From NCBI GenBank assembly GCA_964360605.1, contig CAYHXN010000001.1, positions 15,494-79,387 on the forward strand: a stretch of 63,894 nucleotides of DNA, read 5' to 3'. The notes under the pieces were generated by a model. That model was not told where the DNA came from, did not search any database, and was given only the letters and a program-made list of their open reading frames with translations. The position numbers were made by a program, and so were the translations under genes. Source of the stretch: an uncultured Candidatus Saccharibacteria bacterium (lineage in GTDB: Bacteria > Patescibacteriota > Minisyncoccia > UBA6257 > WO2-44-18). Within the stretch, counting starts at the first letter, position 1. Every line of letters starts with the position of its first letter. This document shows positions 1-63,894 of this stretch, piece after piece.

Positions 1-845
1 CGGCGGCCAGTCTGCTTTTCCAATCGTTCCAAAACAGGATCAATCATGTATTCAATAACCGGCTTACGTTGGTAAATAGCGTTGATGCCAATTGTTGAAA
101 ACTGGCTGACTATTAAATCCATTGCCGGCATAATATCATCGGCGCTCTTGTATGCCGAGGAATCAATGATGCGTACCAACGAACCATCTAAAACCTCTTT
201 GTAAAAATTCGGGTCTGTTTTTAACGACTGATCGCCCGGGTGAAATCTTGGAATAAAAATAAAATGTCGTTTCGTAGCTTCTATGGCCATTCTAAGCGCC
301 TTAACAGTGTCTTGCAAAAGTCGCCGGTTCAGGTTACCGTCCTTGCCAAAAGCAGAAACAACGGCAATTTCCTCATCCGAAATACCAAGTTTCCCGCGAA
401 TATCCCCTCGGCTAGGATAATTGGATAAGTCGGCATAATCTTCCCAAATCGGCACTCCGGAAACTTCCGCCCGAGGGTATCCGATTTCCCGAGAAAACTC
501 TTTTTCAGTTTCATCCGGAACAAATACCACACTGCAGTCACGCTTCATTTCCTCTGGCATTTCCGAGCGGTTGTGCGCTCCGTAAGTGTCGGCGAAAATA
601 GCGTAAGGAATGCCCCTTTGCCGCGCTTGAACAATCACTGCCAGTTCATCGCTAATGTTCATGCTGGAAGTCGTCACCAACACCGCGTCCGGATTAAAAC
701 TCATCAAAGCTGGGGCGTAAATCATTGATTCGGGATCCTTTGAAAGTACTGCCGCCACTTCGTGATTGCGATCCGATAAAGCTGAAGCTACTCGAACCAA
801 ATTTTTCGCTGGCCCAATCGTACGAGCTACCAAAAGCGCCCTCAT
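1..845 (-). CDS. GT-B-fold-like protein, 3' end cut by the window edge; distant paralog of 1531..2637
   Basis: Absent from the ORF track because no stop lies in the window. Hand translation from the ATG at 843..845 stays open to position 1: MRALLVARTIGPAKNLVRVASALSDRNHEVAAVLSKD...RHFIFIPRFHPGDQSLK...DLIVSQFSTIGINAIYQRKPVIEY. It shares the overall pattern of ORF 1531..2637 (MRLLIAVDAPGPA..., ISRPHPRDENP, VIGMYSTNLVHAAYLRIPAI). Confidence 0.6.
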   Translation of the reverse strand, partial: MRALLVARTIGPAKNLVRVASALSDRNHEVAAVLSKDPESMIYAPALMSFNPDAVLVTTSSMNISDELAVIVQARQRGIPYAIFADTYGAHNRSEMPEEMKRDCSVVFVPDETEKEFSREIGYPRAEVSGVPIWEDYADLSNYPSRGDIRGKLGISDEEIAVVSAFGKDGNLNRRLLQDTVKALRMAIEATKRHFIFIPRFHPGDQSLKTDPNFYKEVLDGSLVRIIDSSAYKSADDIMPAMDLIVSQFSTIGINAIYQRKPVIEYMIDPVLERLEKQTGR

Positions 846-957
846 GACCCTACTCCTTATAAAATTGTAAAAGTGCTTTGCCAAAGGAACAGCCTTTAGC
901 AAACTGGGAAGATAATAACAAGAATCCTCCAAAATAGCAAATTAAAAGGTGGCCTAC

Positions 958-978
958 AAAAAACCGCCTTTGTGGCGG
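958..978 (-). terminator. Intrinsic terminator candidate downstream of 998..1435
   Basis: Minus-strand RNA reads CCGCC-ACAAA-GGCGG followed by UUUUUU. The stem is only 5 bp but all G/C. It starts 20 nt after the stop. Confidence 0.5.
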
Positions 979-997
979 CGTGCTGTAAGCACAATAA

Positions 998-1435
998 TCA
1001 GAATAAGCGAATCGCTACTTTGTTTTGCATGTTGTCGCTTACGGAATCCATAAGGAGAAAAATTACTCTGTTATCAGTATCTGCGTGCTCTTGAGCATGT
1101 CGTTTTATTTCTTGGAGAAGACCTTCTCCGTGAGCATTGTTACCCCACCCACAATCGCAGTATGCCTGCCAAAAAATACTCGGTTTATTAGCCTTCCAAG
1201 TTCCTATTCTATTAAGCGTCAAGATCGACTTTCTGCCGATAAGCTTCTTAATATCTGTCGTTCTAGTTTCTATTCGCAATTCTGGTCTAATCTTATCCCT
1301 ATTGACGTGTAGCTTAATATGATCGTCCAAGTTAGTTAAAAAACGGCGCTGATCAACACTAACCCAACCACAAATGTCGCAAACAACTCCAATAAAACTG
1401 TCCCTTACTACTATGCGCATAGTACGTAATTGCAT
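998..1435 (-). CDS. Hypothetical small protein with two Cys/His motif units (putative zinc binding)
   Basis: 145-aa ORF with two similar units, CDICGW...(x17)...HIKLH and CDCGW...(x15)...HAQEH. I recognise no family. It lies between two divergently oriented GT-B-like paralogs. Confidence 0.5.
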   Translation of the reverse strand: MQLRTMRIVVRDSFIGVVCDICGWVSVDQRRFLTNLDDHIKLHVNRDKIRPELRIETRTTDIKKLIGRKSILTLNRIGTWKANKPSIFWQAYCDCGWGNNAHGEGLLQEIKRHAQEHADTDNRVIFLLMDSVSDNMQNKVAIRLF

Positions 1436-1530
1436 AAAAGACCATTAAAATACTGGTGTTATTTTAACACTAATAGCGGTGTTTGTAAACAGACTAAAAA
1501 ATATCTCTGTTTTTTTGTTATAGTTTCTTT

Positions 1531-2637
1531 ATGAGACTACTAATTGCCGTTGACGCGCCCGGACCGGCGGAATTTATACGACCTGTTATTGGTTTGTTAA
1601 AAAGCAACCACCGCTACAGCGGGGCAAGCAAACGACATGAAATAAAAATAGTAACGGTTAAAGATTCGCCGACTAAAATTTTGGCGAAGTTCAGGCCGAC
1701 AAGATGCGATTCCGAAAAAGAGGCGGAAAAAATCTATAAAAAATTCCGGCCGGATGCGCTAATAATCGCTATGAGTTCTCTTGTGCTCGGACCACACGTA
1801 AATTTAAAATTTTCCGAATTGGCAAATAAGGGTAAAAAAACTGTTATTGGTTTTCAAGATTTCTGGGCTAATCATCGCTGGCCAACCAATAGAAAAATTT
1901 TATCGGTTTCCAAAGCAATTTTAGTTCCGGACGATCTAGCAGAAAATTTAATTCTGCAGGACGGATATAAAGGCAAGGTTCTCATTACCGGCAGTCCGGC
2001 CTTTGATAAGTTCCGAGAAATTTATGTTCCTAAAGAAAGAAAGCGACTAAGAAAAAAGTTGGGAATTCCGGAAGATTTTTTTGTTATTCTTCATGCCGGC
2101 ACCGGAACGCCTCAAAGCTGGAAAGAAGATGAAACGACTTTCAAATTTATCGCTAACACTATTAAAGAGCTCCAAAAAGAAGCTCATCGCATCGCTTTTA
2201 TATCCCGACCTCATCCCAGAGACGAAAATCCGGAACGATACAAAAAACTTGCTCCCGATTTAAAAATGATTGAAACAAAATCTATTCCTATCACAGAAGA
2301 ACTGGTTCCGGTCTCTGATGTCGTCATTGGAATGTATTCAACGAATCTGGTTCATGCCGCCTATCTTAGAATTCCCGCAATCAGCATTCTTTTACCAAAC
2401 GGCGGAATGCGGCGGCTTAAAAAGATTCATTTGGCAGATTTTCCTCCCAATGCCGCCGGAGCAACGGTGGGAATTTATAAGGCCTCCGTCCCCGCTCTTA
2501 AAAAAGAGTTGGAATTGATAATGATTGATCCGATACATAACGCCGTGATTAAAAAAGCCCAAGAGCGGTTTTTCCCAATCCTTAAAGAAACGGCCGCCAA
2601 AAAAGTTTTGGGGTCAATTCTTTCTTTGATTAATTAA
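1531..2637 (+). CDS. GT-B-fold-like hypothetical protein (glycosyl/phosphoglycosyl transferase-like)
   Basis: 368-aa ORF with an N-terminal Rossmann-like start (MRLLIAVDAPGP), VLITGSPAFDKF, RPHPRDE and a VVIGMYSTNLVHAAYLRIPAI segment typical of the C-terminal half of GT-B enzymes. Paralogous to the partial ORF 1..845. Confidence 0.55.
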   Translation: MRLLIAVDAPGPAEFIRPVIGLLKSNHRYSGASKRHEIKIVTVKDSPTKILAKFRPTRCDSEKEAEKIYKKFRPDALIIAMSSLVLGPHVNLKFSELANKGKKTVIGFQDFWANHRWPTNRKILSVSKAILVPDDLAENLILQDGYKGKVLITGSPAFDKFREIYVPKERKRLRKKLGIPEDFFVILHAGTGTPQSWKEDETTFKFIANTIKELQKEAHRIAFISRPHPRDENPERYKKLAPDLKMIETKSIPITEELVPVSDVVIGMYSTNLVHAAYLRIPAISILLPNGGMRRLKKIHLADFPPNAAGATVGIYKASVPALKKELELIMIDPIHNAVIKKAQERFFPILKETAAKKVLGSILSLIN

Positions 2638-2674
2638 GCGCTATTTTTATTTTTTCAAACTTATTTTCAAACCC

Positions 2675-2708
2675 GTCATTCTAACATTCTATAGAATGTT
2701 AGAATGAC
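2675..2708. promoter_or_regulatory. 34-nt perfect palindrome; candidate operator or RNA hairpin
   Basis: GTCATTCTAACATTCTA|TAGAATGTTAGAATGAC. No U-tract on either strand. The 24-nt core TCTAACATTCTATAGAATGTTAGA is shared with 3012..3051. It sits between the convergent stops of 1531..2637 and the ArsR-like gene. Confidence 0.5.
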
Positions 2709-2724
2709 ATTGAGCTAACTAAAA

Positions 2725-2994
2725 TCAAAGCTTGCTGATTAAATTTAAAAACTTAGCACCCAGCGGAGAAAGAATATGTATTACTGACCGAGAACGATAG
2801 TTCTTTTCAATCAAACCGGAGCGATGCAGTGTCGACGCATGCTGAGCGATTGTTTTAAAATGCGCTTCTAATCCATCGGAGATTGCCGATAGCGATAACC
2901 CCGGCTCTTGCTTCAATAAAAATAAGATTTTTAGTCGCCAATGATTGGCCCCGCCTTTAATCATCTTTTCCAAAGCTCGGAATTTATCTGTCAT
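2725..2994 (-). CDS. ArsR/SmtB-family winged-helix transcriptional regulator
   Basis: MTDKFRALEKMIKGGANHWRLKILFLLKQEPGLSLSAISDGLEAHFKTIAQHASTLHRSGLIEKNYRSRSV matches the ArsR pattern (ANxxRLxIL ... HL/TLxxxGLI). The start was moved to the ATG at 2994 because the track's N-terminal extension runs into the upstream palindrome. Confidence 0.8.
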   Translation of the reverse strand: MTDKFRALEKMIKGGANHWRLKILFLLKQEPGLSLSAISDGLEAHFKTIAQHASTLHRSGLIEKNYRSRSVIHILSPLGAKFLNLISKL

Positions 2995-3011
2995 ATTATT
3001 ACAACTTAAGA

Positions 3012-3051
3012 TACCACACTCTAACATTCTATAGAATGTTAGAGTGTGGTA
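3012..3051. promoter_or_regulatory. 40-nt perfect palindrome; candidate operator upstream of the ArsR-like gene
   Basis: TACCACACTCTAACATTCTA|TAGAATGTTAGAGTGTGGTA. It lies 18-57 nt upstream of the regulator ATG and 28 nt downstream of the neuB1 stop. There is no U-tract. Confidence 0.5.
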
Positions 3052-3078
3052 AAAGTAAAATTGAATTAGAATTGGAAC

Positions 3079-4200
3079 TTAAACTAGACGGTTAAGTGTG
3101 ATGGGGTCGTATTTTTTTAGTGCCTGCGCGGTTTTCTTTCCGATTACCTCTTCGTATTTTTCCGATGGCAATCCACCCGCGTATTGTTGCGGCCGCATAG
3201 CATAGACCATCTCCGAAGTTAAAGTTGCACCGGCCGGAATATCTTGCCCCGCCATTAAAGATTTTCTAAAAAGCGGGCGGAAGACAGCCTCACCTTCTTG
3301 TAAAACTTTGGCTTTGCTCCCCGATCCTTTTTTAGCAAAATCACTCTCCAAAACTTTTTGCTTTTCTTCAGCACTTTCAAGAACTTTATTAACCCCATTA
3401 ACTAAATCACTTAATTCCTGCGGCGTCATAGAAACTTTATGGTCAGAACCCCATAAAGTCCGCGACATGGAAAAATGCTTTTCTAAAATCGTCGCGCCCA
3501 TCGCTACCGCAACTAAATCCGGCTCTATGCCAATAGAGTGGTCGGAGAAACCGATTGGCATATCAAATTTTTCTTTGTAAAAATCAATTGTTTTAAGATG
3601 AAGCTCTTCCGGCGGGCAGGGATATTTAGAGACACAGTGAAGAAGCGCCACTCTTGGATTTTTCGCTCTTAAAAAATTAATCGCCTTCTCAACCTCCTCT
3701 AAAGTGCTCATTCCGGAAGAAATAATAATCGGTTTTCCGCTATTGCGCATGTAATCTAACATCACAAAATCCAAAATATCACCGGAGCCGATTTTCCAAA
3801 GATCAACGCCAACCTCGTCTAAAATTTTTGCCGCGCCGTGCGACATCGGCGTAGAAAAGAAAACAATTCCCTTCTTTTCGCAATGGGCTTTAAGCGGCTT
3901 CCAAAATTCGTTGATTGGAGTCGCTTTATTATTGCGCGTAACCCAACGGTATCGGTCGCTTCCTTTAAAATGCGGCGAAACAACATTAATATTCAGCTGT
4001 TCATCATCAACATTATGAGTTTGAAACTTAATCGCGTCCGCGCCGGCTTTGGCCGCTTCATCCACTAATTGCATAGCGTTTTTCAGATATTCTTCTACCG
4101 GCCGATCTTCTTCGGTTTGAATAAAATTCTTACCAGCTTCAGCAATTATAAAAACACCTTTTTGTATTTTTTCCCAAATTTTTTCTTGTACGTTTTGCAT
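3079..4200 (-). CDS. NeuB-family nonulosonic acid (sialic-acid-type) synthase, divergent copy, with SAF-like C-terminal domain
   Basis: IIAEAGKNF...AKAGADAIKFQTH, HCVSKYPCPPEELHLKTI, GFSDHSIGIEPDLVAVAMGATILEKHF and a C-terminal SAF-like region (LMAGQDIPAGATLTSEMV). It departs from the canonical AEAGVNHNGD motif seen in the second copy. Confidence 0.8.
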   Translation of the reverse strand: MQNVQEKIWEKIQKGVFIIAEAGKNFIQTEEDRPVEEYLKNAMQLVDEAAKAGADAIKFQTHNVDDEQLNINVVSPHFKGSDRYRWVTRNNKATPINEFWKPLKAHCEKKGIVFFSTPMSHGAAKILDEVGVDLWKIGSGDILDFVMLDYMRNSGKPIIISSGMSTLEEVEKAINFLRAKNPRVALLHCVSKYPCPPEELHLKTIDFYKEKFDMPIGFSDHSIGIEPDLVAVAMGATILEKHFSMSRTLWGSDHKVSMTPQELSDLVNGVNKVLESAEEKQKVLESDFAKKGSGSKAKVLQEGEAVFRPLFRKSLMAGQDIPAGATLTSEMVYAMRPQQYAGGLPSEKYEEVIGKKTAQALKKYDPITLNRLV

Positions 4201-4298
4201 AAGATTTAATATATTTATTAAGTGACCTTAAATTATAGAAACCTTATCACGAAATGCCGCACCAATGCGCAGGTTCACGATGGATATAAATTACCAAC

Positions 4299-4324
4299 TA
4301 AAAAGCGGTGCGTCAAGCACCGCT
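4299..4324 (-). terminator. Intrinsic terminator of the oxidoreductase cassette
   Basis: Minus-strand RNA reads AGCGGUGC-UUGAC-GCACCGCU followed by UUUUUAG, 10 nt after the stop at 4334. Confidence 0.75.
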
Positions 4325-4333
4325 CCGGATAGA

Positions 4334-5404
4334 TTAAGAATACGTTTGCAGTTCTCTGGGTATTTCCAGCCACGCACCATTCACTTTCGCAGATTGGAAT
4401 GCCAACGTACACGCCGCAGCAACATTCATACCATGATACACGGTGTGGCGCCGAACTGCCTTATCGCTGTTACACACGGGGTTGATCAAGTCGATCAAAT
4501 GCATACGCTTGTAAAGTAGCTTGTTATAATCGCCCCATTCCGCAACACTGGGCTCCGGCGTGAATTGTTCTCGTTCTCCGTTCACAAATAATCGGTCCTC
4601 TAAGGGATCTGGGCTATAAAGCAACGCGCCATTCTTAAATTGGAGTGATTGGGAAACGGTTCTATGCTGGAATGGACTTACATCATTTTGCACTGCAAGA
4701 CAGATATGCCACTGGACATAAGTACCGTCAGCAAATTCAAGCCCGCCCTCCATCGTGTCGTAACCGCCGTAATTGTCCAGATTCTCGTGGTATGTCAGCA
4801 CTTGGCCCGCCGCACGTACTCGAGTAATTGGCGAATCGTTGAATAAAAGAAGGGTCATAAAGTTGTGGCTTAAGCCGCCGGCGCACGGATTGTATGCGTG
4901 CTCAGTACGCCACTTACCGCCACCCATAATTCGATCACATCGCCACATGGTATACCACGTGCTTCCTGTCACCAATTTACCCAATCGGCCACGTTGTTCG
5001 TATGTCGCCAATACCGGATTAGCAAAACTGTATTTCTCACTAAAAAGTAGCTTACCGGGATATGCAATTGCTAACTCGGCGAATTGAAACAGATCATCCA
5101 AGCTCGTTGCGAGCGGTTTTTCAACAAAAACGAACTTGCCGGATTCCAGTGCAATTTTGGCAGGCTTTAAGTGCTCGACGTCGGGGGTTGCGATGATCAC
5201 GAGCTCAATGGGATGTTTGAGTAATTCTTTTACATCAGCACATTCGGCAACTTTTTCACCAAGTTCTTTGATAGCGTTTTTGCGCGCATTGTCTTCTAAA
5301 TCACATAAAGCAGCAATACGAGCCTGTTTTTGGCCAAGACTCTGTAGCGAGCGGAGATTGCTAAGACCGCCGTCACCAAGGCCAACAATACCAACATTAA
5401 GCAT
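4334..5404 (-). CDS. Gfo/Idh/MocA-family NAD(P)-dependent oxidoreductase
   Basis: MLNVGIVGLGDGG...ARIAALCD...LVIIATPDVEHLKPAKIALESGKFVFVEKPLA. The start is set at 5404, which is preceded by AGGAGAGAGA. Confidence 0.85.
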   Translation of the reverse strand: MLNVGIVGLGDGGLSNLRSLQSLGQKQARIAALCDLEDNARKNAIKELGEKVAECADVKELLKHPIELVIIATPDVEHLKPAKIALESGKFVFVEKPLATSLDDLFQFAELAIAYPGKLLFSEKYSFANPVLATYEQRGRLGKLVTGSTWYTMWRCDRIMGGGKWRTEHAYNPCAGGLSHNFMTLLLFNDSPITRVRAAGQVLTYHENLDNYGGYDTMEGGLEFADGTYVQWHICLAVQNDVSPFQHRTVSQSLQFKNGALLYSPDPLEDRLFVNGEREQFTPEPSVAEWGDYNKLLYKRMHLIDLINPVCNSDKAVRRHTVYHGMNVAAACTLAFQSAKVNGAWLEIPRELQTYS

Positions 5405-5582
5405 TCTCTCTCCTGTCAAAAAACCTGCTGAAAGTGTACCGCGATAATAATTAAGAGTCAATAAAAGTTCTACGTCCCATCTGCTATTCCAGACAGGGCG
5501 GGGTTCAGGAAACGTCCTGACTACGTCAAAACAAGGCCATTTCTTATAAATTTTCTAGACGCAGAAGGTTACTTTCACCAAA

Positions 5583-5770
5583 TTCATCTGCTCAACATTA
5601 TGAGTCTGAAATTTAATCGCGTCGGCACCCGCTTTGGCCGCTTCATCCACTAATTGCATAGCGTTTTTCAGATATTCTTCCACCGGCCGAGCTTCTTCGG
5701 TTTGAATAAAATTCTTCCCCGCCTCGGCGATAATAAAAACGCCTTTTTGTATTTTTTCTCAAATATTCAT
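5583..5770 (-). pseudogene. 5' remnant of a neuB homolog (about 60 codons), inactivated
   Basis: By hand alignment it matches 4011..4200 (the neuB1 5' end) at about nine in ten positions. It would encode ...EKIQKGVFIIAEAGKNFIQTEEARPVEEYLKNAMQLVDEAAKAGADAIKFQTHNV. The codon equivalent to Trp in neuB1 (TGG) is TGA here, and homology ends abruptly near 5583. Confidence 0.8.
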
Positions 5771-5776
5771 AAAGAA

Positions 5777-6664
5777 TTACGAAAATAATATAGCAATAAC
5801 ACCTGAAATGGCAATCCCCGCTCCCAATAATTTTTTAGCGATACCCTTCTCATCAAAAAACAGCCAGCCCCACAAAACTCCAAACAAAATTCCGGTTCGT
5901 TTGATAGCTATTGTGTAAGAAGCAAATCCGGCAAGAAGAGCGGAATTATGAAAAATGCTGCTAAGGGCAATGATTGTTCCTAAAAGAAATAAAATCCAGA
6001 CATTACCGAATAATTTTTTTTCCGGCGGAACGACATTTCCATTCCTCACCAAAATTCTCTTGTACCGAAAAAGCAAATAAAAAAGACAACAGATAGCCAT
6101 AACTAATGAACCTATTGCCGGAGAAAAAAACACGTCCGAGTGCTGGGTAGCAATTTTGTCAAAATTTACAGTAATGGAAAAAATAAAAGCCACTAATATT
6201 CCAAGAAAGTTTCCCTTTTTAAAATCTAAAACCGCGCTTTCTTCCCGCCGTTGGGAAATAAACCATAGGCCGAAAATCGTCAGCAAAACCCCTAAAATTC
6301 CGAATAAAGACGGAGCTTCTCCTAAAAATATAAAAGAGGTGATGAGAAGGAACACCGGCGTCAAGAGAATCATTGAATAAACGGAAGAGAATTCTCCAAC
6401 CTCGTAAGCTTTTAGCATGAGGGGGAAAGAAATGAAATTTAAAACACCGGTAATAAAAATTGCCAGCCAAAAACGGCTGTCAACCGCCGGAAATCCCACG
6501 AAAAAATAAGAAACTATAAAAAGTAGCGAGGAAGCAGTGGCGGAAGCAATAAAGGTAATGGAGTACTTGGAATAACTAGTTAATTTCAAAGCAAGTTTTT
6601 GGGTTGCTTGAGTCCAAGAATTAGTAAACGCCGACCCTAACGCTAAAAGAAACCAAGTAAGCAT
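5777..6664 (-). CDS. EamA/DMT-superfamily membrane transporter
   Basis: 295 aa and about 10 hydrophobic segments, built as two EamA-like halves (…FISFPLMLKAYEVGEFSSVYSMILLTPVFLLITSFIFLGE… and …ALLAGFASYTIAIKRTGILFGVLWGWLFFDEK…). Confidence 0.75.
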   Translation of the reverse strand: MLTWFLLALGSAFTNSWTQATQKLALKLTSYSKYSITFIASATASSLLFIVSYFFVGFPAVDSRFWLAIFITGVLNFISFPLMLKAYEVGEFSSVYSMILLTPVFLLITSFIFLGEAPSLFGILGVLLTIFGLWFISQRREESAVLDFKKGNFLGILVAFIFSITVNFDKIATQHSDVFFSPAIGSLVMAICCLFYLLFRYKRILVRNGNVVPPEKKLFGNVWILFLLGTIIALSSIFHNSALLAGFASYTIAIKRTGILFGVLWGWLFFDEKGIAKKLLGAGIAISGVIAILFS

Positions 6665-6711
6665 GAACTAATTCTAATAAAAAATCCTCGCCAAAGCGAG
6701 GATTGCAAAAT

Positions 6712-7659
6712 TTAACGACTATTAGCAACCGCCTTTTTACGGAAAAGCGATGCCGTAAATTCCCAAGTAGTTTTGTCCATAAGAACAAAAGCTCCGAAGA
6801 AGAATAGTATACCCATAATTTTTCCAAGAGTCAGTTGTTCGCCGAAAAATATCACTCCTCCGATCATCGCGGTTATCAGATAAGAGCCGTTCATCACAAG
6901 TTTTTTTAGAGCAATAGTGGCACCGCCTTTATAACTCAATAGGTTAAAGGCCCACATACCCACAACGACAAAACCGCAAAGTGCGCCGACTATCCAAAGC
7001 TTACCTAAAGAAAAATCTGTAAGAAGATGAAGGGAGCCAAAAATCGCAAGACCGATAACCGCGCAAACCAGCGTAGTGAAACCGCCCCAGAAATTTTTTA
7101 CGAACGCGTCAACTGCTTTTACTTTCTGGGTAATCCCCTGGTTAATCGCAACGCTTATAGTAATGCCCAGCGACATCCAAACCCAAACCGGCTGGGCTAA
7201 TGCTTCGCTTAAAGACGGAAATCCCAGAACGGCATATCCGGCCAAAATCGCCACCGCTATAGCAAGCCACTGACGAGCTTTCAATGAATGCTTGAAAAAT
7301 ATCCAATCAATGAAAGCGCCGGGAATAATGGAAAGAGTAATAATAAAAGTATTCACTCCAATATCACCGTTATAAACGAAAACTAGAAAAGACAGAATAG
7401 TGGAAATAAAAGCGAACAGGCCGAATAAACAAGAACCAAGGACCTGGCTCGCACTCGGAAATAATGATTTGCGTTGAGCTTTGACTACTCCGATGCCGCA
7501 AACTACCTGCACAATAGAAACCACCGCCGTCGTAAAAAGAGCATTAGGAGCATTCGCCGCCGCAACGCCGATTACTTTTTGCATCATCTTGGAAATCGTT
7601 TTCGTTGCCGATTCCAACAAAGTCCATCGCATCCACTTCTCGCCTACTTGAAGAGCCAT
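6712..7659 (-). CDS. Polytopic membrane protein, DMT/sugar-transporter-like
   Basis: 315 aa, about 10 predicted helices and a two-half architecture ending in GGVIFFGEQLT, which resembles the EamA C-terminal motif. The family assignment is tentative. Confidence 0.55.
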   Translation of the reverse strand: MALQVGEKWMRWTLLESATKTISKMMQKVIGVAAANAPNALFTTAVVSIVQVVCGIGVVKAQRKSLFPSASQVLGSCLFGLFAFISTILSFLVFVYNGDIGVNTFIITLSIIPGAFIDWIFFKHSLKARQWLAIAVAILAGYAVLGFPSLSEALAQPVWVWMSLGITISVAINQGITQKVKAVDAFVKNFWGGFTTLVCAVIGLAIFGSLHLLTDFSLGKLWIVGALCGFVVVGMWAFNLLSYKGGATIALKKLVMNGSYLITAMIGGVIFFGEQLTLGKIMGILFFFGAFVLMDKTTWEFTASLFRKKAVANSR

Positions 7660-7717
7660 TATTCACCTTTGAAAAAACCGATATTAGTATAGACAGGTTT
7701 CAAAAAAAATCAAGCTT

Positions 7718-7744
7718 ATAAAAAATCCCCTAAATTTTGGGGAT
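7718..7744 (-). terminator. Intrinsic terminator candidate overlapping the cupin gene stop
   Basis: Minus-strand RNA reads AUCCCC-(8-nt loop)-GGGGAU followed by UUUUUUAU. Confidence 0.55.
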
Positions 7745-8161
7745 TTTTATAATTACAAGCCGCGCGGTTTTTTCACAAAGATGCTGATGCGACTGGCCGG
7801 CAGGAATCCAAAGCCAATCGCCGGGTTTCAAAATTGATTCAGTACCGCCTTTAATTTCTTTTGCTTTAACTTCTCTTTTGTCTTCGGTGCCATCGGGAAG
7901 TTTTTTAAACCATGGTTCGACAAGCTCACCACCATATATGAATTTCACTTCGCCTTCCAAACATAACCAAAGATCACCTTCATGCTGGTGAATTTCCGCC
8001 TCATTACTCAAAACCTCATGATCCTCCAAAACATTGAATGGCAATTTATTCGCCGCCGCCAAAGATTTCAACGGCTCCAGTAATTTTTTACCTTGAGTCG
8101 GCACGAACGCCAATGTTTTATCAATTTCTTCTTTTCTAACTAAAACGCATTTTTGTTCCAT
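7730..8161 (-). CDS. Cupin-domain protein
   Basis: 143 aa with HQHEGDLWLCLEGEVKF and GDWLWIPAGQSHQH, which fit the two cupin motifs. Confidence 0.7.
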   Translation of the reverse strand: MEQKCVLVRKEEIDKTLAFVPTQGKKLLEPLKSLAAANKLPFNVLEDHEVLSNEAEIHQHEGDLWLCLEGEVKFIYGGELVEPWFKKLPDGTEDKREVKAKEIKGGTESILKPGDWLWIPAGQSHQHLCEKTARLVIIKIPKI

Positions 8162-8172
8162 AAAAGTAAGTA

Positions 8173-8256
8173 CTAATTACGAATAAGTACCAATTAGGCT
8201 AATGGTAAATACTAATGCTATTAGTCATTAGCTTAATTAGCATCATTAGTAATTAG
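8173..8256. repeat. Dense cluster of the pentamer CTAAT/ATTAG (9 copies in 84 nt)
   Basis: Direct count. CTAAT starts at 8173, 8199 and 8212. ATTAG starts at 8193, 8220, 8227, 8236, 8245 and 8252, and the last five are spaced 7, 9, 9 and 7 nt apart. The cluster fills the gap between the 2-hydroxyacid dehydrogenase stop and the cupin start. Confidence 0.7.
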
Positions 8257-9187
8257 TATTGAAGTGTTTTTTAACCAAATCCGCGATAAATTCTTCGGTG
8301 ATTTGCATCGCGTCATAGGTCGCCCCGCCGATATGAGGAACAACGATTAAGTTGTACTGACCGCTTTTTGTCATCTGCCAAAGTTCGCTTTTGGGGAGAT
8401 GCGCGCCACTGCCATCCTCGTCCCACATCACATCCACCGCCGCACCAGCGATCCATTTGTTTTTTAAAGCCATCTCTAGCGCCCCTATTTCCACTATTTC
8501 CGCGCGAGCCGTGTTCACTAAGTAAGCCGTGGGCTTCATCGTTTTTAAATGATTTTCTTTAACCAAGTTTTTTGTATCATCAGTTAATAAAACGTGCAAT
8601 GAAATCACGTCCGATTGCTTAAAAAGTTCTTCCATGGAAACTTTCTCAACACCATAACGCATCATAGTGGCGGCATCTATGTGAGGGTCGGCGGCGATCA
8701 CTTTCATGTCCATTGCTTTCCCATACCGAGCAACCATTTTACCAAGCCGCCCCAAACCTAAAATACCTAAAGTCTGTCCGGCTAACTGATAGCCCTTAAA
8801 TTGATCGCGATCCCAACCACCGGCTTTAACGTGTTCGTAAGCCTGTGGAATTTTTCTAACTAAAGCCAGGATCAGTCCCAAAGTTTCTTCTGCCGTGGAA
8901 GTAATCTTGTCCAAAAAATCTGTGTGTCCGCGTAAAGAAATTATTTTAATCCCCCGCTTTTCCGCCTCAACAATATCTATATGATTCAAGCCAGTGGTGG
9001 GCGAAGCGATGATTTTTAAGTTGGGCATTTTATCCATCCAGGATTTATCAATCTTATATTTTAGACGGACCACTACAATTTCGGTATCAACTGTCGGCTC
9101 GCCGCCCAAAACTACTTCACCGAGAGATTTATAAATCTCAATGGCCTTAGGAGAATAATCTTGCGGTTCTGTAATAAGTATTTTCAT
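8246..9187 (-). CDS. D-isomer-specific 2-hydroxyacid dehydrogenase family (phosphoglycerate-dehydrogenase-like)
   Basis: GQTLGILGLGRLGKMVARYGKAMDMKVIAADP NAD-binding motif, plus LVNTARAEIV and VPHIGGAT. Confidence 0.85.
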   Translation of the reverse strand: MKILITEPQDYSPKAIEIYKSLGEVVLGGEPTVDTEIVVVRLKYKIDKSWMDKMPNLKIIASPTTGLNHIDIVEAEKRGIKIISLRGHTDFLDKITSTAEETLGLILALVRKIPQAYEHVKAGGWDRDQFKGYQLAGQTLGILGLGRLGKMVARYGKAMDMKVIAADPHIDAATMMRYGVEKVSMEELFKQSDVISLHVLLTDDTKNLVKENHLKTMKPTAYLVNTARAEIVEIGALEMALKNKWIAGAAVDVMWDEDGSGAHLPKSELWQMTKSGQYNLIVVPHIGGATYDAMQITEEFIADLVKKHFNTNY

Positions 9188-9192
9188 AGAAG

Positions 9193-9220
9193 TTCCTAAT
9201 TCCTAATTCCTAATTCCTAA
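9193..9220. repeat. Perfect tandem heptamer (TTCCTAA)x4, which is (TTAGGAA)x4 on the coding strand
   Basis: Read directly. It spans the neuA1 stop codon (9203..9205), encodes the C-terminus ...LGIRN*, and ends 6 nt upstream of the ATG of 8246..9187. Each unit carries an SD-like AGGAA. Confidence 0.9.
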
Positions 9221-9943
9221 TTTATGTAATGCCTTTTCCGCTTCGTCCCAATCCGCTGGAACATTAATGTCGCAAACATATTTTAGATCAATCAAAAGCG
9301 GCGCGGTTTTTTCTCCATAAAAATTCGGATTCTCCGAATGAAACAATAAATCGGTTTTGAAAAGATAAACTGAACCGACACTCCAGTAAGATTTTTCCAA
9401 ATCCTGGCGACGAGCTACTCGTTTATAAATTGGCTCACCGGCCGGCATTATCAATTTCAATGTCCCCGATCCATCTAAAACCATAGCTTTACGGTGATGA
9501 AAATTTTCCGGTATCTCCGAAACGCTCAAAACCGAGTCGGCGCCGGTTTTTTTAATTAACTCCACCGCTTCTTTTATCTGAAACGCCTGCCGAAGAGGCG
9601 AAGTCGGCTGGAGAATCATCACGTAATCCGGATTATATTTTTCGTTTTCTTTCAGCCATCGAACAGCGTGTTGCATTACCGGCAGATGAGCGCTTTTGTC
9701 TTCGGCTAAATCTTTTGGACGCATAAATGGCACTTCGCAACCATATTCGCGACCAATTTTGGCAATCGCTTCGTCGTCGGTGGAAAGAATAAGACGATCA
9801 ATGGCGCCGGATTGCTTTGCCGCCTCAATGGTATAAGCAATTAGCGGCTTACCTAAAAGCGGTTTGATATTTTTCCCCGGAATTCCTTTAGAACCGCCGC
9901 GGGCGGTGATAACTCCTAAGACTTTAACTATTGGTTTTTTCAT
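9203..9943 (-). CDS. neuA: Acylneuraminate cytidylyltransferase (CMP-nonulosonic acid synthetase), copy 1
   Basis: VLGVITARGGSKGIPGKNIKPLLGKPLIAYTIEAAKQSGAIDRLILSTDD...QPTSPLR is the classic CTP_transf_3 pattern. Confidence 0.9.
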   Translation of the reverse strand: MKKPIVKVLGVITARGGSKGIPGKNIKPLLGKPLIAYTIEAAKQSGAIDRLILSTDDEAIAKIGREYGCEVPFMRPKDLAEDKSAHLPVMQHAVRWLKENEKYNPDYVMILQPTSPLRQAFQIKEAVELIKKTGADSVLSVSEIPENFHHRKAMVLDGSGTLKLIMPAGEPIYKRVARRQDLEKSYWSVGSVYLFKTDLLFHSENPNFYGEKTAPLLIDLKYVCDINVPADWDEAEKALHKLGIRN

Positions 9944-11105
9944 AAAAACGTTTTTGCGAATACAGTTTAGTCTTACTCAAAACCTCCATTATTTTTTTAC
10001 TGGTGCCAGGCCTGTAATAAATATTAGATTTTGGATACGCTCCGTGAGTAATCTGTTTTTGGATTGCTTTTTTAATTTCTTGTTTGTTGTAACCGACATC
10101 TAAAACGTTTGGTCCACGCAGGCGACCATTCTGACGACTTCCGATATTTACTACCGGCACACCCAGAAAAGAACATTCTTTAATACCGGCGGAAGAGTTA
10201 CCGACAAGAACGCTCGATCGCCGCAAAAGAGCAACGAAATCCTCCGGAAGTAAGTCGGTGATGAATCGGATTTTTTTGTTTTTCAATTTTCCTTGCTCGC
10301 GATAAACACGAATGGCTTTGGAAATTTCATTAGTACCAGCATCGCTGTTGGGCCAAAAAACGACTGTCGGCAAATTTATATCATCAACGGCTTCTAGGGT
10401 CATTTCCATATTCCGACGATTATTTTTCTCCGTAGTCACGGGGTGCTGCATCAACATTAAAAATGGCTTCTTCGTATCTATTTGAGCGCCTAAACCGCTT
10501 TTATTAACCAATCCCCCGTCCAACTTCGGGTCAACTAAAGAAGCAAATTCCGTATCCGGAGACCCGACATTAAACACGTTCCGCGGGTTTTCTCCCATCT
10601 GAATCACTCGACGACGCGCGTCTTCGTTGGTCACAAAATGAATATGCGAAAGCTTAGTAATAGCGTGCCGAACACTCTCATCGATTGTGCCAGTCAAATC
10701 TCCCCCCTCTAAATGCGCCACGGTTTTATTTAAATAAGCCGATACCATCGCTACTGCTAATTGTTCAAAACGATCCCCACGAATCAAAACAATGTCCGGA
10801 TTAAGTTTGTACAAAGAATTAGCGAATTCCAGCGCGGTCAATCCGGCGGTCTTGGCCATCGTTATGTGACTTCCTCCGTCAATAACATTAAAAAGCGTCT
10901 CGTTCACGGTAAATCCCGCCTCCCGCATGGCAGGTAAAAAACGCTCCCCGTATTTATCCAATAAGATTGAGCCCCCAGCCACTAATTGAAGCTCTAACCG
11001 AGGGTTTTTCTGAAGAAGCGATAAAAGACGCTTTTGCCTGGCGTAGTGAATACGACTCATGATTGGGAAGCAAATTTTACGTTTCTCTTTGGTTTTTTTA
11101 GACAT
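9924..11105 (-). CDS. neuC: UDP-N-acetylglucosamine 2-epimerase, NeuC-like (probably hydrolysing)
   Basis: 393 aa with VAHLEGGDLTGTIDESVRHAITKLSHIHFV and GNSSAGIKECSFLGVPVVNIGSRQ. It overlaps neuA1 by 20 nt. Confidence 0.8.
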   Translation of the reverse strand: MSKKTKEKRKICFPIMSRIHYARQKRLLSLLQKNPRLELQLVAGGSILLDKYGERFLPAMREAGFTVNETLFNVIDGGSHITMAKTAGLTALEFANSLYKLNPDIVLIRGDRFEQLAVAMVSAYLNKTVAHLEGGDLTGTIDESVRHAITKLSHIHFVTNEDARRRVIQMGENPRNVFNVGSPDTEFASLVDPKLDGGLVNKSGLGAQIDTKKPFLMLMQHPVTTEKNNRRNMEMTLEAVDDINLPTVVFWPNSDAGTNEISKAIRVYREQGKLKNKKIRFITDLLPEDFVALLRRSSVLVGNSSAGIKECSFLGVPVVNIGSRQNGRLRGPNVLDVGYNKQEIKKAIQKQITHGAYPKSNIYYRPGTSKKIMEVLSKTKLYSQKRFYEKTNS

Positions 11106-11156
11106 ATTTTAAGTATCTCTATATAAACGTAAAAAACCGCAATAGTCAAAGCAGGT

Positions 11157-12470
11157 TTAAAGAGCCTGCTCCCCTTCTTTAGTAACAAGATGGGGATAGG
11201 GCATTGGGAAAAACAGCCGCCCACCCATTTTTAAGTACTCTTTTTCGCGCTTTATCAGCTCGTCTTTAAAAAACCAAATGAGAACGAGCATGCTTGCTGG
11301 ATTCATTGCCCGCGCCGTTTCTTCAGAAATGAGTTCAATATCCGTACCCAAGGTTCGCAAGCCAACTTTTTCCGGATTCCGCTCGCTGATGCATGGAAGC
11401 AGATCTTTGGTAATATTAAAAAATTGGATTAAGACATTTCCTTTAGTGGAAGCTCCCAAACCGATAACGCTTCGTCCAGCTTGCTTCTCTTCCAAAAGAA
11501 ATTGCAGAGTTTTATTTTTGAGCTCATCAATTTTTTTAGAAAATTCCTTATAAGGTTCCGGGCTGATCAAATTCATTGCATCTTCTGTGGCGTAAATTTT
11601 CTTCAGATTTTCTGACGGCGAACGTTCGGAATTCCGATGCGCCGCAAAAACTCTCAAACTGCCACCGTTTACATCGTTCAAGGAAGCGTCAAAAATTTCC
11701 AAATCATGCCGTTTAAGCAAATTTTCCAAAGCCCGTATTGTGTAATACTCCAAATGCTCGTGGCAAACATCATAAAAATTGAGTGTCTTTAGAGAAGTTG
11801 GTAAATAACTTAACTGAATACACCAAACACCATCAGGAGCCAAAATAGATTTTACTTCATTAACAAAAGCATTTGGGTCATCAAGATCGTAAAACATGGC
11901 CACGGAGGTGATTGCTTTAAACAAAACATTACCGGCTGTTTTTTGAACACTGGTTTTGGAAAAATAATCAGTAATTATTTTACAGTCCGCGTCTAAGGCC
12001 ACCGGAGTAATATTGGTAGCCGGATCAATACCGATTTTTTTAACACCGGCGGGAAAATAATTTAGCATTGTTCCATCATTGCAACCGATGTCTAGAATCC
12101 AATCTCCCGCATCCAACCGAACTTTGGAGTTAAGGTCATTGACTAAATCCTTTAACGCTTCCCGCATCATGGGATTGGTTTGGGAACGATAAAAATAATT
12201 TCGGTACATTAAATCCCGCTCTACTGTTTCCCTAAGCTGAACTAAACCGCAATCGCGGCAAAGCATAACTATCAAAGGAATTTTAATTTTTGCTAAATCG
12301 TTATTTTCATTACTTTTTACGAAAGCCGAAGCTAAATACTGCTCTCCAAAATTAAGAACTTCCGTCAAATTAGGATTTTTACAAATACGGCAGGCACCAA
12401 TGTTTTGATAATAATTTTTCACAGTTATCTTTTGAAAATTTCTTTCACAAGAACCATAAGTATCTCCCAT
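11157..12470 (-). CDS. SAM-dependent sugar C-methyltransferase-like enzyme (Zn-ribbon N-terminus, class I MTase, C-methyltransferase C-terminal domain)
   Basis: CRICKNPNL...CRDCGLVQL zinc-ribbon pair, then the ILDIGCNDG SAM motif and a long C-terminal domain, as in NDP-hexose C-methyltransferases. Confidence 0.7.
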   Translation of the reverse strand: MGDTYGSCERNFQKITVKNYYQNIGACRICKNPNLTEVLNFGEQYLASAFVKSNENNDLAKIKIPLIVMLCRDCGLVQLRETVERDLMYRNYFYRSQTNPMMREALKDLVNDLNSKVRLDAGDWILDIGCNDGTMLNYFPAGVKKIGIDPATNITPVALDADCKIITDYFSKTSVQKTAGNVLFKAITSVAMFYDLDDPNAFVNEVKSILAPDGVWCIQLSYLPTSLKTLNFYDVCHEHLEYYTIRALENLLKRHDLEIFDASLNDVNGGSLRVFAAHRNSERSPSENLKKIYATEDAMNLISPEPYKEFSKKIDELKNKTLQFLLEEKQAGRSVIGLGASTKGNVLIQFFNITKDLLPCISERNPEKVGLRTLGTDIELISEETARAMNPASMLVLIWFFKDELIKREKEYLKMGGRLFFPMPYPHLVTKEGEQAL

Positions 12471-13090
12471 CCGGTTTTAAACGGTTTCATCTTGCGCACT
12501 CCGCCGATTCTTTCCGGTTCGTCGGCGGGAATTTCCGCTATTTTTAATTTCTTCTTCGCGAATTGGATTGGCATTTGAATTGACCAAGATAATCCCAAAG
12601 CATTCATATTCAACCGTCGAAACGCATCTTTACGATAGCCGCGAAATCCCACTAAAACATCGGTATAAGTAGCGCCAAACAAAAAATTTACCAGTTTAGT
12701 AAACGCCCAGTTGCCCTTAGAAGTTAAAAAGTCGTCGTCATAGCTTTTGGCCCCGGCTTTATAACGTGAAGCAATTACAAAATCATATCCTTCCGCGAGC
12801 TTAGCGACCACTTCCGGTATTTTTTCTGGCAATGAATTGCCGTCAGGAGGGAACTCAATCACGAAATCTCCCGTCGCGATTTCCGACCCTTGTTTCATGC
12901 CCGTTCCATAGCCCCGACCGCGTTGAGCGTGCACTAAATAACCTTGCTCTTTGCAATATTCAATAGTGCCGTCGGTAGATCCTCCATCCACAACAATAAT
13001 TTCGTCAACCCATTCCTTTTTAATTTTAGGCAAAACCGCCTGAACAGCCGTTATTTCATTAAGAGTTGGGGCCAATAAAGTTACTTTCAT
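12425..13090 (-). CDS. Family 2 glycosyltransferase, soluble DPM1/polyprenyl-phosphate-sugar-synthase-like
   Basis: [12 protein letters not shown]...IIVVDGGSTDGT...GDFVIEFPPDGN. Start chosen at MKV (13090). There are no C-terminal TM helices. Confidence 0.75.
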   Translation of the reverse strand: MKVTLLAPTLNEITAVQAVLPKIKKEWVDEIIVVDGGSTDGTIEYCKEQGYLVHAQRGRGYGTGMKQGSEIATGDFVIEFPPDGNSLPEKIPEVVAKLAEGYDFVIASRYKAGAKSYDDDFLTSKGNWAFTKLVNFLFGATYTDVLVGFRGYRKDAFRRLNMNALGLSWSIQMPIQFAKKKLKIAEIPADEPERIGGVRKMKPFKTGWEILMVLVKEIFKR

Positions 13091-14066
13091 GTTTAATCCT
13101 TTCCAATTTATACCAATCAATAGTTTTTTGCAATCCTTTTTCTAACGAAAACACGGCCTGAAATCCAATTTTTTCTTTAGCCTTTCTAGTATCACAAGTG
13201 CGGCGTGGCTGACCGTCCGGCTTGGAAGTATCAAAAAGGATTTTTGCCTGACTGCCAGTTAATTTCAATAATAATTTTGCCAACTCACCAATAGTTATTT
13301 CTTCGCTACTGCCGATGTTTAACGGATCCGCGACGGCGTATTTCTCGCAAGTCTCCAACAGTCCCCTAGCAAAATCTTCCACAAAAAGAAAAGAGCGTGT
13401 TTGGTTTCCGCTCCCCCAAACCGTTAAGGGATTATCGCCATCAAAAACGCGTTTAATTAGTCCCGGAATCACGTGTTGAAACGGAGCAAAAAAATCATCG
13501 CGGGGGCCATAACAATTATAGGGACGGGCGATTGCCACCTTCATTCCAAATTCTTCCGCGTAAGCGTGACCAAGATACTCCGCCATGCGTTTTGACCAAC
13601 CGTATCCGGCATTAGCCGACTCTGGTTGGTCCTTAAACCCTTCCTCTTCTGGAGTCGGATGAGAAGTATCGCGCGGATAAACACAAGCAGAACTAACCAC
13701 TAAAAATCTTTCTACCTTAGCGTCTTTAGCAGAATCAATAACTGTTAAAAACATTCGCATGTTATCACGAAACAAACTAGCGTGATGTTGCATGCTATGC
13801 GCGATACCGCCCCCTTTAGCAGCGGCTAAATTTAGAACAATTTCCTGACCGCGCATTAGACGGTCAACCGAAGGCCGATCAGCTAAATCAGCTTCCACTA
13901 AATTAATCTGTTTGCGAACCGATTCTAAAAATCCTGCCGATGAACCGGGAAAAACCGGTACCGTTACCTTAGCGCCTTGTCCTACTAATATTTCTACTAA
14001 ATGGCTACCAACAAAACCGGCGCCGCCGGTCACCAATATTTTTTTGCCGCTATAAAACAAGGCCAT
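13059..14066 (-). CDS. Extended-SDR NAD-dependent epimerase/reductase, GDP-fucose-synthase-like
   Basis: [26 protein letters not shown] (YxxxK) and [22 protein letters not shown]. It overlaps gmd by 17 nt. Confidence 0.8.
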
Positions 14067-15036
14067 GTTCTTTGAAATCGTGTTCCAACATGATCTTTAT
14101 TAAACTTTTAAACTTTACTTTCGGTTCCCAGCCCAACTTGTTTTTCGCCTTAGAATAATCGCCGCGCAATTCCGGCGTTTCTGATGGCCGGTGATAACGT
14201 GGATCAATTTCCACGCATTGCTTCCAATCCATTCCGGCCAACTTAAAAGATTCTTCCACAAATTCTCTAACGGTATGGGATTCTCCGGTTGCCACAACAT
14301 AGTCATCCGGTTCCGGCTGTTGGAGCATCAACCACATCGCTTCCACATATTCCGGCGCGTAACCCCAATCCCGAATGGCATCTAAGTTTCCCAAATACAA
14401 TTTTTTATCTAACCCAGCCTTTATCCGGGCAACACCGTTAGTAATCTTTTTGGAAACGAAGCTTTCTCCGCGCCGCGGGGACTCATGATTAAACAAAATC
14501 CCGTTCACGATAAACAGGCCGTAGGCCTCCCGATAATTTTTAGCAATCCAATAAGAAAATGCCTTAGCGCAAGCGTAAGGACTACGCGGGTGAAAAGGCG
14601 TATTTTCATTCTGCGGACTTTGTTTTGCCAAACCAAACATTTCCGAAGAAGAAGCTTGATAAAATTTGGTTTTAAGACCACTTTCACGAATTGCCTCCAA
14701 TAAACGCAAAGTTCCCAACGCCGTAATGTCGGTGGTGTATTCCGGAATGTCAAAACTCACCCGTACATGACTTTGAGCGCCAAGATTATAAATTTCATCC
14801 GGCTGGATTTTTTGCAATAAACGGGCCAAAGAACTCCCGTCGGCCAAATCTCCGTAATGCAAATGTAAACGGCTATCCGAATCATGGAGCCGATGCGGAA
14901 TATGACTAATACGCTTGGTATTAAAAGAACTGGAGCGGCGCATTATACCGTGAACTTCATAACCCTTAGAAATAAGGAATTCCGCTAAATAGGAACCATC
15001 TTGTCCGGTAACTCCCGTAACAAAAGCTTTTTTCAT
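14050..15036 (-). CDS. gmd: GDP-mannose 4,6-dehydratase
   Basis: [43 protein letters not shown]..., [22 protein letters not shown] and [15 protein letters not shown] are highly characteristic. Confidence 0.92.
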
Positions 15037-15079
15037 ATATTGGGTATTGTGCTATCTAGATAAGAATCGGTCAAGCGAA

Positions 15080-16978
15080 TTAACGACGGATCGCGTAAAT
15101 TTTAACAAGGGAATTCTTATAGATCAACGAGAGCCCCGAGTCATTTTCTAAGGAACGAATGGCTAACTGCTCCTCCATAGGTCCTACAAAAACATAATCT
15201 GCTGGCACCGCTTGCCAATTAACTTTCAAATCTTGATAACGCCTAATCAATTCTTCAATTTTTTCCCCGCGCTTCTTGGTAATAATCTCACGATCCGCTC
15301 CAGACAAAAACTGGTGGAAAGAACCATAGCGGCTAGGGAAATAATTTCCGTAAAGATTGCCGAAACTGTCGTTTAAATTACTCCCCTTGTCTGGAAAACA
15401 TTCATAACTTTCACAACCGGCATCTAATTGGCCGGCCAACCGTTTACGCAAAGTTTCTCCCGAAACCCCAAAAAGTTTGTGGCTAGTCAGATACCGGTCT
15501 TCCATTTCTTGCATACTCATTAAGGTGGTAAACGCTGTCGGCAGATACGGCCGCGCGGCTGTGTGACTGGTTAAATAAAACGAGGTCATAGTTGAAGGAG
15601 AAATAATTTTTGGCTCGCCGGGAATGTTTTCTTTAATCCAATCCCACGATTCGGCAACTTCACCGGGGAAACGATAATAATCAACCAAATGCGACTGAAG
15701 GCAGCAGTTTATATAAACAATGTTCACTATTTTTTTAGTAATCAGCATCGCGCTTAAAACTAAAAAGATTCCAACAATAATTTTTTCCGCCGACCGCCAG
15801 CGTGCTTCTATCCGCTTTATAATTTCAAAAATCACAGCGAAGGAAACTATAAAAATTGCTGGCGCAATCGGTCGGCGGAAAAAATGAGGCACCGGAGAAA
15901 AACCGGCTACCAGCTGAACGTTCCAGACTAAAAACATGGCTGAGATTAAAGCCAAAAGGAAAATGGCCATGTTTTTATCTCGCCGCCAAAACGTCGCCCA
16001 AACGACTACCGCTAACCCGATGTAAAAAGCATAATCAGCTAAATTACCGACATCTATTCCCACTACCCGCCCGAAGGCCACGCCAGCTCGGTAAGTAAAA
16101 TCAGAAGAGGTCGGCAAAGCGCTGAATTGCAAATATCCGACTACGTAAGGCAGAATCGCGATCGCGAACGCAATCAAAAACCAGATAAAATACCTCAAGC
16201 GATTTGGGTCATACTTGCGGAAAATTAACGAATAAACAAAAAGTGTCCCCCAAGCAATAGTCCAATAAACCCAGTGATGAAAATAGGTGTAAAAAATTAG
16301 TCCAGAAAAAATTCCCGCCCAAACTGCTTTTACCCGGCTCGGTGAACGCCAAAATAAAAAGAATAATGCGATAGCGGCAAGATAAATCGGATAAGTCAAA
16401 AGAGGTTCGTCAACTCGGGCAAGATAAAGCTGGTCAAATTGGGTGCGAACAAACGGAAAAAAGTTATTCAAAAAAAACGCCTGAAACTCCGCTAAGCCCT
16501 GCCACTTATAAAAAGGAAGTTTTAAGACAATCGGCGTTAGCGTCCCCGTCAATCCGAGGAACAAAGCTTTGGCGCGAGAAGCGGTAAAAAGCCAGCCCAG
16601 CCAGTAAAAAAGCGCGAAGATTGCCCCAACAAAGAAAAACTGCGCGCCCAGATAAGCCGAATCAGTATTTCCACCAAACAAAACTAGAAAGGGAGCGAAT
16701 AAAGCCGGCGGCAAAGGATTTTGAACAGTGGGCAATTGATGATCGCCGTAAAGTTCCGATGGCGGAAAATGCCCTTCGTAAACTTCCCGAGCCCTACCCA
16801 AATATGCCTGCAAAGAATCACGATAAGTTTTATATTGCGCTAAAACAAAACGCTGGCCGTTTTCTTCAAAATTCCTTTTCACCGCTAGAGGCGGACCAAT
16901 ATAAACAAAACCGACTGACACGGCAGCCACGATTACTAAAATTAAATGGGGTTTAATGGCCTGAAAACTAAATCTCAT
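15080..16978 (-). CDS. Large polytopic membrane protein, paralog family A (GT-C-like glycosyltransferase candidate)
   Basis: 632 aa with more than 10 hydrophobic segments and a C-terminal soluble domain. A conserved first loop (REVYEGHFPPSELYGD) and the motifs FFPFVRT, ARVDEPL, FYTYFHHWVYW and VWNVQLVAGFSP are shared with 38680..40542 and 61364..63275. Confidence 0.55.
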   Translation of the reverse strand: MRFSFQAIKPHLILVIVAAVSVGFVYIGPPLAVKRNFEENGQRFVLAQYKTYRDSLQAYLGRAREVYEGHFPPSELYGDHQLPTVQNPLPPALFAPFLVLFGGNTDSAYLGAQFFFVGAIFALFYWLGWLFTASRAKALFLGLTGTLTPIVLKLPFYKWQGLAEFQAFFLNNFFPFVRTQFDQLYLARVDEPLLTYPIYLAAIALFFLFWRSPSRVKAVWAGIFSGLIFYTYFHHWVYWTIAWGTLFVYSLIFRKYDPNRLRYFIWFLIAFAIAILPYVVGYLQFSALPTSSDFTYRAGVAFGRVVGIDVGNLADYAFYIGLAVVVWATFWRRDKNMAIFLLALISAMFLVWNVQLVAGFSPVPHFFRRPIAPAIFIVSFAVIFEIIKRIEARWRSAEKIIVGIFLVLSAMLITKKIVNIVYINCCLQSHLVDYYRFPGEVAESWDWIKENIPGEPKIISPSTMTSFYLTSHTAARPYLPTAFTTLMSMQEMEDRYLTSHKLFGVSGETLRKRLAGQLDAGCESYECFPDKGSNLNDSFGNLYGNYFPSRYGSFHQFLSGADREIITKKRGEKIEELIRRYQDLKVNWQAVPADYVFVGPMEEQLAIRSLENDSGLSLIYKNSLVKIYAIRR

Positions 16979-16999
16979 ATTTGAGATGAACTCTAAGTT

Positions 17000-18061
17000 C
17001 TAATAAGCACGGTCCTGATCGCCTCCTCCTTTAGTAGTATACCAGTTGTACAAATCCCAAGTCCTAGAATTGTCTAAACTTTTGCCGATTTTCACGGCAA
17101 AGTTTAAATAACGGCGTTTGGCGCTAACTGGATTAAAAAGCAGCGGAACCTCGTTGTAGCCGACCCGCTCTCCATCAATAAAACCGGCGGCGCTCAAAGA
17201 ATCGCGGTGGAACGGGCCACTGGAAAAATAATCAATAAAATCCAAACCGGAAGCGCGGCAAAAATCAACTACTCCGCCGATGGCAAACAGCTCGGCTTCT
17301 TCGTCAGAAATGAAATCAATAAGTCTGCCGACTTTAATTCCCAGTGGCCCGCTTTCCGTCTTCGGCTCTTCAATCCGTAAAATTGCCAGTGCTTTAATTT
17401 CTTCTCCGCTTTTTACAGCCAACATCCGGTATTTAATCAAAGGATTGCGAGCATAACGCCAATTTAGATAAACCGCGTTGCGTTCAATGGCGATTGGATA
17501 ACGATTCTGAATCTTATGCCAGAAAATATCCGTTTCTTTGCTAAATTCGGTTACTTCATCAAAGTGCCAATTTTTTTCGGTATTAATTTTGTGCGATGAA
17601 GCGGGTAGATCATAAAGCGCGTTTTTAGGATTAATGACATATAAATAGCGTTTTAGATTCTCTCCTTTCCAGCCGGCTTTCATAAAAATCGGCCAGGCCG
17701 TTTCATTAATAGTGTGATCTAAGGCAAGATCGGCAAGCGCCGCCGCTTTTTCCATCAATAAATATCCGTAGCCCAAACTTCTCAAGGATTTTTTAACGAT
17801 TAAATTACAGAGCGAAACACCAGAAACTGTTTGGCCGAAAAAGTTAAATGGGGACGCGAATAAACCAAAAGTACCAACCAGCGTTTCGCTGGAATCAAAT
17901 AAACCAAGCGATTCGTAGGATTCTTTGTTCAAATTAAATGGCCCGTCAAACTGCCAATCATAATAAATTTTGTTGGTTAAAATGTGGCCGGGCTTGTATT
18001 CCGCTTCATTAAAAGCGCGCAGTTTTTCCCATTCAGATTTTTTTATTGGCCTTATTTCCAT
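17000..18061 (-). CDS. Two-domain GNAT/Fem-like acyl(aminoacyl)transferase candidate
   Basis: 353 aa and soluble. The N-terminal half has a GNAT-like beta-strand and helix (CNLIVKKSLRSLGYGYLLMEKAA). The second half looks like a repeat of the fold. Assignment is by resemblance only. Confidence 0.45.
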   Translation of the reverse strand: MEIRPIKKSEWEKLRAFNEAEYKPGHILTNKIYYDWQFDGPFNLNKESYESLGLFDSSETLVGTFGLFASPFNFFGQTVSGVSLCNLIVKKSLRSLGYGYLLMEKAAALADLALDHTINETAWPIFMKAGWKGENLKRYLYVINPKNALYDLPASSHKINTEKNWHFDEVTEFSKETDIFWHKIQNRYPIAIERNAVYLNWRYARNPLIKYRMLAVKSGEEIKALAILRIEEPKTESGPLGIKVGRLIDFISDEEAELFAIGGVVDFCRASGLDFIDYFSSGPFHRDSLSAAGFIDGERVGYNEVPLLFNPVSAKRRYLNFAVKIGKSLDNSRTWDLYNWYTTKGGGDQDRAY

Positions 18062-18077
18062 AGTTCTTATTTATTAT

Positions 18078-18098
18078 TTCCTAATTCCTATTTCCCAG
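18078..18098. repeat. Degenerate tandem heptamer TTCCTAA-TTCCTAT-TTCCCAG at a gene junction
   Basis: Read directly. It overlaps the DltC-like stop (C-terminus ...LGNRN*) and lies upstream of the GNAT-like start at 18061. The unit is related to the 9193..9220 array. Confidence 0.6.
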
Positions 18099-18320
18099 TT
18101 CTTTAATTCCCGTAATAATAGTATTTATAGAATTAAAATTTTCCGTTGTAAGTCTTTCCATATCCAGCTTCACGCCCAACTCTTTTTCAATAAAATCTAT
18201 CAACTTAATCATCGTGAAAGAATCCAAAACCCCGCCCGCGATTAAATCAACGTCTTCATTGCCAATTTTCTTCTGCGTTTCTTTTTCTAAAAATTTTGTA
18301 ACCTTGTTTTTAATATCCAT
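18081..18320 (-). CDS. DltC-like acyl/aminoacyl carrier protein
   Basis: 79 aa from the ATG at 18320. AGGVLDSFTMIKLIDFIEKELGV closely resembles the Ser-attachment region of D-alanyl carrier proteins (…LLDSFGTVELL…). Confidence 0.8.
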   Translation of the reverse strand: MDIKNKVTKFLEKETQKKIGNEDVDLIAGGVLDSFTMIKLIDFIEKELGVKLDMERLTTENFNSINTIITGIKELGNRN

Positions 18321-18328
18321 GTCGCTTG

Positions 18329-19855
18329 TCACTTGTTAATTGTCACTTGTATTTCTTCTCTTAATTTAACTCTATCAATTTTTCCTGTGCTGGTCTTTGG
18401 TAATTCCCGCCGATGAATTTCATCGGGTATCAAATACTGCGGCACTAATTTCGCCAAATCTTTTTTAATTTCCTCAACGCTTTTAGTTTCTTTTAAATTT
18501 ACGAAGGCGTTCAATTTATTGCCCCCGCTTTCTAAATCGAAAACCGCAATAGCCGCCGATTCATTGACGTAGGGCAAAGAATTCAACGCGGCTTCCACGT
18601 CCCCCAACTCAACACGATTACCTCGTATTTTTACCTGATTGTCTTTCCGGCCAATAAATTCATAATTCCCGTCTTCGCGGAGCCGTACTAAATCGCCGGT
18701 TTTATAAATAATCCCGCCATCCGACTTAAACGGATGCTTTATAAAAGAAATCGCCGTCCGTTCCGGATCGTTCCAATACCCCTTGCCGACTCCTAGCCCG
18801 TCAACATAAAGCTCTCCCACCTCACTCGGTTTGGCTAAAAAACCGCTATCGGTTACCGCGAAAATTTCCATTCCGCCGGTCGCTTTGCCAATTGGAACAA
18901 ATTTAGAAAAATCAGTCGGCGGTTCTTTTATTATATAAAAAGAGCACTGAACGGTTGTTTCGGTGGGTCCGTATAAGTTCACAAAGGTCTTTTCCGAAAA
19001 TGCCGTCATCCATTCAGCTAAGAATTTTGACGGAAATCCTTCTCCGTTAAATAAAACTTTGGTTAAGTTTTGCATCCGCCCAGGTTTTACCAGCCCCGCA
19101 ATAGCCAGATGAACCATTACCGACGGAACAGAATTCCAAATAGTCAGCCGATTTTCTTCAATAAATTTAATCAGCTGGCCCGGAAATAAAGAATATTCCT
19201 CCGGCACTAGAAACAAGGTCGCACCGGCTTTCCAGGCGCAATATAAATCAAAAGTAGAAAGATCGAAATGTAGCGGCGGATGCTGAGACATTTTGTCCAT
19301 ATGAGTAATACCCAGTTCACTCACTGCCCAATCGGTGGCGTTGATAATATTTGCATGAGTAATCATTACGCCCTTAGGTTTTCCGGTGGATCCGGAGGTG
19401 TAAAGAATGTAAGCCAAATCGGAACTTTCGTTTTTATAAGCCAAAGGCGCTGTCGGCTGATCACTTACGAAATCTTTTTCACTGTCCAAATTGAAAATAC
19501 CGGCAAAGGTTTCCACTAAAGGCAGGCTAGCGTTATCACAAATAACTAACCTTGGAGCAACATCGTTAACAATCTGTTGAAGTCGCGCCACCGGTGCTTT
19601 GGCGTTAAGCGGAACGTAAACTGCGTCAGCTTTGAGAGTGCCGAGAATAGCGTTAACGGCCTTTAAGGATTTGCTTAAACAAAAACCGACTCGATCACCG
19701 CGTTTCACTCCACGAGCTTTTAACGCTCGCGCCAACTGGTTACTTGTGCTATCTAATTCGGTATAAGTAATTTTCACACCCTTAAAAATTACCGCTGGGT
19801 GGTCAGGATATTTTTGCGATGATTCTTCAAAATATTGTTGAATTAGTTTAATCAT
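18329..19855 (-). CDS. Stand-alone adenylation enzyme (ANL superfamily), DltA-like carrier-protein ligase
   Basis: 508 aa with LAYILYTSGSTGKPKGVMITH, YGPTETT, YKTGDLVR and GRKDNQVKIRGNRVELGDVE. The size and lack of other domains match DltA-type enzymes. Confidence 0.85.
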   Translation of the reverse strand: MIKLIQQYFEESSQKYPDHPAVIFKGVKITYTELDSTSNQLARALKARGVKRGDRVGFCLSKSLKAVNAILGTLKADAVYVPLNAKAPVARLQQIVNDVAPRLVICDNASLPLVETFAGIFNLDSEKDFVSDQPTAPLAYKNESSDLAYILYTSGSTGKPKGVMITHANIINATDWAVSELGITHMDKMSQHPPLHFDLSTFDLYCAWKAGATLFLVPEEYSLFPGQLIKFIEENRLTIWNSVPSVMVHLAIAGLVKPGRMQNLTKVLFNGEGFPSKFLAEWMTAFSEKTFVNLYGPTETTVQCSFYIIKEPPTDFSKFVPIGKATGGMEIFAVTDSGFLAKPSEVGELYVDGLGVGKGYWNDPERTAISFIKHPFKSDGGIIYKTGDLVRLREDGNYEFIGRKDNQVKIRGNRVELGDVEAALNSLPYVNESAAIAVFDLESGGNKLNAFVNLKETKSVEEIKKDLAKLVPQYLIPDEIHRRELPKTSTGKIDRVKLREEIQVTINK

Positions 19856-19860
19856 GGCCG

Positions 19861-20265
19861 TTAGGAATTAGTCATTAAAGCAACTGCGGTAGCGTAATCT
19901 TTCGTATGAGAAATGGAAATAAGTACCTGAATCTTGCCGCCTGTGGCGAGCCTCGCCTTCTGAAAAATTATTGAATCGGTGGCGGGAAAACTTGAAACTT
20001 GAAGCTTAACCCTTGGACTTCCATCTTTTTTATTTAAAATTTCAATATTTTTCGCTTTATAAATCGTGCTCCCCAACGATTTAATCACTGCTTCTTTAGC
20101 GGCAAATTTACCGGCAAAATGCTGGTGGGGATTAGATTTAGAAAGACAATATTTTATTTCTTGGTCGGTAAAAATCTTTGTATAAAAACTCTGATTTTTC
20201 ACGTAAGGTATTTTCCGAAACTTTTTTACCTCTACTATATCTATACCTACATTTTTTATTTTCAT
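19861..20265 (-). CDS. acpS: Holo-[acyl-carrier-protein] synthase (4'-phosphopantetheinyl transferase)
   Basis: 134 aa with GIDIVEVKKF...FTDQEIKYC...HFAGKFAAKEAVIKSLG...ISISHTKDYATAVA. Confidence 0.85.
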   Translation of the reverse strand: MKIKNVGIDIVEVKKFRKIPYVKNQSFYTKIFTDQEIKYCLSKSNPHQHFAGKFAAKEAVIKSLGSTIYKAKNIEILNKKDGSPRVKLQVSSFPATDSIIFQKARLATGGKIQVLISISHTKDYATAVALMTNS

Positions 20266-21614
20266 AATTGGTTCAAAATGAACTGGGTAATTCGCTCACC
20301 CGCCTTACCATCTAATTGGCAACACTGCTCCTCCACCAAACGCCTTCGTCCCTCTCGATCTAAAGATGGGTTTTCTAAATACTGATTTATTTGATTTATA
20401 AGCTCCTGCCTGTTTCTAGGATAGGCAATACCGCCGGTAAGCACCGCTTTAGCGTAGTGAGTCATTTTATAAAAATAAGTTGGGGATTTAGAGGCAAGCT
20501 CCTTTTCCCTTACCTCAAAATTAATATTGATAACTGGTTTATCAAAAACCGCCGCGTCAATACTCATACTGGAAGCGTAGCAAATAAAAACGTCCGTGTT
20601 GGCCAACGTATCCGTAAGACCGCGAATATCCTCAAAGCTCATATCCCAATCTACTCCCCGCTTGGAAGAAAAACGGATTCCCGGCAAGTCGTACTTAAGA
20701 CGCGGGCGCTTAATCAATTCATCTTTATCGGTAAAATCGTTCGGTTGGAAACGAACAAGTAGCTGGGCGTTTCTAATCTCACCGCTTTCTGTCGCGGAAC
20801 TCAACAGGTCAATAATATCCCAATCAGAGTTACTAAACGCTTTTCCCATTGGAGCGTAAACAATAAGTTTTTTATTCAAATCTAAGCCTTTTTTGGAAAG
20901 AAATACGTCGCGCGACACTGGCTTGTAATTAATATGCCAATCGTATTGTGGAATACCAGTAACGCAAATATCTTCCCGAGCCATATCCGCGTGACAGATT
21001 GCCTCCTCTTCCACTAAATGGTTAAAAACTATTAACTTATCCGGAAGTAATCTCAAGCTGTTGCGGGCTGTTAATTTATCCCAAGAATTAATAAAACCGA
21101 TGGTTGGAACGTCTCTATGCATCGCTTCCCGCAATAGATGCGCTTCTAAATCATCAAATAGGTGAGCTAAGAAAACTACCGATGGTTTATATTTTTCAAA
21201 ATACCCAGAAAAAGTTCGGTCTTTAACCAAAAAATAATCTAGCGCTCTCGCTACTTTCCGGAAAAAACGGCGGGCCAGCAATCTATTCAGTGCCCAATTA
21301 ATCCAATAGCGCGGGTAGCTTATGCCTGTTTCTAATGCCATTTTACGCCGCAAGTCCACAGTTTCCGTCCGCAATAAGAAGAATTTCAAACCAGAAAAAA
21401 ACTTATCCCACCCCCGAAGAACCGGAGCCGAAACCGATTCGTAAATTACATTGGGATTAGAAAATTCTTTTTGATAGTAGGCGGCCCGCTCTAGCGTTCC
21501 CACAAAAAAAACTATTCGCACCGCCGGTTGTTTTACAAGATTTTTATAAATATCGGTACGCAAAATATTCTTCGCTTCCACGCCCTGAAAGATAGTAATG
21601 AATATTGTTTTCAT
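20262..21614 (-). CDS. TagB/TagF-like GT-B protein (CDP-glycerol glycerophosphotransferase-like), paralog 1 of 4
   Basis: 450 aa with LIVYAPMGK, TDVFICYASSMSIDAAVFDKPVININ and a C-terminal NPSLDREGRRRLVEEQCCQLDGKAGERI tail that resembles the Glyphos_transf family. Clear paralog of 42405..43772, 43776..45131 and 57061..58395. Confidence 0.5.
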   Translation of the reverse strand: MKTIFITIFQGVEAKNILRTDIYKNLVKQPAVRIVFFVGTLERAAYYQKEFSNPNVIYESVSAPVLRGWDKFFSGLKFFLLRTETVDLRRKMALETGISYPRYWINWALNRLLARRFFRKVARALDYFLVKDRTFSGYFEKYKPSVVFLAHLFDDLEAHLLREAMHRDVPTIGFINSWDKLTARNSLRLLPDKLIVFNHLVEEEAICHADMAREDICVTGIPQYDWHINYKPVSRDVFLSKKGLDLNKKLIVYAPMGKAFSNSDWDIIDLLSSATESGEIRNAQLLVRFQPNDFTDKDELIKRPRLKYDLPGIRFSSKRGVDWDMSFEDIRGLTDTLANTDVFICYASSMSIDAAVFDKPVININFEVREKELASKSPTYFYKMTHYAKAVLTGGIAYPRNRQELINQINQYLENPSLDREGRRRLVEEQCCQLDGKAGERITQFILNQL

Positions 21615-21619
21615 ACATT

Positions 21620-21646
21620 AAAAAAAATCTCCGATGATTCGGAGAT
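21620..21646 (-). terminator. Intrinsic terminator after the transaldolase-like gene
   Basis: Minus-strand RNA reads AUCUCCGA-AUCA-UCGGAGAU followed by U8. The U-tract ends only 5 nt before the ATG of 20262..21614. Confidence 0.75.
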
Positions 21647-21681
21647 TTCTAAGTTTTATTATAATCTATTTTTACTAGATT

Positions 21682-22350
21682 TTAAAGCATTCCGGCATCA
21701 CGCAAAAATTGCTCTTGAGTCTCCACGCTTTTCTTCTGGTAAATAATTTTTGGCATAAATTTAGGCGGAACAGTAACAATATGAACTCCCGCTTCGTAAA
21801 CGTCAAAAACATCCCGAGCCTCCCTAATACTTCCGGCAATAATTTCAGATTTTAGATTGCAGTCATCAAGCTCTTTTCGAGTTTTTTTTATTGTGGCCAA
21901 TCCGTCGGAACCCATGTCTATAATACGCCGATAAAGCAAGCTAACGTATTTCGCGCCCGCTTTTGCGGCCCAAAATGCTTGATGCCAATCCACGCAAGCG
22001 GTGCAATTTACCGTAATTCCTGAATCACTTAACTTGTGGACCACCCCTAAACGGTCCGTCCCATCCACGCCCAAAATCGGAATTTTGATTGCCAACCCGG
22101 AATAATTTAATACTCGGATAAAATAATCAGCCTGCCTTAACATTGCCCCCGGAGTATCGCCAAACACTTCCACGCTCAGAGAAATTGGCTCCTTGCTATA
22201 AGCTCGTATCGCTTCAATAATTTTTTTCCAAATGGGAATAGGATTTTTCTTTTTTACCAAAGAAGGGTTAGTGGTAATTCCATCTAAAATCCCGGTTTTT
22301 AACCATTTTTCTATTTCTCCAAGGTCTGCCGTATCTAGAAAGATTTTCAT
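21682..22350 (-). CDS. Transaldolase-family protein (TalC / fructose-6-phosphate aldolase type)
   Basis: MKIFLDTADLGEIEKWLKTGILDGITTNPSLV...IKIPI...ITVNCTAC...AKAGAKYVSLLYRRIID. The start at 22350 is preceded by GAGG. Confidence 0.85.
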   Translation of the reverse strand: MKIFLDTADLGEIEKWLKTGILDGITTNPSLVKKKNPIPIWKKIIEAIRAYSKEPISLSVEVFGDTPGAMLRQADYFIRVLNYSGLAIKIPILGVDGTDRLGVVHKLSDSGITVNCTACVDWHQAFWAAKAGAKYVSLLYRRIIDMGSDGLATIKKTRKELDDCNLKSEIIAGSIREARDVFDVYEAGVHIVTVPPKFMPKIIYQKKSVETQEQFLRDAGML

Positions 22351-22399
22351 CTTTACCTCAAAAGTTCTGTTATTAAAATAGCCGTAAAAAAAAGCGGCG

Positions 22400-23035
22400 T
22401 CAATGGCCGCTATTTTCAAATTCTTTGATTTTGTTTTTAAGGCAGAAAATAATTAAGTGCTGGATAACGACCTGAAAAGACTCCACGAGAGCGGTTTTTA
22501 GTTCCTTATTGGTAACAATGCGAATAGGCGCGTCCACCATCTCTAAAAGCGGGCCGCCGCCGGCTATCGCAATCGTTTGACCGCCGACATCTTTAATTTT
22601 TTGGATTCCCTTAAGCAAATTCTGAGACCACTTTCCACCTAAATCCGAACCCTCTCCGCCATTTACGCTCAATCCGATACCAACCCCGCCACCCTCATAG
22701 TAATTGTCCAACCAAGCAGTAAAGTAATCCTCTTTCGCCCTATCGTTTACGATCGCGGTACTGTGCGGGATATTATCCCACAAAGTTAGGGCATGTATTC
22801 CCCTCTGTCCAGGAACGTCATTAATGGTCTTTGCCAGATCACCGGCAAAATGGGAGGCGGTGGAAGCCGATCCGCCGTTGCCTAAAATATAAACTTTCCG
22901 TCTGTCCTCCCACGCCTCAAAAAGAATCTGGATTGCTTTTTCTATCTCCACCGCTTGCCCTTCTAGCTTTTTAGATATCTCGCTGGAATGCTTTAAGTAA
23001 TTTAAAATAAATTCCCGATCGTCGTTTTCTTTCAC
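22400..23035 (-). CDS. SIS-domain sugar-phosphate isomerase, GmhA-like (sedoheptulose-7-phosphate isomerase candidate)
   Basis: KVYILGNGGSASTASHFAGDL matches the GmhA/SIS motif. A GTG start is preceded by GGAG. Confidence 0.7.
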   Translation of the reverse strand: MKENDDREFILNYLKHSSEISKKLEGQAVEIEKAIQILFEAWEDRRKVYILGNGGSASTASHFAGDLAKTINDVPGQRGIHALTLWDNIPHSTAIVNDRAKEDYFTAWLDNYYEGGGVGIGLSVNGGEGSDLGGKWSQNLLKGIQKIKDVGGQTIAIAGGGPLLEMVDAPIRIVTNKELKTALVESFQVVIQHLIIFCLKNKIKEFENSGH

Positions 23036-23099
23036 CGTATTGCTCCGAAAAAGTGCTGCTTATAACGTAAACAAGCGCGACCTTCGGGTCAATATTGAC

Positions 23100-23122
23100 A
23101 AAAAATCCCGAATGTATCGGGA
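23100..23122 (-). terminator. Intrinsic terminator after the SDR gene 23133..23975
   Basis: Minus-strand RNA reads UCCCGA-UACAU-UCGGGA followed by U6. Confidence 0.65.
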
Positions 23123-23132
23123 CTCTTTTAAT

Positions 23133-23975
23133 CTACCAGCTCTTTCCGCGATGCTCCGGTTTCACCCGGCGCATATTATATATGTCGGTGCTCTGTAAAT
23201 CATTAAGATGACCAGGAAACTCTTTATATTTATCGTGTAAAGCGCTCAAATATTTTCCGGTAACACCGGTCGCTTCCGGAGACGCCAGCCAAAAAATTAA
23301 CTGGGCGGCTTTTTCCGGCGGTACTCCGCCATCGGATTTTTGTTTAACCGAACGCTCCCAAATCTCCTTACCCACCTTTCCCTCTCCCGCTAACAAGAGA
23401 TTGTCCAGAAACTTTGTATTTACTCCTCCCGGAGCAATAGCATTTACATAAATTTTATAACTCTTTAACTCATCACCCAAACTTTCAGTAAAGCGAATAA
23501 TCGCGCCCTTGGAAGAGCTGTAGGCGGTGAAACGCGGTAAAGCTCCGTCGCCGCCTCCAGAAAAATTCACGATCCGGCCACCGCCCTGCTTTTTCATAAA
23601 CGGTATGGTCATTTTACACATTGCTACCGTGCCGAAAACATTAATATCAAAAGTTTTTTTCCATTCCGCTAAATCGTTATCAGCTAATTCGCCTATCGGC
23701 CCATAAATACCGGCGGCATTAACTAGTACATCCAAACGACCGTCAAAACTCTTTTCTATATAAGACTGAATTTTAGAAACGTCATTGGCGCTGGAAACGT
23801 CCGCCACTAAAACATTAATCGTTGGAGAAATCTTAGAAAGTTCGGCTTTAGTTGACTCTAATTCGCTTAGGGTTCTAGAAACTATTAAAATGTGGTCGCC
23901 ATTGCGCGCAAAATCGGCGGCTACGGCTTTCCCGATACCCCTGCCCCCACCAGTTATTATCACGTTTCTAAACAT
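23133..23975 (-). CDS. Short-chain dehydrogenase/reductase (classical SDR)
   Basis: VIITGGGRGIGKAVA, NAAGI and YSSSKGAI (YxxxK). Confidence 0.85.
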   Translation of the reverse strand: MFRNVIITGGGRGIGKAVAADFARNGDHILIVSRTLSELESTKAELSKISPTINVLVADVSSANDVSKIQSYIEKSFDGRLDVLVNAAGIYGPIGELADNDLAEWKKTFDINVFGTVAMCKMTIPFMKKQGGGRIVNFSGGGDGALPRFTAYSSSKGAIIRFTESLGDELKSYKIYVNAIAPGGVNTKFLDNLLLAGEGKVGKEIWERSVKQKSDGGVPPEKAAQLIFWLASPEATGVTGKYLSALHDKYKEFPGHLNDLQSTDIYNMRRVKPEHRGKSW

Positions 23976-23996
23976 AATTATCTTTTAAAATACTTT

Positions 23997-25109
23997 TTAT
24001 ATTTTAACAATTTTTTGTTTTTTGAGAAGCTTCTCGCTAGCTTGCCAATATTTTTTTGCTTCTGGATATTGCTTGATCCAACTTACGTATTCTTTAACAT
24101 TATCTTTTAATTCATACTTGGACGACCAACCTAATTGTTTTAGTTTAGAAATATCCATTATTTGATGACGCGGCGTATTAAGACGGTATTCTCCGACAAT
24201 CACCGGTTTGAAAGGAATATTAGCCTCTTTCGCGACTAACCGAGCCACATCCAAGACAGTGGTAACTTTCCCGCTTCCGATATTAAAGGCTTCGTAATCC
24301 GCGCGTGAATCGGTTAATACTTTCAGATGAGCAGAGGTTACGTCTTTAATATTAACAAAATCCCTAATCTGTTTCCCATCCTCGTGAATACTTAACGGCT
24401 GACCCGATAATCCTTGAACAGCGAACGCCCTTAACGCGCCGGAATAAAAATGGCGGAAGGATTGGCGCGGTCCATGGACGATTGAGTAACGTACCGCCAC
24501 CGTGGGAATCTGATAGATTTTTCCAAGCACCAAAGCGGTCCGTTCAGACGCTAACTTAGAAATTCCGTAGGGAATCTGCGGATTCAGCGTGTCATCTTCT
24601 TTCTCTGGTAAGGGCCGAACAATACTACCGTCAATAGGACAGCGCATCTCCCAGTCTTTTTTCCGCAATTGTTTTTCGGAACGATGCTGAAGATACAAAG
24701 TCTTGTGCTTAGAACAATTATATTTCCCCTCTCCGTAAACCGATTGCGAAGAAGTAATGATTATTTTTTGGATCGGCAGTCTTTTCTCAACGATAATCTC
24801 GTAAATCATCGCCGTACTAGCCGTATTGGTAGCAAAATACGTACTAAAATCCAGCCGATAATCCATGTAGGCCGCGAGATGAAAAACATAATCAACGCCA
24901 GCCAAAGATTTTTCTAAATCCTTGCGTTCCCTAACGTCGCCTTTAATGAATTCCGATTTTTTGTTAAACCATTCTGGTAATTTTCCGTTGTGGGTTGGCG
25001 GTGCCAAATTATCCAAGACTCGCACCGCGTAACCGGCTCCTATAAGGCCATCTACTAGATGCGAACCGATAAAACCGGCACCGCCAGTTACTAGAACAAG
25101 TCCTTTCAT
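23997..25109 (-). CDS. NAD-dependent nucleotide-sugar epimerase/dehydratase (extended SDR)
   Basis: [18 protein letters not shown] and YGISKLASE (YxxxK). At 370 aa it carries an insertion relative to typical 4-epimerases. Confidence 0.85.
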   Translation of the reverse strand: MKGLVLVTGGAGFIGSHLVDGLIGAGYAVRVLDNLAPPTHNGKLPEWFNKKSEFIKGDVRERKDLEKSLAGVDYVFHLAAYMDYRLDFSTYFATNTASTAMIYEIIVEKRLPIQKIIITSSQSVYGEGKYNCSKHKTLYLQHRSEKQLRKKDWEMRCPIDGSIVRPLPEKEDDTLNPQIPYGISKLASERTALVLGKIYQIPTVAVRYSIVHGPRQSFRHFYSGALRAFAVQGLSGQPLSIHEDGKQIRDFVNIKDVTSAHLKVLTDSRADYEAFNIGSGKVTTVLDVARLVAKEANIPFKPVIVGEYRLNTPRHQIMDISKLKQLGWSSKYELKDNVKEYVSWIKQYPEAKKYWQASEKLLKKQKIVKI

Positions 25110-25125
25110 ATCATTTTAATATAGG

Positions 25126-25155
25126 AAAAAAAAATCCCGAGTTCAAGCTCGAGAT
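25126..25155 (-). terminator. Intrinsic terminator overlapping the HAD gene stop
   Basis: Minus-strand RNA reads AUCUCGAG-CUUGAA-CUCGGGAU (one G-U pair) followed by U9. Confidence 0.75.
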
Positions 25156-25853
25156 TGGGCAGATTCTTCGTTCAAATTTTTTATCAAAGCAGGGGTGTTA
25201 ATCTCATCCCAATTCATAAATACTCTATGCGCACCCGCTTCCACTAAGGCGTTCACCGTATCCGGCCGATTGTATATAGGCATACCGATAGTCAAACACC
25301 CAACAGTTACCGCTCCCAAAATACCACGCGGCGAGTCTTCAAAAACAAGCTGTTCCGTGGTGTTCACTCCGGCTCTTTCGGCAGTTTCATCCCAAACATC
25401 CGGAGATGGCTTCAATTGCTTAACATCATCTCGGAGAACAACTAAACGGGGATCAAAATACTTATCCAGCCCGGAACTCTCCATCAGCATCTTAGCGTAT
25501 TTTTCAGTGGTTAAACTCCCAACAGTCATTTTATAGTCGTTGCGCTTCAACCATTCTAAAACTTCAACTAATCCTGAACGGGCAACGATCTTAGACTTTT
25601 CCAAAAACTTTTCGTAATGGCTTTTATCCAACTCTAAAATTAACTTCCAATCAACCGGAGAGGGGGCTAGAGCCGCTATTTCTTTCGCGATGTCTTCATC
25701 CGGCCCGCCGATAAAATGGGGAATTTTCTGAAAACAATCCTCCATTGTTAGCTTCACACCGACAATGGAAGCGGCCGCGATGTGGGCGTTGTGATGAGCG
25801 GCTTCCACGTTGACCATTGTTCCTTCTAAATCAAAAGCCACCGCTTTTATCAT
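25143..25853 (-). CDS. HAD-superfamily hydrolase (beta-phosphoglucomutase/phosphatase-like, subfamily IA)
   Basis: AVAFDLEGTMV (DxD/E motif I), GSLTT and FEDSPRGILGA. Confidence 0.8.
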   Translation of the reverse strand: MIKAVAFDLEGTMVNVEAAHHNAHIAAASIVGVKLTMEDCFQKIPHFIGGPDEDIAKEIAALAPSPVDWKLILELDKSHYEKFLEKSKIVARSGLVEVLEWLKRNDYKMTVGSLTTEKYAKMLMESSGLDKYFDPRLVVLRDDVKQLKPSPDVWDETAERAGVNTTEQLVFEDSPRGILGAVTVGCLTIGMPIYNRPDTVNALVEAGAHRVFMNWDEINTPALIKNLNEESAQSRA

Positions 25854-25959
25854 TGAAAACCTCTTTAAAAAATCTGCTGTCAGAATAACTTATTACTCTT
25901 AATAAGGCAATCCCTGTTATAAATTCACCTATCATTAAATAGTCCGCGTGATTCGCGTA

Positions 25960-26964
25960 TTATTTCAAGTTATGTTTATATATTTTTTCTACGATTTTTA
26001 AAACTTCGTAAGCGTCTTGACCGGTTGGGATACCTTTTTTGCCTTGAACAGCCTTCCAAAACGCCGCTAACTCTCTCGCGAACGAATCCTCTTTCTGCTC
26101 GTTTTGGAAAATTATTGTTTCTTCTTTCGGCGGCTTGAGAAATTCTGGGTCGCGGTAGCCAATAGTTAATTTTTCCGGACCATTATAGCGCTGATCTAGC
26201 CCATCGATGATGAGGTGACCCTTCTCGCCGAAAATTTCAAACGAATGCACCCATTTCCAGTTTGTCCAACTAACATGAATTTGGGCGACCTTCCGATCTT
26301 TTGTTCTTAGAAGCGCGAAACCGTTATCTTCCACCCCGTTTTTCCAAAAAAGTTTTTCGGCAAAACCATTCACGTCTTTAAAATCTCCTAAAAACCAACG
26401 CGCCATGTCTATCATATGAACGCCCTGGTCAATTAATTCCCCGCCGCCACTGATTTCTTTTTGAAAACGCCATTCTTTAGAATAACCGGGCCGGCCTCCA
26501 AAACCATAGCGCGCCCGAATAAATAAAATTTTTCCGATTTCGCCCGCTTCCATTCGCCGCCTCGCCTCTAAAAAAGCAGGGTGGTAACGATGATTAAAAC
26601 CCACCATGTAAATCAATTTCTTTTTGTACGCTAGTCCAATATTTGTTTTGATTTCCCTAGAATTTATTCCCGCCGGTTTTTCGCACAACACATGTTTTCC
26701 CGACTTCAAAGCCGCCGCTGAAATAGAAGCCAACCATTTATGCGGTGTAGCCACCACGACACCAGTGATATCCGGACGCCTCAATACTTCTTTATAATCC
26801 GCTACCGCGATACAACCGGTAAATTCCTTAGCAATAGCGGAAGCCTTTTTTGGATCAACGTCCGCTACCGCTACCAAACGCGCCGATTTTGTTTTTTCGG
26901 CGGCGGCGGCCCACACTTTGCCAATTCCACCGGCACCGATTAACGCTAAAGAGGGTTTTGCCAT
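25960..26964 (-). CDS. Gfo/Idh/MocA-family oxidoreductase (nucleotide-sugar 3-dehydrogenase-like)
   Basis: LALIGAGGIGKVWA...VVVATPHKWLASISAAALKSGKHVLCEKP. Confidence 0.85.
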   Translation of the reverse strand: MAKPSLALIGAGGIGKVWAAAAEKTKSARLVAVADVDPKKASAIAKEFTGCIAVADYKEVLRRPDITGVVVATPHKWLASISAAALKSGKHVLCEKPAGINSREIKTNIGLAYKKKLIYMVGFNHRYHPAFLEARRRMEAGEIGKILFIRARYGFGGRPGYSKEWRFQKEISGGGELIDQGVHMIDMARWFLGDFKDVNGFAEKLFWKNGVEDNGFALLRTKDRKVAQIHVSWTNWKWVHSFEIFGEKGHLIIDGLDQRYNGPEKLTIGYRDPEFLKPPKEETIIFQNEQKEDSFARELAAFWKAVQGKKGIPTGQDAYEVLKIVEKIYKHNLK

Positions 26965-26967
26965 AAG

Positions 26968-28248
26968 TTAAACCATGCCACGACCGACTCCTAAATATTT
27001 AAAACCGGCCTGTTTAATCGCCGCCTCTTTTTCGTGGAAAAAATTACGGGTGTCAAAAAAAATTGCTGGCTCCTTCATGAGTGATCGGGCTCGGGAAAAA
27101 TCCAAGCCAAAAAGTTCGGGCCAAGGCGTAATCACTAACACCGCCTCACATCCGGAAAGCGTCTCATAAAGATCGCTGATAAATCCGGTTTTTTTTACGA
27201 ATGGGTCATGCAAGTTAAGTTTAGCGCCCATTTTTCTTAAATCACGAACGATTTCTAAAGCCAACGAACGACGCAACGTGGTTGTGCCCGGTTTGTAAGT
27301 CAGCCCAAGAACGGCGATGCTTTTACCCGCGATGCTGCCTAAATGCTTCTCCAGCTTCTCATAGACGATTTTTTTACGATGCTTATTTTTTTTCATCACC
27401 GCCGCAATCACCGGCATACTAATGCCGTGTTCTACCGCCGCGGCTAATAAAAATCGGAGATCGCGTCCCAACGTTCCACCAGAAAATCCGATATTGGCGT
27501 CAATATAAGCCTTTTGGCCGATACGCGGATCGCTCCGCAACGCTTTAGAAATTTTTACAATATCCGCTCCGACTTGTTCACATAAATCGGCTATATCGTA
27601 AGTAAAACTTAACGAAGTAGCAAGAAAAGAGTTGAGCGCGTGCTTAACCATTTCAGCTTCAGTCGGGTTCATGGTCATAATATTAGTGTTCAAGCCCCCG
27701 AACACCGCTCGCATCGTCTCAAAAGCAGATTCGTTTTCGGCGCCAACTACAATCCGACTTGCCTCAAAAAAACTTTTTACGGCTTGGCCCAGTTGTAGAT
27801 TCTCCGGCGTATACACATATTCAAACTTGATACGCGGATTTTTTTCATGCAAAAACTTTTTAACCTTACCGGAAGTACCTACCGGCATCTGACTGGAAAC
27901 AACTACGTAGGCACCGTCACGCAAATGAGGAGCAATTTTCCCGAAAGTCTTAAAAATACTTTGTAAACGCGCGGTATCCGTGCGGTCAATTGGAGTATCC
28001 AAAGTCAGCCACACCGCGTCACAATCGGATATTTTAGAAAAGTCTGTGGTATAAGCAAGACGTCCGGCCTTCCGATTTTTCACCAATAAATCTTGTAGGC
28101 CTGGCTCTGCTAAAGGCGGGGTATTATTATTTAAATTCTTCACCGCTTGCTTATCGGTATCTATCCCAATAACCGTATGCCCAAGCTCCGCTAGACCAGC
28201 CGAATATATTTCTCCTAAATGCCATAAACCGACAACCGCTATTTTCAT
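26968..28248 (-). CDS. UDP-glucose/GDP-mannose dehydrogenase family nucleotide-sugar 6-dehydrogenase
   Basis: MKIAVVGLWHLGEIYSAGLAELGHTVIGID, GFSGGTLGRDL (with T in place of the family's usual catalytic Cys) and LGLTYKPGTTTLRRS. Start set at MKIAVVG. Confidence 0.85.
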   Translation of the reverse strand: MKIAVVGLWHLGEIYSAGLAELGHTVIGIDTDKQAVKNLNNNTPPLAEPGLQDLLVKNRKAGRLAYTTDFSKISDCDAVWLTLDTPIDRTDTARLQSIFKTFGKIAPHLRDGAYVVVSSQMPVGTSGKVKKFLHEKNPRIKFEYVYTPENLQLGQAVKSFFEASRIVVGAENESAFETMRAVFGGLNTNIMTMNPTEAEMVKHALNSFLATSLSFTYDIADLCEQVGADIVKISKALRSDPRIGQKAYIDANIGFSGGTLGRDLRFLLAAAVEHGISMPVIAAVMKKNKHRKKIVYEKLEKHLGSIAGKSIAVLGLTYKPGTTTLRRSLALEIVRDLRKMGAKLNLHDPFVKKTGFISDLYETLSGCEAVLVITPWPELFGLDFSRARSLMKEPAIFFDTRNFFHEKEAAIKQAGFKYLGVGRGMV

Positions 28249-28263
28249 TCTTAAAAACATAAC

Positions 28264-28293
28264 AAAAAAACCCGCCCCCTACAATTGGGCGAG
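28264..28293 (-). terminator. Intrinsic terminator candidate overlapping the epimerase gene stop
   Basis: Minus-strand RNA reads CUCGCCC-(9-nt loop)-GGGCGGG (one G-U pair) followed by U7. Confidence 0.55.
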
Positions 28294-29187
28294 TTGTTCT
28301 TTAATCCACTGTTCAACGCTGATTTTCGGTTCCCATCCTAATATCTTTTTTGCCTTGCTAATATCCGCAAGCCAATCATTTTCTTCTTTTTGTCCAGGAA
28401 GGCGCTCTGTAGTTCCTCCTACCAGCTCGGCGATTTCAACAACGCTGTGATTTTTTCCGCTACCGATGTTTATTATTTCACCCTTACTAATTTTCTTGTT
28501 TTCTATCGCCAAAGCAGTTGCTTTTATCACATCATCCACATGAATAAAGTCCCGACGCTGTTTGCCGCTGCCAATAATTTGGATTGGCTTGCCTTCAATT
28601 TTCTGTCTTAAAAATCTTTCAATAATACAAGGCGGATCAGTCATACCGGCGAGCGCTCGGTCGGCCCCGAATACATTAAAATAACGCAATCGGACGGTTT
28701 CTATAAATTTTGCTCCTGCCATTTCTTTACATAAAACTTCTCCTAAATACTTAGTTTGCGCATAAGGATTCAATGGCCTTACTCTGGCGTTTTCTTTCCA
28801 GGGCAGTCGCGGATTATCTCCATACGCCTGCGCAGAAGCTGCGTACACTACTCTTTTAATGCCGCACTCTACCGCTGTCACAAGAACGTTCAAGGTGCCA
28901 CCAACATTGATTCTGTAGGCAATGCTTGGATTTTCGGCACATTTTTTCATTTTACTGTAAGCCGCCAGATGAAAAACACCGTCTGCGTCTCTAAAAGCAA
29001 TCCTCAAAGAATCAGTACTGGTAATACTTCCCAAAACAAGATCTATTCCCTTGTTTTTCAAACTATCGGACATCCAGGTCGGACAAAATTCATCAAGAAC
29101 TTTTACTTGATGGCCCTGCCCTTTTAAATATTCTGCTAATTTAGAGCCGATAAATCCTGCACCTCCAGTAACGACGAAATTACTCAC
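28279..29187 (-). CDS. NAD-dependent nucleotide-sugar epimerase (extended SDR)
   Basis: FVVTGGAGFIGSKLAEYL, YAQTKYLGE (YxxxK) and RYFNVFG. Confidence 0.85.
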   Translation of the reverse strand: MSNFVVTGGAGFIGSKLAEYLKGQGHQVKVLDEFCPTWMSDSLKNKGIDLVLGSITSTDSLRIAFRDADGVFHLAAYSKMKKCAENPSIAYRINVGGTLNVLVTAVECGIKRVVYAASAQAYGDNPRLPWKENARVRPLNPYAQTKYLGEVLCKEMAGAKFIETVRLRYFNVFGADRALAGMTDPPCIIERFLRQKIEGKPIQIIGSGKQRRDFIHVDDVIKATALAIENKKISKGEIINIGSGKNHSVVEIAELVGGTTERLPGQKEENDWLADISKAKKILGWEPKISVEQWIKEQLAQL

Positions 29188-29749
29188 TTAACTGACCTCC
29201 TTCAATTGCCAAGTGACCAAGAATCCCGGCTAAAGTCGCCAGGTCCTTTATACGGCCGTCAGCAATCATTTCCAAAACCTCTTTTTTGGATACCAATACC
29301 GCTTCTAATCCTTGAACCTCGTCACCTTTAACTCTATTTTCAACCGGAACACAATCCATAGCTAAAAAAATGTGGCATGGGTTATCGCATCGGTCAGTCA
29401 AGGGATAAAAATGGACCCCCAAAGATACAAGTTTGTTGGGCTTGTAGCCGATTTCTTCGTTCATTTCCCGTAATCCCGCGGCAATCCAACCTTCTCCGTA
29501 TTCCCTGCCCCCAGCTACTCCCTCAACGGACATTCCCGCGACGGGCCGGCATTGGCGAGTTAAAATAAATCTTCCATCCACAAGACGGGCGATTATCATT
29601 ATATAACCACCGCTTTTAGAAGTTATTCTTAAAAAATTTCTAATTTCCTTTCCGTTGTTAAAAAGAACATCTACTATTTCCGCTTTCACCCATTTGTCGT
29701 CATGCAAAATTTCTTGCACCTTTATAGTCCGATCGGTGGCAAACTCCAT
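29180..29749 (-). CDS. Nudix hydrolase, NudF/NudK-like (NDP-sugar pyrophosphatase type)
   Basis: Intact Nudix box GGREYGEGWIAAGLREMNEEIGY (Gx5Ex7REUxEExGU) in 189 aa. Paralogous to both halves of 31533..32660. Confidence 0.85.
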   Translation of the reverse strand: MEFATDRTIKVQEILHDDKWVKAEIVDVLFNNGKEIRNFLRITSKSGGYIMIIARLVDGRFILTRQCRPVAGMSVEGVAGGREYGEGWIAAGLREMNEEIGYKPNKLVSLGVHFYPLTDRCDNPCHIFLAMDCVPVENRVKGDEVQGLEAVLVSKKEVLEMIADGRIKDLATLAGILGHLAIEGGQLSE

Positions 29750-29805
29750 TCTTCACCACATCAAATAACTGCTAAAAAAATAACATGTTTTTTTTAAATT
29801 ATCAA

Positions 29806-29829
29806 TAAAAAGCCCGCCTAGGAGGCGGG
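29806..29829 (-). terminator. Intrinsic terminator overlapping the radical SAM gene stop
   Basis: Minus-strand RNA reads CCCGCCU-CCU-AGGCGGG followed by CUUUUUAUU. Confidence 0.7.
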
Positions 29830-31392
29830 TTCTGATTTATCTTCTTTCGGATCTTTCTTTAATGCGCCGGTACTCCATCTGTTGCCAATGTTACGCTGAA
29901 GTCTCTTTTCAACATAATTTCGAGGATTAACCGTTTCCCACAAATATTGTTTAAGCTCTAATAAGCGTTCGGGCGAAACAACTGTATTTTTCATCACTGG
30001 TTTGAACCAGTTCATAAAGTCCGGATCAAAGTCGGGAGTTAAATGCCCGTTAGCAATGGCGTAATCGTAAAGCTGGCTTCCAGGAAAAGGAATGGGACAA
30101 AAAAATGAACAGTGTTTTGCTCCCGCATCTACCATTCGTTTTCCATAAGCAGCACTATTTCGCATTTCCTCTTCGGTTTCGTCGGGAAAACCAATCATCA
30201 TATTCACCGAACACGTAATACCGACGTCAACGGCAATTCTAGCCATTTCAATAAGATCCATTGTCTCCAAATGAAGTTTGGATGTAGCATATTTATCCAG
30301 AATCCGCTGGCTGGCGGATTCTACTGGGAAAACAATATGGTCAAAGCCGCTGGCTTTTAAAATTTCCATATAATCACGGTCAGTTTCTAATTTGCCCGTT
30401 TTTTTATTGCGCACCAGGAAATGAACCAAGTTAACCCCGTTAACATCAACAATATGTAAATCCTCACCGCGCAGTTTTGTGAAAATCTGTTTAACACGAG
30501 ATTTCTTGGCCAGCAAACTATCATCTTCAAAATAGACTTTTACAACATTCAACTTTTTAAGAATCTTAATTTCTTCTAATACTCTCTCTACAGATTTGAG
30601 TCGGAGGTTCCCAATATCCTCAAGAAATTCGCGTTCTTTAGAAATATGGCAATAACTGCATTTAAATGGGCAACCGCGAGAGGTCATGATCGGAGCATAA
30701 ACGTATCTTCGATTAGTAAAACTATCGTCAAAATTACCGTGAGGTGAATTGATGGCAGCATATTTGTCCAGAGGTAATTTATGCCAAGCCGGAATCGGCA
30801 ACTCGTCCAAATTCATTTTTGTATCTCCCGGCGCGAGCGGAGTCTTAACAATCTTTCCATCTTTTACAAACATTATTCCACTCACCGTTTCCCATGGCGC
30901 TTTCTTTTCCCAAGCACGAACAATTTTCACAATTATTTCCTCGCCTTCGCTGTAACAAATTACATCAAGGCACCCGCTTGCAAAAAAACGGTCCGATAAA
31001 TTGCGGGCATTTACGCCGCCACTGATAACTAAAATATCTGGACTTACTTCTTTAGCCGCTTTCGCCACCTCCAAAGCCATTTTAGTTTGGGGAGTAAAAT
31101 TGGAATGAATCCCTACAACGTTATAGCCTCCCTTGGCGATTAGCTCTTTCATTTCTTCGTAATTCATTCCGATTCGAATCAGTCCGTTTTCCTGCTGAAC
31201 AACGCGATAAAAAGTTTGTTCCAAGGTTTGTTCTTTCGTTCCTACCGAGGCATCAACAACATCATTCTCAATTCCCGCTTTATCTAAAGCTGCAGCAAGA
31301 TACAATGGACCAAGCGATCCGTCCGGTCTCGGCATTTCCTGCGGATTCAACTGATTTGGTGGATAAATTAACAAAACTTTCGGTTGAGTCAT
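29818..31392 (-). CDS. Cobalamin-binding-domain radical SAM enzyme (class B, methyltransferase-like)
   Basis: An N-terminal B12-binding-like Rossmann region (VLLIYPP...VVGIHSNFTPQ...ILVISGGVNA) is followed by TSRGCPFKCSYCH (CxxxCxxC). 524 aa, with the AGGAGAAGA SD upstream. Confidence 0.85.
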   Translation of the reverse strand: MTQPKVLLIYPPNQLNPQEMPRPDGSLGPLYLAAALDKAGIENDVVDASVGTKEQTLEQTFYRVVQQENGLIRIGMNYEEMKELIAKGGYNVVGIHSNFTPQTKMALEVAKAAKEVSPDILVISGGVNARNLSDRFFASGCLDVICYSEGEEIIVKIVRAWEKKAPWETVSGIMFVKDGKIVKTPLAPGDTKMNLDELPIPAWHKLPLDKYAAINSPHGNFDDSFTNRRYVYAPIMTSRGCPFKCSYCHISKEREFLEDIGNLRLKSVERVLEEIKILKKLNVVKVYFEDDSLLAKKSRVKQIFTKLRGEDLHIVDVNGVNLVHFLVRNKKTGKLETDRDYMEILKASGFDHIVFPVESASQRILDKYATSKLHLETMDLIEMARIAVDVGITCSVNMMIGFPDETEEEMRNSAAYGKRMVDAGAKHCSFFCPIPFPGSQLYDYAIANGHLTPDFDPDFMNWFKPVMKNTVVSPERLLELKQYLWETVNPRNYVEKRLQRNIGNRWSTGALKKDPKEDKSEPAS

Positions 31393-31485
31393 TCTTCTCC
31401 TAACTATAAAAATGCTAACTGTATAATAACTTTAATTTTTAAAATTGTCTAATAATAGTTCTTCTTAATTATTAAAAAATTGGAA

Positions 31486-31514
31486 TTTAAAAATACCACG
31501 ATAATTCGTGGTAT
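31486..31514 (-). terminator. Hairpin terminator after the tandem-Nudix gene (U-tracts on both strands)
   Basis: AUACCACGA-(4-nt loop)-UCGUGGUAU, a 9-bp stem flanked by A-runs and T-runs. Confidence 0.7.
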
Positions 31515-31532
31515 TTATTTTTGTAACTATTC

Positions 31533-32660
31533 TTAGCGACTCAAACCAACGGCAAATAATGTGGCGGCAGTTGAAAGGTCCCGAATTTTTCCGGACTCAA
31601 TCATTTGCAAACTTTTTTCCCTGGAACAAATAAAATTGCCGATGCCTTGAACCTCGTCACCAAGCGGCTGGTCATCAGTTGTTTTGCAATCAAGTGCTAG
31701 AAATAAGTGGCAAGGGTTAAAATACATATCAGTCACCGGATGAAAAACACCCAGCGGAACCATCTGACCAGCAACAAGTTTTGCTTCTTCCGCCAGTTCG
31801 CGGGCTGCGGCATCATACCAACTCTCTCCTTCTTCACGACCTCCAGCAACCAGTTCTGTGCTTAAGCCATCAACTATCTTGCATTGTTTTGTGAAAACAA
31901 AACTTCCATCAGGTAAAACCGGCAAAACCGCGACATACCCGTCTCCCTTACCCGAACAAATAAAAGTATTCTCACATAACGTCTTTCCGTCATAAAACAC
32001 ATCCACTAAATCGGCCTGAATCCACTTATCATTATGGATATTCTTTTTGACAACTCGCCGGACAAGCGCGGTATTGTCACGTATATTCGCTAAACAACGA
32101 TCGAAGTCAGGTAATTGTAATTTTATCTTTTGAGTCCCAAGATAATAGAAAATGGCCGTAATCGTTGCCATGTCATTGACTTCGCCAACTCGAAGCATTT
32201 CTAAAACATCTTCATGAGGACGATACAGACCAACCTCCGTACTACGAGTCCTGCCTTCGCTATAGTCCCCAAAGGCCAGAAAGATCGCGCATCGATGATC
32301 GGCTCGTCCAGAAAGCGGAGTGAATTCTCCCACTTTAATAATTTTTCTAGATATGAAGCCAAGATGCCGACCCAATGCATTACTAACCTCTAAAACCCAA
32401 GATCTCCTAGAAACTTTATTAACCAAAAAAAGTTCCTTACTCGGACCAGAAACGGGATTAATTTTATTTTCCAATAAAATCCGGCCGTCTGGTAGAATTG
32501 GCAACACCGTGCCGTAACAACGTGGCTTTCTAGAAATACGCACAAAATTATTAATAGCTTTATCATTATTAAATTCTGCTCTTACCGTATCAGCTTTGAC
32601 TCCCCCGTCTTCATAAAGACACTTCTCTAGAATCACCCGACGGCTAGTCGCAATCTGCAA
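31533..32660 (-). CDS. Tandem Nudix-fold protein: degenerate N-terminal module plus intact C-terminal Nudix module
   Basis: The C-terminal half has GGREEGESWYDAAARELAEEAKL. The N-terminal half aligns to the same fold (MQIATSRRVILEKCLYEDGGVKADTV... against MEFATDRTIKVQEILHDDKWVKAEIV...), but its box region reads LVNKVSRRSWVLEVSNALGRHLGF and lacks the REx2EE glutamates. The TTG start is supported by the paralog alignment. Confidence 0.75.
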   Translation of the reverse strand: MQIATSRRVILEKCLYEDGGVKADTVRAEFNNDKAINNFVRISRKPRCYGTVLPILPDGRILLENKINPVSGPSKELFLVNKVSRRSWVLEVSNALGRHLGFISRKIIKVGEFTPLSGRADHRCAIFLAFGDYSEGRTRSTEVGLYRPHEDVLEMLRVGEVNDMATITAIFYYLGTQKIKLQLPDFDRCLANIRDNTALVRRVVKKNIHNDKWIQADLVDVFYDGKTLCENTFICSGKGDGYVAVLPVLPDGSFVFTKQCKIVDGLSTELVAGGREEGESWYDAAARELAEEAKLVAGQMVPLGVFHPVTDMYFNPCHLFLALDCKTTDDQPLGDEVQGIGNFICSREKSLQMIESGKIRDLSTAATLFAVGLSR

Positions 32661-32674
32661 ATTTTTACCCAGTC

Positions 32675-32696
32675 AAAAAACTACTAGTAATAGTAG
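32675..32696 (-). terminator. Weak intrinsic terminator candidate downstream of the histidine phosphatase gene
   Basis: Minus-strand RNA reads CUACUA-UUAC-UAGUAG followed by U6. The stem is AU-rich and lies about 80 nt after the stop. Confidence 0.35.
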
Positions 32697-32776
32697 GGCA
32701 TTTTTTTATTTTGTCAAGAAAGGAAGGAAAGTAATTTTGCATGAAAAAAGGCCGGTTTTTTGAATTTTAAGAATTA

Positions 32777-33340
32777 TTACACAAAATCAATTTCACGAAA
32801 ATTGCCACGAACCAAATCTGGAAGATAACCTAAACCCTTAAGTAAGGTATTCAGCCCTCGTCCGTGGCCAACAAGTAAAATTAGTTCGTCGGGATATTGT
32901 CGAACATAACCCTGAACTGCGGAAATGTGACGCTTAAAAACTCCGTTCTCGTTTTCGCCTCCAAAATCGCTAAAGTCATAAGAAGTCATAATCCCTCGTT
33001 GATGATCCGTTCCCAAAACAAAATCACGCACCTTTGGATAAAGTTTTTCCGCTTCATCTCTCATCATTCCTTCCAAAATTCCGTGATTGCATTCTCGCAA
33101 CCGCGGGTCGGTAAAAAACGAAACCCCCATAATCTTTGAAATTGTCTCCGCGGTTTCTGACGCCCTATGTAGGTCAGAACTGATTATGCGATTGATTTTT
33201 GAATAAGCCAATTTCAATTTTTCGGCGATCTCTTTTGACTGCCTTCGGCCATTTTCGTTCAACAATGTATCGCTGTGCCCTTGAATTCTATGAATAACGT
33301 TCCAATCGGTTTCGCAGTGTCTTATAAGTATAAATTTCAT
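32777..33340 (-). CDS. Histidine phosphatase superfamily (phosphoglycerate-mutase-like) phosphatase
   Basis: MKFILIRHCETDWN...IQGHSD...SSDLHRASETA...GHG. The start was moved to 33340. The track's longer ORF would overlap the divergent gene at 33429. Confidence 0.8.
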   Translation of the reverse strand: MKFILIRHCETDWNVIHRIQGHSDTLLNENGRRQSKEIAEKLKLAYSKINRIISSDLHRASETAETISKIMGVSFFTDPRLRECNHGILEGMMRDEAEKLYPKVRDFVLGTDHQRGIMTSYDFSDFGGENENGVFKRHISAVQGYVRQYPDELILLVGHGRGLNTLLKGLGYLPDLVRGNFREIDFV

Positions 33341-33428
33341 AATACCTACAAAATAATAAGAGATTATGGCAATTTTGTAAATATTTTTTATTGTTGTTTT
33401 TTTATTATTTATAGTACCTTTTAAGGTA

Positions 33429-34007
33429 ATGGCTGATAAACCAAAAATTATAGCGATTGTCGGCATGGCTTACTCTGGTAAAAACACGTTAGCCAATCTT
33501 CTATCCAAGAAATTGGGCATTCTTCATGTAGACATAGATGATGTCAGAACGGCTATATTCGGACTGGAAGAGCACCCAAAACCTGATCCGACTTTGGTTG
33601 ATCTATCCCCGATAAGAAAATTAGATCAGCTACCGCGTAAGCTTAGCTATAAAGCTATTCTTTTTTTTGCTGAAAAGTTTTCGGAACTTGGAAAATCCGT
33701 CATCATCAGTGCTACTTTCAGTCAATTTGAAACTCGGGAAAAATTGCGAAGTATCGCTAAAACGAATGGTGCCGAATTAAAATTAATCAAATGCGAGTTT
33801 TTAAATGATACCAAGGAAGAAGTAGAAAAAAGAATAGCGAGTAGACAATTTGGAAAAAATTCACTTTCGTTAATAGTGAATTATGACCAATATCTTTGGC
33901 AAAAATCTATTGAGAAGCCTTTTCAAGAAAATCACTTTCTTATTGATACAAGCCATTCTCCAGAAATTTGTTTAAAAAAAGCGCTAGAATACATAAATTC
34001 AGACTAA
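33429..34007 (+). CDS. P-loop kinase-like protein (AAA_33/gluconate-kinase-like)
   Basis: IAIVGMAYSGKNTLANLL Walker-A-like motif in 192 aa. The substrate is unknown. Confidence 0.55.
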   Translation: MADKPKIIAIVGMAYSGKNTLANLLSKKLGILHVDIDDVRTAIFGLEEHPKPDPTLVDLSPIRKLDQLPRKLSYKAILFFAEKFSELGKSVIISATFSQFETREKLRSIAKTNGAELKLIKCEFLNDTKEEVEKRIASRQFGKNSLSLIVNYDQYLWQKSIEKPFQENHFLIDTSHSPEICLKKALEYINSD

Positions 34008-34018
34008 CAATTGATTGT

Positions 34019-34042
34019 AAAAAAAACCCGCTTTTGCGGGTT
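34019..34042. terminator. Bidirectional intrinsic terminator between convergent genes
   Basis: An A8 run, then AACCCGC-UUUU-GCGGGUU. On the minus strand the hairpin is followed by U8. On the plus strand it is followed by UUUAAG. Confidence 0.8.
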
Positions 34043-34869
34043 TAAGAATCTTTCAAATATTCGGCAGTTGTTTCTGAAAGCCATGGCGCGACGAAGTGGC
34101 GTTGCGTATATAAAGCCAAATTCTCGTATCCGCCCCAATGATTCAATGCTGGAGTATAAAGCCCGTATTGGAAACCGCGGTTGAAATACAAAGCTAGGGA
34201 ATAATCCGGGGATAAACCCTGATCGCTTGTAAATTTGCGGTTACCTAGAATAACCAGTTTTTCTATCAACGCCACAAGGTCTCCATTTTCAGCCGAATCA
34301 TTTTCGGTGAAAATGAAACATTGTCCGGCCCTAATTCCTCCAACCGCAACGCTTAAGTTATTTTTCTGTAAAATAACCAGATTGGGGTAATTTTTATAGG
34401 TTTGCCTTATTTCTTCCAAAAATTCCGGAGTTCCATCACCCTCTATTTCATAAATTACATGGTAATGAAGATGAGAAACGTTCTGGCCTCCAAAAGTTCC
34501 TATATGAACCGTAATAAAAAACGGTTTTGAAGAGCGTTCTTGAGCGGCTTTAGTGCCAATTTCTATCGCCTCTGTGATTTTTTCTGCGTCGCCTAAACTT
34601 CTTAACTTTTCTTTAGGCCAGCAAGTGTCCGGAATGACTAACCCATGAAATTCAAAAGGCGTATAAGCATTTTGAACGAGGCGCCAACGTCCGTTGAAAT
34701 AGCTTCCTAAAACAGTCTGCGGTTTTTTGCAAAACGGGCAGTTTTCCGAATCCACAACAATATCTTGCTGCCAAGGACGACTTAGTTTAATAGTAAGACG
34801 GCTGCCGCCGGCGATGCTCTTTAATCCTCCGGGCCAAACGTAAAAACGTGCCTTTGACTCATTTTCCAT
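34042..34869 (-). CDS. HIT-superfamily nucleotidyltransferase/phosphorylase (GalT / Ap4A-phosphorylase-like)
   Basis: CPFCKK near the N-terminus and the histidine triad GGQNVSHLHYHVI. 275 aa. Confidence 0.6.
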   Translation of the reverse strand: MENESKARFYVWPGGLKSIAGGSRLTIKLSRPWQQDIVVDSENCPFCKKPQTVLGSYFNGRWRLVQNAYTPFEFHGLVIPDTCWPKEKLRSLGDAEKITEAIEIGTKAAQERSSKPFFITVHIGTFGGQNVSHLHYHVIYEIEGDGTPEFLEEIRQTYKNYPNLVILQKNNLSVAVGGIRAGQCFIFTENDSAENGDLVALIEKLVILGNRKFTSDQGLSPDYSLALYFNRGFQYGLYTPALNHWGGYENLALYTQRHFVAPWLSETTAEYLKDS

Positions 34870-34916
34870 CTCCTATACTCCTTTCAAAGAACAATGCTAA
34901 GAAAATACCGCCTTTT

Positions 34917-35909
34917 TTAGCGTTCGTCAATAACTTGAGTTCCTTCGTCAACGAATTGGAATGGATAAACAGTGCCACCCGCCGCTGTTATACCTCTTTT
35001 AAAATTCTCTTGTTTTTTAGACGGAACATAAAAATAAACAAATCCGCCGGCACCAGCGCCAATAATTTTTGCCCCCGTCGCTCCCAACTGGTATCCAGTA
35101 TCAATAAATCTATCCAACTTTTCGTTGGTACAGCTTATATAACACTTCTTTTTTGCCGCTAATAAATTATTAATATTCCCCACGAAATCATCCACTCGTC
35201 CTTCCACTAAAAATCCGCGTAGTTGGTCGCCCAACTTTACAAACGAAGCGATGTCGGCAAAAATCGCCTCCGAAGTCTCAAAACGCTTATTCACTACGTT
35301 TAAAACTTCGCTTGCGGATCTCTTCATACCGCTAAAAACTAGAACTAGTTCGTTTTCCAATCTTTTCCGGGTGTTTTCAGAAAAATCAAGTTTATTCACG
35401 ACCACGCTCCCGTCTTTTTCAAAAACCAAATGAAGAATTCCGCCAAAAGCCGCCATATACTGGTCGTATTTACCGATTGGTGCCTTAAGTTTGTTGATTT
35501 CTAGATCAGCCGCTTCCTCGGCTAGATCACGCGGTGAACGAACCGTACCCTTAAAAGCATGGAGCGCGTTTAGTAAGCCCACAGTGAAAGCTCCCGACGA
35601 ACCCAAGCCAGAACCCGGCGGTATATCGGAAGTGGAAACAATATTAATGCCACCGTTAAAACCGTGGTCTGATAACGCCTGTCGAATAATGGAATTTTTT
35701 ACTTCTGCCGAGGAAGCCACATTTTCAATGCCTTCTGGATAGTTCAAAGTAATCCGATCATCATCACGCTGGGAAACTTTTACCGTCACAAATTTGTTTA
35801 TAGTGGCGCCGCACGCGGTACCGCCGTAGCGTTTCACATACGGCACAAGATCACTACCACCAGTCAAAGTCATTCTGAAGGGGGTTTTTGTTGTAACGCT
35901 TTTTCTCAT
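34917..35909 (-). CDS. GHMP-family sugar(-phosphate) kinase, HddA-like
   Basis: TPFRMTLTGGSDLVPYVKRYGGTACGATINKF and the GHMP motif PPGSGLGSSGAF. 330 aa, as in D-glycero-D-manno-heptose-7-phosphate and fucose kinases. Confidence 0.75.
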   Translation of the reverse strand: MRKSVTTKTPFRMTLTGGSDLVPYVKRYGGTACGATINKFVTVKVSQRDDDRITLNYPEGIENVASSAEVKNSIIRQALSDHGFNGGINIVSTSDIPPGSGLGSSGAFTVGLLNALHAFKGTVRSPRDLAEEAADLEINKLKAPIGKYDQYMAAFGGILHLVFEKDGSVVVNKLDFSENTRKRLENELVLVFSGMKRSASEVLNVVNKRFETSEAIFADIASFVKLGDQLRGFLVEGRVDDFVGNINNLLAAKKKCYISCTNEKLDRFIDTGYQLGATGAKIIGAGAGGFVYFYVPSKKQENFKRGITAAGGTVYPFQFVDEGTQVIDER

Positions 35910-36006
35910 AATTAACTATCTTAATTTAATTTTTAAAATTAGGTCTGTCAATTTTGACTTTTTTAAAAATTAGTTGTAAAATCTTATCGGACTTTTGAAA
36001 GGAATA

Positions 36007-36957
36007 ATGATGATGCTGAGTCAGGGTGGCAAAAAACTGGCAGTTGCTTTGGCGCACGTAGGAGTTAGGGCGAAAAGACATTGGGTTAATAGAGATTTAA
36101 CCGTAGGTCAAAGTTTCAATAATCGCCCCGAAGAAGCCATGGATTTTTTCACTACTTTAGATATCGAATTAGATTCTTTCATAGTGAATGAGATTAGAGC
36201 AGAGTTTTCCATAGATCGATTTCTCACCGAAGAAGGCGCTACCCTTGCTGAAAGAAATGCTGTGGGTGGTAAAAGAGCGGTGATTGATTCATTAGATGGC
36301 TCTTCTAATTTTGCCACCTATCGTCCGGATTTCGGTATCAGTATAGCAATAGAAAACAACGGCTCTCCAATACTGGCTGGTGTAATTACGCCAGCACGCG
36401 GAGAATTATTGTTAGCAGAAAAAGATCGTGGGACTCATTTGATTTCCTGGTATGAAAAAGGAATGGGGGAAGTTTTGGATATGATTGAACAAGAAACGAG
36501 CGTAAAAAAAGTGAGTTTTCAATCATTCGCACTGAAAAATAAAAAGCGATTAGCTTCTCCTCTCCAAACCAGCAGAGTTTATGTCCATACCGGAAAACGA
36601 CGTAATTTTGAACTTTCTCCGGACGACAAGTGGAATACAATTTATTCAAAATTAGCCAACCCGGCATGCAGTTTCTGTTGTTCCGTTGCTCTAGTGGAAG
36701 TAGCTTTGGGGAAATTAGACGGCGCGGCTATCGCTTATCAAAATCACTGGGATTATGCCGCGGGAAGATTACTAGTAGAAGAAGCGGGTGGGTGTTTTGA
36801 GGCTTGGGATAGAAGTTGGAACAAACAACTTACGGATAAAGACTTAGCTGAAGCCCACGCTACCAAAGACGAAAATAAAAATGAATGGCTCTGTCATATT
36901 CTTGCCGCAGGGACACCCGAACTTTTAGCCGCTCTTCGTAGTCATTTCGTTTCTTAG
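36007..36957 (+). CDS. Inositol-monophosphatase-family sugar phosphatase
   Basis: VIDSLDGSSNF and WDYAAGRLLVEEAGG motifs. ATG at 36007 after AAAGGA (the track starts at a TTG at 35995). Confidence 0.8.
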   Translation: MMMLSQGGKKLAVALAHVGVRAKRHWVNRDLTVGQSFNNRPEEAMDFFTTLDIELDSFIVNEIRAEFSIDRFLTEEGATLAERNAVGGKRAVIDSLDGSSNFATYRPDFGISIAIENNGSPILAGVITPARGELLLAEKDRGTHLISWYEKGMGEVLDMIEQETSVKKVSFQSFALKNKKRLASPLQTSRVYVHTGKRRNFELSPDDKWNTIYSKLANPACSFCCSVALVEVALGKLDGAAIAYQNHWDYAAGRLLVEEAGGCFEAWDRSWNKQLTDKDLAEAHATKDENKNEWLCHILAAGTPELLAALRSHFVS

Positions 36958-36965
36958 AATTTACG

Positions 36966-36991
36966 CCGCGCTATACAGCGCGGATTTTTTT
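36966..36991 (+). terminator. Intrinsic terminator after the IMPase-like gene
   Basis: CCGCGCU-AUAC-AGCGCGG followed by AUUUUUUUAU. Confidence 0.8.
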
Positions 36992-37011
36992 ATCTAAAAT
37001 AAACTTGAATT

Positions 37012-37839
37012 ATGAAAACGACAGTTAAAAGAGCGGTTTTATTGGTAGCGGGTAAAGGAACGAGGATTATGCCGCTTACTCTCCATCAGCCGAAAGGCAT
37101 GGTGGGTATAGTAGACCGGCCAATGATCCACTACATTATTGACGAACTGGCTTCCAACGGCATAAAGAAAATTTTATTGGTAACCTCCCCCAAACAACCG
37201 CAATTTAAAAAATACGCCGATTACTTACAAAAAGACCCCGAGTGGAAAACTTTGGGAGTTAAAATAAGTTTCGCGGTTCAGAAAAAACCCATAGGCAGCG
37301 CCGACGCGCTTTTAAAAGCTCGGAGGTTTTTGGGGCCAGAGCCGTTCTTGCTTTATTTTTGCGATGACTTATTGGATGATCAGACATCGCCGACAAAGAA
37401 TTTTTTGAATCTTTTTCAAAAGTTTCAACACCCGATTTTAATTTTAGAAAAGATTCCCAAGAACCTGATTGAAAAATACGGCGTAGTTAAAGCCAAAAAA
37501 ATAACGGGTGGGTTATATCAAATTTCCGACATAGTGGAAAAACCAAAAATTAAAGAAGCGCCGTCTAATATCGGGGCCATGGGACGTTATTTACTGACAC
37601 CGGAAATTTTTAAATATATATACAAAGCGCAAACGCTCATGAAAGACAAAAAAGAAATCGCCGTAGCAGACGCCTTAAAACTTTATTTTGCCGACGGCGG
37701 TAAGGCCTACGGCTGGATTTTTAAGGGAGAACACTTTGATGCCGGTTCTAAGATAGGAATTTTAAAAGCCCAAGTACATTTTGGCTTAAAACATCCGGAA
37801 TTTCGCCAACAATTTCTCCGCTTCCTAAAAAACTTTTAA
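37012..37839 (+). CDS. Sugar-1-phosphate nucleotidyltransferase, GalU-like
   Basis: AVLLVAGKGTRIMPLTLHQPKGMVGIVDRPMIHYIIDEL resembles the GalU/UGPase N-terminus (AAGLGTRFLPATKxxPKEML). 275 aa. Confidence 0.8.
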   Translation: MKTTVKRAVLLVAGKGTRIMPLTLHQPKGMVGIVDRPMIHYIIDELASNGIKKILLVTSPKQPQFKKYADYLQKDPEWKTLGVKISFAVQKKPIGSADALLKARRFLGPEPFLLYFCDDLLDDQTSPTKNFLNLFQKFQHPILILEKIPKNLIEKYGVVKAKKITGGLYQISDIVEKPKIKEAPSNIGAMGRYLLTPEIFKYIYKAQTLMKDKKEIAVADALKLYFADGGKAYGWIFKGEHFDAGSKIGILKAQVHFGLKHPEFRQQFLRFLKNF

Positions 37840-37852
37840 ACAGTAAAATTAT

Positions 37853-38671
37853 TTACTTTTTCCTTGCGATAAAAGAAAAGCCGGCGGTGATTGTTTCCGC
37901 GGCCGGGTGATGAATTAAAAGATAGTCAATAATTTTAAACGGAGAAGTTAAAATAACCATTGTCATCCAAATAAGATCCTTTAAAAACTTATTACCGAAA
38001 GAAAAAGCCAGAGCTACCCATTCCTGAAAAACGGACAATAAAGCGCACGTCGGACCAACGTCCGGCTTCATTTCCAACATTTCAAAATCTTTAAAGAGTG
38101 CCCTTAAGCCATCGGCAGTCCAACGGTAATAATCTTTCGGGGAGGGGTGGTAAGGAGTAATAAAATTAGTGGAAAGGTACAAAACACCGCCGGGCTTTAA
38201 AACCCGGTGAATTTCCTTGGCAACCTGAACGGGATCTTTCATATGTTCCAATACCCAAGCAAAAATAACGCCGTCCACGGAATTGTCCGCAAATGGCAGA
38301 TCGTGAGCGTCGGCCAGCACGTCTACCATCTCCCACGGATAAATATCCACATTCACAATTTCCGGATGAAGGCGACGATTGCCGGAGCCGATTTCCAAAA
38401 CCAAAGCCCCCCGAGGAACATATTTAAAAAGATCTTTAGGCTGTTTTCCTAAAAAAATTGCAGGGGCGACAAAATAAAAGATGAATGAGTACAGCCAGGG
38501 AATTTTTTTAAGAGCGGTTTTGAGTGTATTGATAAATCCTGTGTGAAGATCGCCACGTATTTCTTTATAACCGGCATCTGCAATAAAAAGAGGCTTGCCG
38601 GCAATCAAACGCTCTGGCGGCTTTTTAAAACGAACCGCCGGAGGCAAGGTTTTTTTAAAATCTTGGTTCAT
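37853..38671 (-). CDS. Class I SAM-dependent methyltransferase flanked by hydrophobic segments, paralog 1
   Basis: LEIGSGNRRL...DAHDLPFADNSVDGVIFAWVLEHMKDP...LKPGGVLYL, with an N-terminal LYSFIFYFVAPAIFLG and a C-terminal hydrophobic tail. By eye about half its residues are identical to 54746..55549. Confidence 0.75.
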   Translation of the reverse strand: MNQDFKKTLPPAVRFKKPPERLIAGKPLFIADAGYKEIRGDLHTGFINTLKTALKKIPWLYSFIFYFVAPAIFLGKQPKDLFKYVPRGALVLEIGSGNRRLHPEIVNVDIYPWEMVDVLADAHDLPFADNSVDGVIFAWVLEHMKDPVQVAKEIHRVLKPGGVLYLSTNFITPYHPSPKDYYRWTADGLRALFKDFEMLEMKPDVGPTCALLSVFQEWVALAFSFGNKFLKDLIWMTMVILTSPFKIIDYLLIHHPAAETITAGFSFIARKK

Positions 38672-38679
38672 AAAATTAG

Positions 38680-40542
38680 CTATTTCTTAATTCTAAAAAT
38701 TTCCACATCGCCAGAATGGTATATCAATTCTAATGACGGATTCGATTTTAAATCAATGCCGGTAAAATCTTTCTCCCAAGGTCCATAATATACATACTCC
38801 GCCGCTAAATCTTTCCAAGCGATATCTAACGTCCGATAACGCTTTATCAACTCTCGTATTTTTTCATCAATAATTTCTCGGCGCTCCGGGTCGCCGGTAT
38901 CAAGAAAATACAGTTGGTAAACATAAACCCTGGTATCGCGAAGATTGCTTAAAGCGTACGGCTGGTCACAATTAGCACGGCAAACTAATCCCTTGCCGCT
39001 CCGAAAGCGTTTTTCCAATACCTCTTCGGAAACACCAAAAAGCTTGTTAGCGGTCAAATACCGCTCTTCCATTTCAAAATTAGAAATCGGGGTAATGCCT
39101 CCCCAGGGAAGAAATGGCCGGCTGGAAGTAAAGGCAGTTAGATAAATTGAAGTCAGCAGCGATGGTGATATCACGCGCGATTCCCCTAGTTCTTTCTCCA
39201 TCCACTGCCAAGATCGCAAAGCGTCCTCGGGAAGCATGTAAGAACTGGAGATTTCTTTCGGCGGATTGATAAACGCCAGAGCGTTAACTATTTTTTTAGA
39301 AACAGATAACAATATCAATACAACTAAACCCGCCGCGAAGAATTTTTTATACTTTGGCGCGCGCTCCAACCATCGCGTAATCCAAACGTAAAACAAATCA
39401 AAAATAGCGATAAAAATCAGCGGATTAATACCGCGCGGCCAGTGATCGGAGTGCGGTACAAAACCTAAAACTATTTGAATATTCCAAACCAATACCGCGG
39501 CTCCCAAAAAAGCCCAATGAATAACCGCTCGTTTTCTTGTTTCGGAATTTTTCCAAAAAGTCAGATAAATTAAAACCGCTAAAACAAGGTAAACAAGATA
39601 GTGCGGCCAAACCTCAAGCCGGAAAGCGGAACCGATTTCTAAGCCTAACCGATTAAGATAGTCTGTTCCCGTTGGCAACGCTTTAATCCGAAAATAATTA
39701 ACAAAATAAGGAACACTAACCAAAATTATTGTCCCCACTAAGACGAAATAATTCTTGAATCGTTCTGGTTCGCGACGATACCAAATTAACGTTGCTAAAA
39801 ATAATAATCCCAGTACACCTATCCAATACACCCAAATATGGAAATAGGTATAAAACAATAGGCCGGCAAAAATTCCTGCTACCAGCGCTATGTTGCGGGA
39901 TGGACGAAGCCAAAACTTTAAAAACAAAGCGATAGCCGGCAAATAAATAAGGTGAGTCAGTATGGGATGATCCACGCGGGAAAAAAACAACCGCGGCAAT
40001 GTTGTTTTTACAAACGGGAAAAAATTTTTAATAACTATTTTGGCAAAATCTCCTATCCCCCAAAAGGCCTCGGTAGCTACCAAGGAAATGGGGGTTAAAA
40101 TCCCCACGAACGCGAAAAATGCCGACCAAAACCGATTTCCCTTAAATAAAACACTTCCGATCCACCAAAAGAAAGTGAAAAGGATAGCGGGAAGAATAAA
40201 GCTGGCCAAAAGATAAGCATTGTTAAGATCCATTCCGGCCACTCGGATGAATAAAGAATAGATTATCGGCGGAAGTGGCGGATAAATATTGGGTAGACTG
40301 TAATCAAAAAAAAGGTCGCTAGGTGGAATATGGCCTTCCGCCGCTTCTCGGGCAAATTGGAAGTAGGAGTCGCCGCCATCATGAAGCTCGGTAAATTGGG
40401 AAAGGACGAAGGTGCGTCCATCGGTATTAACCGCTCGTTTAATCAAAAGTTGCGGAGCTACATAAAGAATACCGATTAAAAAGGAACAGCTAGTTACTAG
40501 AATGACGGTACGCCAATTAATGTTTCCAAAAAATCGGCTCAT
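38680..40542 (-). CDS. Large polytopic membrane protein, paralog family B (GT-C-like glycosyltransferase candidate)
   Basis: 620 aa with REAAEGHIPPSDLFFD, FFPFVKT, SRVDHPIL, FYTYFHIWVYW, VWNIQIVLGFVP and the C-terminal YVYYGPWEKDF...IFRIKK. Its start overlaps the GT2 stop by 4 nt. Confidence 0.55.
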   Translation of the reverse strand: MSRFFGNINWRTVILVTSCSFLIGILYVAPQLLIKRAVNTDGRTFVLSQFTELHDGGDSYFQFAREAAEGHIPPSDLFFDYSLPNIYPPLPPIIYSLFIRVAGMDLNNAYLLASFILPAILFTFFWWIGSVLFKGNRFWSAFFAFVGILTPISLVATEAFWGIGDFAKIVIKNFFPFVKTTLPRLFFSRVDHPILTHLIYLPAIALFLKFWLRPSRNIALVAGIFAGLLFYTYFHIWVYWIGVLGLLFLATLIWYRREPERFKNYFVLVGTIILVSVPYFVNYFRIKALPTGTDYLNRLGLEIGSAFRLEVWPHYLVYLVLAVLIYLTFWKNSETRKRAVIHWAFLGAAVLVWNIQIVLGFVPHSDHWPRGINPLIFIAIFDLFYVWITRWLERAPKYKKFFAAGLVVLILLSVSKKIVNALAFINPPKEISSSYMLPEDALRSWQWMEKELGESRVISPSLLTSIYLTAFTSSRPFLPWGGITPISNFEMEERYLTANKLFGVSEEVLEKRFRSGKGLVCRANCDQPYALSNLRDTRVYVYQLYFLDTGDPERREIIDEKIRELIKRYRTLDIAWKDLAAEYVYYGPWEKDFTGIDLKSNPSLELIYHSGDVEIFRIKK

Positions 40543-41459
40543 CTCTCAATAATTTCTCTGATAGTATAAGGACGCTCTTCTTTTGATTCGTAATAAATTC
40601 TCCATAATATTTCTGTCAAAATCCCAATTATAAAAAGGAATAGGCCGCCAACGGTAAACATAGCTACAACAATCAGCAAAGATGTTCCGGCACTAATTGG
40701 TAGACCGAAACCTATTGAAGCTAGAAGCCCGACTACTGCCAACGCGGCTATTCCCCAAAATAAAAATCCTAGAGCGCTAAAAAAAACCATAGGGCGCATA
40801 TTCGGATGCAAAAAACGAACTACAAAAAGATCCGCTATCGCTTTGACGCCAGACATCCAAAGATGCGTAGACACACCGGATTTTCTTTCATGATGAGTAA
40901 CCTCTACTTCCGCTACTTTGGCGCCACGATAGAAAACAGAAACTGCCAAAAAAACATGCTGTATGCCATACATGTTTATACCATCTAAGAATTTTTTCTT
41001 ATAGGCCTTTAGAGCGCAGGCGTGATCGTGAAGATTCAATCCGCTGACCGTACGTGTTAACCAATTAGCAAGACGGGAGTGAATTCTCCGGGCAAGATTA
41101 TCGTGACGATCCTTTCTCCATCCAGCCACTACATCGTAACCCTCATCCATTTTCGCTAAAAGCTTCGGAATGTCTCTGGGGTCATTTTGCAAATCTCCAT
41201 CCATAATAATCACAATGTCTCCCTTGGCGGTTTTAATACCCGCATCCAAAGTTAAAGTCTGTCCAAATTTCCTTGTCAAAGTAATAATTTTAATCGGCGA
41301 AAGAGTTTTTAGAATTGCCGGGGTTTCGTCGATTGAACCGCTATCCACAACAATAATTTCATAAGGCACGCCCAACTTCTCTAACGTTTCTTTATTTAAA
41401 CGGTGAAGCTCTCTAATGTTGCCAGCTTCATTGTAAACCGGAATAATAACGGAAATCAT
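40539..41459 (-). CDS. Polyprenyl-phosphate glycosyltransferase (GT2 with two C-terminal TM helices; GtrB/CsbB/ArnC/DPM1-like)
   Basis: ISVIIPVYNEAGNI, IIVVDSGSIDET, IIMDGDLQNDP and C-terminal helices (MVFFSALGFLFWGIAALAVVGLL... and LLIVVAMFTVGGLFLFIIGIL). Confidence 0.88.
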   Translation of the reverse strand: MISVIIPVYNEAGNIRELHRLNKETLEKLGVPYEIIVVDSGSIDETPAILKTLSPIKIITLTRKFGQTLTLDAGIKTAKGDIVIIMDGDLQNDPRDIPKLLAKMDEGYDVVAGWRKDRHDNLARRIHSRLANWLTRTVSGLNLHDHACALKAYKKKFLDGINMYGIQHVFLAVSVFYRGAKVAEVEVTHHERKSGVSTHLWMSGVKAIADLFVVRFLHPNMRPMVFFSALGFLFWGIAALAVVGLLASIGFGLPISAGTSLLIVVAMFTVGGLFLFIIGILTEILWRIYYESKEERPYTIREIIER

Positions 41460-41500
41460 GAAGTTTATTATGGCTCAAACATTTAGGACACGCAAGGTTG

Positions 41501-42418
41501 TTATAAAAACTTACGCACATCCGTTGCGTCAAAACGCGGAATTAAAAACGGGTGATCGTTAAGAGATACTCCTCTCCGCTCAATAGTAAACGCGTAACGA
41601 AAACCTTCTCCAGCTAAAATAGTTTTAGCTAATTCACCGTAACGTCCATGGGGATAGGAAAAGGTTTCTGGTTTTTTTCCTATCAGCCCCGTCAATACTT
41701 CTTGGGAAATCTGAAGTTCGTTTTTCATAACTGATTCGTTAATGATGTCAAAAGCGTAGTGGCTGTGCGAATGATTACCGATGGTCATGCCACGTTTCTG
41801 TAAATCTAAAATCTCCTTCGGGCTCATGAAAAGCTCTTGAGCAATCTTTGCTTCATCCAAATGAATCTGCTTGAAACAAAAACGCAAAAACTGGGCTTTG
41901 ATGTCTTCGGGAAGCGCAATCAATGTTTCTTTCATATTGGCAGTCATCGGTTCTTCGTGCGGACGTCGTTCCATTAATCGCCGGTCTTTCGGAATGCGGT
42001 ATCGTTCCGCTAAGTCAGGATAAAATTCGTCCATAAAGCCATGAATAGCATCAATCATGGCGGAAGCGGACATCCGAGACAATAAGATGTGGGTTTTATG
42101 AGCAACCGGCAACCTACCTTCATAGACAGAAGTAATCGGAAAAAAGGCGGCGGTAGCGCCGTATTTTTCCAATATAGGAAGTGCATTGATATATTGGTCT
42201 TTCAATCCATCGTCAAAAGTAATGGCGCAGAATGATCCGGGACGATTCGCTTTAGCGGCTTCACAAACTTCCGTCGCGGAAACGATTTTGTAACGGGAAG
42301 ATAGCAAGCTGATCTGCCAATCAAATTCTTTAATCTCGCAAGGATAAATACCGGAAAACTTTGGATTCGGGTCTTCAACGTAATGATAATTAACGATTAT
42401 GTACTTATCTTTTTCCAT
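41501..42418 (-). CDS. Polysaccharide deacetylase (NodB-homology domain)
   Basis: ITFDDGLKDQY and GNHSHSHY motifs. Start set at MEKDKY (42418). Confidence 0.8.
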   Translation of the reverse strand: MEKDKYIIVNYHYVEDPNPKFSGIYPCEIKEFDWQISLLSSRYKIVSATEVCEAAKANRPGSFCAITFDDGLKDQYINALPILEKYGATAAFFPITSVYEGRLPVAHKTHILLSRMSASAMIDAIHGFMDEFYPDLAERYRIPKDRRLMERRPHEEPMTANMKETLIALPEDIKAQFLRFCFKQIHLDEAKIAQELFMSPKEILDLQKRGMTIGNHSHSHYAFDIINESVMKNELQISQEVLTGLIGKKPETFSYPHGRYGELAKTILAGEGFRYAFTIERRGVSLNDHPFLIPRFDATDVRKFL

Positions 42419-43772
42419 TTTGATTCTTGGTATTTGATATGATTTTATCCAGAAAATCCACACTGCGCTTATAAGAAAGACCGTCAGTAAAACCTACGTA
42501 CGATTGTACAATCTGCCGACGCTCCTCCCGATCTGCTTCTGGATTCTCAAGATAAAAATTAATTAACCGCGGCAAATCCTCGTCAGTCTTGGCCAGACGA
42601 ACCGCCCCGCTGCGGTAAATCGGCTCATAATGATTGAATTCGTACGCTAGCGCGAAGCGGCCCAGAAAACCGATGTTGATTATCGGCTTATTAAACACGC
42701 AGGCCTCAATAGAAATAGTGGAAGCATAATTAATATTTAAATCGGTGTATTTCAGAGAATACTTAAGGTTTAAAAGATCTTTGTAATTCATTTCTACTCG
42801 CCCATCCGTTCCCGATCCTGATTTTTCAATATATAAATCCGGTACGGCAAAAAATTCTCGGTAATTTTCATAAATATCAAGCGGGTGAATCCGAACGAAT
42901 AAATTAACATAAGGAATTTTTTTATCCTCTCTTAATTTAATTAAGTCATGAATATATTTTTTTTGAAAAGGGTAGGCCTTAGTCACGGTTGTATGAAAAA
43001 TCGTCCGGTAAGCCGGATTAAGGCCTTTGGATTTTAAAAATTCTTCGCGCGTTGGTTCGTTTGGAATATTTCCAAAATAAGGATCGAAGCGCGGCGTTCC
43101 GGAAACAAAAACCCGATCCGCAGAATAACGATGAATATCTATGGCTTCTTGTTTCATAATTTCGTTCCAAGCCACTAAATAATTCGTCTTACGGATGTGT
43201 TTGCAATTCATTGTTAAGTTGTCCCAGCTGAAATTCACGGCCACGGTAGGTATACGCAATCGCCGGGCTTCGTTGATAATTTCCGCTTCCCATCCGTCAA
43301 ACCCCGGCGTGGCAGTCGCAATCAAAGCCGGCTTATGTTCTGCCGCTAACTGCCGGAAAGCTCTAGCTTTGGGCGCCAAAAGCCGTTCTAAATTTGTGAA
43401 AAAATCCGCGGTTAGTAATTTCGCGAATGGCTTCCCTAAAAAACGTAGCAACCGCCGTTTTCGGTTCTCCAAATAATTCGGCCGTTTGTACCAATGCCGA
43501 ATAGAAATCAAATAATCAAATTCATTCACCAAAGAAATTCTCAGAAATTTTAAAAATTCCCAAAATTTTGGGTTGGCAGACAGCAATTTCACATAACTTA
43601 AATCCGGCGATTGGAAATAACCGCGACTTACCGCCGTTTCGGAATCAATAGTCGGATTAATAACAACTACCCGATATTGGTCGACTAAGTATTGAATATA
43701 GTTAGTGCGTAAAAGATCGCTGGCGGCTATGGGATTGGGTATAACTAAAAATAAAGAGGTTTTCATAATCAA
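42405..43772 (-). CDS. TagB/TagF-like GT-B protein, paralog 2 of 4
   Basis: LFVRIHPLD, TDLNINYASTISIEACVFNKPIINI and NPEADREERRQIVQSYVGFTDGLSYKRSVDFL. In tandem with paralog 3. Confidence 0.5.
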   Translation of the reverse strand: MIMKTSLFLVIPNPIAASDLLRTNYIQYLVDQYRVVVINPTIDSETAVSRGYFQSPDLSYVKLLSANPKFWEFLKFLRISLVNEFDYLISIRHWYKRPNYLENRKRRLLRFLGKPFAKLLTADFFTNLERLLAPKARAFRQLAAEHKPALIATATPGFDGWEAEIINEARRLRIPTVAVNFSWDNLTMNCKHIRKTNYLVAWNEIMKQEAIDIHRYSADRVFVSGTPRFDPYFGNIPNEPTREEFLKSKGLNPAYRTIFHTTVTKAYPFQKKYIHDLIKLREDKKIPYVNLFVRIHPLDIYENYREFFAVPDLYIEKSGSGTDGRVEMNYKDLLNLKYSLKYTDLNINYASTISIEACVFNKPIINIGFLGRFALAYEFNHYEPIYRSGAVRLAKTDEDLPRLINFYLENPEADREERRQIVQSYVGFTDGLSYKRSVDFLDKIISNTKNQNGKR

Positions 43773-43775
43773 AAA

Positions 43776-45131
43776 TTAAATTATTTTAGATAAGAGGTCT
43801 ACGTTACGCTGATAGGATTTTCCGTCTTGGAAAGCGAAAAACTTCTCGGCCACGCGTTTCCTGTTTCCCGAGTCCCGGGTAGGATTTTTGATATAGCTAT
43901 TAATGGCGGCTATCAAATCATCGTCATTTTGAGCGACAAAAACTGCTTTTTCGCGAATTAGCGGATAATAATATGATCCTTCATCAGAGTAATGCTTATT
44001 TTGAAAAAGCGCTGCCGGATCCATAAAATTAATTACCGGTTTGTCAAACAAAAACGATTCCAGCGAAATAGTGGATTTATGATTGATATTAATCTCGGTG
44101 TATGCCAAAGTTGCTTTTAAATTAATAAAGGAGTTTTTGGCGGACTCGCCCGGCGCAAATTCTTTATTAGCTTTAGTTAATCGCTCAATAGAAATGTCCT
44201 TTTCTCCGGCTAACGGACGATAAAATTCCGGGTCATCAAAAGGGTGAGGACGAACTAAAAAATTCACCCAAGGAATTTTCTTTTGATTTCTAGCAGAAAT
44301 AATTTTAGCCAAAACCTCCGGTTGGCGAGGAGCTCTGCCGCCGGACGCAAACAAAAGAGTGGGGTATTGGGGATTTAATCCCTTACTGGTTAAAAAGTCT
44401 TCGCGCGAAGGAAGCGGATGAGATTTATCAAAATATTTGTCAAATCTCATGCTGCCGGTTATAAAAATTTTTTCCGCAGGAAACCGGTGCACTTTCATAG
44501 CCGCTTCCTTAAGAACCTCGTTCCAAACAAACAAATAATCGGGCCTTCTGGACCTGACGCATTTAAACGAGGTGAGATTATCCCAGCTTAAATTTGTGGC
44601 TAAAGTCGGAATGCCAATTTTTTTTCCATAAAGAATAATTTCGGCATCAAAAATTTGTATGCCGGGCGTAGCGGTAACAAATAAACTGGGTTTGTATCTT
44701 TTGCAATATTCTTCCAATACTCTTGAGCGGCCCATTAAAAATGCTTCCAAACCAGTAAAAAAATTAATGGTCATCCAGCGAGCGAAGGGGGCTGAAAGCC
44801 AACGGAGTAACTTGGCCCGTTTGTCATTCTGAAAAGCCGGACTCCCATAATAAAATTGTAAACTGGAAACTTTACTAAATTCCCGAATGCAGGCAGTTCT
44901 TAAAAATTTAGTCACGGCAAAGAGCCGCGGATTCTGGACCGTCCAGCGAATGGACTCCGCGCCTACAGAAGCTAAGCGCCGGCTCACTTCTTCGTCAATG
45001 ACACTGCTAAAAACTAATACTTTATATTGAGAAGCCAAATATTGAATATAATTTGTCTTCAAAAGATCGGAGATAAATAAGGGATTTTTTAAAAAAAGAA
45101 AGATGGCTTTCTCGCGTTTGAGGTCTTGCAT
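43776..45131 (-). CDS. TagB/TagF-like GT-B protein, paralog 3 of 4
   Basis: FLVRPHPFD, TEININHKSTISLESFLFDKPVINF and NPTRDSGNRKRVAEKFFAFQDGKSYQRNVDLL. The start is set at MQDLKREK (45131) to avoid overlapping the divergent gene at 45175. Confidence 0.5.
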   Translation of the reverse strand: MQDLKREKAIFLFLKNPLFISDLLKTNYIQYLASQYKVLVFSSVIDEEVSRRLASVGAESIRWTVQNPRLFAVTKFLRTACIREFSKVSSLQFYYGSPAFQNDKRAKLLRWLSAPFARWMTINFFTGLEAFLMGRSRVLEEYCKRYKPSLFVTATPGIQIFDAEIILYGKKIGIPTLATNLSWDNLTSFKCVRSRRPDYLFVWNEVLKEAAMKVHRFPAEKIFITGSMRFDKYFDKSHPLPSREDFLTSKGLNPQYPTLLFASGGRAPRQPEVLAKIISARNQKKIPWVNFLVRPHPFDDPEFYRPLAGEKDISIERLTKANKEFAPGESAKNSFINLKATLAYTEININHKSTISLESFLFDKPVINFMDPAALFQNKHYSDEGSYYYPLIREKAVFVAQNDDDLIAAINSYIKNPTRDSGNRKRVAEKFFAFQDGKSYQRNVDLLSKII

Positions 45132-45174
45132 CACTGGAAAATTATGCCATATCGCGTTAATATAATCAAATAAA

Positions 45175-45894
45175 ATGACTGCTAAAAAAATCCAAGTTTT
45201 AGGAATAATCCCCGCCCGCGGCGGCTCTAAAAGCATTCCTTATAAAAACATAGCTGATGTCGGAGGAAAACCGCTAATTTATTACACAATCCGTGAGGCC
45301 AAAAAATCCAAACTTCTGGACGCTTTTATCGTTTCCACTGACGATCCCAAAATTGCGGCGGTAGCAAAAAAGTATGGCGCGGACGTCCCTTTTTTGCGGC
45401 CAGCGAAAATTTCGGGCGATCGATCAATAGACATTGAATTTATGCGCCACGCCCTAGACTGGGTCAAAAAAAATCGCGGCTGGGAACCGGAAATTTTAGT
45501 AAACTTACGCCCCACTTCTCCGCTCCGAACCGCCGAAGATATTAATAAGGTCATTGAAGTGGCGATAAAAAATAAGTGCAGTATCGTCAAAACTATTTCA
45601 CTGCCAACACCCTATAATCCGTTTAAAATGTGGTTGTTGGACGAAAATGGGGTAACCATGCAGCCGCTTTTACAAACAAAGCATTATAAGAAACTCGGCA
45701 CCGATGTTCCAAGGCAAATTTTGCCAAAAGCCTATTGGCAAAATGGGCTCGTAGACGCGTTGCGAGTTAAGAATATAAAAACCGGAACCATTTTTGCCGG
45801 TCCAATCGGAGGAGTCATTACTGATCCGGAGAAATCAATTGATCTTGATGAACCCCGCGATTTAAGAATTCTAGCCAAGAAGTTAAGAAGCTGA
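45175..45894 (+). CDS. Acylneuraminate cytidylyltransferase family (CMP-nonulosonic/ulosonic acid synthetase), copy 2
   Basis: VLGIIPARGGSKSIPYKNIADVGGKPLIYYTIREAKKSKLLDAFIVSTDD...RPTSPLR. Confidence 0.88.
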   Translation: MTAKKIQVLGIIPARGGSKSIPYKNIADVGGKPLIYYTIREAKKSKLLDAFIVSTDDPKIAAVAKKYGADVPFLRPAKISGDRSIDIEFMRHALDWVKKNRGWEPEILVNLRPTSPLRTAEDINKVIEVAIKNKCSIVKTISLPTPYNPFKMWLLDENGVTMQPLLQTKHYKKLGTDVPRQILPKAYWQNGLVDALRVKNIKTGTIFAGPIGGVITDPEKSIDLDEPRDLRILAKKLRS

Positions 45895-45939
45895 AAATCT
45901 ATATCATAGTTCCCGAGCTTGTAGAGAGACTACATTATT

Positions 45940-46710
45940 CTAAAGAGCTGTCCAACCGCCATCAACGATAAGATTTGCTCCGGTCATATAACTAGAAGCA
46001 TCGGACGCAAGAAACAAAATAGCGCCGTTGTATTCGTCCTTATTAGCCATTCTACCAAGAATAGTTCGGTCGCTATATTTTTTTACGAATTCCTGTTTTT
46101 GTCCCGCAAGAACTCCTCCCGGAGTAAGAGTGTTCACCCGAATACCGGTATCGCGCAAATAAGACGACAAACTGCGAGTGAAGTTGGGTACGGCACCCTT
46201 AACGCTGGAATAGCCAATTGATTTGAATTTACCCTCGTCATAAATCCGGTTATCGGGGGCTACTATGCCGTAGGTGGAACAAACATTAATAATCGAACCG
46301 CTCCGCTGTTTTTTCATTATTGGGATCACCGCTTGCGCGCAGATCAACATTCCGGTTAAACCGACGGCAATCTCTTTATTCCAAAGTTCAATCGGATAAT
46401 CTTCGTATGGGCTGAATTGTTTTGCTGATTCATCGGTATTCGGGACTGGATTCATCGCCGCGTTATTAATAAGAACATCAATCCGCCCAAGCTTGTTAAC
46501 TACGTCCCGCACCGCCTCATCCACGGATTTTTTCTGGGCAACGTCTACTTTGTAATATAGAAAATTGGGTTCGGAAAAACCTTCTTTGATGTCAAACAAA
46601 ACTACCTTAGCGCCGACGCCAAAAAGGACTTTCGCGTATTCCATACCCAACATACCGGTACCACCGGTGATTAGAACTACTTTATCTTTTAGAGAAAAAA
46701 GGTTGTTCAT
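45940..46710 (-). CDS. Short-chain dehydrogenase/reductase
   Basis: KVVLITGGTGMLGMEYA, NNAAMNP and YSSVKGAV (YxxxK). Confidence 0.85.
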   Translation of the reverse strand: MNNLFSLKDKVVLITGGTGMLGMEYAKVLFGVGAKVVLFDIKEGFSEPNFLYYKVDVAQKKSVDEAVRDVVNKLGRIDVLINNAAMNPVPNTDESAKQFSPYEDYPIELWNKEIAVGLTGMLICAQAVIPIMKKQRSGSIINVCSTYGIVAPDNRIYDEGKFKSIGYSSVKGAVPNFTRSLSSYLRDTGIRVNTLTPGGVLAGQKQEFVKKYSDRTILGRMANKDEYNGAILFLASDASSYMTGANLIVDGGWTAL

Positions 46711-46711
46711 A

Positions 46712-47716
46712 TCATAATTGTATAACTTTTTTATTTTTTATGGAGTCTTTCATTGTTAAAGCGATTTTCAATACCTCAGCGCCTTGCTCAAGACTAATCA
46801 ACGGATTTTCTTTCTTCTCAATACAGCTAATAAATTGTTTGGTTTCATCAAGAAACATCGAGTTTCTTTCAAATTCCGCCGGCTCTTTTACGAAAACCGA
46901 TTGGCTTCCGGCTTCAAACGGAATCAAGACTAAGGTTTTATCCTGATAATCCCAAATCATCCTACCCTTGCTTCCAGTAATTTCAAACCGACGCTTTGAC
47001 GGACGCTTGACGTAGTCCATATGAAGCGAAGCGGTGACTCCGGATCCGAATTGAAAAATTGCATCAACAACGCTATCTACTTCAATCTTCAACTCACTGT
47101 CTTGGTTTTCAAAAGCCACTACTTGCTTCGGCATACCGAAAAACCAATAAAGATAGTCAATGTCATGACTTTGGGTTAAGATAACTCCCCCACCTAGATC
47201 CGCGCGGGCCGCATAAGTTTTTAAATAATCTTCCCAGGAATGCCAGTCCGGCAGATATTCTCCAATTTCCGCGTGCGCGCTCAAAGCTCTTCCTATCTTT
47301 CCGCTATCAAGCCATTTTTTCATTTGTTGGAGTAATGGATGGAAACGGAAATTATAACCGACGTAACCGACTAAATTTTTCTTTTTAGCAAGCGAGATTA
47401 ACTCTTCTACGCCCTTCATGTCGTGCGACAATGGTTTCTCAAGAAAAACGTGCGCTCCACTCTCAATCGCTTTTTTGGCAGTTTCTAAATGAAAGGCGGT
47501 CGGATTAGTAATCACGACTGCGTCAGGTTTTTGCGCTAAAGCTTCATCAAAATCATAAAAAACTTTGGGGTTGTGTTCTTTAGAAAAATTGTCTATGAAA
47601 TCTTTATTGCAACCCTTTTGGGTACGATAAACTATGATATCGCCCGCTCTCAATTGTTTCAGATTACGATAATGCCTTTGACCAATAGAACCGAGACCGC
47701 AAACCAAGAATTTCAT
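46712..47716 (-). CDS. Gfo/Idh/MocA-family oxidoreductase
   Basis: MKFLVCGLGSIGQRH...AVVITNPTAFHLETAKKAIESGAHVFLEKPL. Start set at MKF (47716). Confidence 0.8.
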   Translation of the reverse strand: MKFLVCGLGSIGQRHYRNLKQLRAGDIIVYRTQKGCNKDFIDNFSKEHNPKVFYDFDEALAQKPDAVVITNPTAFHLETAKKAIESGAHVFLEKPLSHDMKGVEELISLAKKKNLVGYVGYNFRFHPLLQQMKKWLDSGKIGRALSAHAEIGEYLPDWHSWEDYLKTYAARADLGGGVILTQSHDIDYLYWFFGMPKQVVAFENQDSELKIEVDSVVDAIFQFGSGVTASLHMDYVKRPSKRRFEITGSKGRMIWDYQDKTLVLIPFEAGSQSVFVKEPAEFERNSMFLDETKQFISCIEKKENPLISLEQGAEVLKIALTMKDSIKNKKVIQL

Positions 47717-47751
47717 ACAGTCATATAATATGAACACAAATTCACTTTGTC

Positions 47752-47778
47752 AATAAAAATAGCTCAGTTGTACTGAGC
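47752..47778 (-). terminator. Intrinsic terminator candidate directly after the EamA-like gene
   Basis: Minus-strand RNA reads GCUCAG-UACAA-CUGAGC followed by UAUUUUUAUU. Confidence 0.6.
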
Positions 47779-48726
47779 CTACGAAATTCCTACGAGCAAC
47801 GCGCCAACAGCCATTATTATGCCGCCACCTAGCCGATTTTTAAAATTTAACTTCTCGCCCAAAAAGAAATAGGCAAGAATAATAGTCATTGGGATCTGCA
47901 AACGTTTTAGTGTGCCAACATATGGAACGATTGTTTCTTGAAACGCCATTGCATTGAGAATGCCGGCGACTGATAAAAGCACTCCAATCAATGAGATAAC
48001 AATGATGTGTCTAAAAGCAAATCTCCTGGGAGCACAACGGTCGCTAGTTTCTTTCTTTATTTCTTTACGCATGAAAGACATAAATAGGCAGGGCAGAGCA
48101 ACAATCAGCCATTTTACGGCGAGCGCAAATTTGATATCCGCGGTTCTAGCAATCAGACCATCATAATTAAGGGCCAATGCTCCTAAACAAGCCGCACCAA
48201 AAGCGTATCTGATACCGACGCTCTTACTTAACATCAAAAATGGGGCGAACCAGTCTTTCCAAGTAACCCTTCCTTCATTTTTTTTCTTTTTATTGAGAAA
48301 CTCCTGAATGTTAAGGATATAAACACCGATAATAAGAAGATAAATACCTATCCACCCGATCAATGAAGGTTTTTCTCCTAAAATAAGCAGGCTTAAAATA
48401 ATGACGATCGCGGGAGTGCTGGCAGCAATCGGGGTAACGAGGGAAACATCTTCCAAGGACCGAGACTTAGTAGAAAAATATTGTATCCCAATATTCAGAA
48501 GTCCGGTAGCAAAAACCGCAAACCAGAATCCGGACTTAATGTTTGTCTCCGCTCCTAATATCCACCAAATAGCAAAGAGAAATAAAGAACTTACCCCCGT
48601 GAAAAAACCAGTTAACAGCCACTCTCTTTTTCGCATACCGCCATCTAAAGCTTTTCTTGAAAAAATGTTGGACGTTGCATCCAAAGCCGCCCCGCCAGTC
48701 ACAAAAGCATAGGCATCACCGATCAT
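47779..48726 (-). CDS. EamA/DMT-superfamily membrane transporter
   Basis: 315 aa and about 10 helices. …VSLVTPIAASTPAIVIILSLLILGEKPS… and …YVGTLKRLQIPMTIILAYFFLGEK… are EamA-like repeat motifs. Confidence 0.75.
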   Translation of the reverse strand: MIGDAYAFVTGGAALDATSNIFSRKALDGGMRKREWLLTGFFTGVSSLFLFAIWWILGAETNIKSGFWFAVFATGLLNIGIQYFSTKSRSLEDVSLVTPIAASTPAIVIILSLLILGEKPSLIGWIGIYLLIIGVYILNIQEFLNKKKKNEGRVTWKDWFAPFLMLSKSVGIRYAFGAACLGALALNYDGLIARTADIKFALAVKWLIVALPCLFMSFMRKEIKKETSDRCAPRRFAFRHIIVISLIGVLLSVAGILNAMAFQETIVPYVGTLKRLQIPMTIILAYFFLGEKLNFKNRLGGGIIMAVGALLVGIS

Positions 48727-48798
48727 CAGTCTTCCTTTCAGCTAAAATGAACTGCCCATATTATATAGTAAAATCTTAACTATTGCAAGCGCGTTGCT

Positions 48799-49314
48799 TT
48801 AAACATCTAATTTAGCATCTTTTGCCATTAAAATCATCTCTGCTATTTCTCTAACTGCGTGCTGTCCGCCATTGGCTTTAGAAACATAGTTAGCCGATGC
48901 CTTAACCAAGGGATGTCCGTCCGCAACCGTCAGAGCTAAACCGGCATACTTTAAGCATAAAAGGTCGTTAATATCGTCCCCTATGTAAGCAACCTCGCTC
49001 TGAGACAGATTGTTTTCTGCGACAATCCTTCTTAAAATCTCCAGTTTGCCTTCCCCGCTTTCAATTCCCTGCCAAACAGGGATGTTTAATTTTTGACAGC
49101 GTGCCGCCACAACAAAATTTTTCTCTTTAGATAAAACCCCGACCATCAAGCCGTTCTTTTTAAGCAGCTCTATTCCCAAACCATCTTTCCGGCTGCAACG
49201 AACCGATTCTTTGCCATTCTCATCAACATATAAAAAACCGTCGGTCATTACGCCGTCAAAGTCAGTGGCCAATAACTTGATTTTTGCGAATTTAGCTTTT
49301 AATGCGGCATCCAT
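48799..49314 (-). CDS. KdsC-family HAD-IIIA phosphatase (ulosonate-phosphate phosphatase)
   Basis: LLATDFDGVMTDG...VAYIGDDINDL...GGQHAVREI in 171 aa, typical of KDO-8-P and KDN/Neu5Ac-9-P phosphatases. Confidence 0.8.
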   Translation of the reverse strand: MDAALKAKFAKIKLLATDFDGVMTDGFLYVDENGKESVRCSRKDGLGIELLKKNGLMVGVLSKEKNFVVAARCQKLNIPVWQGIESGEGKLEILRRIVAENNLSQSEVAYIGDDINDLLCLKYAGLALTVADGHPLVKASANYVSKANGGQHAVREIAEMILMAKDAKLDV

Positions 49315-49400
49315 AAATCAATTCCGGCTTTAGTGCCAGCTTCCTTTATAATCTATCAAAAAATTTTTAAAATGCCTATCTTCGTGTTATTTTTTGAATA

Positions 49401-51341
49401 ATGTCAACTTCAGCGTTAAAAAGGGTGCAGAAGAACCAAAACCTGTTGTATTACGCAGTTAATCATTATTTAAATTCGGAAAAGGAGGATTTGAAACTAA
49501 GTGAAAAGATCGTCAGTGGTTATAAAAAACTGCGCGGATTGTTCAAAGAATTAACCGCTCCTCAAACTATCCAAGCGCCTAGATTAAATTTGGAAGATTA
49601 TAAAAAAACTCCTTATTTTTCCACACTTGTAAAACTTTCCAAGCTGGCAAAAACCGAACTTGCTCCTTATATTAAAACTTTTTTTGTTCACGGCAGTTTG
49701 GCGACCATGGATTTTGTTCCAAAATTCAGCGATTTAGACACGCTAGTAATTTTGAAAAAAGAAACTTGTTCAAATCCCGAAAAACTCCAAGAGTTTCGCG
49801 AAAAACTCGTTAGGGCAAGAAAATTGCTCCAAGAAGTGGATCCGTTGGCACACCACGGGTTTATTTTTTGCGCCGAACAAAACTTAGACTATTACCCCCA
49901 GCATTATTTACCGGTTGCGGTTTTAAAATACGCTAAAATTTTACACGGCGTCGCAAAGCTAACCTTCCGTGTTCGTGATTCCCGCGAAGAAGCAAAAGAA
50001 AATTTTTATCACTATTACAATATCTTCCAAGACATTACAAAAACCGGCCAGATAACAAACAAACACGGCAGTGAATTATATAAATTCAAATGGTTTGTGA
50101 GCATGCTCCTTTTAATGCCCAGCCTATATCTTCAAGCCAAAGGAATTTATCTCTATAAAAAATATTCTTTTGATTTCGTGAAGCACCCGTTTTTATCCAA
50201 ACTTAGCTTGGTAAGAAAAGATTTTCAAAACGCTAAAAAGATTTTGGGCGACAACTATCTTAAAAAAGCGGTGGAGATGTTGGTGGATTGGGCATCTGAT
50301 CTGCAACAGTTAGAAAAAGACCCGAAATTTATCAACAATCCCAAGAAAATTGCTGTAAAAGTTTACGAAAGAGCCCGAAAAGAATTAATTAATCATTTCC
50401 AAAAAAATAACGACGTGGTCGCGCTTTACGAATATGGTTCGGTGCGCGCTCCGGGAATCAGCGACCTTGATCTAATTTTGGTGACGAAAAACCACCTAAA
50501 AAATCGATTCTATTATCCATCTGGCCCAAACATTGAAAAAGTTGCCAAAGGAACTCTGATGATGATGCCAGAAAATACCTTCTCTCAAATAAAGATGTTT
50601 GACGCAGTGCGTTTAAGAAAACTCTATGGAAAGTCCGTACCGCTCGCCAAGTTAGACAAAAAAACCGAGGGTTACCGAGAAATTGCCAGCGTCATTGACT
50701 GGCTTCCAGAAAGAATGATCCGATTGATTGGCATCCTAAAATCCAATCCCTTAGACGTTCAATACGCCTTGCGTTATACAAGGTCTTTTGCCTACTCGCT
50801 GGAACGGGCAGAAAAATTAACGCGCTTAGGCGCTTACGGAGAATTTATGCGTCGTCTCCGCGATCTCCGTGGCCGATGGCATCCTTCACGAGTTTCCGAA
50901 CTTACTTTGTTAATCAAAGATGGACTTTATCTTGGCTATGAAGCCCTGACCAAGTTTACAGAAAAATATTGCGGCGGATTTCAGGGTTCAACGGGACGTC
51001 TTACTTTTTTCTCAGGACAAATTTTGGAATTCTCCAAAAATCCCGCCGAGGTCTCTGCTGACTGGTCTCTCGCTTTTTCCAAAACCGAAGAAAAAAAGGT
51101 ATTTACTCCCGCGGCCTTGGCGGCTCAATTTACTGTTTATTCTAAACAACCCGGGGTTCTCGCTAAAGAGATGCGCCGCAAACTTCTACTCTCCGGCCCC
51201 ACCGAAATTATTGACGCTGGCTACCGAAATTTTTTGATAAAAAAAATGGCGCTTGCCACCCAATGCGCCGAATTTCTAATTAAGAACAAACTTAATTCGG
51301 GCCTCTATCGTTTCGGATTTTATCTTCCTAAACAGAAGTAG
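49401..51341 (+). CDS. Uncharacterised 646-aa protein with two pol-beta-type nucleotidyltransferase-like motifs
   Basis: Two GS...DxD signatures, FFVHGSLATMDFVPKFSDLDTLVIL and LYEYGSVRAPGISDLDLILV, each followed by a helical region. I recognise no other family. It is one of the few plus-strand genes in the window, and its 3' end overlaps neuB2 by 14 nt. Confidence 0.4.
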   Translation: MSTSALKRVQKNQNLLYYAVNHYLNSEKEDLKLSEKIVSGYKKLRGLFKELTAPQTIQAPRLNLEDYKKTPYFSTLVKLSKLAKTELAPYIKTFFVHGSLATMDFVPKFSDLDTLVILKKETCSNPEKLQEFREKLVRARKLLQEVDPLAHHGFIFCAEQNLDYYPQHYLPVAVLKYAKILHGVAKLTFRVRDSREEAKENFYHYYNIFQDITKTGQITNKHGSELYKFKWFVSMLLLMPSLYLQAKGIYLYKKYSFDFVKHPFLSKLSLVRKDFQNAKKILGDNYLKKAVEMLVDWASDLQQLEKDPKFINNPKKIAVKVYERARKELINHFQKNNDVVALYEYGSVRAPGISDLDLILVTKNHLKNRFYYPSGPNIEKVAKGTLMMMPENTFSQIKMFDAVRLRKLYGKSVPLAKLDKKTEGYREIASVIDWLPERMIRLIGILKSNPLDVQYALRYTRSFAYSLERAEKLTRLGAYGEFMRRLRDLRGRWHPSRVSELTLLIKDGLYLGYEALTKFTEKYCGGFQGSTGRLTFFSGQILEFSKNPAEVSADWSLAFSKTEEKKVFTPAALAAQFTVYSKQPGVLAKEMRRKLLLSGPTEIIDAGYRNFLIKKMALATQCAEFLIKNKLNSGLYRFGFYLPKQK

Positions 51342-52389
51342 GCCAATTAGCCGATTCTCCAGGCAGTAAATCGTCTTCAGCGAGGTCTTTTTGCGCGATA
51401 CGGCCGATTAGTTGCGGAATCAATGACGGCTTTAATCCGCTACCCGGCCCCTTGGTAGTTAACATGTCCGTTGTTATTGCCACGCCTTTAGGAATAGCCT
51501 TTTTCGCCACCACGCTTTTAGCCAGACGAATCCGGACTTCTTTTTCTTTATCGTTAATTAATTTCTCGCCATTCCCCAAAGCCGATTGAGTGTGACGAAT
51601 GTACTTAATCATTTTTTCCAAACCCTGTGGCTCCAAAGAAGCGGCGTGATCTGGACCAATCATGGTTCTGTCTATCGTAAAATGTTTCTCAATAACACAA
51701 GCCCCCAAAGCTACCGCCACCGCCGGAATAGCCACCCCCTTATCGTGACTAGAATAACCTACCGGCATACCAAAACGCTGTTTTAAGGTATCTATTACCC
51801 GCAAATTAACTTCTTCGTCTTGGCAGGGATAGTTGGAAACGCAGTGCAGTAAAATTAGTTGGTTGTTGTATTTAATAATTACCTTTACTGCTTCACTAAT
51901 TTCTTCAAGCGTAGCCATTCCGGTAGATAAAATCACCGGTTTCTTCTTCCTGGCGATATATTCCAATAAAGGAATGTTAGTAACATCCGCCGAAGCAATT
52001 TTAAAGAAAGGAACATCCAGCTCTTCAAGAAAATCCGCGCTTTTCAGATCCCAAGCGCTTCCAGAAAATAAAATATTTTCCCCGACCGCGAACTTTTGTA
52101 AATCCCGCCAATCCTCTTTAGAAAGCTCTAATTTTGCCCGATGCTCGCCGTAAGTCGGGCCCAAAGCGGTTGGCTTAATGTACGGAGCCGCCAAAGCGGC
52201 TTTTGTTAAAATGTCTTCGTTGGTTCGTTTTTGAAATTTCACCGCGTCGGCGCCGGAAGCCGCGGCGATTTCAATAAGTTTCTTAGCTAGAGCTGGATCA
52301 CCGTTATGATTCACTCCAGCTTCAGCGATAATAAAACACGGCTGTCCATCGCCCACTAATTTCGTGCCAATTTTAATTGTAGAGTTCAC
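51328..52389 (-). CDS. neuB: N-acetylneuraminate (nonulosonic acid) synthase, canonical NeuB with SAF domain
   Basis: CFIIAEAGVNHNGDPALAKKLIEIAAASGADAVKFQKR, HCVSNYPC, GYSSHDKGVAIPAVAVALGACVIEKHFT and a C-terminal SAF-like domain. Confidence 0.9.
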   Translation of the reverse strand: MNSTIKIGTKLVGDGQPCFIIAEAGVNHNGDPALAKKLIEIAAASGADAVKFQKRTNEDILTKAALAAPYIKPTALGPTYGEHRAKLELSKEDWRDLQKFAVGENILFSGSAWDLKSADFLEELDVPFFKIASADVTNIPLLEYIARKKKPVILSTGMATLEEISEAVKVIIKYNNQLILLHCVSNYPCQDEEVNLRVIDTLKQRFGMPVGYSSHDKGVAIPAVAVALGACVIEKHFTIDRTMIGPDHAASLEPQGLEKMIKYIRHTQSALGNGEKLINDKEKEVRIRLAKSVVAKKAIPKGVAITTDMLTTKGPGSGLKPSLIPQLIGRIAQKDLAEDDLLPGESANWPTSV

Positions 52390-52404
52390 GATAACAATCT
52401 TAAA

Positions 52405-54738
52405 TTACCGACCGGAAAAAATCAAACTTGGTCGAAACAAACTCCAGTAATCGTATTTAAAATGAACTTCGTGATTGCCGGGCGGAACAAAAATTCCCGG
52501 AAACACAGAATTGACCCGATACATTTTAACTTCCTGATCATCAATATAAGCGCGCCAGCCAGGGAGATAGTTTTGGGTAAAAACTAGAAACCGAGCTTCT
52601 TTAGAGGCAGTTTTTGCTTTAATCAACCCGTTTCCAGAAAACAAAATTTCTGTTTCGCCCCCAACCCCCTTGATAATATCTGGGCATCCATTACATTCCA
52701 CGAAAATACCCTTAAAACCGCTTTTTTTAAATGCTTGATATGCTTCTTGATCACTATTAACGTAACTGCTTACTGAAGCAAAATAAGCAGGCAGTTTAGC
52801 GCCGGTATTGTTGTAAAGCAAAGCCGGTAAATCGCTAATACGGCTTCCTTCAACAATCAGCGGGATAAGAGCCTGTCCCACGATTGGTAAATCAATTTTC
52901 GGATCAAAGTCTGGGTGATTAAATGGTAGATCTGTAAAAAAGTGGGTAATTCCTAAAAATTCCGTCAAAGAAATCCGTTCTGCTAGTAAATGGTATTTTT
53001 CCCTTACGGAATAATCCACGCCATCCGAAGCAAGAACGTAAACTTTATCCAATTTTTGCTCGCCGCCCGTAGCAGCCAACTGGCGCGTTCCTAGTAAAGC
53101 AAGCATTCTCGCCAAATTGGTGTTTAACAGGGGGTCATTGATTTCTAAATTAGGAACGCCATAAAGCAGTTGAAAATTCGGCCGGTAAGTTTTCAGTCCC
53201 AAAGACATTTCGTATAAACGGTCATTAACCGGAGGTTTAGCCGGCGAAAGAAAATTAAAAAAATAAAGATCGTCCCAATCGTCCACAAAAAGCGGGAGAA
53301 GCCGGTTTGAATATTGGCGCAAAAACGAAACTGTCGCCGGCTCCCTTTCGTAAATTTTTCGCGAAATCATGGTCGGAGCGTTAAAACGATAAAAAATAAG
53401 AATGAATTCCAAAGCCGCAATACTAATACAAGCCGCGGCCGCTAATTTGTAATTTTTCACAAAACCCAAAATTAAAACGGCTGTTGCTAAAAATATTAGG
53501 GACAGCAAAACCGAGTTTACAGTTTTAGGATGGAGAATAATGATTGTCAAAAAGATTATCCCAATAATGCCTGTTACAGTGATTAAATTTGGTAAAACTT
53601 TTTTAAAATCCTGTACTCGCAAACGCATTAAATAATCAAAACCGAAGCCGACTAATACCGCCGCCGCAAAAATTCCCACCAGCATAAAGCGGGCTGCTCC
53701 CTGAAACATGTTAAAAATTGGAAGTTTTACTAAAAGACCAAATAAGGGCGACCCCTGAATAGAAAGTGCGAGAGTTATTAAAAATACCCAACGGAAAAAT
53801 GAAACAAATTGGTTTTTCCTAATCCAAAAAGAAAAAATTAAAAATAAAACCGCTACCATTCCCATATAAAGGTAAGCGTCCAGCCCGCGATTAGGCGTCA
53901 AGTGAAAAAAATTCAATAATTCCAACGGCTTAATTGCGTACCCGGTATGACCAAAACCACTTGCCCGTTGTGAAAATTGAGCCACTACGTAAGCAGGAAC
54001 CAGCTGTAAAATCCCAATCAGCGTTCCAATTGTAAAGATAGCTACTAAAGGAGCAAGTAAGCGACGCAATCCTTGAATTGGCCGTTCTCCGCGCAGTCCA
54101 AAAAACAACGCGAATCCAAATCCGGCCGCAGCCATATATAAAATAGGATAGTAAGCCGCCGTCCACCAACCGTAACCGACTAACGCACCGCCCAAAAGAA
54201 TGAGCCAAAAACGTTTTTTGCGATCGCCGAGATAAAGCTCTCCCAAAATCCAAAACAGAACTGCCTGCTCAAAAATAGCGGAGCTCAACACCAAATCCCG
54301 AGCAAAATAAATATTGCCGATTAAATAAGCAAAGGCGGCAACGTAAGACCCGGCAATACTCGCCCCTATTTTTCGCAAGAAAAGGACTGTAAAGAAAAAG
54401 GCGGCGGTTAAAGTTAAAAACATTCCCCAATAATGAACGGTCACCGCCGGCAGAAAATATAAAAGTAAGTTTAAGGGAGCAAACGGAAAGCCGTTCATGG
54501 AAACAAAATTCGGAAAACCAACAGCGACATAAGAGTTCCAAAAAGGAGTACTGCCTTCCTGAAAAACTTTCTTGTAGAATGCTAACTGGGGAATCACCAA
54601 TTCCGTCGCATCAGTACCCATCACATGAGTACCAATTAAGGCGGGAAATAAAATCGCCGCAACAGCTAAAGCGGAAACAGCCAAAATCCCCCATCGCCGT
54701 TCAACTAAAATTTTGCAACGTTCTAAAAAACTTTCCAT
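52405..54738 (-). CDS. YfhO-like large polytopic membrane glycosyltransferase candidate
   Basis: About 777 aa with many TM segments. The N-terminal GTDATELVIPQLAFYKKVFQEGSTPFWNSYVAVGFPNF resembles the YfhO-family N-terminus, and there is a large C-terminal extracytoplasmic domain. The start at MESF (54738) is preceded by AGGAAAAAT. Confidence 0.6.
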   Translation of the reverse strand: MESFLERCKILVERRWGILAVSALAVAAILFPALIGTHVMGTDATELVIPQLAFYKKVFQEGSTPFWNSYVAVGFPNFVSMNGFPFAPLNLLLYFLPAVTVHYWGMFLTLTAAFFFTVLFLRKIGASIAGSYVAAFAYLIGNIYFARDLVLSSAIFEQAVLFWILGELYLGDRKKRFWLILLGGALVGYGWWTAAYYPILYMAAAGFGFALFFGLRGERPIQGLRRLLAPLVAIFTIGTLIGILQLVPAYVVAQFSQRASGFGHTGYAIKPLELLNFFHLTPNRGLDAYLYMGMVAVLFLIFSFWIRKNQFVSFFRWVFLITLALSIQGSPLFGLLVKLPIFNMFQGAARFMLVGIFAAAVLVGFGFDYLMRLRVQDFKKVLPNLITVTGIIGIIFLTIIILHPKTVNSVLLSLIFLATAVLILGFVKNYKLAAAACISIAALEFILIFYRFNAPTMISRKIYEREPATVSFLRQYSNRLLPLFVDDWDDLYFFNFLSPAKPPVNDRLYEMSLGLKTYRPNFQLLYGVPNLEINDPLLNTNLARMLALLGTRQLAATGGEQKLDKVYVLASDGVDYSVREKYHLLAERISLTEFLGITHFFTDLPFNHPDFDPKIDLPIVGQALIPLIVEGSRISDLPALLYNNTGAKLPAYFASVSSYVNSDQEAYQAFKKSGFKGIFVECNGCPDIIKGVGGETEILFSGNGLIKAKTASKEARFLVFTQNYLPGWRAYIDDQEVKMYRVNSVFPGIFVPPGNHEVHFKYDYWSLFRPSLIFSGR

Positions 54739-54745
54739 ATTTTTC

Positions 54746-55549
54746 CTATTTCTTTTTGGCAATTATATAAAAACCGGTGGAAATGTACTCGGCAGCCCGA
54801 TAATGAATAAGAATCAGGTCCAGCAACTTAATTGGAAAAGTAACTAACACTAAAAATATCCAGATAATGTCTTTTAAAATACTGATATTGAAAGACAGCG
54901 CTAAAGAAAGCCATTCCTGGGTAACAAACAAAAAGGCGGCTGTCGGTCCGATAATCGGTTTCAACTCCACTATTTCCATGTCTGCAAATAAAGATCGTAA
55001 GCCCTCCGCCGTCCAGCGGGAGTAGTCATGCGGCGAAGGATGAAACGGCATTAAGAAATTGGTTGCAAGATAAAGGTAGCCGCCGCTTTTTAGAACCCGT
55101 TTCATTTCTCCGACTGCCTGAAGTGGGTTTTTCAAATGTTCTAGAACCCAAGCAGAAACAACACCGTCCAACGAACCATCTTTAAAAGGTAAGTCGTGGG
55201 CATCTGCCAACACATCCACCTCTTCCCAAGGATGAATGTCTACGTTAATAATATCCGGATGCAAACGTCGGCTCCCGGAACCGATTTCCGCCACCTGTCC
55301 GTCAGTAGCAACAAGTTTAAGAATAGAAGAGGGCTTTTTTCCCAAAAATAAAGCTGGCGCTAAAACATAAAAAATAAAGGAGTAGAGTTTAGCGAATCGC
55401 CGCAAAAACGTTTTCAGACGTACAATAAAACCGGTGTGCAAATCCCGCGCCATCTGAACATAAGAATCCTCTTTTATAAAAAGCGGCTTTCCCTCAACAA
55501 ATTTTATAGGAGGTATTTTAAATTCTAAATGATCGATTCTTGATTGCAT
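54746..55549 (-). CDS. Class I SAM-dependent methyltransferase flanked by hydrophobic segments, paralog 2
   Basis: AEIGSGSRRL...DAHDLPFKDGSLDGVVSAWVLEHLKNP...LKSGGYLYL, with hydrophobic N-proximal and C-terminal segments. Paralog of 37853..38671. Confidence 0.75.
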   Translation of the reverse strand: MQSRIDHLEFKIPPIKFVEGKPLFIKEDSYVQMARDLHTGFIVRLKTFLRRFAKLYSFIFYVLAPALFLGKKPSSILKLVATDGQVAEIGSGSRRLHPDIINVDIHPWEEVDVLADAHDLPFKDGSLDGVVSAWVLEHLKNPLQAVGEMKRVLKSGGYLYLATNFLMPFHPSPHDYSRWTAEGLRSLFADMEIVELKPIIGPTAAFLFVTQEWLSLALSFNISILKDIIWIFLVLVTFPIKLLDLILIHYRAAEYISTGFYIIAKKK

Positions 55550-55564
55550 GGCTTGTATAATAAC

Positions 55565-56380
55565 TTATTTGCGTAGCGCGTAAATATAACCCCTTCTATG
55601 GTCTTCTCTTTTAATCGTTGTTTGATAATTAGCTGCCTTTAAATGGGCTAGCAACTTATTAATTATCTCTTTATCAGCCAAACCAAGAAATTCTGGTGAA
55701 TGGTATTCAAGCGCAATCTGGTCAATTTTCTTTAAAACTTCAATCGGCGTATTAAGTAAAATTTCGTACTCTGCGCCCTCGCAGTCTATTTTCAAAAAAT
55801 CGCATTTTGATATTTTATTTTCAATCAAAACCTCTGTCAATGTAAGGCAATTCACCTTGACGGCTTCTTTGGATTTTCTAATAAAGCCGTGGCCGCCGCT
55901 ATTAAGGTCGTCAATATATAAAATTCGCTCCTGATTACTGCCCGCAAGCGCCAAATTATAAGGCAATACGTTTGACGCATTGTTCAATAAAATATTGCGC
56001 TCTAAAACCTCATAATTTCTGGGAAGGGGCTCGAAGGCATAAACTTTACCCTCCTTAGCCTTGCGCGCGGCGCAAATAGTAAAAGTACCGATATGCGCGC
56101 CAACATCAATTATTGTGGCGTCTTCACTAAAATCCAAAGAATTTTTAAAATATTCTTTTTCAATAACGTTTTCAAAAACAGTATAGATATCTGCCAATTT
56201 TACCAGCAAATTATTGCCACGCACCCAAAACTCATAATCATCTATCTTTATTTTCTTAAACGGCGTGTTAATAAACCAAAAATTTGTCCAAAACCTAATA
56301 GGCCAAAACCCAAAAGTCTTCAGAAGAATCTGAAAAGCATAACTCGATGCGTAAATAATCCTAAGAAAATTTTTATGCAT
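55565..56380 (-). CDS. FkbM-family methyltransferase
   Basis: IIDVGAHIGTFTICAA...VYAFEPLPRNYEVLERN...CDFLKIDCEGAEYEIL. Confidence 0.85.
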   Translation of the reverse strand: MHKNFLRIIYASSYAFQILLKTFGFWPIRFWTNFWFINTPFKKIKIDDYEFWVRGNNLLVKLADIYTVFENVIEKEYFKNSLDFSEDATIIDVGAHIGTFTICAARKAKEGKVYAFEPLPRNYEVLERNILLNNASNVLPYNLALAGSNQERILYIDDLNSGGHGFIRKSKEAVKVNCLTLTEVLIENKISKCDFLKIDCEGAEYEILLNTPIEVLKKIDQIALEYHSPEFLGLADKEIINKLLAHLKAANYQTTIKREDHRRGYIYALRK

Positions 56381-56425
56381 GTTTTAATATATTACCTAAA
56401 ATTAAAAAGTTTTTAAGCTTGTTAA

Positions 56426-57058
56426 TCATTTTTCTAAAACGAAAAAGTGGTGGTATTTATTTAGGACAGGAGAAAATTCCTTTTTAATTTTAAAATGGTT
56501 TTTTATAATTTTCCGCACCTTATTCAGGCGGTATTTCCAAAAATCTATTTCCCAATAATGCTGGCCGGATACTTTTATGCCGCCGAATCTTAAGGGTAAT
56601 CGGATAAAAAAATCTAAAAAGGATTTATTAAAAATCGTGCGGATACCGGGAAACTTCAAAACCATTTCTTTGCCGGTGGATTTATAAGGCAACGATATAA
56701 TAACGTGCTTTGATGTAACCCGCTTCAATTCCGCGAGCGCTTTAGGAACGTCGTCCCAAGGGATATGTTCCAAAACTTCAAAAGCCGTTACTAAATCAAA
56801 TTCGCCGTTTTGTATCGGTAGCGACCTAATATCCGCCACGATGTCCGGATCTAAATTCTTATCAAAATCACAAGTCGTGACCGAATAGCCAAGTTTCTTT
56901 AAGTAATCAGAAAAAAATCCGCTACCCATTCCTATTTCAAGAATTTTTTTAGGCTCCAGTGAACGCGCAAGGTCGGTTTGATAAAAATAGGAAATAAAAC
57001 GTTCCAGATCATCGTATTTTTTCCGAAAATAGTGCTCCTTGTTAACTTGAGGTTCCAT
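56426..57058 (-). CDS. Class I SAM-dependent methyltransferase
   Basis: KILEIGMGSGFFSDYLKKLGYSVTTCDFD...FDLVTAFEVLEHIP. Confidence 0.8.
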   Translation of the reverse strand: MEPQVNKEHYFRKKYDDLERFISYFYQTDLARSLEPKKILEIGMGSGFFSDYLKKLGYSVTTCDFDKNLDPDIVADIRSLPIQNGEFDLVTAFEVLEHIPWDDVPKALAELKRVTSKHVIISLPYKSTGKEMVLKFPGIRTIFNKSFLDFFIRLPLRFGGIKVSGQHYWEIDFWKYRLNKVRKIIKNHFKIKKEFSPVLNKYHHFFVLEK

Positions 57059-57060
57059 AA

Positions 57061-58395
57061 TTAAATATTTTCTAAAATAAAATTTGCGATCCTTTGTCCA
57101 GCGGCGCCGTCTAATTTATAAACCTGCTCTTCTAAAACAGCTTGCCGCTGATTACGATCAGCTTGGGGATTAGATAAAAACTCTCGAACATTTTGAAATA
57201 GTTCTTCTTTATTGCGAGCCGGTCGCGCCCCGCCACCCCTTAACACATATTGAACGTGATCAAAATCTTTATTTTTAATAGCACTTTTAAGATACGGCAA
57301 GTTCTTTTCAAAACCATCAAAATAAATTAGAACGGACGGCTTTCCAAAAACCGCGGCGTCAATTACGACACTGGTTCCGCAGGCAACCAAAACGTCGCTA
57401 TGAAACAAAGAGTCGGCAAGCCACTCCGTATCTTTTTCGTCCAATTCAGAATCCCTAGAATAACCAGTTTTAAATTGATGCCCCGGCTGGTCAACGTAAA
57501 ATAGCTTGCTTGGCTTAAATCGCTCCAAGTTTACCTTATCGTTGGGGGTAAGACGAACTAGTACCTGCTCATTTAATTCTTTCAGAATCTCCATAATTTG
57601 CCAATCGTACTTAAAGAAACGGTCGCCGAAAGGAGAAAATAAAATTAGTTTTCGGGAAGGATCTAATCCGATACGCGAAAAAAATTCCTGCCGGTTCATT
57701 CGTCGGCCGTTGAAATAACGGTCGTACTGAGGAATTCCGCTGACAAAAACTTCTTCTAATTTCATAACATTGTGGCGAATGGCTTCGTTTTGAATTATGG
57801 CGTTATGTACTATTAACTTTTCGGGCTTAACACGAAATATGCCCTTGGTGGTTATATTGTCCCAAGAACGAATCATTCCAATAGCGCGAATCTCTCTTTT
57901 TCTAGCGGCGGCTAAAAAATGCACGTCGTCGTTATTAAAAACGTCCGTTACAAATACAGCAGCCGGTTGATACTTACTAAAATATGAATCTAAGTTTCTG
58001 GTATTAACACACAGACCGTCCAAAAATCTAATTAATTTTTTAAACGAATTAAACCTGCTAAAAATTTTTCTTAAAATAAAAGAAAGGGCAAATTTAAAAT
58101 AATTTTTATCGCGCCCCAGCTTTTCTCTTTTATGTATTGCTAAAGTTTGGCTATCTACTAAAGAAGAATTTAGATAAGTGAAAATAACGTCTTGCCGGCT
58201 TACTTTTTCGGCAACGATTCCTTCAATAGTCACGTTGGACCCAAAAAACCGTTCTTGAAAATAGTTTGTTTTGTAATCAGGAACAAAAATAACAATCCGT
58301 AAATCAGATTGCGATTTTAATATCTTAAAAACGTCGGTAGCAAGAATATTGCGCGAGATAAAAGGGTTAAAACTGGTTATAAACAAAGTTTTCAT
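57061..58395 (-). CDS. TagB/TagF-like GT-B protein, paralog 4 of 4
   Basis: MKTLFITSFNPFISRNILATDVF (compare paralog 1, MKTIFITIFQGVEAKNILRTDIY), SDVLVACGTSVVIDAAVFGKPSVLI and NPQADRNQRQAVLEEQVYKLDGAAGQRI. Confidence 0.5.
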   Translation of the reverse strand: MKTLFITSFNPFISRNILATDVFKILKSQSDLRIVIFVPDYKTNYFQERFFGSNVTIEGIVAEKVSRQDVIFTYLNSSLVDSQTLAIHKREKLGRDKNYFKFALSFILRKIFSRFNSFKKLIRFLDGLCVNTRNLDSYFSKYQPAAVFVTDVFNNDDVHFLAAARKREIRAIGMIRSWDNITTKGIFRVKPEKLIVHNAIIQNEAIRHNVMKLEEVFVSGIPQYDRYFNGRRMNRQEFFSRIGLDPSRKLILFSPFGDRFFKYDWQIMEILKELNEQVLVRLTPNDKVNLERFKPSKLFYVDQPGHQFKTGYSRDSELDEKDTEWLADSLFHSDVLVACGTSVVIDAAVFGKPSVLIYFDGFEKNLPYLKSAIKNKDFDHVQYVLRGGGARPARNKEELFQNVREFLSNPQADRNQRQAVLEEQVYKLDGAAGQRIANFILENI

Positions 58396-59210
58396 TATTT
58401 GGGAACCTCAATGATGGGCATTAACTTGTCTCGTCTTGTTTTGTTCTCTAAATAATTTTTCAGCATTCCATTAATAAAATTTTCTTTAAGCTTTAAGATG
58501 GCGGCGCCATTATAGTCCTTTTGTTTATAAAACTTCCCGGCGTCAAAACGCTGGGTTTGCGGGACAATTACTCCTTCATCGTAGCCGCGAATACAGCGAA
58601 TCAGCAACTCAAATCCGGAAATGACATTCTTATTGCTGATGTCTCTGGGGCCATCGTCTTTATTTACATTTTCCGGCCTAGATTGCCCCAATACGTCGCC
58701 ACTGTCTAATTTTTCAGTTACTAAATGAATCGTTGCTCCTAAACACTCGGGTTCGCTATTCACTAGTGGCCAAAAGGCATTGGCCCAACCTCTATAATAA
58801 GGCGTGAGGCCAAGATGTAGATTAATAATTTTCCCTTTATAAACAGAGAGGATTGCCCCCTTAACAACGCTGGCACTGAATAAAACGACGTATCTCGGAT
58901 TTAATTTTTGTATCCATTCTAAAATCTTCGGATCACCGCAAGTGCCGTAATCAATTCTTAAAATTTTTTCTTCCGGCAAAGGAAATTGAGTGGCATAACC
59001 GAAATATTCTTGTTCTTTTTCGGCGCATTCGCGATCGTAATCCTTAATTACCTTATCTTCTTCCGGCGTATCTCCGGATTTTAGGACTCTTCTACTCTCG
59101 GAAACCACGCCTAATAAATTGAAGTTGCGTTTTAAATAATCGGCCGCCATATGATGACGCCCTTGGTTGGAAGTAATTAAAATAATTGGGATAGATGATG
59201 GTTGATTCAT
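58395..59210 (-). CDS. Formyltransferase-family protein (N10-formyl-THF-dependent, atypical)
   Basis: IINLHLGLTPYYRGWAN...GATIHLVTEKLDSGDVL fits the Asn/His...Asp pattern of the formyl_trans_N domain. At 271 aa it is neither a typical Fmt nor a PurN. Confidence 0.65.
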   Translation of the reverse strand: MNQPSSIPIILITSNQGRHHMAADYLKRNFNLLGVVSESRRVLKSGDTPEEDKVIKDYDRECAEKEQEYFGYATQFPLPEEKILRIDYGTCGDPKILEWIQKLNPRYVVLFSASVVKGAILSVYKGKIINLHLGLTPYYRGWANAFWPLVNSEPECLGATIHLVTEKLDSGDVLGQSRPENVNKDDGPRDISNKNVISGFELLIRCIRGYDEGVIVPQTQRFDAGKFYKQKDYNGAAILKLKENFINGMLKNYLENKTRRDKLMPIIEVPK

Positions 59211-59213
59211 AAT

Positions 59214-60026
59214 TTAAGTCCGTTGTTTGTTTTTTGTGGCCGACAAAGAACATAATTGGTAAAAATTTTGGAATAACGCCGCGACTAAAATAGGGCCAGT
59301 GCCGCCCGGAGTAGGAGTATAAAAACCTAGCTTAGATAATTCTGGGTCACTGACGTCTAAATCACCGCGAACCTTTCCGTCAATCCGATCGTAGCCAAAA
59401 TCAATCACTCCCGCGCCGGCCTTCAAGGCCGCTGGTTTAATCAAACTAGCCTTGCCGACGCCGCTAATTACCAAATCAGCCCGAGATACTTCGGAAAGCC
59501 CACTTTTACTGTGGCAAACAATCAACTCGCGGCACTTCCCATTCAGCCAACTAATAATCGGCGCGCCGACTAGAAATCCTCGTCCTACTACCACTACAGT
59601 AAGGTTTTCTATGTTCCAAAATACTGTTTCTAAAATTGCCTTAATAACAATGACCGGCAAAGATTCTAAATCGGCTGGAGCAATTAGGGCATCAATATCT
59701 TTAGCCGGATTCAAAGCTGCGAGAATTTTATCACGATTAAAACGTGCGGGCAACGGAAGCTGAACCAGTACTCCGCCAACCCTTTCATCATTTCCTAAAT
59801 ATTTCATCTTCTGAATTACTTCACCTTCGGTAGTATCTTCGGCAAAACGATAAAGCTTAAATTTTAACCCCAACTCTTGAGCGGTTTTTTCTTTTTGTCG
59901 CAAAAAACTCTCGGATGAAAGGTTGTTCCCAATTAGAACCGCGGCCAATTCTTGGTCCGGCTTAGGTAAACCTTTTAAAGTAAAAATGATTTTGCGGGCA
60001 ATGTCCCGTCCCAAAATTACCGCCAT
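59214..60026 (-). CDS. folD: Bifunctional methylenetetrahydrofolate dehydrogenase/methenyl-THF cyclohydrolase
   Basis: LAAVLIGNNLSSESFLRQKEKTAQELG..., VLVQLPLP, VVVVGRGFLVGAPI and TPTPGGTGP. Confidence 0.88.
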   Translation of the reverse strand: MAVILGRDIARKIIFTLKGLPKPDQELAAVLIGNNLSSESFLRQKEKTAQELGLKFKLYRFAEDTTEGEVIQKMKYLGNDERVGGVLVQLPLPARFNRDKILAALNPAKDIDALIAPADLESLPVIVIKAILETVFWNIENLTVVVVGRGFLVGAPIISWLNGKCRELIVCHSKSGLSEVSRADLVISGVGKASLIKPAALKAGAGVIDFGYDRIDGKVRGDLDVSDPELSKLGFYTPTPGGTGPILVAALFQNFYQLCSLSATKNKQRT

Positions 60027-61264
60027 TTTTTAGAAATCGGAAACGCGCGGCATAACGCCTCGACTTCGGCGCGTATTGATTCGCGCTTTACTAAACATCT
60101 ATAAATGAAAGCGGCGATTTTCTTCATTTCCTGTTTACCCATGCCACGAGTAGTCACAGCCGGAGTACCTAAACGCAAACCCGATGGCAGAAAAGGCGAG
60201 GTGTCTCCAGTAATGGCATTACGGTTGGCGGTAATGCTATTTTCTTCCAAAATCTTTTCCGCCTGGAGACCCCCTAAACCCACACCGCGAACATCTAATA
60301 ACATTAAGTGGTTGTCTGTACCGCCGGTTACTAGCCGGAAGCCTAGTTTCACTAATTCTCCCGCTAACATAGCGGCATTTTCTAAAATCGATCGTTGATA
60401 GCGACGAAACAACGGTTGAGACGCTTCAAAAAACAACAGGGCTTTGGCCGCGGTGACATTATTATGGGGACCACCCTGAAATCCCGGAAACACTGACCGG
60501 TCTACTGCTTCCGCAATCGTCAAATCCGACCGACCCGTTAAAGGTTGTTTTCTAGAAAAGATTACCGCCCCTCTTGGTCCGCGAAGCGTTTTGTGAGTAG
60601 TCGTCATTACGACATCGCTATAAGGAAATGGTGTGGGGTGCAAACCAGCAGCAATCAGGCCGGCGATGTGGGAAATATCCGCCAAGTGGTAAGCGGTGAC
60701 ACTCCGCGCAATCATGCCAAACTTTTTAAAATCCAAAATGCGAGGATAAGCCGTCAATCCAGAAACAATCACTTTGGGCTTGTGTTTTTTAGCTAGAGCC
60801 GCAATCGCACGATAATCCAAACGTTCAGTTTTAACATCCACGCCGTAGTGGACAACACGATAGGCCTTACCGGAAAAACTGACCGAATGCCCATGCGTTA
60901 AGTGTCCGCCATCGCTTAAGCGCAAACCCATTAAAGTATCGCCGAAATTCATCAATGCTTGGTAAATCGCTAAATTAGCAGGCGAACCTGAATATGGCTG
61001 GACGTTGACCGCCCACTCCTTAGGATTTAATTTGAAAAGACGCAATGCCCGCTCTTGAGCTAAATTCTCAATCTTGTCGTAGTAAACATTGCCCGGATAA
61101 TAACGCTTGCCGGGATAACCCTCGGAATACTTATTAACCAATGGCGATCCTAAAACTTCCTGTATGTCTTCGGAAACGTAATTTTCTGAAGGAATCAAAT
61201 TAATCGTTAGCGCTTGACGTTTTTTTTCGGCAGCAATGAACTTAAAAAGCTGTGTATCTTTCAT
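60017..61264 (-). CDS. glyA: Serine hydroxymethyltransferase
   Basis: LIPSENYVSEDIQEVLGSPLVNKYSEGYPGKRYYPG, VVMTTTHKTLRGPRG and GFQGGPHNN. Start set at MKDTQ (61264). Its stop overlaps the folD start by 10 nt. Confidence 0.95.
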   Translation of the reverse strand: MKDTQLFKFIAAEKKRQALTINLIPSENYVSEDIQEVLGSPLVNKYSEGYPGKRYYPGNVYYDKIENLAQERALRLFKLNPKEWAVNVQPYSGSPANLAIYQALMNFGDTLMGLRLSDGGHLTHGHSVSFSGKAYRVVHYGVDVKTERLDYRAIAALAKKHKPKVIVSGLTAYPRILDFKKFGMIARSVTAYHLADISHIAGLIAAGLHPTPFPYSDVVMTTTHKTLRGPRGAVIFSRKQPLTGRSDLTIAEAVDRSVFPGFQGGPHNNVTAAKALLFFEASQPLFRRYQRSILENAAMLAGELVKLGFRLVTGGTDNHLMLLDVRGVGLGGLQAEKILEENSITANRNAITGDTSPFLPSGLRLGTPAVTTRGMGKQEMKKIAAFIYRCLVKRESIRAEVEALCRAFPISKKWR

Positions 61265-61342
61265 ATTCCAGTGATTAAAATTTAACACACCAAAACGACT
61301 TTTTCTACTGAAAATTAATGACCGGAAAACAATTTAAAATGA

Positions 61343-61351
61343 TGCTATAAT
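61343..61351 (+). promoter_or_regulatory. Extended -10-like element TGcTATAAT
   Basis: Read directly, 12 nt upstream of the ATG at 61364, with no SD-like sequence in between. Promoter function has not been tested. Confidence 0.3.
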
Positions 61352-61363
61352 TTGAAAATTAAC

Positions 61364-63275
61364 ATGCAATTGAAAGTTTTTATTTTCGCTTCGGCGATTT
61401 TAGTAGGACTATTGTACGTTCTGCCGCAATTAGTCGTAGCTAAACATCTTTCTAACGAAGGACGCTATTTTGCCCTAAATTTTGAAGTTTATCGCGACGA
61501 ATTATTTTACCTAACAAGAGCTCGGGAAGTTTATGACGGTCACTTTCCTCCTTTAGACCCATATTTTGATGAACAAAATCCCAATATCCAAAACCCCCTA
61601 CCTTCGGGCATTTTAGCCGTACTTTTCACTGTCTTCGGCGGTGATCCTGTCAGAACTTTTTTAACAGCCGAGTTCATATTCTCGGGAATTATTTTCTTGC
61701 TCCTTTACATACTCGGCAAACAACTTTTCCAATCGCCGCTGTGGGCAATTTCTTTCGCGTATATAACAATTTTAACGCCAATGGCGCTTCGCATCCTTAA
61801 CTTCCATGGGGCCTAGTTTTTCAGAAATATTTACTGATTTTAACAGCGACGGCTGGGCCGTTTCCTTACGGGAATTTTTCGGCTACTTCGTCAAACAATT
61901 TCTGCCTTTCGTGAACACTCAAATTGAAAAACTGTATTTCGCGCGCTTGGATTATCCGCTGATCGTTTTTCCATTTTATCTTTTAGCAATTATTTCATTG
62001 GTGATCTTCTGGAAAAAACCGTCGGTCAAAACCGCTGTAATTGCCGGTGCGACGGCTGGGTTTTTGTTTTACAGTTATTTTCATTTTTGGGTTTATTGGT
62101 CCGTAGTTATAGTATTGTTGTTTATCTACGCGGTAATTAAAAAACAGAGTGATGAAATTAGGTTTAAGCACTTTTTAATCTTATTAGCAGTTTTTTCAGT
62201 GATTGCGGTGCCGTATTTCATAAATTATTTCCAGTTTCAGAATTCTGGAACCGAAGACATGGTTCTTCGTTTAGGTATTGCCCAAGGATATGTTCCCGGC
62301 TTAGCTACGCTTGGCTATGCCTATCTAACTTATGGAGTATTAGCAATCGTAATCTATTCTTTGTATTGGAAAAAACGGCTTGAAAATCCAGATTATGGCC
62401 GACAGGCGATTCTCTTCTGGGCATTGCTTGCGGCAATGGTTGTTATCTGGAATATCCAAATAATCCTAGGCTACGTTCCCGCTCCCAATAACTGGCGGCG
62501 CACTATTAGCCCGATAATGTTCGTTCTGCTCTGGAGTTTCCTTTTTGAATTATACTCCCGAGGTATTCTGCGTTGGCAAAAAATCAAAACTGTCGCGGCT
62601 TGTCTATTAGTTACCGCGACCATCTTGGTTATTGCCAAAAAAATTGTCAATGTGGCGGTAATCGCCCGCCAGCCAGATCCGCGTATTGTAGAAGGACAGA
62701 CTCTGCCGAAAGAAATTTTGGATTCCTGGCGTTGGATTAATGAAAATCTTGAACCGGAGCCGAAAATTATGACAAATTCGTTTATATCGTCGCTGTACTT
62801 AGGATCACACACTGGCGCCCGCCCATACTTACCAATTGGCATCCTTACGCCAATGCCCACGGAAGTTCTAGAAAACCGCTTTTTAATTGCTCATCGCTTA
62901 TTAGAAACTCCGGTGAATCAACTCGCTCAAATCCTTCACAATACCGCTTCTGCCGATTGCCAAAAGGTTTCTTGTATTACCAACACCGAAGACAATCTTA
63001 ATAAAAATGTTTGGCATCTATATGGACACTATTTCCGTAGCCAAGGAGATATTAATAGCTATCTCAACCGTCCGCTGACTATTACCGAAACTGATATTTT
63101 AGACTTAGTGGAGCGGTATAGAAAAACCGCCGCTAACTGGAAAGACGTTGATGCTGACTATTTGTATTTTGGCCCCTGGGAACAGCAATTAAATGGCGGC
63201 AAGAATACCGTTAGTAATAATCTTCAGCCGATCTACAATAACAAGCTAGTTAAAATTTATCGCGTCAACCATTAA
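61364..63275 (+). pseudogene. Third paralog of the GT-C-like membrane protein family, interrupted by a frameshift at a G4 run
   Basis: ORFs 61352..61816 and 61806..63275 together match the full length of paralogs A and B: REVYDGHFPPLDPYFDE in the first, and FLPFVNT, ARLDYPL, FYSYFHFWVYW, VIWNIQIILGYVP and YLYFGPWEQQ in the second. Removing one G from GGGG at 61808..61811 fuses them (…NFHG-PSFSEIF…). Confidence 0.6.
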
Positions 63276-63894
63276 ATACTTGGCCTCCGAAAAAAATATA
63301 AATCAGAGTAGGTTTTAGCTATTTTTTCCCAAGACATTTCTTTAGCCAAAATTAACGATTCTTTAGAAAAGGAATTCCGTAAATCCACGTCGGATAAAAT
63401 TTTTTCTGCGGCCTGAGCGGCGCTTTGAATATCGGTAGGATCAACTAAAATCCCGTTTTTGCCGTCCCGGACCGCATCTTCGGCACTGGTATCTTTCGCT
63501 CCGACTACCGGCAATCCCGCGGCGGCGGCTTCCAGAAAAACCAACCCGAAGCCTTCAATATCTTTATTAATATCCTGAGGAAGTAAGACGAAAAGTTCCG
63601 CGTTTTTATAAACCGAGATTAATTCTTCCTCTGTTAAATTTTCCAAAAATATCACTCGGTTCTCTAATTTTAAATTTTTAATTTTAAATTTTAAATTTTG
63701 GTGCTCTGGCCCCTTCCCCACAATCACATACTTTAAGTCGCTTAATTCCTTATTTCCTGATTCCCTAATTCCTTTTAACAATTCCGCAAATGCCGCAATA
63801 GAATATTCAAACCCCTTGCGTTTCTTTAAAGCACCGACGCTTAAAATATATGGCTTCTGAATTTTTAATTTTAAATTTTTAATTTTAAATTTAT
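63272..63894 (-). CDS. GT4 (GT-B) glycosyltransferase, C-terminal part; 5' end beyond the window
   Basis: GFGLVFLEAAAAGLPVVGAKDTSAEDAVRDGKNGILV (the EX7E region). The track's start at 63781 is an internal TTG. Hand translation stays open to 63894 (...KPYILSVGALKKRKGFEYSIAAFAEL...). Confidence 0.8.
   Translation of the reverse strand, partial: KFKIKNLKLKIQKPYILSVGALKKRKGFEYSIAAFAELLKGIRESGNKELSDLKYVIVGKGPEHQNLKFKIKNLKLENRVIFLENLTEEELISVYKNAELFVLLPQDINKDIEGFGLVFLEAAAAGLPVVGAKDTSAEDAVRDGKNGILVDPTDIQSAAQAAEKILSDVDLRNSFSKESLILAKEMSWEKIAKTYSDLYFFRRPSI
63665..63691. repeat. 27-nt perfect direct repeat, copy 1 (inside the GT4 gene)
   Basis: TAATTTTAAATTTTTAATTTTAAATTT, identical to 63866..63892. 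It encodes KFKIKNLKL on the minus strand. Confidence 0.9.
63866..63892. repeat. 27-nt perfect direct repeat, copy 2 (inside the GT4 gene)
   Basis: Identical to 63665..63691. The offset is 201 nt (67 codons), so both copies are read in the same frame. Confidence 0.9.

Follow-up and report, generated by a model that had tools for sequence, protein, structure and literature searches.

Genes and signals on the minus strand

The window, by which we mean the whole stretch of 63,894 nucleotides that was analysed, is best explained as a large island of cell-envelope glycan genes from a groundwater bacterium of the Patescibacteria (CPR). Its minus strand carries three open reading frames described in the original prediction, encoding a tandem Nudix protein (nudT), a radical SAM protein (rSAM) and a single-module Nudix protein (nudS), all of which were confirmed in position and length. 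In the direction of transcription, the genes and signals of this segment are:

31533..32660, minus strand: nudT, tandem Nudix protein of 375 aa, TTG start
32091..32660, minus strand: nudT N module (aa 1-190), Nudix fold kept, Nudix box degenerate
31533..32090, minus strand: nudT C module (aa 191-375), GDEVQG loop kept together with the catalytic Nudix box
31393..31532, minus strand: AT-rich spacer 5' of rSAM, 20.0% GC
31491..31516, minus strand: intrinsic terminator 3' of the nudT stop codon, 11-bp stem and T-run, fold z-score -5.3
31451-31423, minus strand: promoter-like site in the rSAM spacer, 10/12 matches
29818..31392, minus strand: rSAM, B12-binding-domain radical SAM protein of 524 aa, CxxxCxxC at C241/C245/C248
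29813..29829, minus strand: intrinsic terminator overlapping the stop codon of rSAM, stem of 7 bp (6 of them GC) followed by CTTTTTATT, fold z-score -3.1
29750..29817, minus strand: AT-rich spacer 5' of nudS, 26.5% GC
29805-29777, minus strand: promoter-like site in the nudS spacer, 9/12 matches, with TG
29180..29749, minus strand: nudS, single-module Nudix protein of 189 aa, intact Nudix box, ADP-ribose / NDP-sugar pyrophosphatase type
28279..29187, minus strand: SDR NDP-sugar epimerase/dehydratase

The profile searches proposed at the outset (PF04055, PF02310 and PF00293) bore out the domain assignments. rSAM matched PF04055 at E 1e-18 and PF02310 at E 1.6e-9 (38 bits, cutoff 32.1), nudS matched PF00293 at E 2.3e-9, and the PF00293 match of nudT was confined to residues 243-339. 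The N-terminus of nudT aligns with that of the Nudix family. The CPFKCSYC motif ascribed to rSAM is present as C241-P-F-K-C245-S-Y-C248, and a family alignment of 12 members shows all three cysteines to be invariant.

The hairpins with U-tracts that had been noticed after rSAM and after nudT are both real terminators. The two AT-rich spacers are also real (GC of the window, 41.5%); the genes of this array are tightly packed, and few gaps between them are as long. Terminators and promoter-like sites of their own separate rSAM, nudS and nudT. The stop codon of nudS overlaps the start of the epimerase gene by 8 nt, a junction also kept in the closest relatives, and there is no such overlap with rSAM; nudS is apparently translationally coupled to the downstream epimerase rather than to rSAM.

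Three paralogous Nudix modules and a tandem gene of one population

The mutual paralogy claimed for the three Nudix modules is far above chance in BLASTP: nudS is 42% identical to the C module of nudT (E 4e-44) and 32% to the N module (E 5e-28), and the N and C modules are 25% identical to each other (E 1e-15). Two of the modules had been credited with textbook Nudix boxes. This holds for nudS, where the box (GGREYGEGWIAAGLREMNEEIG) is intact, but not quite for the C module, since its box (GGREEGESWYDAAARELAEEAKL) keeps the catalytic R/E residues and has K in place of the final conserved G. The box of the N module (VNKVSRRSWVLEVSNALGRHLGF) is degenerate, as predicted, with 9% identity to nudS compared with 52% for the C module. 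A C-terminal GDEVQG/GKIRDL segment had been described for all three; the C module keeps the GDEVQG loop, whereas in the N module STEVG with a 4-residue deletion replaces GDEVQG and GEVNDM replaces GKIRDL. The N module is best conserved in its N-terminal beta subdomain; over the N-terminal beta region it is 43% identical to nudS, compared with 28% for the C module. nudT shows complementary retention, the beta region being better kept in one module and the Nudix box in the other.

Modelled alone with AF2, the N module adopts a Nudix fold (pLDDT 90.1; Foldseek probability 1.00 to NDP-sugar hydrolases), a point on which the original prediction had depended. The model matches the NDP-sugar hydrolase Bd3179, ADPRases and the GDP-mannose hydrolase YffH at TM 0.70-0.77. 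The full-length nudT model reached pTM 0.50, with a pLDDT of 30-60 in the N half because alignment coverage was missing there.

The closest sequence and fold matches of nudS and nudT are the domain-swapped NDP-sugar / ADP-ribose pyrophosphatases (E. coli NudF ADPRase, NudK/YffH GDP-mannose hydrolase, Bdellovibrio Bd3179, NudE and human NUDT5); among solved sequences, ADP-ribose pyrophosphatases, NudF, NUDT5 and NudE come nearest. Shared with them are an N-terminal three-stranded beta subdomain with a Nudix core, the proline at G22N+15 and a box that is intact in nudS and effectively so in the C module. The proteins of the window differ in scoring under the NudE/NudF/YffH equivalog cutoffs, in having D-G-R (nudS) or S-G-K (C module) where NDP-sugar hydrolases have the D-x-K motif of helix alpha3, which is thus not strictly present, in the conserved GDEVQG and G-x-I-K/R-D-L motifs of their own family, and in the fusion of two modules in nudT with loss of one catalytic box.

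nudT was found solely in contigs of one population: a search of 1.84 billion representative proteins yielded the tandem gene in no other genome, and it is not present in the four closest relatives, whose rSAM proteins are 69-72% identical. P0147 is a second, independent tandem protein of this Nudix type, and both of its boxes are intact. In the closest relatives the GHMP kinase gene lies directly upstream of rSAM; in the window nudT belongs to a four-gene insertion, absent from the four relatives, the rest of which is:

32777..34869, mixed strands: lineage-specific insertion that, with nudT, parts the GHMP kinase from rSAM
34042-34869, minus strand: HIT-like protein
33429-34007, plus strand: AAA_33 kinase
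32777-33466, minus strand: His_Phos_1 phosphatase

We regard nudT as peculiar to a single genome and most plausibly a fused dimer in which one site is live. It would be a lineage-specific duplicate in which an obligate domain-swapped homodimer has become one chain; the catalytic box would be retained in the C module alone, and the N module would keep its fold and nucleoside-binding beta subdomain and complete the single remaining composite active site. In this Nudix subfamily the dimer is domain-swapped and each active site is formed by both subunits, 46% of the buried ligand surface being supplied by the other subunit (PMC4629899). Because active sites are built in this way, the substrate-presenting role first proposed for the dead module is unnecessary, and a fused dimer with one dead box appears to be the simpler reading.

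Alternatively, nudT may be a recent decaying duplicate, its N module a functionless relic and the whole protein perhaps dispensable. The gene is indeed a singleton in public data and sits within an inserted block, and both modules are long-branched relative to the Nudix family. Yet the 375-codon reading frame is intact and is credited with its own promoter-like site (10/12 matches) and a strong terminator, the N module is still predicted with confidence to take a family-like fold, and all catalytic residues are present in the C module. The divergence is moreover patterned rather than uniform, with the catalytic box gone and the beta subdomain retained, and we consider decay unlikely.

A probable heptose-type cassette around rSAM

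Among 38 orthologous rSAM loci of at least 14 kb, a GT2 gene occurs in 34, a TAL/FSA gene in 32, a GHMP kinase in 32, a SIS isomerase in 28 and a Nudix gene in 6, always single and never tandem. Unbiased clustering of the reading frames of 57 loci returned rSAM (56), GT2 (37), NTP_transferase (37), TAL (36), GHMP (34), SIS (32) and a GmhB-like HAD (30). Across 56 orthologous loci the commonest immediate neighbours of rSAM are a sugar-1-P nucleotidyltransferase upstream (14 on the same strand, 4 divergent) and an ArnC-like polyprenyl-P glycosyltransferase downstream (12), and the modal gene order is GtrA-like, NTP_transferase, rSAM, GT2, GFO/DAO, HAD, GHMP kinase. The window carries the following members:

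21682..22419, minus strand: FSA/TalC-type transaldolase/aldolase (32/38 loci)
22400..23035, minus strand: GmhA-like SIS isomerase (28/38 loci)
34917..35909, minus strand: HddA-like GHMP sugar kinase, core cassette member (32/38 loci)
37012..37839, plus strand: GalU-like sugar-1-P nucleotidyltransferase, in the NTP_transferase cluster (37/57 loci)
38680..40542, minus strand: 620-aa polytopic membrane protein, recurring beside the GT2
40539..41459, minus strand: ArnC/PgfS/AglJ-like GT2, polyprenyl-phosphate sugar synthase, most consistent partner of rSAM (34/38 loci)

The GT2 is ArnC-like at 162 bits. A Pfam search gave no match for the polytopic membrane protein, which is a putative extracytoplasmic glycosyltransferase. 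The window has several nucleotidyltransferases (one GalU-like and two CTP_transf_3), and in its sub-clade the GmhB-like HAD is absent near the cassette.

Against NCBIfam, the cluster representatives match heptose enzymes best (GmhA, HddA, GmhB, HddC/Man1P-GTase, RfaE domains I and II and heptosyltransferase), in every case under the equivalog cutoff. The cassette resembles, in its best curated matches, the GDP-/ADP-glycero-manno-heptose pathways (GmhA, HddA, GmhB, HddC; HldE/RfaE; GT9 heptosyltransferases) and differs from them in its sub-equivalog scores and in adding a dedicated TAL/FSA, GFO and DAO oxidoreductases, an ArnC-like GT2 and rSAM. Since a dedicated TAL/FSA also characterises the route to the lincomycin octose (LmbR/N/P/K/O; PMC4351081) and the heptose matches fall below cutoff, the sugar could be an octose or another higher sugar. 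In that route LmbR (transaldolase), LmbN (isomerase), LmbP (kinase), LmbK (phosphatase) and LmbO (guanylyltransferase) are followed by tailoring through LmbM/L/Z/S (PMC4351081). The same classes recur here, up to the nucleotidyltransferase and then an epimerase, dehydrogenases (GFO-type here) and an aminotransferase; the likeness is one of enzyme class, and the Lmb route is without an rSAM. Some loci have genes resembling RfaE and GT9 heptosyltransferases, which favours a heptose over an octose.

Putative roles of rSAM and the Nudix proteins

The rSAM family is the better lead, the Nudix arrangement being of modest interest. The family has more than 1000 matches at E <= 1e-10, the top 120 of which are 500-545 aa long and at least 54% identical, and its orthologs range over Patescibacteria, DPANN archaea, Pelagibacteraceae, Nitrospirae and further groups. 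The cassette to which rSAM belongs is widespread among ultra-small bacteria and archaea. rSAM could have belonged to a family of known non-sugar function, but it lies far below the cutoff of every curated NCBIfam family. The nearest of these are methylase-type (Sden_1168, 142 bits; HpnJ, 99; BchE, 98; PhpK, 79), and the Sden_1168 match extends over nearly the full length (cutoff 575). Among solved structures, all remote relatives, the best profile match is OxsB (E 7e-11), followed by CysS (2e-9) and TokK (5e-9). CPR bacteria are not known to synthesise cobalamin, and B12 use by rSAM is putative. SD1168 clusters with HpnJ and with three carbon methylases, Fom3, MoeK5 and GenK (PMC9204698). Members of this class B cluster add methyl groups to unactivated carbons, among them carbons of sugars (GenK, MoeK5) and of a nucleotide-linked substrate (Fom3); they share with rSAM an N-terminal B12-binding Rossmann domain and a CxxxCxxC radical SAM core; rSAM differs in its conserved heptose-type NDP-sugar / polyprenyl-P context. 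Literature searches found no description of a B12-rSAM in such a cassette of CPR bacteria, DPANN archaea or SAR11.

The neighbouring nucleotidyltransferase and ArnC-like glycosyltransferase support the nucleotide-sugar role originally suggested for rSAM, which very probably acts in nucleotide-sugar metabolism. In the proposed pathway, the TAL/FSA aldolase and the GmhA-like isomerase would supply a heptose phosphate, which the HddA-like GHMP kinase, a phosphatase and a nucleotidyltransferase would turn into NDP-heptose. The rSAM gene is usually found between those of the nucleotidyltransferase and the ArnC-like GT2, and its product would then use radical chemistry to modify the sugar in its nucleotide-linked (or polyprenyl-phosphate-linked) form, the GT2 would put the sugar on polyprenyl phosphate, and the large polytopic membrane protein would transfer it outside the membrane. 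The reaction is probably C-methylation of an unactivated carbon, a prior-weighted guess because the best solved match, OxsB, is a ring-contracting enzyme and not a methylase. Taken together, we find it reasonably likely that rSAM is a tailoring enzyme of the heptose-type cassette served by the Nudix proteins as NDP-sugar pyrophosphatases, with nudT as a covalent pseudo-dimer.

nudS itself is best explained as an optional accessory of ADP-ribose / NDP-sugar pyrophosphatase type, which most likely disposes of NDP-heptose that is in surplus or off-pathway by hydrolysing it to NMP and sugar-1-phosphate. Gmm/WcaH (NudD), the GDP-mannose mannosyl hydrolase of the colanic-acid cluster, is likewise a Nudix hydrolase within an envelope glycan cluster and is thought to tune the NDP-sugar pool; it differs in belonging to another Nudix subfamily, without the swapped N-terminal domain, and in cleaving at sugar C1. 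The place of the Nudix gene in the cassette varies (after HAD, before the nucleotidyltransferase or after rSAM): L056 and L049 read NT-rSAM-GT2-GFO/DAO-GHMP-HAD-Nudix-SIS-TAL, L091 has GHMP-HAD-Nudix, and L090 keeps the Nudix gene in the same operon without rSAM.

A sub-clade-specific link between rSAM and nudS is possible, because the order rSAM-Nudix-epimerase is kept in six genomes (the window, L001/L022, L004, L084, L085 and L089). There nudS might be a true biosynthetic step that strips the nucleotide after rSAM, as FomD follows Fom3 (PMC8158854), the sugar-1-phosphate being re-activated by a second nucleotidyltransferase or used directly; the several nucleotidyltransferases of the window and the missing GmhB-like HAD would suit such a step. 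This is improbable, however, since hydrolysis would undo the activation of the NDP-sugar donor that the downstream GT2 requires. The shifting position of the Nudix gene and its presence without rSAM in L090 also argue against it, and the eroded catalytic boxes of some Nudix orthologs (L049, L056 and P0136) would be odd in an essential step. We prefer the accessory role for nudS.

For rSAM, the target may not be a sugar but a lipid carrier or another envelope component, or the chemistry may be ring contraction, epimerisation or dehydration instead of methylation. OxsB as best solved relative, HpnJ and BchE among the nearest curated families, the adjoining membrane GT2 and the methylation of lipids by B12-rSAM enzymes such as HpnP/HpnR (PMC9204698) are in keeping with this. 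We judge it quite unlikely, as the gene is mostly sandwiched between a nucleotidyltransferase and the GT2, follows the heptose genes over both GDP-type and ADP-type routes, and is related to a cluster whose characterised members are mostly carbon methylases, some acting on sugars.

rSAM, nudS and nudT are real genes and not a conserved trio. A dedicated three-gene system, in which the dead N module of nudT presents a nucleotide-sugar to rSAM and the live modules proofread or recycle, had been the central proposal; the genes are adjacent and the dead module retains a confidently predicted Nudix fold with its nucleoside-binding subdomain, but the co-occurrence data strongly disfavour the system, and with a tandem gene limited to one population and missing with its insertion from the closest relatives, a Nudix gene at only 6 of the 38 loci, its persistence in L090 without rSAM, and separate transcription signals for each gene, we hold it to be very unlikely. 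More than 80% of rSAM orthologs work without a nearby Nudix gene, and rSAM therefore cannot require one. FomD is a DUF402 protein. OxsB/OxsA (PMC9204698) and Fom3 then FomD (PMC8158854) are precedents that combine a cobalamin-type rSAM, a nucleotide-linked substrate and a nearby phosphoanhydride hydrolase; the pairing of rSAM and Nudix genes is, by comparison, not conserved, and the hydrolases there are FomD and the HD-domain protein OxsA (PMC9204698), not Nudix proteins.

The radical SAM gene and its family

Three adjacent genes lie on one strand with the positions and lengths originally predicted, and open reading frames and Pfam domains agree.

29180-29749, minus strand: nudS, 189 aa, single Nudix protein (Pfam NUDIX)
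29818-31392, minus strand: rSAM, 524 aa, Radical_SAM and B12-binding domains, both above gathering cutoffs (Pfam)
31533-32660, minus strand: nudT, 375 aa, TTG start, tandem Nudix protein with an N module (residues 1-190) and a C module (residues 191-375); Pfam NUDIX in residues 243-339 only

Hairpins followed by T-runs were found 3' of the rSAM stop (fold z-score -3.1) and 3' of the nudT stop (-5.3), as had been claimed, so that rSAM has its own terminator at the gene end. The AT-rich spacers upstream of nudS (26.5% GC) and rSAM (20.0% GC, against 41.5% in the window) were likewise recovered; both rank among the longest intergenic gaps of an otherwise very compact gene array. A promoter-like site precedes each of the three genes. 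Since such sites are no commoner than in shuffled sequence (6 seen, 7.9 expected), they serve as positional hints only. In the sub-clade of the window, the stop of the nudS-type gene overlaps the start of a downstream SDR epimerase gene.

The rSAM protein matches PF04055 with 68.6 bits (cutoff 29.5) and carries the motif CPFKCSYC at residues 241-248, whose cysteines are invariant in an alignment of 12 family members. An N-terminal B12-binding Rossmann domain spans residues 27-156 (PF02310, 38.0 bits, cutoff 32.1). By this architecture, rSAM qualifies as a predicted radical SAM enzyme of class B (cobalamin-dependent). Against the curated NCBIfam equivalogs of B12-dependent radical SAM proteins it scores far under the cutoff for every family: Sden_1168 (142 bits, cutoff 575), HpnJ (99, cutoff 578), BchE (98, cutoff 481) and PhpK (79, cutoff 600). 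Solved relatives of the family profile are all remote (OxsB at 7e-11, CysS, TokK, AprD4, TsrM). A review groups SD1168 with HpnJ and three carbon methylases, Fom3, MoeK5 and GenK, and states that the physiological substrate of SD1168 is unknown (PMC9204698). A role in phosphonate chemistry or P-methylation, an idea taken from Sden_1168 and PhpK as best matches, was rejected with scores so far under the cutoffs; in the window, a Pfam scan of 50 ORFs gave no PEP mutase or phosphonate gene.

More than 1000 proteins match rSAM at E <= 1e-10, and the best 120 are 500-545 aa long and at least 54% identical. With each species represented by one genome, a scan yielded 80 loci. Many Patescibacteria have orthologs of at least 49% identity, and so do members of the Pace-, Woese- and Nanoarchaeota, Pelagibacteraceae, Nitrospirae, Deltaproteobacteria, Elusimicrobiota and others; the window protein itself is 100% identical to an NCBI protein from a MAG labelled 'Patescibacteria group bacterium'. 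A more distant branch (37-39% identity) was seen in single-cell genomes of Pelagibacteraceae (loci L050, L052-L054 and L058), with differing and mostly unrecognised gene contexts; it could represent a sister family that acts on a different substrate. Additional radical SAM genes in related loci are a second paralog of the rSAM family in locus L024 (18496-19995), a 575-aa B12-type radical SAM protein in L002 (1015-2742), and a 692-aa B12-type radical SAM protein with a radical SAM-SPASM protein in L084 (1-1347 and 1483-2769); radical chemistry may be common in related glycan islands.

The heptose-type cassette around rSAM

All window proteins were searched against the rSAM loci, and co-occurrence was counted in the 38 orthologous loci that span 14 kb or more. 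An ArnC-like GT2 glycosyltransferase was present in 34 of the 38, an FSA/TalC-type aldolase and a GHMP kinase in 32 each, and a SIS isomerase in 28. When all ORFs of 57 loci were clustered without such a bias, the same core came out, together with a nucleotidyltransferase in 37 loci and a GmhB-like HAD phosphatase in 30. Some loci also have GFO and DAO oxidoreductases, a DegT aminotransferase, small membrane proteins of GtrA-like type or a polytopic membrane protein of ~600 aa. Directly next to rSAM, the commonest genes are the nucleotidyltransferase on the upstream side (14 on the same strand, 4 divergent) and the GT2 on the downstream side (12), and the modal operon reads GtrA-like, nucleotidyltransferase, rSAM, GT2, GFO/DAO, HAD, GHMP kinase.

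Among curated families, the cluster representatives all match heptose enzymes best; in a subset of loci, RfaE domains I and II and GT9 heptosyltransferases join these. None of the cassette proteins reaches an NCBIfam equivalog cutoff.

Best heptose-enzyme matches of the cassette proteins (bits; equivalog cutoff)
GmhA: 54-57; 209
HddA: 110-134; 600
GmhB: 93; 178
HddC/Man-1-P guanylyltransferase: 113; 300
RfaE-I: 169; 345
RfaE-II: 168; 181.5

Because all matches fall under these cutoffs, the cassette is best described as a divergent heptose-like pathway and not a proven one: it behaves as a heptose pathway, with strict membership unproven. The lincomycin octose route uses a dedicated transaldolase and the same enzyme series (PMC4351081), hence the sugar could be an octose. 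Given the RfaE-like and GT9-like genes that adjoin rSAM in some loci, we favour a heptose over an octose of the LmbR type.

Since the gene usually sits between the nucleotidyltransferase and the polyprenyl-phosphate GT2, rSAM would perform a radical modification of an NDP-linked or polyprenyl-phosphate-linked heptose. The same placement lends support to the general idea of the original prediction, that rSAM may act on a nucleotide-sugar. On priors from related enzymes, C-methylation is the most likely reaction. Our full proposal is a tentative one, and we hold it somewhat doubtful as a whole: that an undescribed, strongly conserved B12-type radical SAM family (55-80% identity, in bacteria and archaea) catalyses a new radical step on heptose linked to a nucleotide or to polyprenyl phosphate. 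The step would be C-methylation, with a branched or chain-extended higher sugar as its product, or else a rearrangement of the sugar skeleton. We found no relevant description in the literature of B12-type radical SAM proteins linked to heptose or CPR glycans; a paper on C. jejuni HS:19 was set aside as precedent, its radical SAM genes being unrelated.

The main interest lies in the rSAM family and not in the trio originally flagged. rSAM is an uncharacterised class B variant with a distinctive cross-domain, heptose-linked context, and its large family is embedded in cassettes for heptose-type nucleotide-sugar and polyprenyl-phosphate glycosylation in Patescibacteria, DPANN archaea and Pelagibacteraceae. 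These organisms are ultra-small and for the most part uncultured, and we know of no experimental work on their envelope glycans. If the proposal is true, envelopes of CPR bacteria, DPANN archaea and some SAR11 would contain a novel sugar, and envelope glycosylation would need cobalamin in organisms unable to make B12. The enzyme and its predicted substrate, an NDP-heptose produced by the neighbouring enzymes, can be tested directly in vitro.

Nudix genes and the tandem Nudix protein

The original prediction joined rSAM and the flanking Nudix genes into a triad of Nudix, pseudo-Nudix and B12-type radical SAM proteins. Pairs of this general kind have precedents: the cytidylylated substrate methylated by Fom3 is then hydrolysed by FomD (PMC8158854), and the phosphohydrolase OxsA is the working partner of OxsB (PMC9204698). 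Conserved co-occurrence of a dedicated pair of the OxsB/OxsA or Fom3/FomD type was not found across the rSAM loci. A Nudix gene is present in only 6 of the 38 large orthologous loci, always as a single module, and the tandem form is present in none. The reverse case is given by locus L090 (16.6 kb), which has the Nudix gene and lacks rSAM.

Operons with a Nudix gene, with and without rSAM
L056, 9280-18065: nucleotidyltransferase, rSAM, GT2, GFO/DAO, GHMP kinase, HAD, Nudix, SIS, transaldolase
L049, 9285-19029: same order as L056
L090, 2772-9947: same order minus rSAM

With the Nudix gene present without rSAM in L090 and absent from most rSAM loci, the proposed partnership is not supported; the Nudix gene travels with the cassette and not with rSAM. 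Locus L091 has the order GHMP kinase, HAD, Nudix, and in L024 the Nudix gene is placed before the nucleotidyltransferase. L056 and L049 set against L090 also offer a natural, built-in comparison of what rSAM adds. Because the three-part machine fails, there is no new three-part system here. The Nudix genes are predicted to be ordinary NDP-sugar or ADP-ribose pyrophosphatases with an accessory role. This role presumably resembles that of Gmm/WcaH in the colanic acid cluster.

The GmhB-like HAD gene is absent near the cassette in the window and in L004, L022, L084, L085 and L089, which have the order rSAM, Nudix, epimerase, and is present in the other Nudix-bearing loci of this small sample (L024, L049, L056, L090, L091). 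That Nudix substitutes for the missing GmhB phosphatase was rejected: a pattern of only 3 against 3 loci speaks for it, and Nudix chemistry is unfit for a monoester phosphatase. Other phosphatases encoded in the window are a HAD_2 protein (25143-25853), an IMPase and a His_Phos_1 protein.

The four closest relatives of the window (rSAM 69-72% identical) carry, in this order, a GT2, a membrane protein of ~615 aa, a methyltransferase, the GHMP kinase, rSAM, a Nudix protein of 190 aa and an epimerase. Compared with them, the window has four inserted genes between the GHMP kinase and rSAM, which encode a HIT-like protein, a P-loop kinase, a histidine phosphatase and the tandem Nudix protein, and this block was found only in contigs of the same population, from the groundwater sample series Hain_H51. 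Word-indexed searches returned 9 homologs for nudT and 6 for nudS, so that an exhaustive search was needed. HMMER against 1.84 billion representative proteins gave no second full-length match to nudT except an independent tandem (P0147); the other good matches are single-module proteins of ~190 aa that align to the C module. P0147 (378 aa) consists of two ADPRase-type Nudix modules with both boxes intact and is ~38% identical to the nudT C module, showing that fusions of such modules do arise.

The three Nudix modules are mutual paralogs, as predicted, with BLASTP similarity far above chance: 42% identity between nudS and the nudT C module (E 4e-44), 32% between nudS and the N module (E 5e-28), and 25% between the N and C modules (E 1e-15). 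Against the consensus GX5EX7REUXEEXGU, the Nudix box of nudS is a full match, and the box of the nudT N module has lost R, E, EE and both G positions. The reading of the other two boxes as textbook examples holds for nudS; the nudT C module keeps R, E and EE and has K for the final G. The segments GDEVQG and GKIRDL, said to be kept in all three modules, are altered in the N module to STEVG with a 4-residue deletion and to GEVNDM. Partly eroded boxes, in which E replaces R and A replaces the first E of EE, were also seen in single-copy orthologs of the cassette Nudix protein (L049 17110-17691, L056 16105-16677 and protein P0136), so that catalytic residues may have been lost repeatedly in this subfamily and not in the tandem protein alone.

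The nearest solved sequences to the cassette Nudix proteins are ADP-ribose pyrophosphatases, NudF, NUDT5 and NudE. Neither protein reaches the NCBIfam equivalog cutoffs for NudE, NudF or YffH (nudS: NudE 42.5, cutoff 169, and YffH/AdpP 15.8, cutoff 79.6; nudT: NudE 22.7 and NudF 21.9, cutoff 248). A proline at G22N+15 is found in nudS (P116, with G22N at G101), in both nudT modules and in most aligned family members. Asp-X-Lys on helix alpha3 (G22N+65) has been proposed to mark preference for NDP-sugars over ADP-ribose (PMC4629899). This position reads D164-G-R166 in nudS and S-G-K in the nudT C module, and varies among orthologs (S-G-x, R-G-E).

The degenerate N module, modelled alone by AF2 with a family alignment, adopts a Nudix fold as expected (pLDDT 90.1, pTM 0.82). 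The model has an N-terminal three-stranded sheet (strands 7-17, 21-30 and 35-44), a region alignable across all three modules, and a Nudix core. Foldseek matched it with probability 1.00 and TM 0.70-0.77 to 5c7q, 8zr8, 9jax, 1g0s and 3o61, structures of a Bdellovibrio NDP-sugar hydrolase, a B. methanolicus Nudix protein, the E. coli and K. pneumoniae ADPRases and the GDP-mannose hydrolase YffH. The full-length model of nudT (pTM 0.50) is unreliable in its N half (pLDDT 30-60), because all homologs aligned to the C module and left the N half without coverage.

Enzymes of the NDP-sugar hydrolase/ADPRase subfamily are homodimers with swapped N-terminal domains, in which the N-terminal domain binds the nucleoside and, at each site, 46% of the ligand surface that is buried is contributed by the other subunit (PMC4629899). 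By analogy, this suggests that nudT could be a covalently fused dimer in which one of two composite sites is still catalytic. Since the subfamily forms swapped homodimers with composite sites, such a reading is simpler than the original one, in which the inactive module presents substrate. The conservation pattern fits a fused dimer: identity to nudS in the N-terminal beta subdomain is 43% for the N module and 28% for the C module, and in the Nudix box 9% and 52%, respectively, so that the beta subdomain is kept in the N module and the box in the C module. If true, nudT would be the first single-chain, half-inactivated domain-swapped NDP-sugar pyrophosphatase dimer, a small and clean putative example of an obligate homodimer with composite sites turned into a single-chain enzyme/pseudo-enzyme pair. 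As it stands, the half-dead tandem protein is a curiosity of one genome, and the structural explanation proposed for it is a mundane one.

Other genes of the window

Every window ORF in the Pfam scan (50 in all) is part of envelope-glycan biosynthesis or compatible with it; tRNA and Rfam scans of the window gave no match. Among the genes of the window are those for SDR epimerases/dehydratases, an NDP-sugar dehydrogenase, GFO/IDH/MocA oxidoreductases, four CDP-glycerol-type phosphotransferases, several methyltransferases, the ArnC-like GT2 and the following proteins.

3079-4200 and 51328-52389: NeuB-type nonulosonic acid synthases
9203-9943 and 45175-45894: CMP-sugar synthetases
9924-11105: NeuC-like 2-epimerase
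11157-12470: TylC3-type SAM-dependent NDP-hexose C-methyltransferase
14050-15036: Gmd
52405-54762: YfhO-like membrane protein

The sugar repertoire at 3079-15036 and 45175-54762 is unusually rich for a CPR genome.

At 32777-37839, the window has extra genes around the GHMP kinase compared with its four closest relatives, shared only within the same groundwater population. The HIT-like protein (275 aa) has CPFC and HLHYHV motifs, a Pfam HIT match of only E 1.6e-3 and no NCBIfam match. The others are an AAA_33 P-loop kinase (plus strand), the His_Phos_1 phosphatase, the tandem Nudix gene, and an IMPase-family phosphatase with a GalU-like nucleotidyltransferase (plus strand). As a group, these genes resemble a small module for nucleotide and phosphate handling. 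The His_Phos_1 ORF (32777-33466, minus strand, 229 aa as listed) overlaps the start of the divergent kinase gene by 38 nt. Its Pfam match starts at residue 46, one public call for the same gene (locus L087) is 187 aa, and the true start is probably Met43 (MKFILIRHCETDW). At 18329-20265, the gene of a CDP-glycerol-type phosphotransferase is followed by genes for an AMP-binding enzyme and a 4'-phosphopantetheinyl transferase; this trio is syntenic in L085 and reminiscent of a possible carrier-protein-dependent decoration of a teichoic-acid-like polymer.

What the first reader, a model, noticed from the sequence alone, without database searches (positions are those of the whole stretch)
42405..45131. 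Four TagB/TagF-like paralogs but no CDP-glycerol or CDP-ribitol synthesis genes; the cytidylyltransferases present are both NeuA-type
**Seen.** Four paralogous 440-460 aa GT-B proteins are present: 20262..21614, the tandem pair 42405..43772 and 43776..45131, and 57061..58395. They share x(R/I)xHP/QPxD, (T/S)D(V/L)xIxYxS(T/S)(I/M)SI(D/E)AxVF(D/N)KP(V/I)IN and a C-terminal NPxxDRxxRxxxxExxxxxxDGxxxxR tail reminiscent of teichoic acid glycerophosphotransferases.

I found no TagD-like (HxGH) or TarI/TarJ-like genes and no TagGH exporter. The only CTP-dependent enzymes visible are two acylneuraminate-cytidylyltransferase-family proteins. One of them (45175..45894) is divergently adjacent to the tandem pair, with only 43 bp between the starts.

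**Inference.** These enzymes may polymerise or attach something other than glycerol phosphate, for example a CMP-activated ulosonic acid or another phospho-linked unit.
Basis: partly seen in the sequence, partly recalled or inferred. Interest (0 to 1): 0.6.

Follow-up and report, generated by a model that had tools for sequence, protein, structure and literature searches.

The report
TagF-fold candidate sialic-acid-type sugar transferases
Four related enzymes (a fifth lies elsewhere in the genome) of a tiny uncultured Patescibacteria bacterium are labelled teichoic-acid glycerophosphotransferases in public databases, but they most likely attach sialic-acid-like nine-carbon sugars to a surface glycan; they belong to a very large family with no biochemically characterised member that I could find.

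Summary
Four paralogous soluble GT-B proteins of 444-455 aa lie at the stated coordinates, and a fifth lies on contig C6. They are 18-40% identical. The 641-kb genome (88.6% complete) has no TagD, no TarI/IspD and no TagG-type ABC-2 permease. No TagD reaches its cut-off in any of 401 genomes of the class.

- Among NCBI's curated families, the best match is NF046086, the Tannerella forsythia Pse/Leg-derivative transferases. All 30 aligned members hit it, but all below its cut-off. Only one member each hits TarF or TarL, at E about 1e-4.
- In the class sample, 72 of 79 genomes with the family encode NeuB, against 44 of 322 without it.
- Family genes are interleaved with NeuB, NeuC and CMP-transferase genes.
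- Members in Rhizobium, Polaromonas and a Rickettsiales genome sit inside neuB-neuC-neuA operons.

Best reading (0.62): these are CMP-nonulosonate-dependent glycosyltransferases built on the TagB/TagF fold.

Caveats:
- No biochemical test of any member was found.
- B. subtilis SpsB, a TagB-domain protein in a legionaminic acid operon, is not needed for Leg transfer.
- The His of the "HP" motif is kept only in the clade of the tandem pair (22/22) and mostly lost in the other clade (6/45).

Earlier notes of this scan reach the same reading in other genomes. Interest is moderate.

The parts
42405..43772 (-). Paralogue 2 (455 aa, TTG start). Clade A, with the R-x-H-P motif intact (VRIHPLD). Its start lies 3 nt after the stop of paralogue 3.
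43776..45131 (-). Paralogue 3 (451 aa). Clade A, HP intact (VRPHPFD). The AF2 model shows a GT-B fold with pLDDT 90.7. It is divergent from the cytidylyltransferase gene.
20262..21614 (-). Paralogue 1 (450 aa). Clade B, with Gln in place of the HP histidine (VRFQPND). It lies between a transaldolase/SIS sugar-phosphate block and the carrier-protein aminoacyl module.
57061..58395 (-). Paralogue 4 (444 aa). Clade B, with Thr in place of the HP histidine (VRLTPND). Its start overlaps the formyltransferase stop by 1 nt, and a methyltransferase gene follows 2 nt downstream.
45132..45174 (.). 43-bp divergent intergenic region between paralogue 3 and cytidylyltransferase 2. It has -10-like hexamers on both strands.
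45175..45894 (+). Cytidylyltransferase 2 (CTP_transf_3). Its best NCBIfam hit is PseF at 131 bits, below the cut-off. Presumed CMP-nonulosonate synthetase of set 2.
45940..47737 (-). SDR and Gfo/Idh/MocA oxidoreductases of nonulosonate set 2.
48799..49314 (-). KdsC/YrbI-family phosphatase (TIGR01670, 117.9 bits against a cut-off of 106.95; Kdn-9-P phosphatase model, 107 bits). Points to a phosphorylated-intermediate route.
51328..52389 (-). NeuB2, a nonulosonate synthase (PF03102, 299 bits; NeuB_NnaB, 376 bits against a cut-off of 399.65).
3079..4200 (-). NeuB1, a nonulosonate synthase (PF03102, 243 bits).
9203..9943 (-). Cytidylyltransferase 1 (CTP_transf_3; PseF model, 185 bits against a cut-off of 205.7).
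9924..11105 (-). NeuC, the hydrolysing UDP-GlcNAc 2-epimerase (TIGR03568, 356 bits, above the cut-off of 235.9).
41501..42463 (-). Polysaccharide deacetylase directly downstream of paralogue 2. This pairing recurs in other genomes.
58395..61288 (-). SHMT, FolD and a formyltransferase, translationally coupled to paralogue 4. They could supply and transfer a formyl group to an amino sugar (inference).
1531..2637 (+). Distant GT-B relative (368 aa) with an RPHPRD motif, next to NeuB1. PF04464 29 bits, NF046086 38 bits, family HMM 26 bits.
3..932 (-). 3' part of a second distant GT-B relative (415 aa at C1:15178-16425) with an RFHPGD motif.

Best explanation
The four paralogues, plus a fifth on contig C6, are cytoplasmic, peripheral GT-B glycosyltransferases built on the TagB/TagF scaffold. 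Their donors are CMP-activated nonulosonic acids made by the two NeuB/cytidylyltransferase sets of this locus, not CDP-glycerol or CDP-ribitol.

Each paralogue belongs to an old, separately conserved subfamily. Each probably adds a nine-carbon acid, or one chemical variant of it, in one particular linkage to a growing lipid- or protein-bound surface glycan.

The sugars are more likely of the Neu5Ac/Kdn type than Pse/Leg. A true NeuC and a KdsC-type phosphatase are present, and no DegT/PseC aminotransferase is.

What is shown:
- fold and family relations
- absence of teichoic acid supply genes
- co-occurrence and synteny with NeuB, NeuC and NeuA genes

What is inferred:
- the donor
- the conserved N-domain Trp-Asp (D184) as catalytic base
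- the invariant Arg (R294), with the His of R-x-H-P where present, as the binder of the CMP phosphate
- one linkage per paralogue
For: 1. The model has a GT-B fold (pLDDT 90.7). The proteins have no TM segments.
2. NF046086 is the top NCBIfam hit for all 30 aligned members (best E 5e-28). TIGR04396 hits 25 of 30. TarF and TarL each hit one member, at E about 1e-4.
3. NF046086 is built around Tanf_01245 and TFUB4_00887. Knock-outs of these lose the terminal Pse or Leg derivative, and complementation restores it (PMC5420450).
4. The genome has only NadD and a CoaD-like protein in PF01467, no IspD hit and no ABC2_membrane hit. TIGR01518 (TagD) is over its cut-off in 0 of 401 genomes of the class.
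5. In the class census, the family is present in 79 of 401 genomes. NeuB is present in 72 of those 79, against 44 of the other 322 (odds ratio 65, Fisher p = 4.5e-40, not corrected for phylogeny).
6. In 9 of 9 long-contig relatives, family genes are interleaved with NeuB, NeuC, CMP-transferase and KdsC homologues.
7. Full-length members in Rhizobium sp. WL3, Polaromonas sp. YR568 and a Rickettsiales MAG sit inside neuB-neuC-cytidylyltransferase operons. These are Proteobacteria, which to my knowledge do not make wall teichoic acid.
8. No Maf, GT42 or GT52 candidate was found in the genome. If that holds, two complete CMP-nonulosonate pathways would otherwise have no transferase.
9. The tandem pair is divergently adjacent to a cytidylyltransferase gene, 43 bp away.
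Against: - No biochemical assay of any member turned up in the literature searches, and all similarity to NF046086 is below its cut-off (47-76 bits against 200).
[quoted passage not shown] Linkage to nonulosonate genes therefore does not prove the donor.
- The HP histidine is absent from paralogues 1, 4 and 5 and from 39 of 45 clade B sequences. From my own knowledge, this residue matters for activity in both sialyltransferases and TagF.
- No D/E-D/E-G sialyltransferase motif is conserved.
- Three genomes with strong family hits (G395, G253, G266) have neither NeuB nor CTP_transf_3. In two of them the family genes lie on short contigs.
- Co-occurrence could simply reflect shared residence in large glycan islands.
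- The fold search is not discriminating: UDP-GlcNAc 2-epimerases rank above TagF and TarL.
Confidence: 0.62

Rival explanations
1. Split function. Only the HP-bearing clade A (the tandem pair, paralogues 2 and 3) transfers nonulosonates from CMP donors.
For: - His is present in 22 of 22 clade A sequences but only 6 of 45 clade B sequences. The Rhizobium outgroup keeps HP, so the loss is derived.
- Only the tandem pair is adjacent to a cytidylyltransferase gene.
- Paralogue 1 lies next to transaldolase-like and SIS sugar-phosphate genes.
- Paralogue 5 lies next to GT4-like-looking genes and methyltransferase homologues (the GT4 reading is by eye and was not scanned).
- SpsB provides a precedent.
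Against: - Clade B keeps every other invariant residue: W183, D184, G226, D231, R294, P365, R424, D436 and R442.
- Clade B members also hit NF046086 as their best family.
- Clade B members are just as interleaved with NeuB and CMP-transferase genes in other genomes.
Confidence: 0.2
2. They are genuine TagB/TagF-type phosphotransferases that build a phosphodiester-linked (teichoic-acid-like) polymer. The CDP-activated alcohol or sugar would come from a non-canonical enzyme, for example the NTP_transferase at 37012-37839, the HIT/GalT-like protein or the 646-aa double nucleotidyltransferase.
For: - All four pass the PF04464 gathering score.
- A family profile hits TarL (8va1) at E = 3.9e-6.
- TagF and TarL appear among the structural matches.
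- The locus holds CsbB/GtrB-like GT2, GT-C and YfhO-like genes. In Firmicutes such genes decorate teichoic acids (the Firmicutes role is my own knowledge).
- Several nucleotidyltransferases in the locus have unknown specificity.
Against: - No TagD, TarI or TagG in the genome, and no TagD over its cut-off in 401 genomes of the class.
- No LCP ligase in the genome.
- Scores against the TarF and TarL equivalog models are about 20 bits against cut-offs of about 550.
- The loop that I expect to carry the catalytic His in TagF holds Trp-Asp here. The TagF motif is from memory and was not verified.
- Family members occur in Proteobacterial O-antigen- or capsule-type loci with neuBCA.
Confidence: 0.1
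3. They are not transferases. They would be GT-B-fold sugar-nucleotide epimerases or hydrolases acting within nonulosonate biosynthesis.
For: - UDP-GlcNAc 2-epimerases, including NeuC, are the top structural matches (TM about 0.55, E about 5e-12).
- Some Proteobacterial homologues carry precomputed PF02350 hits.
- The family profile hits WecB weakly (E = 0.099).
Against: - None of the window paralogues hits PF02350 at E <= 0.01.
- A bona fide NeuC is already present.
- Five or more specialised paralogues per genome is typical of linkage-specific transferases rather than of pathway enzymes (inference).
- The characterised relatives are transferases.
Confidence: 0.04

Closest known systems
Tannerella forsythia Tanf_01245 / TFUB4_00887 / BFO_1060 (NCBIfam NF046086, 'BFO_1060 family glycosyltransferase'): Pse5Am7Gra and Leg-derivative transferases of the S-layer O-glycan
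   Same: - About 445 aa, soluble, with a TagB-superfamily / GT-B domain.
- Encoded beside a CMP-nonulosonate pathway.
- It is the best-scoring curated family for every member tested (PMC5420450).
- An HP motif is present in clade A.
   Different: - Scores are 47-76 bits against a cut-off of 200, so these are not members by NCBI's criterion.
- No conserved D/E-D/E-G motif.
- The HP His is lost in clade B.
- Five or more specialised paralogues per genome, rather than the single gene described there.
- The host is a Patescibacteria bacterium. No outer-membrane or Bacteroidota-type O-glycosylation genes were noticed in the window, but neither was searched for specifically.
- The donor sugars are probably Neu5Ac/Kdn-type rather than Pse/Leg.
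TagB/TagF/TarF/TarL CDP-polyol phosphotransferases (Pfam PF04464; structures 3L7I-3L7M for TagF and 8VA1 for TarL)
   Same: - GT-B fold.
- Weak PF04464 membership over the C-terminal domain.
- Shared G-x-P-R-x-D-like linker motif, the R/K-x-H-P strand and the DG....R C-terminal helix.
- Public annotation names the orthologues 'CDP-glycerol glycerophosphotransferase family protein'.
   Different: - No CDP-glycerol or CDP-ribitol synthesis genes, and no TagG or LCP in the genome (TagH was not searched).
- Scores against the equivalog models are about 20 bits against 550.
- The N-terminal domain cannot be aligned to TagF or TarL by sequence.
- The presumed base loop carries Trp-Asp rather than His.
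- The second His is not conserved.
Bacillus subtilis SpsB and SpsB-like proteins (TagB-domain proteins in the sps legionaminic acid / spore crust operon)
   Same: - TagB-like GT-B proteins encoded next to nonulosonate biosynthesis genes.
- The Priestia megaterium plasmid homologues score 64-72 bits against the family HMM.
   Different: - They are more distant.
- They keep a His (Q-H) in the loop where this family has W-D.
- The spsB deletion does not abolish Leg transfer (PMC7439481), so the function of SpsB is itself unknown.
Bacterial GT-B sialyltransferases (CAZy GT38, GT52, GT80) and beta-Kdo transferases KpsC/KpsS (GT107)
   Same: - CMP-ulosonate donors.
- GT-B-type architecture.
- An HP motif that contacts the CMP phosphate (my own knowledge, and as cited in PMC5420450).
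   Different: - No Pfam hit to GT52 (PF07922) or Capsule_synth (PF05159) in the window proteins. PF07922 and the non-GT-B family GT42 (PF06002) also gave no hit in the genome, and those two searches had no positive control.
- No D/E-D/E-G motif.
Teichulosonic acids of Actinobacteria (phosphate-free Kdn-containing wall polymers; S. coelicolor cluster SCO4873-SCO4882)
   Same: - An anionic surface polymer based on a nonulosonate instead of phosphate, in a monoderm.
- This locus has a KdsC-type phosphatase and a NeuB, as expected for a Kdn-type route.
   Different: - No LCP ligase in this genome.
- I could not check whether the Streptomyces cluster contains members of this family.
- The polymer here is hypothetical.

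Membership tests
Pfam PF04464 Glyphos_transf (TagB/TagF) | HMM score at or above the gathering cut-off (22.1 bits) | tested here: met
   Scores are 37.7, 22.6, 44.8 and 36.8 bits. Only profile positions about 130-366 of 367 are matched.
TagB/TagF/TarF/TarL teichoic acid enzymes (NCBIfam equivalogs) | Score above the equivalog cut-off (for example TarF, 550 bits) | tested here: not met
   TarF scores 21 bits for paralogue 1 only. Across the 30 family members, one hits TarF and one hits TarL, at E = 1e-4 to 6e-4.
TagB/TagF/TarF/TarL teichoic acid enzymes | Second active-site His (TagF H584, aligned to TarL H433 in M-H-P-F) | tested here: not met
   His is present in paralogues 2 and 3. It is Gln in paralogue 1, Thr in 4 and Pro in 5. 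Across the family it is present in 27 of 66 sequences. The TagF residue number is from my own knowledge.
TagB/TagF/TarF/TarL teichoic acid enzymes | Catalytic base His in the N-terminal domain (TagF H444 / TarL H300) | tested here: inconclusive
   The N-terminal domain does not align to TarL by sequence. The loop after the equivalent strand carries an invariant Trp-Asp (65 of 66 have Asp), where SpsB-like proteins have Q-H. No structural superposition was available.
TagB/TagF/TarF/TarL teichoic acid enzymes | Donor supply (TagD, or TarI/TarJ) and TagGH export in the same genome | tested here: not met
   PF01467 hits are only NadD and a CoaD-like protein. No IspD hit is over the cut-off. No ABC2_membrane hit. 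TagD is absent at its cut-off in 401 genomes of the class. TarJ and TagH were not searched. The genome is 88.6% complete.
NCBIfam NF046086 BFO_1060 family (Pse/Leg-derivative transferases) | HMM score at or above 200 bits | tested here: not met
   Scores are 49.3, 74.0, 76.4 and 47.3 bits. It is nevertheless the best NCBIfam family for 30 of 30 members.
NCBIfam NF046086 BFO_1060 family | Encoded beside a CMP-nonulosonate biosynthesis locus | tested here: met
   The window holds two NeuB genes, NeuC and two cytidylyltransferases. The same holds in 9 of 9 relatives with long contigs and in three Proteobacteria.
NCBIfam NF046086 BFO_1060 family | D/E-D/E-G and HP motifs (as described in PMC5420450) | tested here: not met
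   No conserved [DE][DE]G column. HP is present only in clade A.
NCBIfam TIGR04396 'surface carbohydrate biosynthesis protein' | HMM score at or above 125 bits | tested here: not met
   32.7 and 59.4 bits for paralogues 2 and 3, and no hit for 1 and 4. 25 of 30 family members hit it below the cut-off.
Sialyltransferases (GT42, GT52), Maf, and KpsC/KpsS | Pfam membership (PF06002, PF07922, PF01973, PF05159) | tested here: not met
   The Pfam scan of the paralogues gave none of these. The genome searches were negative. The PF06002 and PF07922 searches had no positive control.
CMP-nonulosonate-dependent glycosyltransferase (functional class) | Transfer of a nonulosonate from its CMP donor to an acceptor | not testable with these tools
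   This needs an enzyme assay or genetics.

The most novel reading that the evidence does not exclude
Patescibacteria appear to lack the teichoic acid machinery: no TagD reaches its cut-off in 401 genomes of the class, and this genome has no TagG or LCP. They may use sets of five or more specialised TagF-fold enzymes to assemble a phosphate-free, nonulosonate-rich anionic surface polymer. This would be a functional counterpart of teichoic or teichulosonic acid, built from Neu5Ac/Kdn-type sugars that are then re-acylated, formylated and methylated by the neighbouring genes. In this reading the HP-less clade B would stabilise the CMP leaving group without the histidine considered important in sialyltransferases and TagF.
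Probability: 0.15. Interest if true: 0.7.

Novelty: new variant of a known kind. Interest (0 to 1): 0.42.

Why it matters
Enzymes that attach sialic-acid-like sugars are known for only a few bacteria, as Tomek et al. note (PMC5420450). This family has about 3,200 clusters (50% identity) at E <= 1e-30. It spans Patescibacteria and Proteobacteria, and earlier notes of this scan report look-alikes in archaea and other phyla.

It is either unannotated or named 'CDP-glycerol glycerophosphotransferase'. That name would wrongly suggest teichoic acids in organisms that lack the pathway.

If the inference is right, about a fifth of the sampled genomes of this class decorate their surface with nonulosonates. 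Some devote roughly a tenth of a 0.64-Mb genome to the task, which bears on how these episymbionts contact hosts and evade phages. The family would also supply new linkage-specific transferases for glycoengineering.

The clade-specific loss of the HP histidine gives a concrete mechanistic question to test.

Tried and rejected
- Sequence search of PDB with paralogue 3 alone gave no hit. The same search with P0031, a possible bridge to TagF, also gave none.
- The profile search of PDB reached only the C-terminal domain of TarL, at 29 bits. The TagF H444 equivalent could therefore not be placed by alignment.
- Foldseek against PDB returned a generic GT-B ranking, with epimerases above TagF and TarL. 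It does not discriminate. Model coordinates are not exposed, so I could not map the conserved residues in 3D.
- The search for related loci with the 30-sequence alignment failed because it had no conserved stretch of 7-10 columns.
- A second word-based homologue search with the alignment added nothing new.
- Pfam on seven proteins of 1,000-1,500 aa from the representative search, most with two or three matched stretches, found no informative partner domain. A Rosetta-stone argument was therefore not possible.
- Literature searches for Patescibacteria plus nonulosonic acid and for TIGR04396 found nothing.
- The wall-polymer (LCP-ligated) version of the model lost support when no LytR-CpsA-Psr protein was found.
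- A Pse/Leg-type donor became unlikely when no DegT/PseC aminotransferase was found by tblastn.

Full report
**Observation**

The window is C1:15494-79387 of a 641-kb, 38-contig assembly that is 88.6% complete. Orthologues of the flagged genes are named after Parcubacteria, and earlier notes of this scan place the genome in the Patescibacteria.

The four ORFs are present on the minus strand exactly as described. The third has a possible longer form starting at 45236. That form would overlap the divergent cytidylyltransferase gene. Orthologues of 435-457 aa align from the ATG at 45131, so the 451-aa form and the 43-bp divergent spacer are right.

The paralogues are 18-40% identical to each other. 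A family HMM finds exactly five members in the genome: the four in the window and C6:1891-3258. It also finds two very distant GT-B relatives that flank NeuB1 at the start of the window.

**What the proteins resemble**

All four pass the Pfam Glyphos_transf gathering score, but only weakly (22.6-44.8 bits) and only over the C-terminal two thirds of the model.

Against NCBI's curated families the picture differs.
- The best hit for each is NF046086, the 'BFO_1060 family glycosyltransferase' (47-76 bits).
- TIGR04396, 'surface carbohydrate biosynthesis protein', comes second.
- TarF appears once, at 21 bits against a cut-off of 550.
- Across a 30-member alignment, 30 of 30 hit NF046086, 25 hit TIGR04396, and one each hits TarF and TarL at E about 1e-4.

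BFO_1060 is the strain FDC 92A2 orthologue of Tanf_01245 and TFUB4_00887. These TagB-domain proteins lie beside the CMP-Pse and CMP-Leg loci of Tannerella forsythia. Their deletion removes the terminal Pse or Leg derivative from the S-layer O-glycan, and complementation restores it (PMC5420450).

All of these similarities are below the curated cut-offs. The window proteins are relatives of that family, not members.

An AlphaFold2 model of paralogue 3 is confident (pLDDT 90.7, pTM 0.88) and shows a two-Rossmann GT-B fold with a helical insertion at about residues 68-146. Foldseek against PDB returns generic GT-B matches. UDP-GlcNAc 2-epimerases come first (TM about 0.55), with TagF and TarL at ranks 29-32. 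The fold alone does not discriminate.

**Is a teichoic acid pathway available?**

No.
- The only two PF01467 proteins in the genome are NadD and a CoaD-like protein.
- IspD/TarI gives nothing above its cut-off.
- The ABC-2 permease family of TagG is absent.
- LytR-CpsA-Psr ligases are absent.
- In a sample of 401 genomes of the same class, the TagD equivalog model reaches its cut-off in none. The best score is 99 bits against 165.

The positive controls rang for all of these families. TarJ and TagH were not searched separately.

**Genomic association**

In the same 401 genomes, a profile of the family matches at E <= 1e-10 in 79. It is usually present in several copies clustered on one contig. 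NeuB occurs in 116 genomes.

| | NeuB present | NeuB absent |
|---|---|---|
| Family present (79) | 72 | 7 |
| Family absent (322) | 44 | 278 |

The odds ratio is 65 and Fisher's p is 4.5e-40, uncorrected for phylogeny.

Of the seven exceptions, two are marginal family hits. Two have CTP_transf_3 genes, one of them within 6 kb of the family gene. Three have neither NeuB nor CTP_transf_3, and in two of those the family genes lie on short contigs.

I fetched the clusters of ten relatives. In all nine with long contigs, family genes are interleaved with homologues of the window's NeuB1/2, NeuC, cytidylyltransferases, 2-hydroxyacid dehydrogenase and KdsC-type phosphatase. Recurrent direct neighbours are a polysaccharide deacetylase and two polytopic membrane proteins of about 632 and 489 aa.

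The family also exists outside the phylum.
- A full-length member (208 bits against the family HMM) on a Rhizobium sp. WL3 plasmid follows neuB-kpsF-GT-neuC-neuA directly.
- Its orthologue in Polaromonas sp. YR568 lies in a neuA-neuB-neuC-neuA-wzx-GT2 operon.
- A Rickettsiales member lies between neuC and a second cytidylyltransferase gene.

To my knowledge Proteobacteria do not make wall teichoic acid.

No Maf, GT42 or GT52 candidate exists in the genome. The last two searches lacked a positive control. If they hold, two complete CMP-nonulosonate pathways would otherwise have no transferase.

**Which sugars?**

Set 1 has a NeuC above its equivalog cut-off (356 bits), NeuB1 and a PseF-like cytidylyltransferase. 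Set 2 has NeuB2 (376 bits against the NeuB model), a KdsC/YrbI-family phosphatase, SDR and Gfo/Idh/MocA oxidoreductases and the second cytidylyltransferase.

tblastn with two DegT/PseC queries finds no such aminotransferase in the genome. Canonical Pse/Leg routes are therefore unlikely, and Neu5Ac-type and Kdn- or 9-phosphate-type routes are more likely. This is an inference.

The deacetylase, the formyltransferase with its own SHMT and FolD, several methyltransferases and the carrier-protein aminoacyl module would then diversify the sugars. This too is an inference.

**Active-site analysis**

In a 66-sequence family alignment, the invariant or near-invariant residues are W183, D184, G226, D231, R294, P365, R424, D436, G437 and R442, in paralogue 3 numbering.

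The profile alignment to TarL places the family's R-x-H-P on TarL's M-H-P-F. By my knowledge this corresponds to TagF H584 and to the 'HP' motif of sialyltransferases.

That histidine is not conserved. A tree separates the family into two clades:
- clade A holds the types of paralogues 2 and 3, the tandem pair
- clade B holds the types of paralogues 1, 4 and 5

Each window paralogue is closer to orthologues in other genomes than to its in-genome paralogues. His is present in 22 of 22 clade A sequences but only 6 of 45 clade B sequences. The Rhizobium outgroup keeps it.

No D/E-D/E-G motif is conserved. The N-terminal domain could not be aligned to TagF or TarL. SpsB-like proteins have Q-H in the loop where this family has W-D. 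That is compatible with Asp replacing the TagF-type catalytic His, but it is not shown.

**Interpretation**

The most economical reading is that these are CMP-nonulosonate-dependent glycosyltransferases on the TagB/TagF scaffold, each subfamily making one linkage or handling one sugar variant (confidence 0.62).

A serious variant (0.20) is that only clade A does this and the HP-less clade B uses another donor.

A true phosphotransferase role with a non-canonical CDP donor (0.10) is not excluded. The locus has several nucleotidyltransferases of unknown specificity and CsbB/YfhO-like genes. However, this reading lacks any supply, export or ligation gene.

An epimerase-like, non-transferase role is unlikely (0.04).

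The main caveat comes from the literature. B. subtilis SpsB, a TagB-domain protein in the legionaminic acid operon, is dispensable for Leg transfer (PMC7439481).

**Novelty**

The family is large: 3,196 clusters at E <= 1e-30 and 6,895 at E <= 1e-10 among the representatives at 50% identity. Every public name I saw for it is either 'hypothetical protein' or 'CDP-glycerol glycerophosphotransferase family protein'.

The idea that TagB-like proteins transfer nonulosonates dates from 2017. Earlier notes of this scan reach the same reading for look-alike genes in other genomes. Those notes are not independent evidence.

- the class-wide census
- the absence of TagD across the class
- the Proteobacterial operon contexts
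- the five old subfamilies
- the clade-specific loss of the HP histidine

I rate it a new variant of a known kind, of moderate interest.

Noticed in passing
window 15080-16978 (632 aa, about 7 TM segments) and 61806-63275 (489 aa, about 6 TM segments): Two polytopic membrane proteins with essentially no Pfam match recur directly beside family members in other genomes. Examples are G395 (paralogue-5 type, then 489 aa, then 632 aa) and G076, G297, G178 and G105. They may be the polymerase, ligase or oligosaccharyltransferase of this glycan system.
   Followed up: partly
C6:1-11000 (outside the window): The fifth paralogue lies in a second glycan cluster. Two ORFs follow it, one of them (C6:1198-1881) a homologue of the window's methyltransferases. 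Upstream are a 464-aa hydrophobic protein that looks like a Wzx-type flippase and four ORFs that look GT4-like. This is judged only by blast against window proteins and by eye. It was not scanned against Pfam.
   Followed up: partly
window 1-63894, whole locus: Nearly all of the 64-kb window, about a tenth of the assembled genome, encodes glycan biosynthesis. The closest orthologues of its genes (for example 701 bits in G297) are in a different order of the class. Within the window's own order only 2 of the 18 other sampled genomes have the family. This suggests that the island moves horizontally among Patescibacteria.
   Followed up: no
window 5777-6664, 6712-7659 and 47779-48726: Three EamA/DMT transporters sit inside the two nonulosonate sets. 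One of them also hits the TPT family, which from my own knowledge includes nucleotide-sugar transporters (42 bits). Their role is unknown. Possibilities are flipping of a lipid-linked sugar or uptake of a precursor.
   Followed up: no
Protein-representative hits P0047, P0065, P0066, P0073, P0088 and others: Many proteins of 900-1,550 aa contain two or three matched stretches of the family core. Seven of them have no informative Pfam hit: five have none, and two have only a weak Glyco_transf_4 match. They could be polymerase-like multi-module enzymes. Their origin and context were not examined.
   Followed up: partly
   Followed up: no
window 8246-9187: A D-2-hydroxyacid dehydrogenase lies beside cytidylyltransferase 1. 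It is conserved next to NeuB1 homologues in G297, G133, G178, G073 and G105. It could supply a glyceroyl- or lactyl-type acyl group, as in the Pse5Am7Gra of T. forsythia. This is speculation.
   Followed up: no
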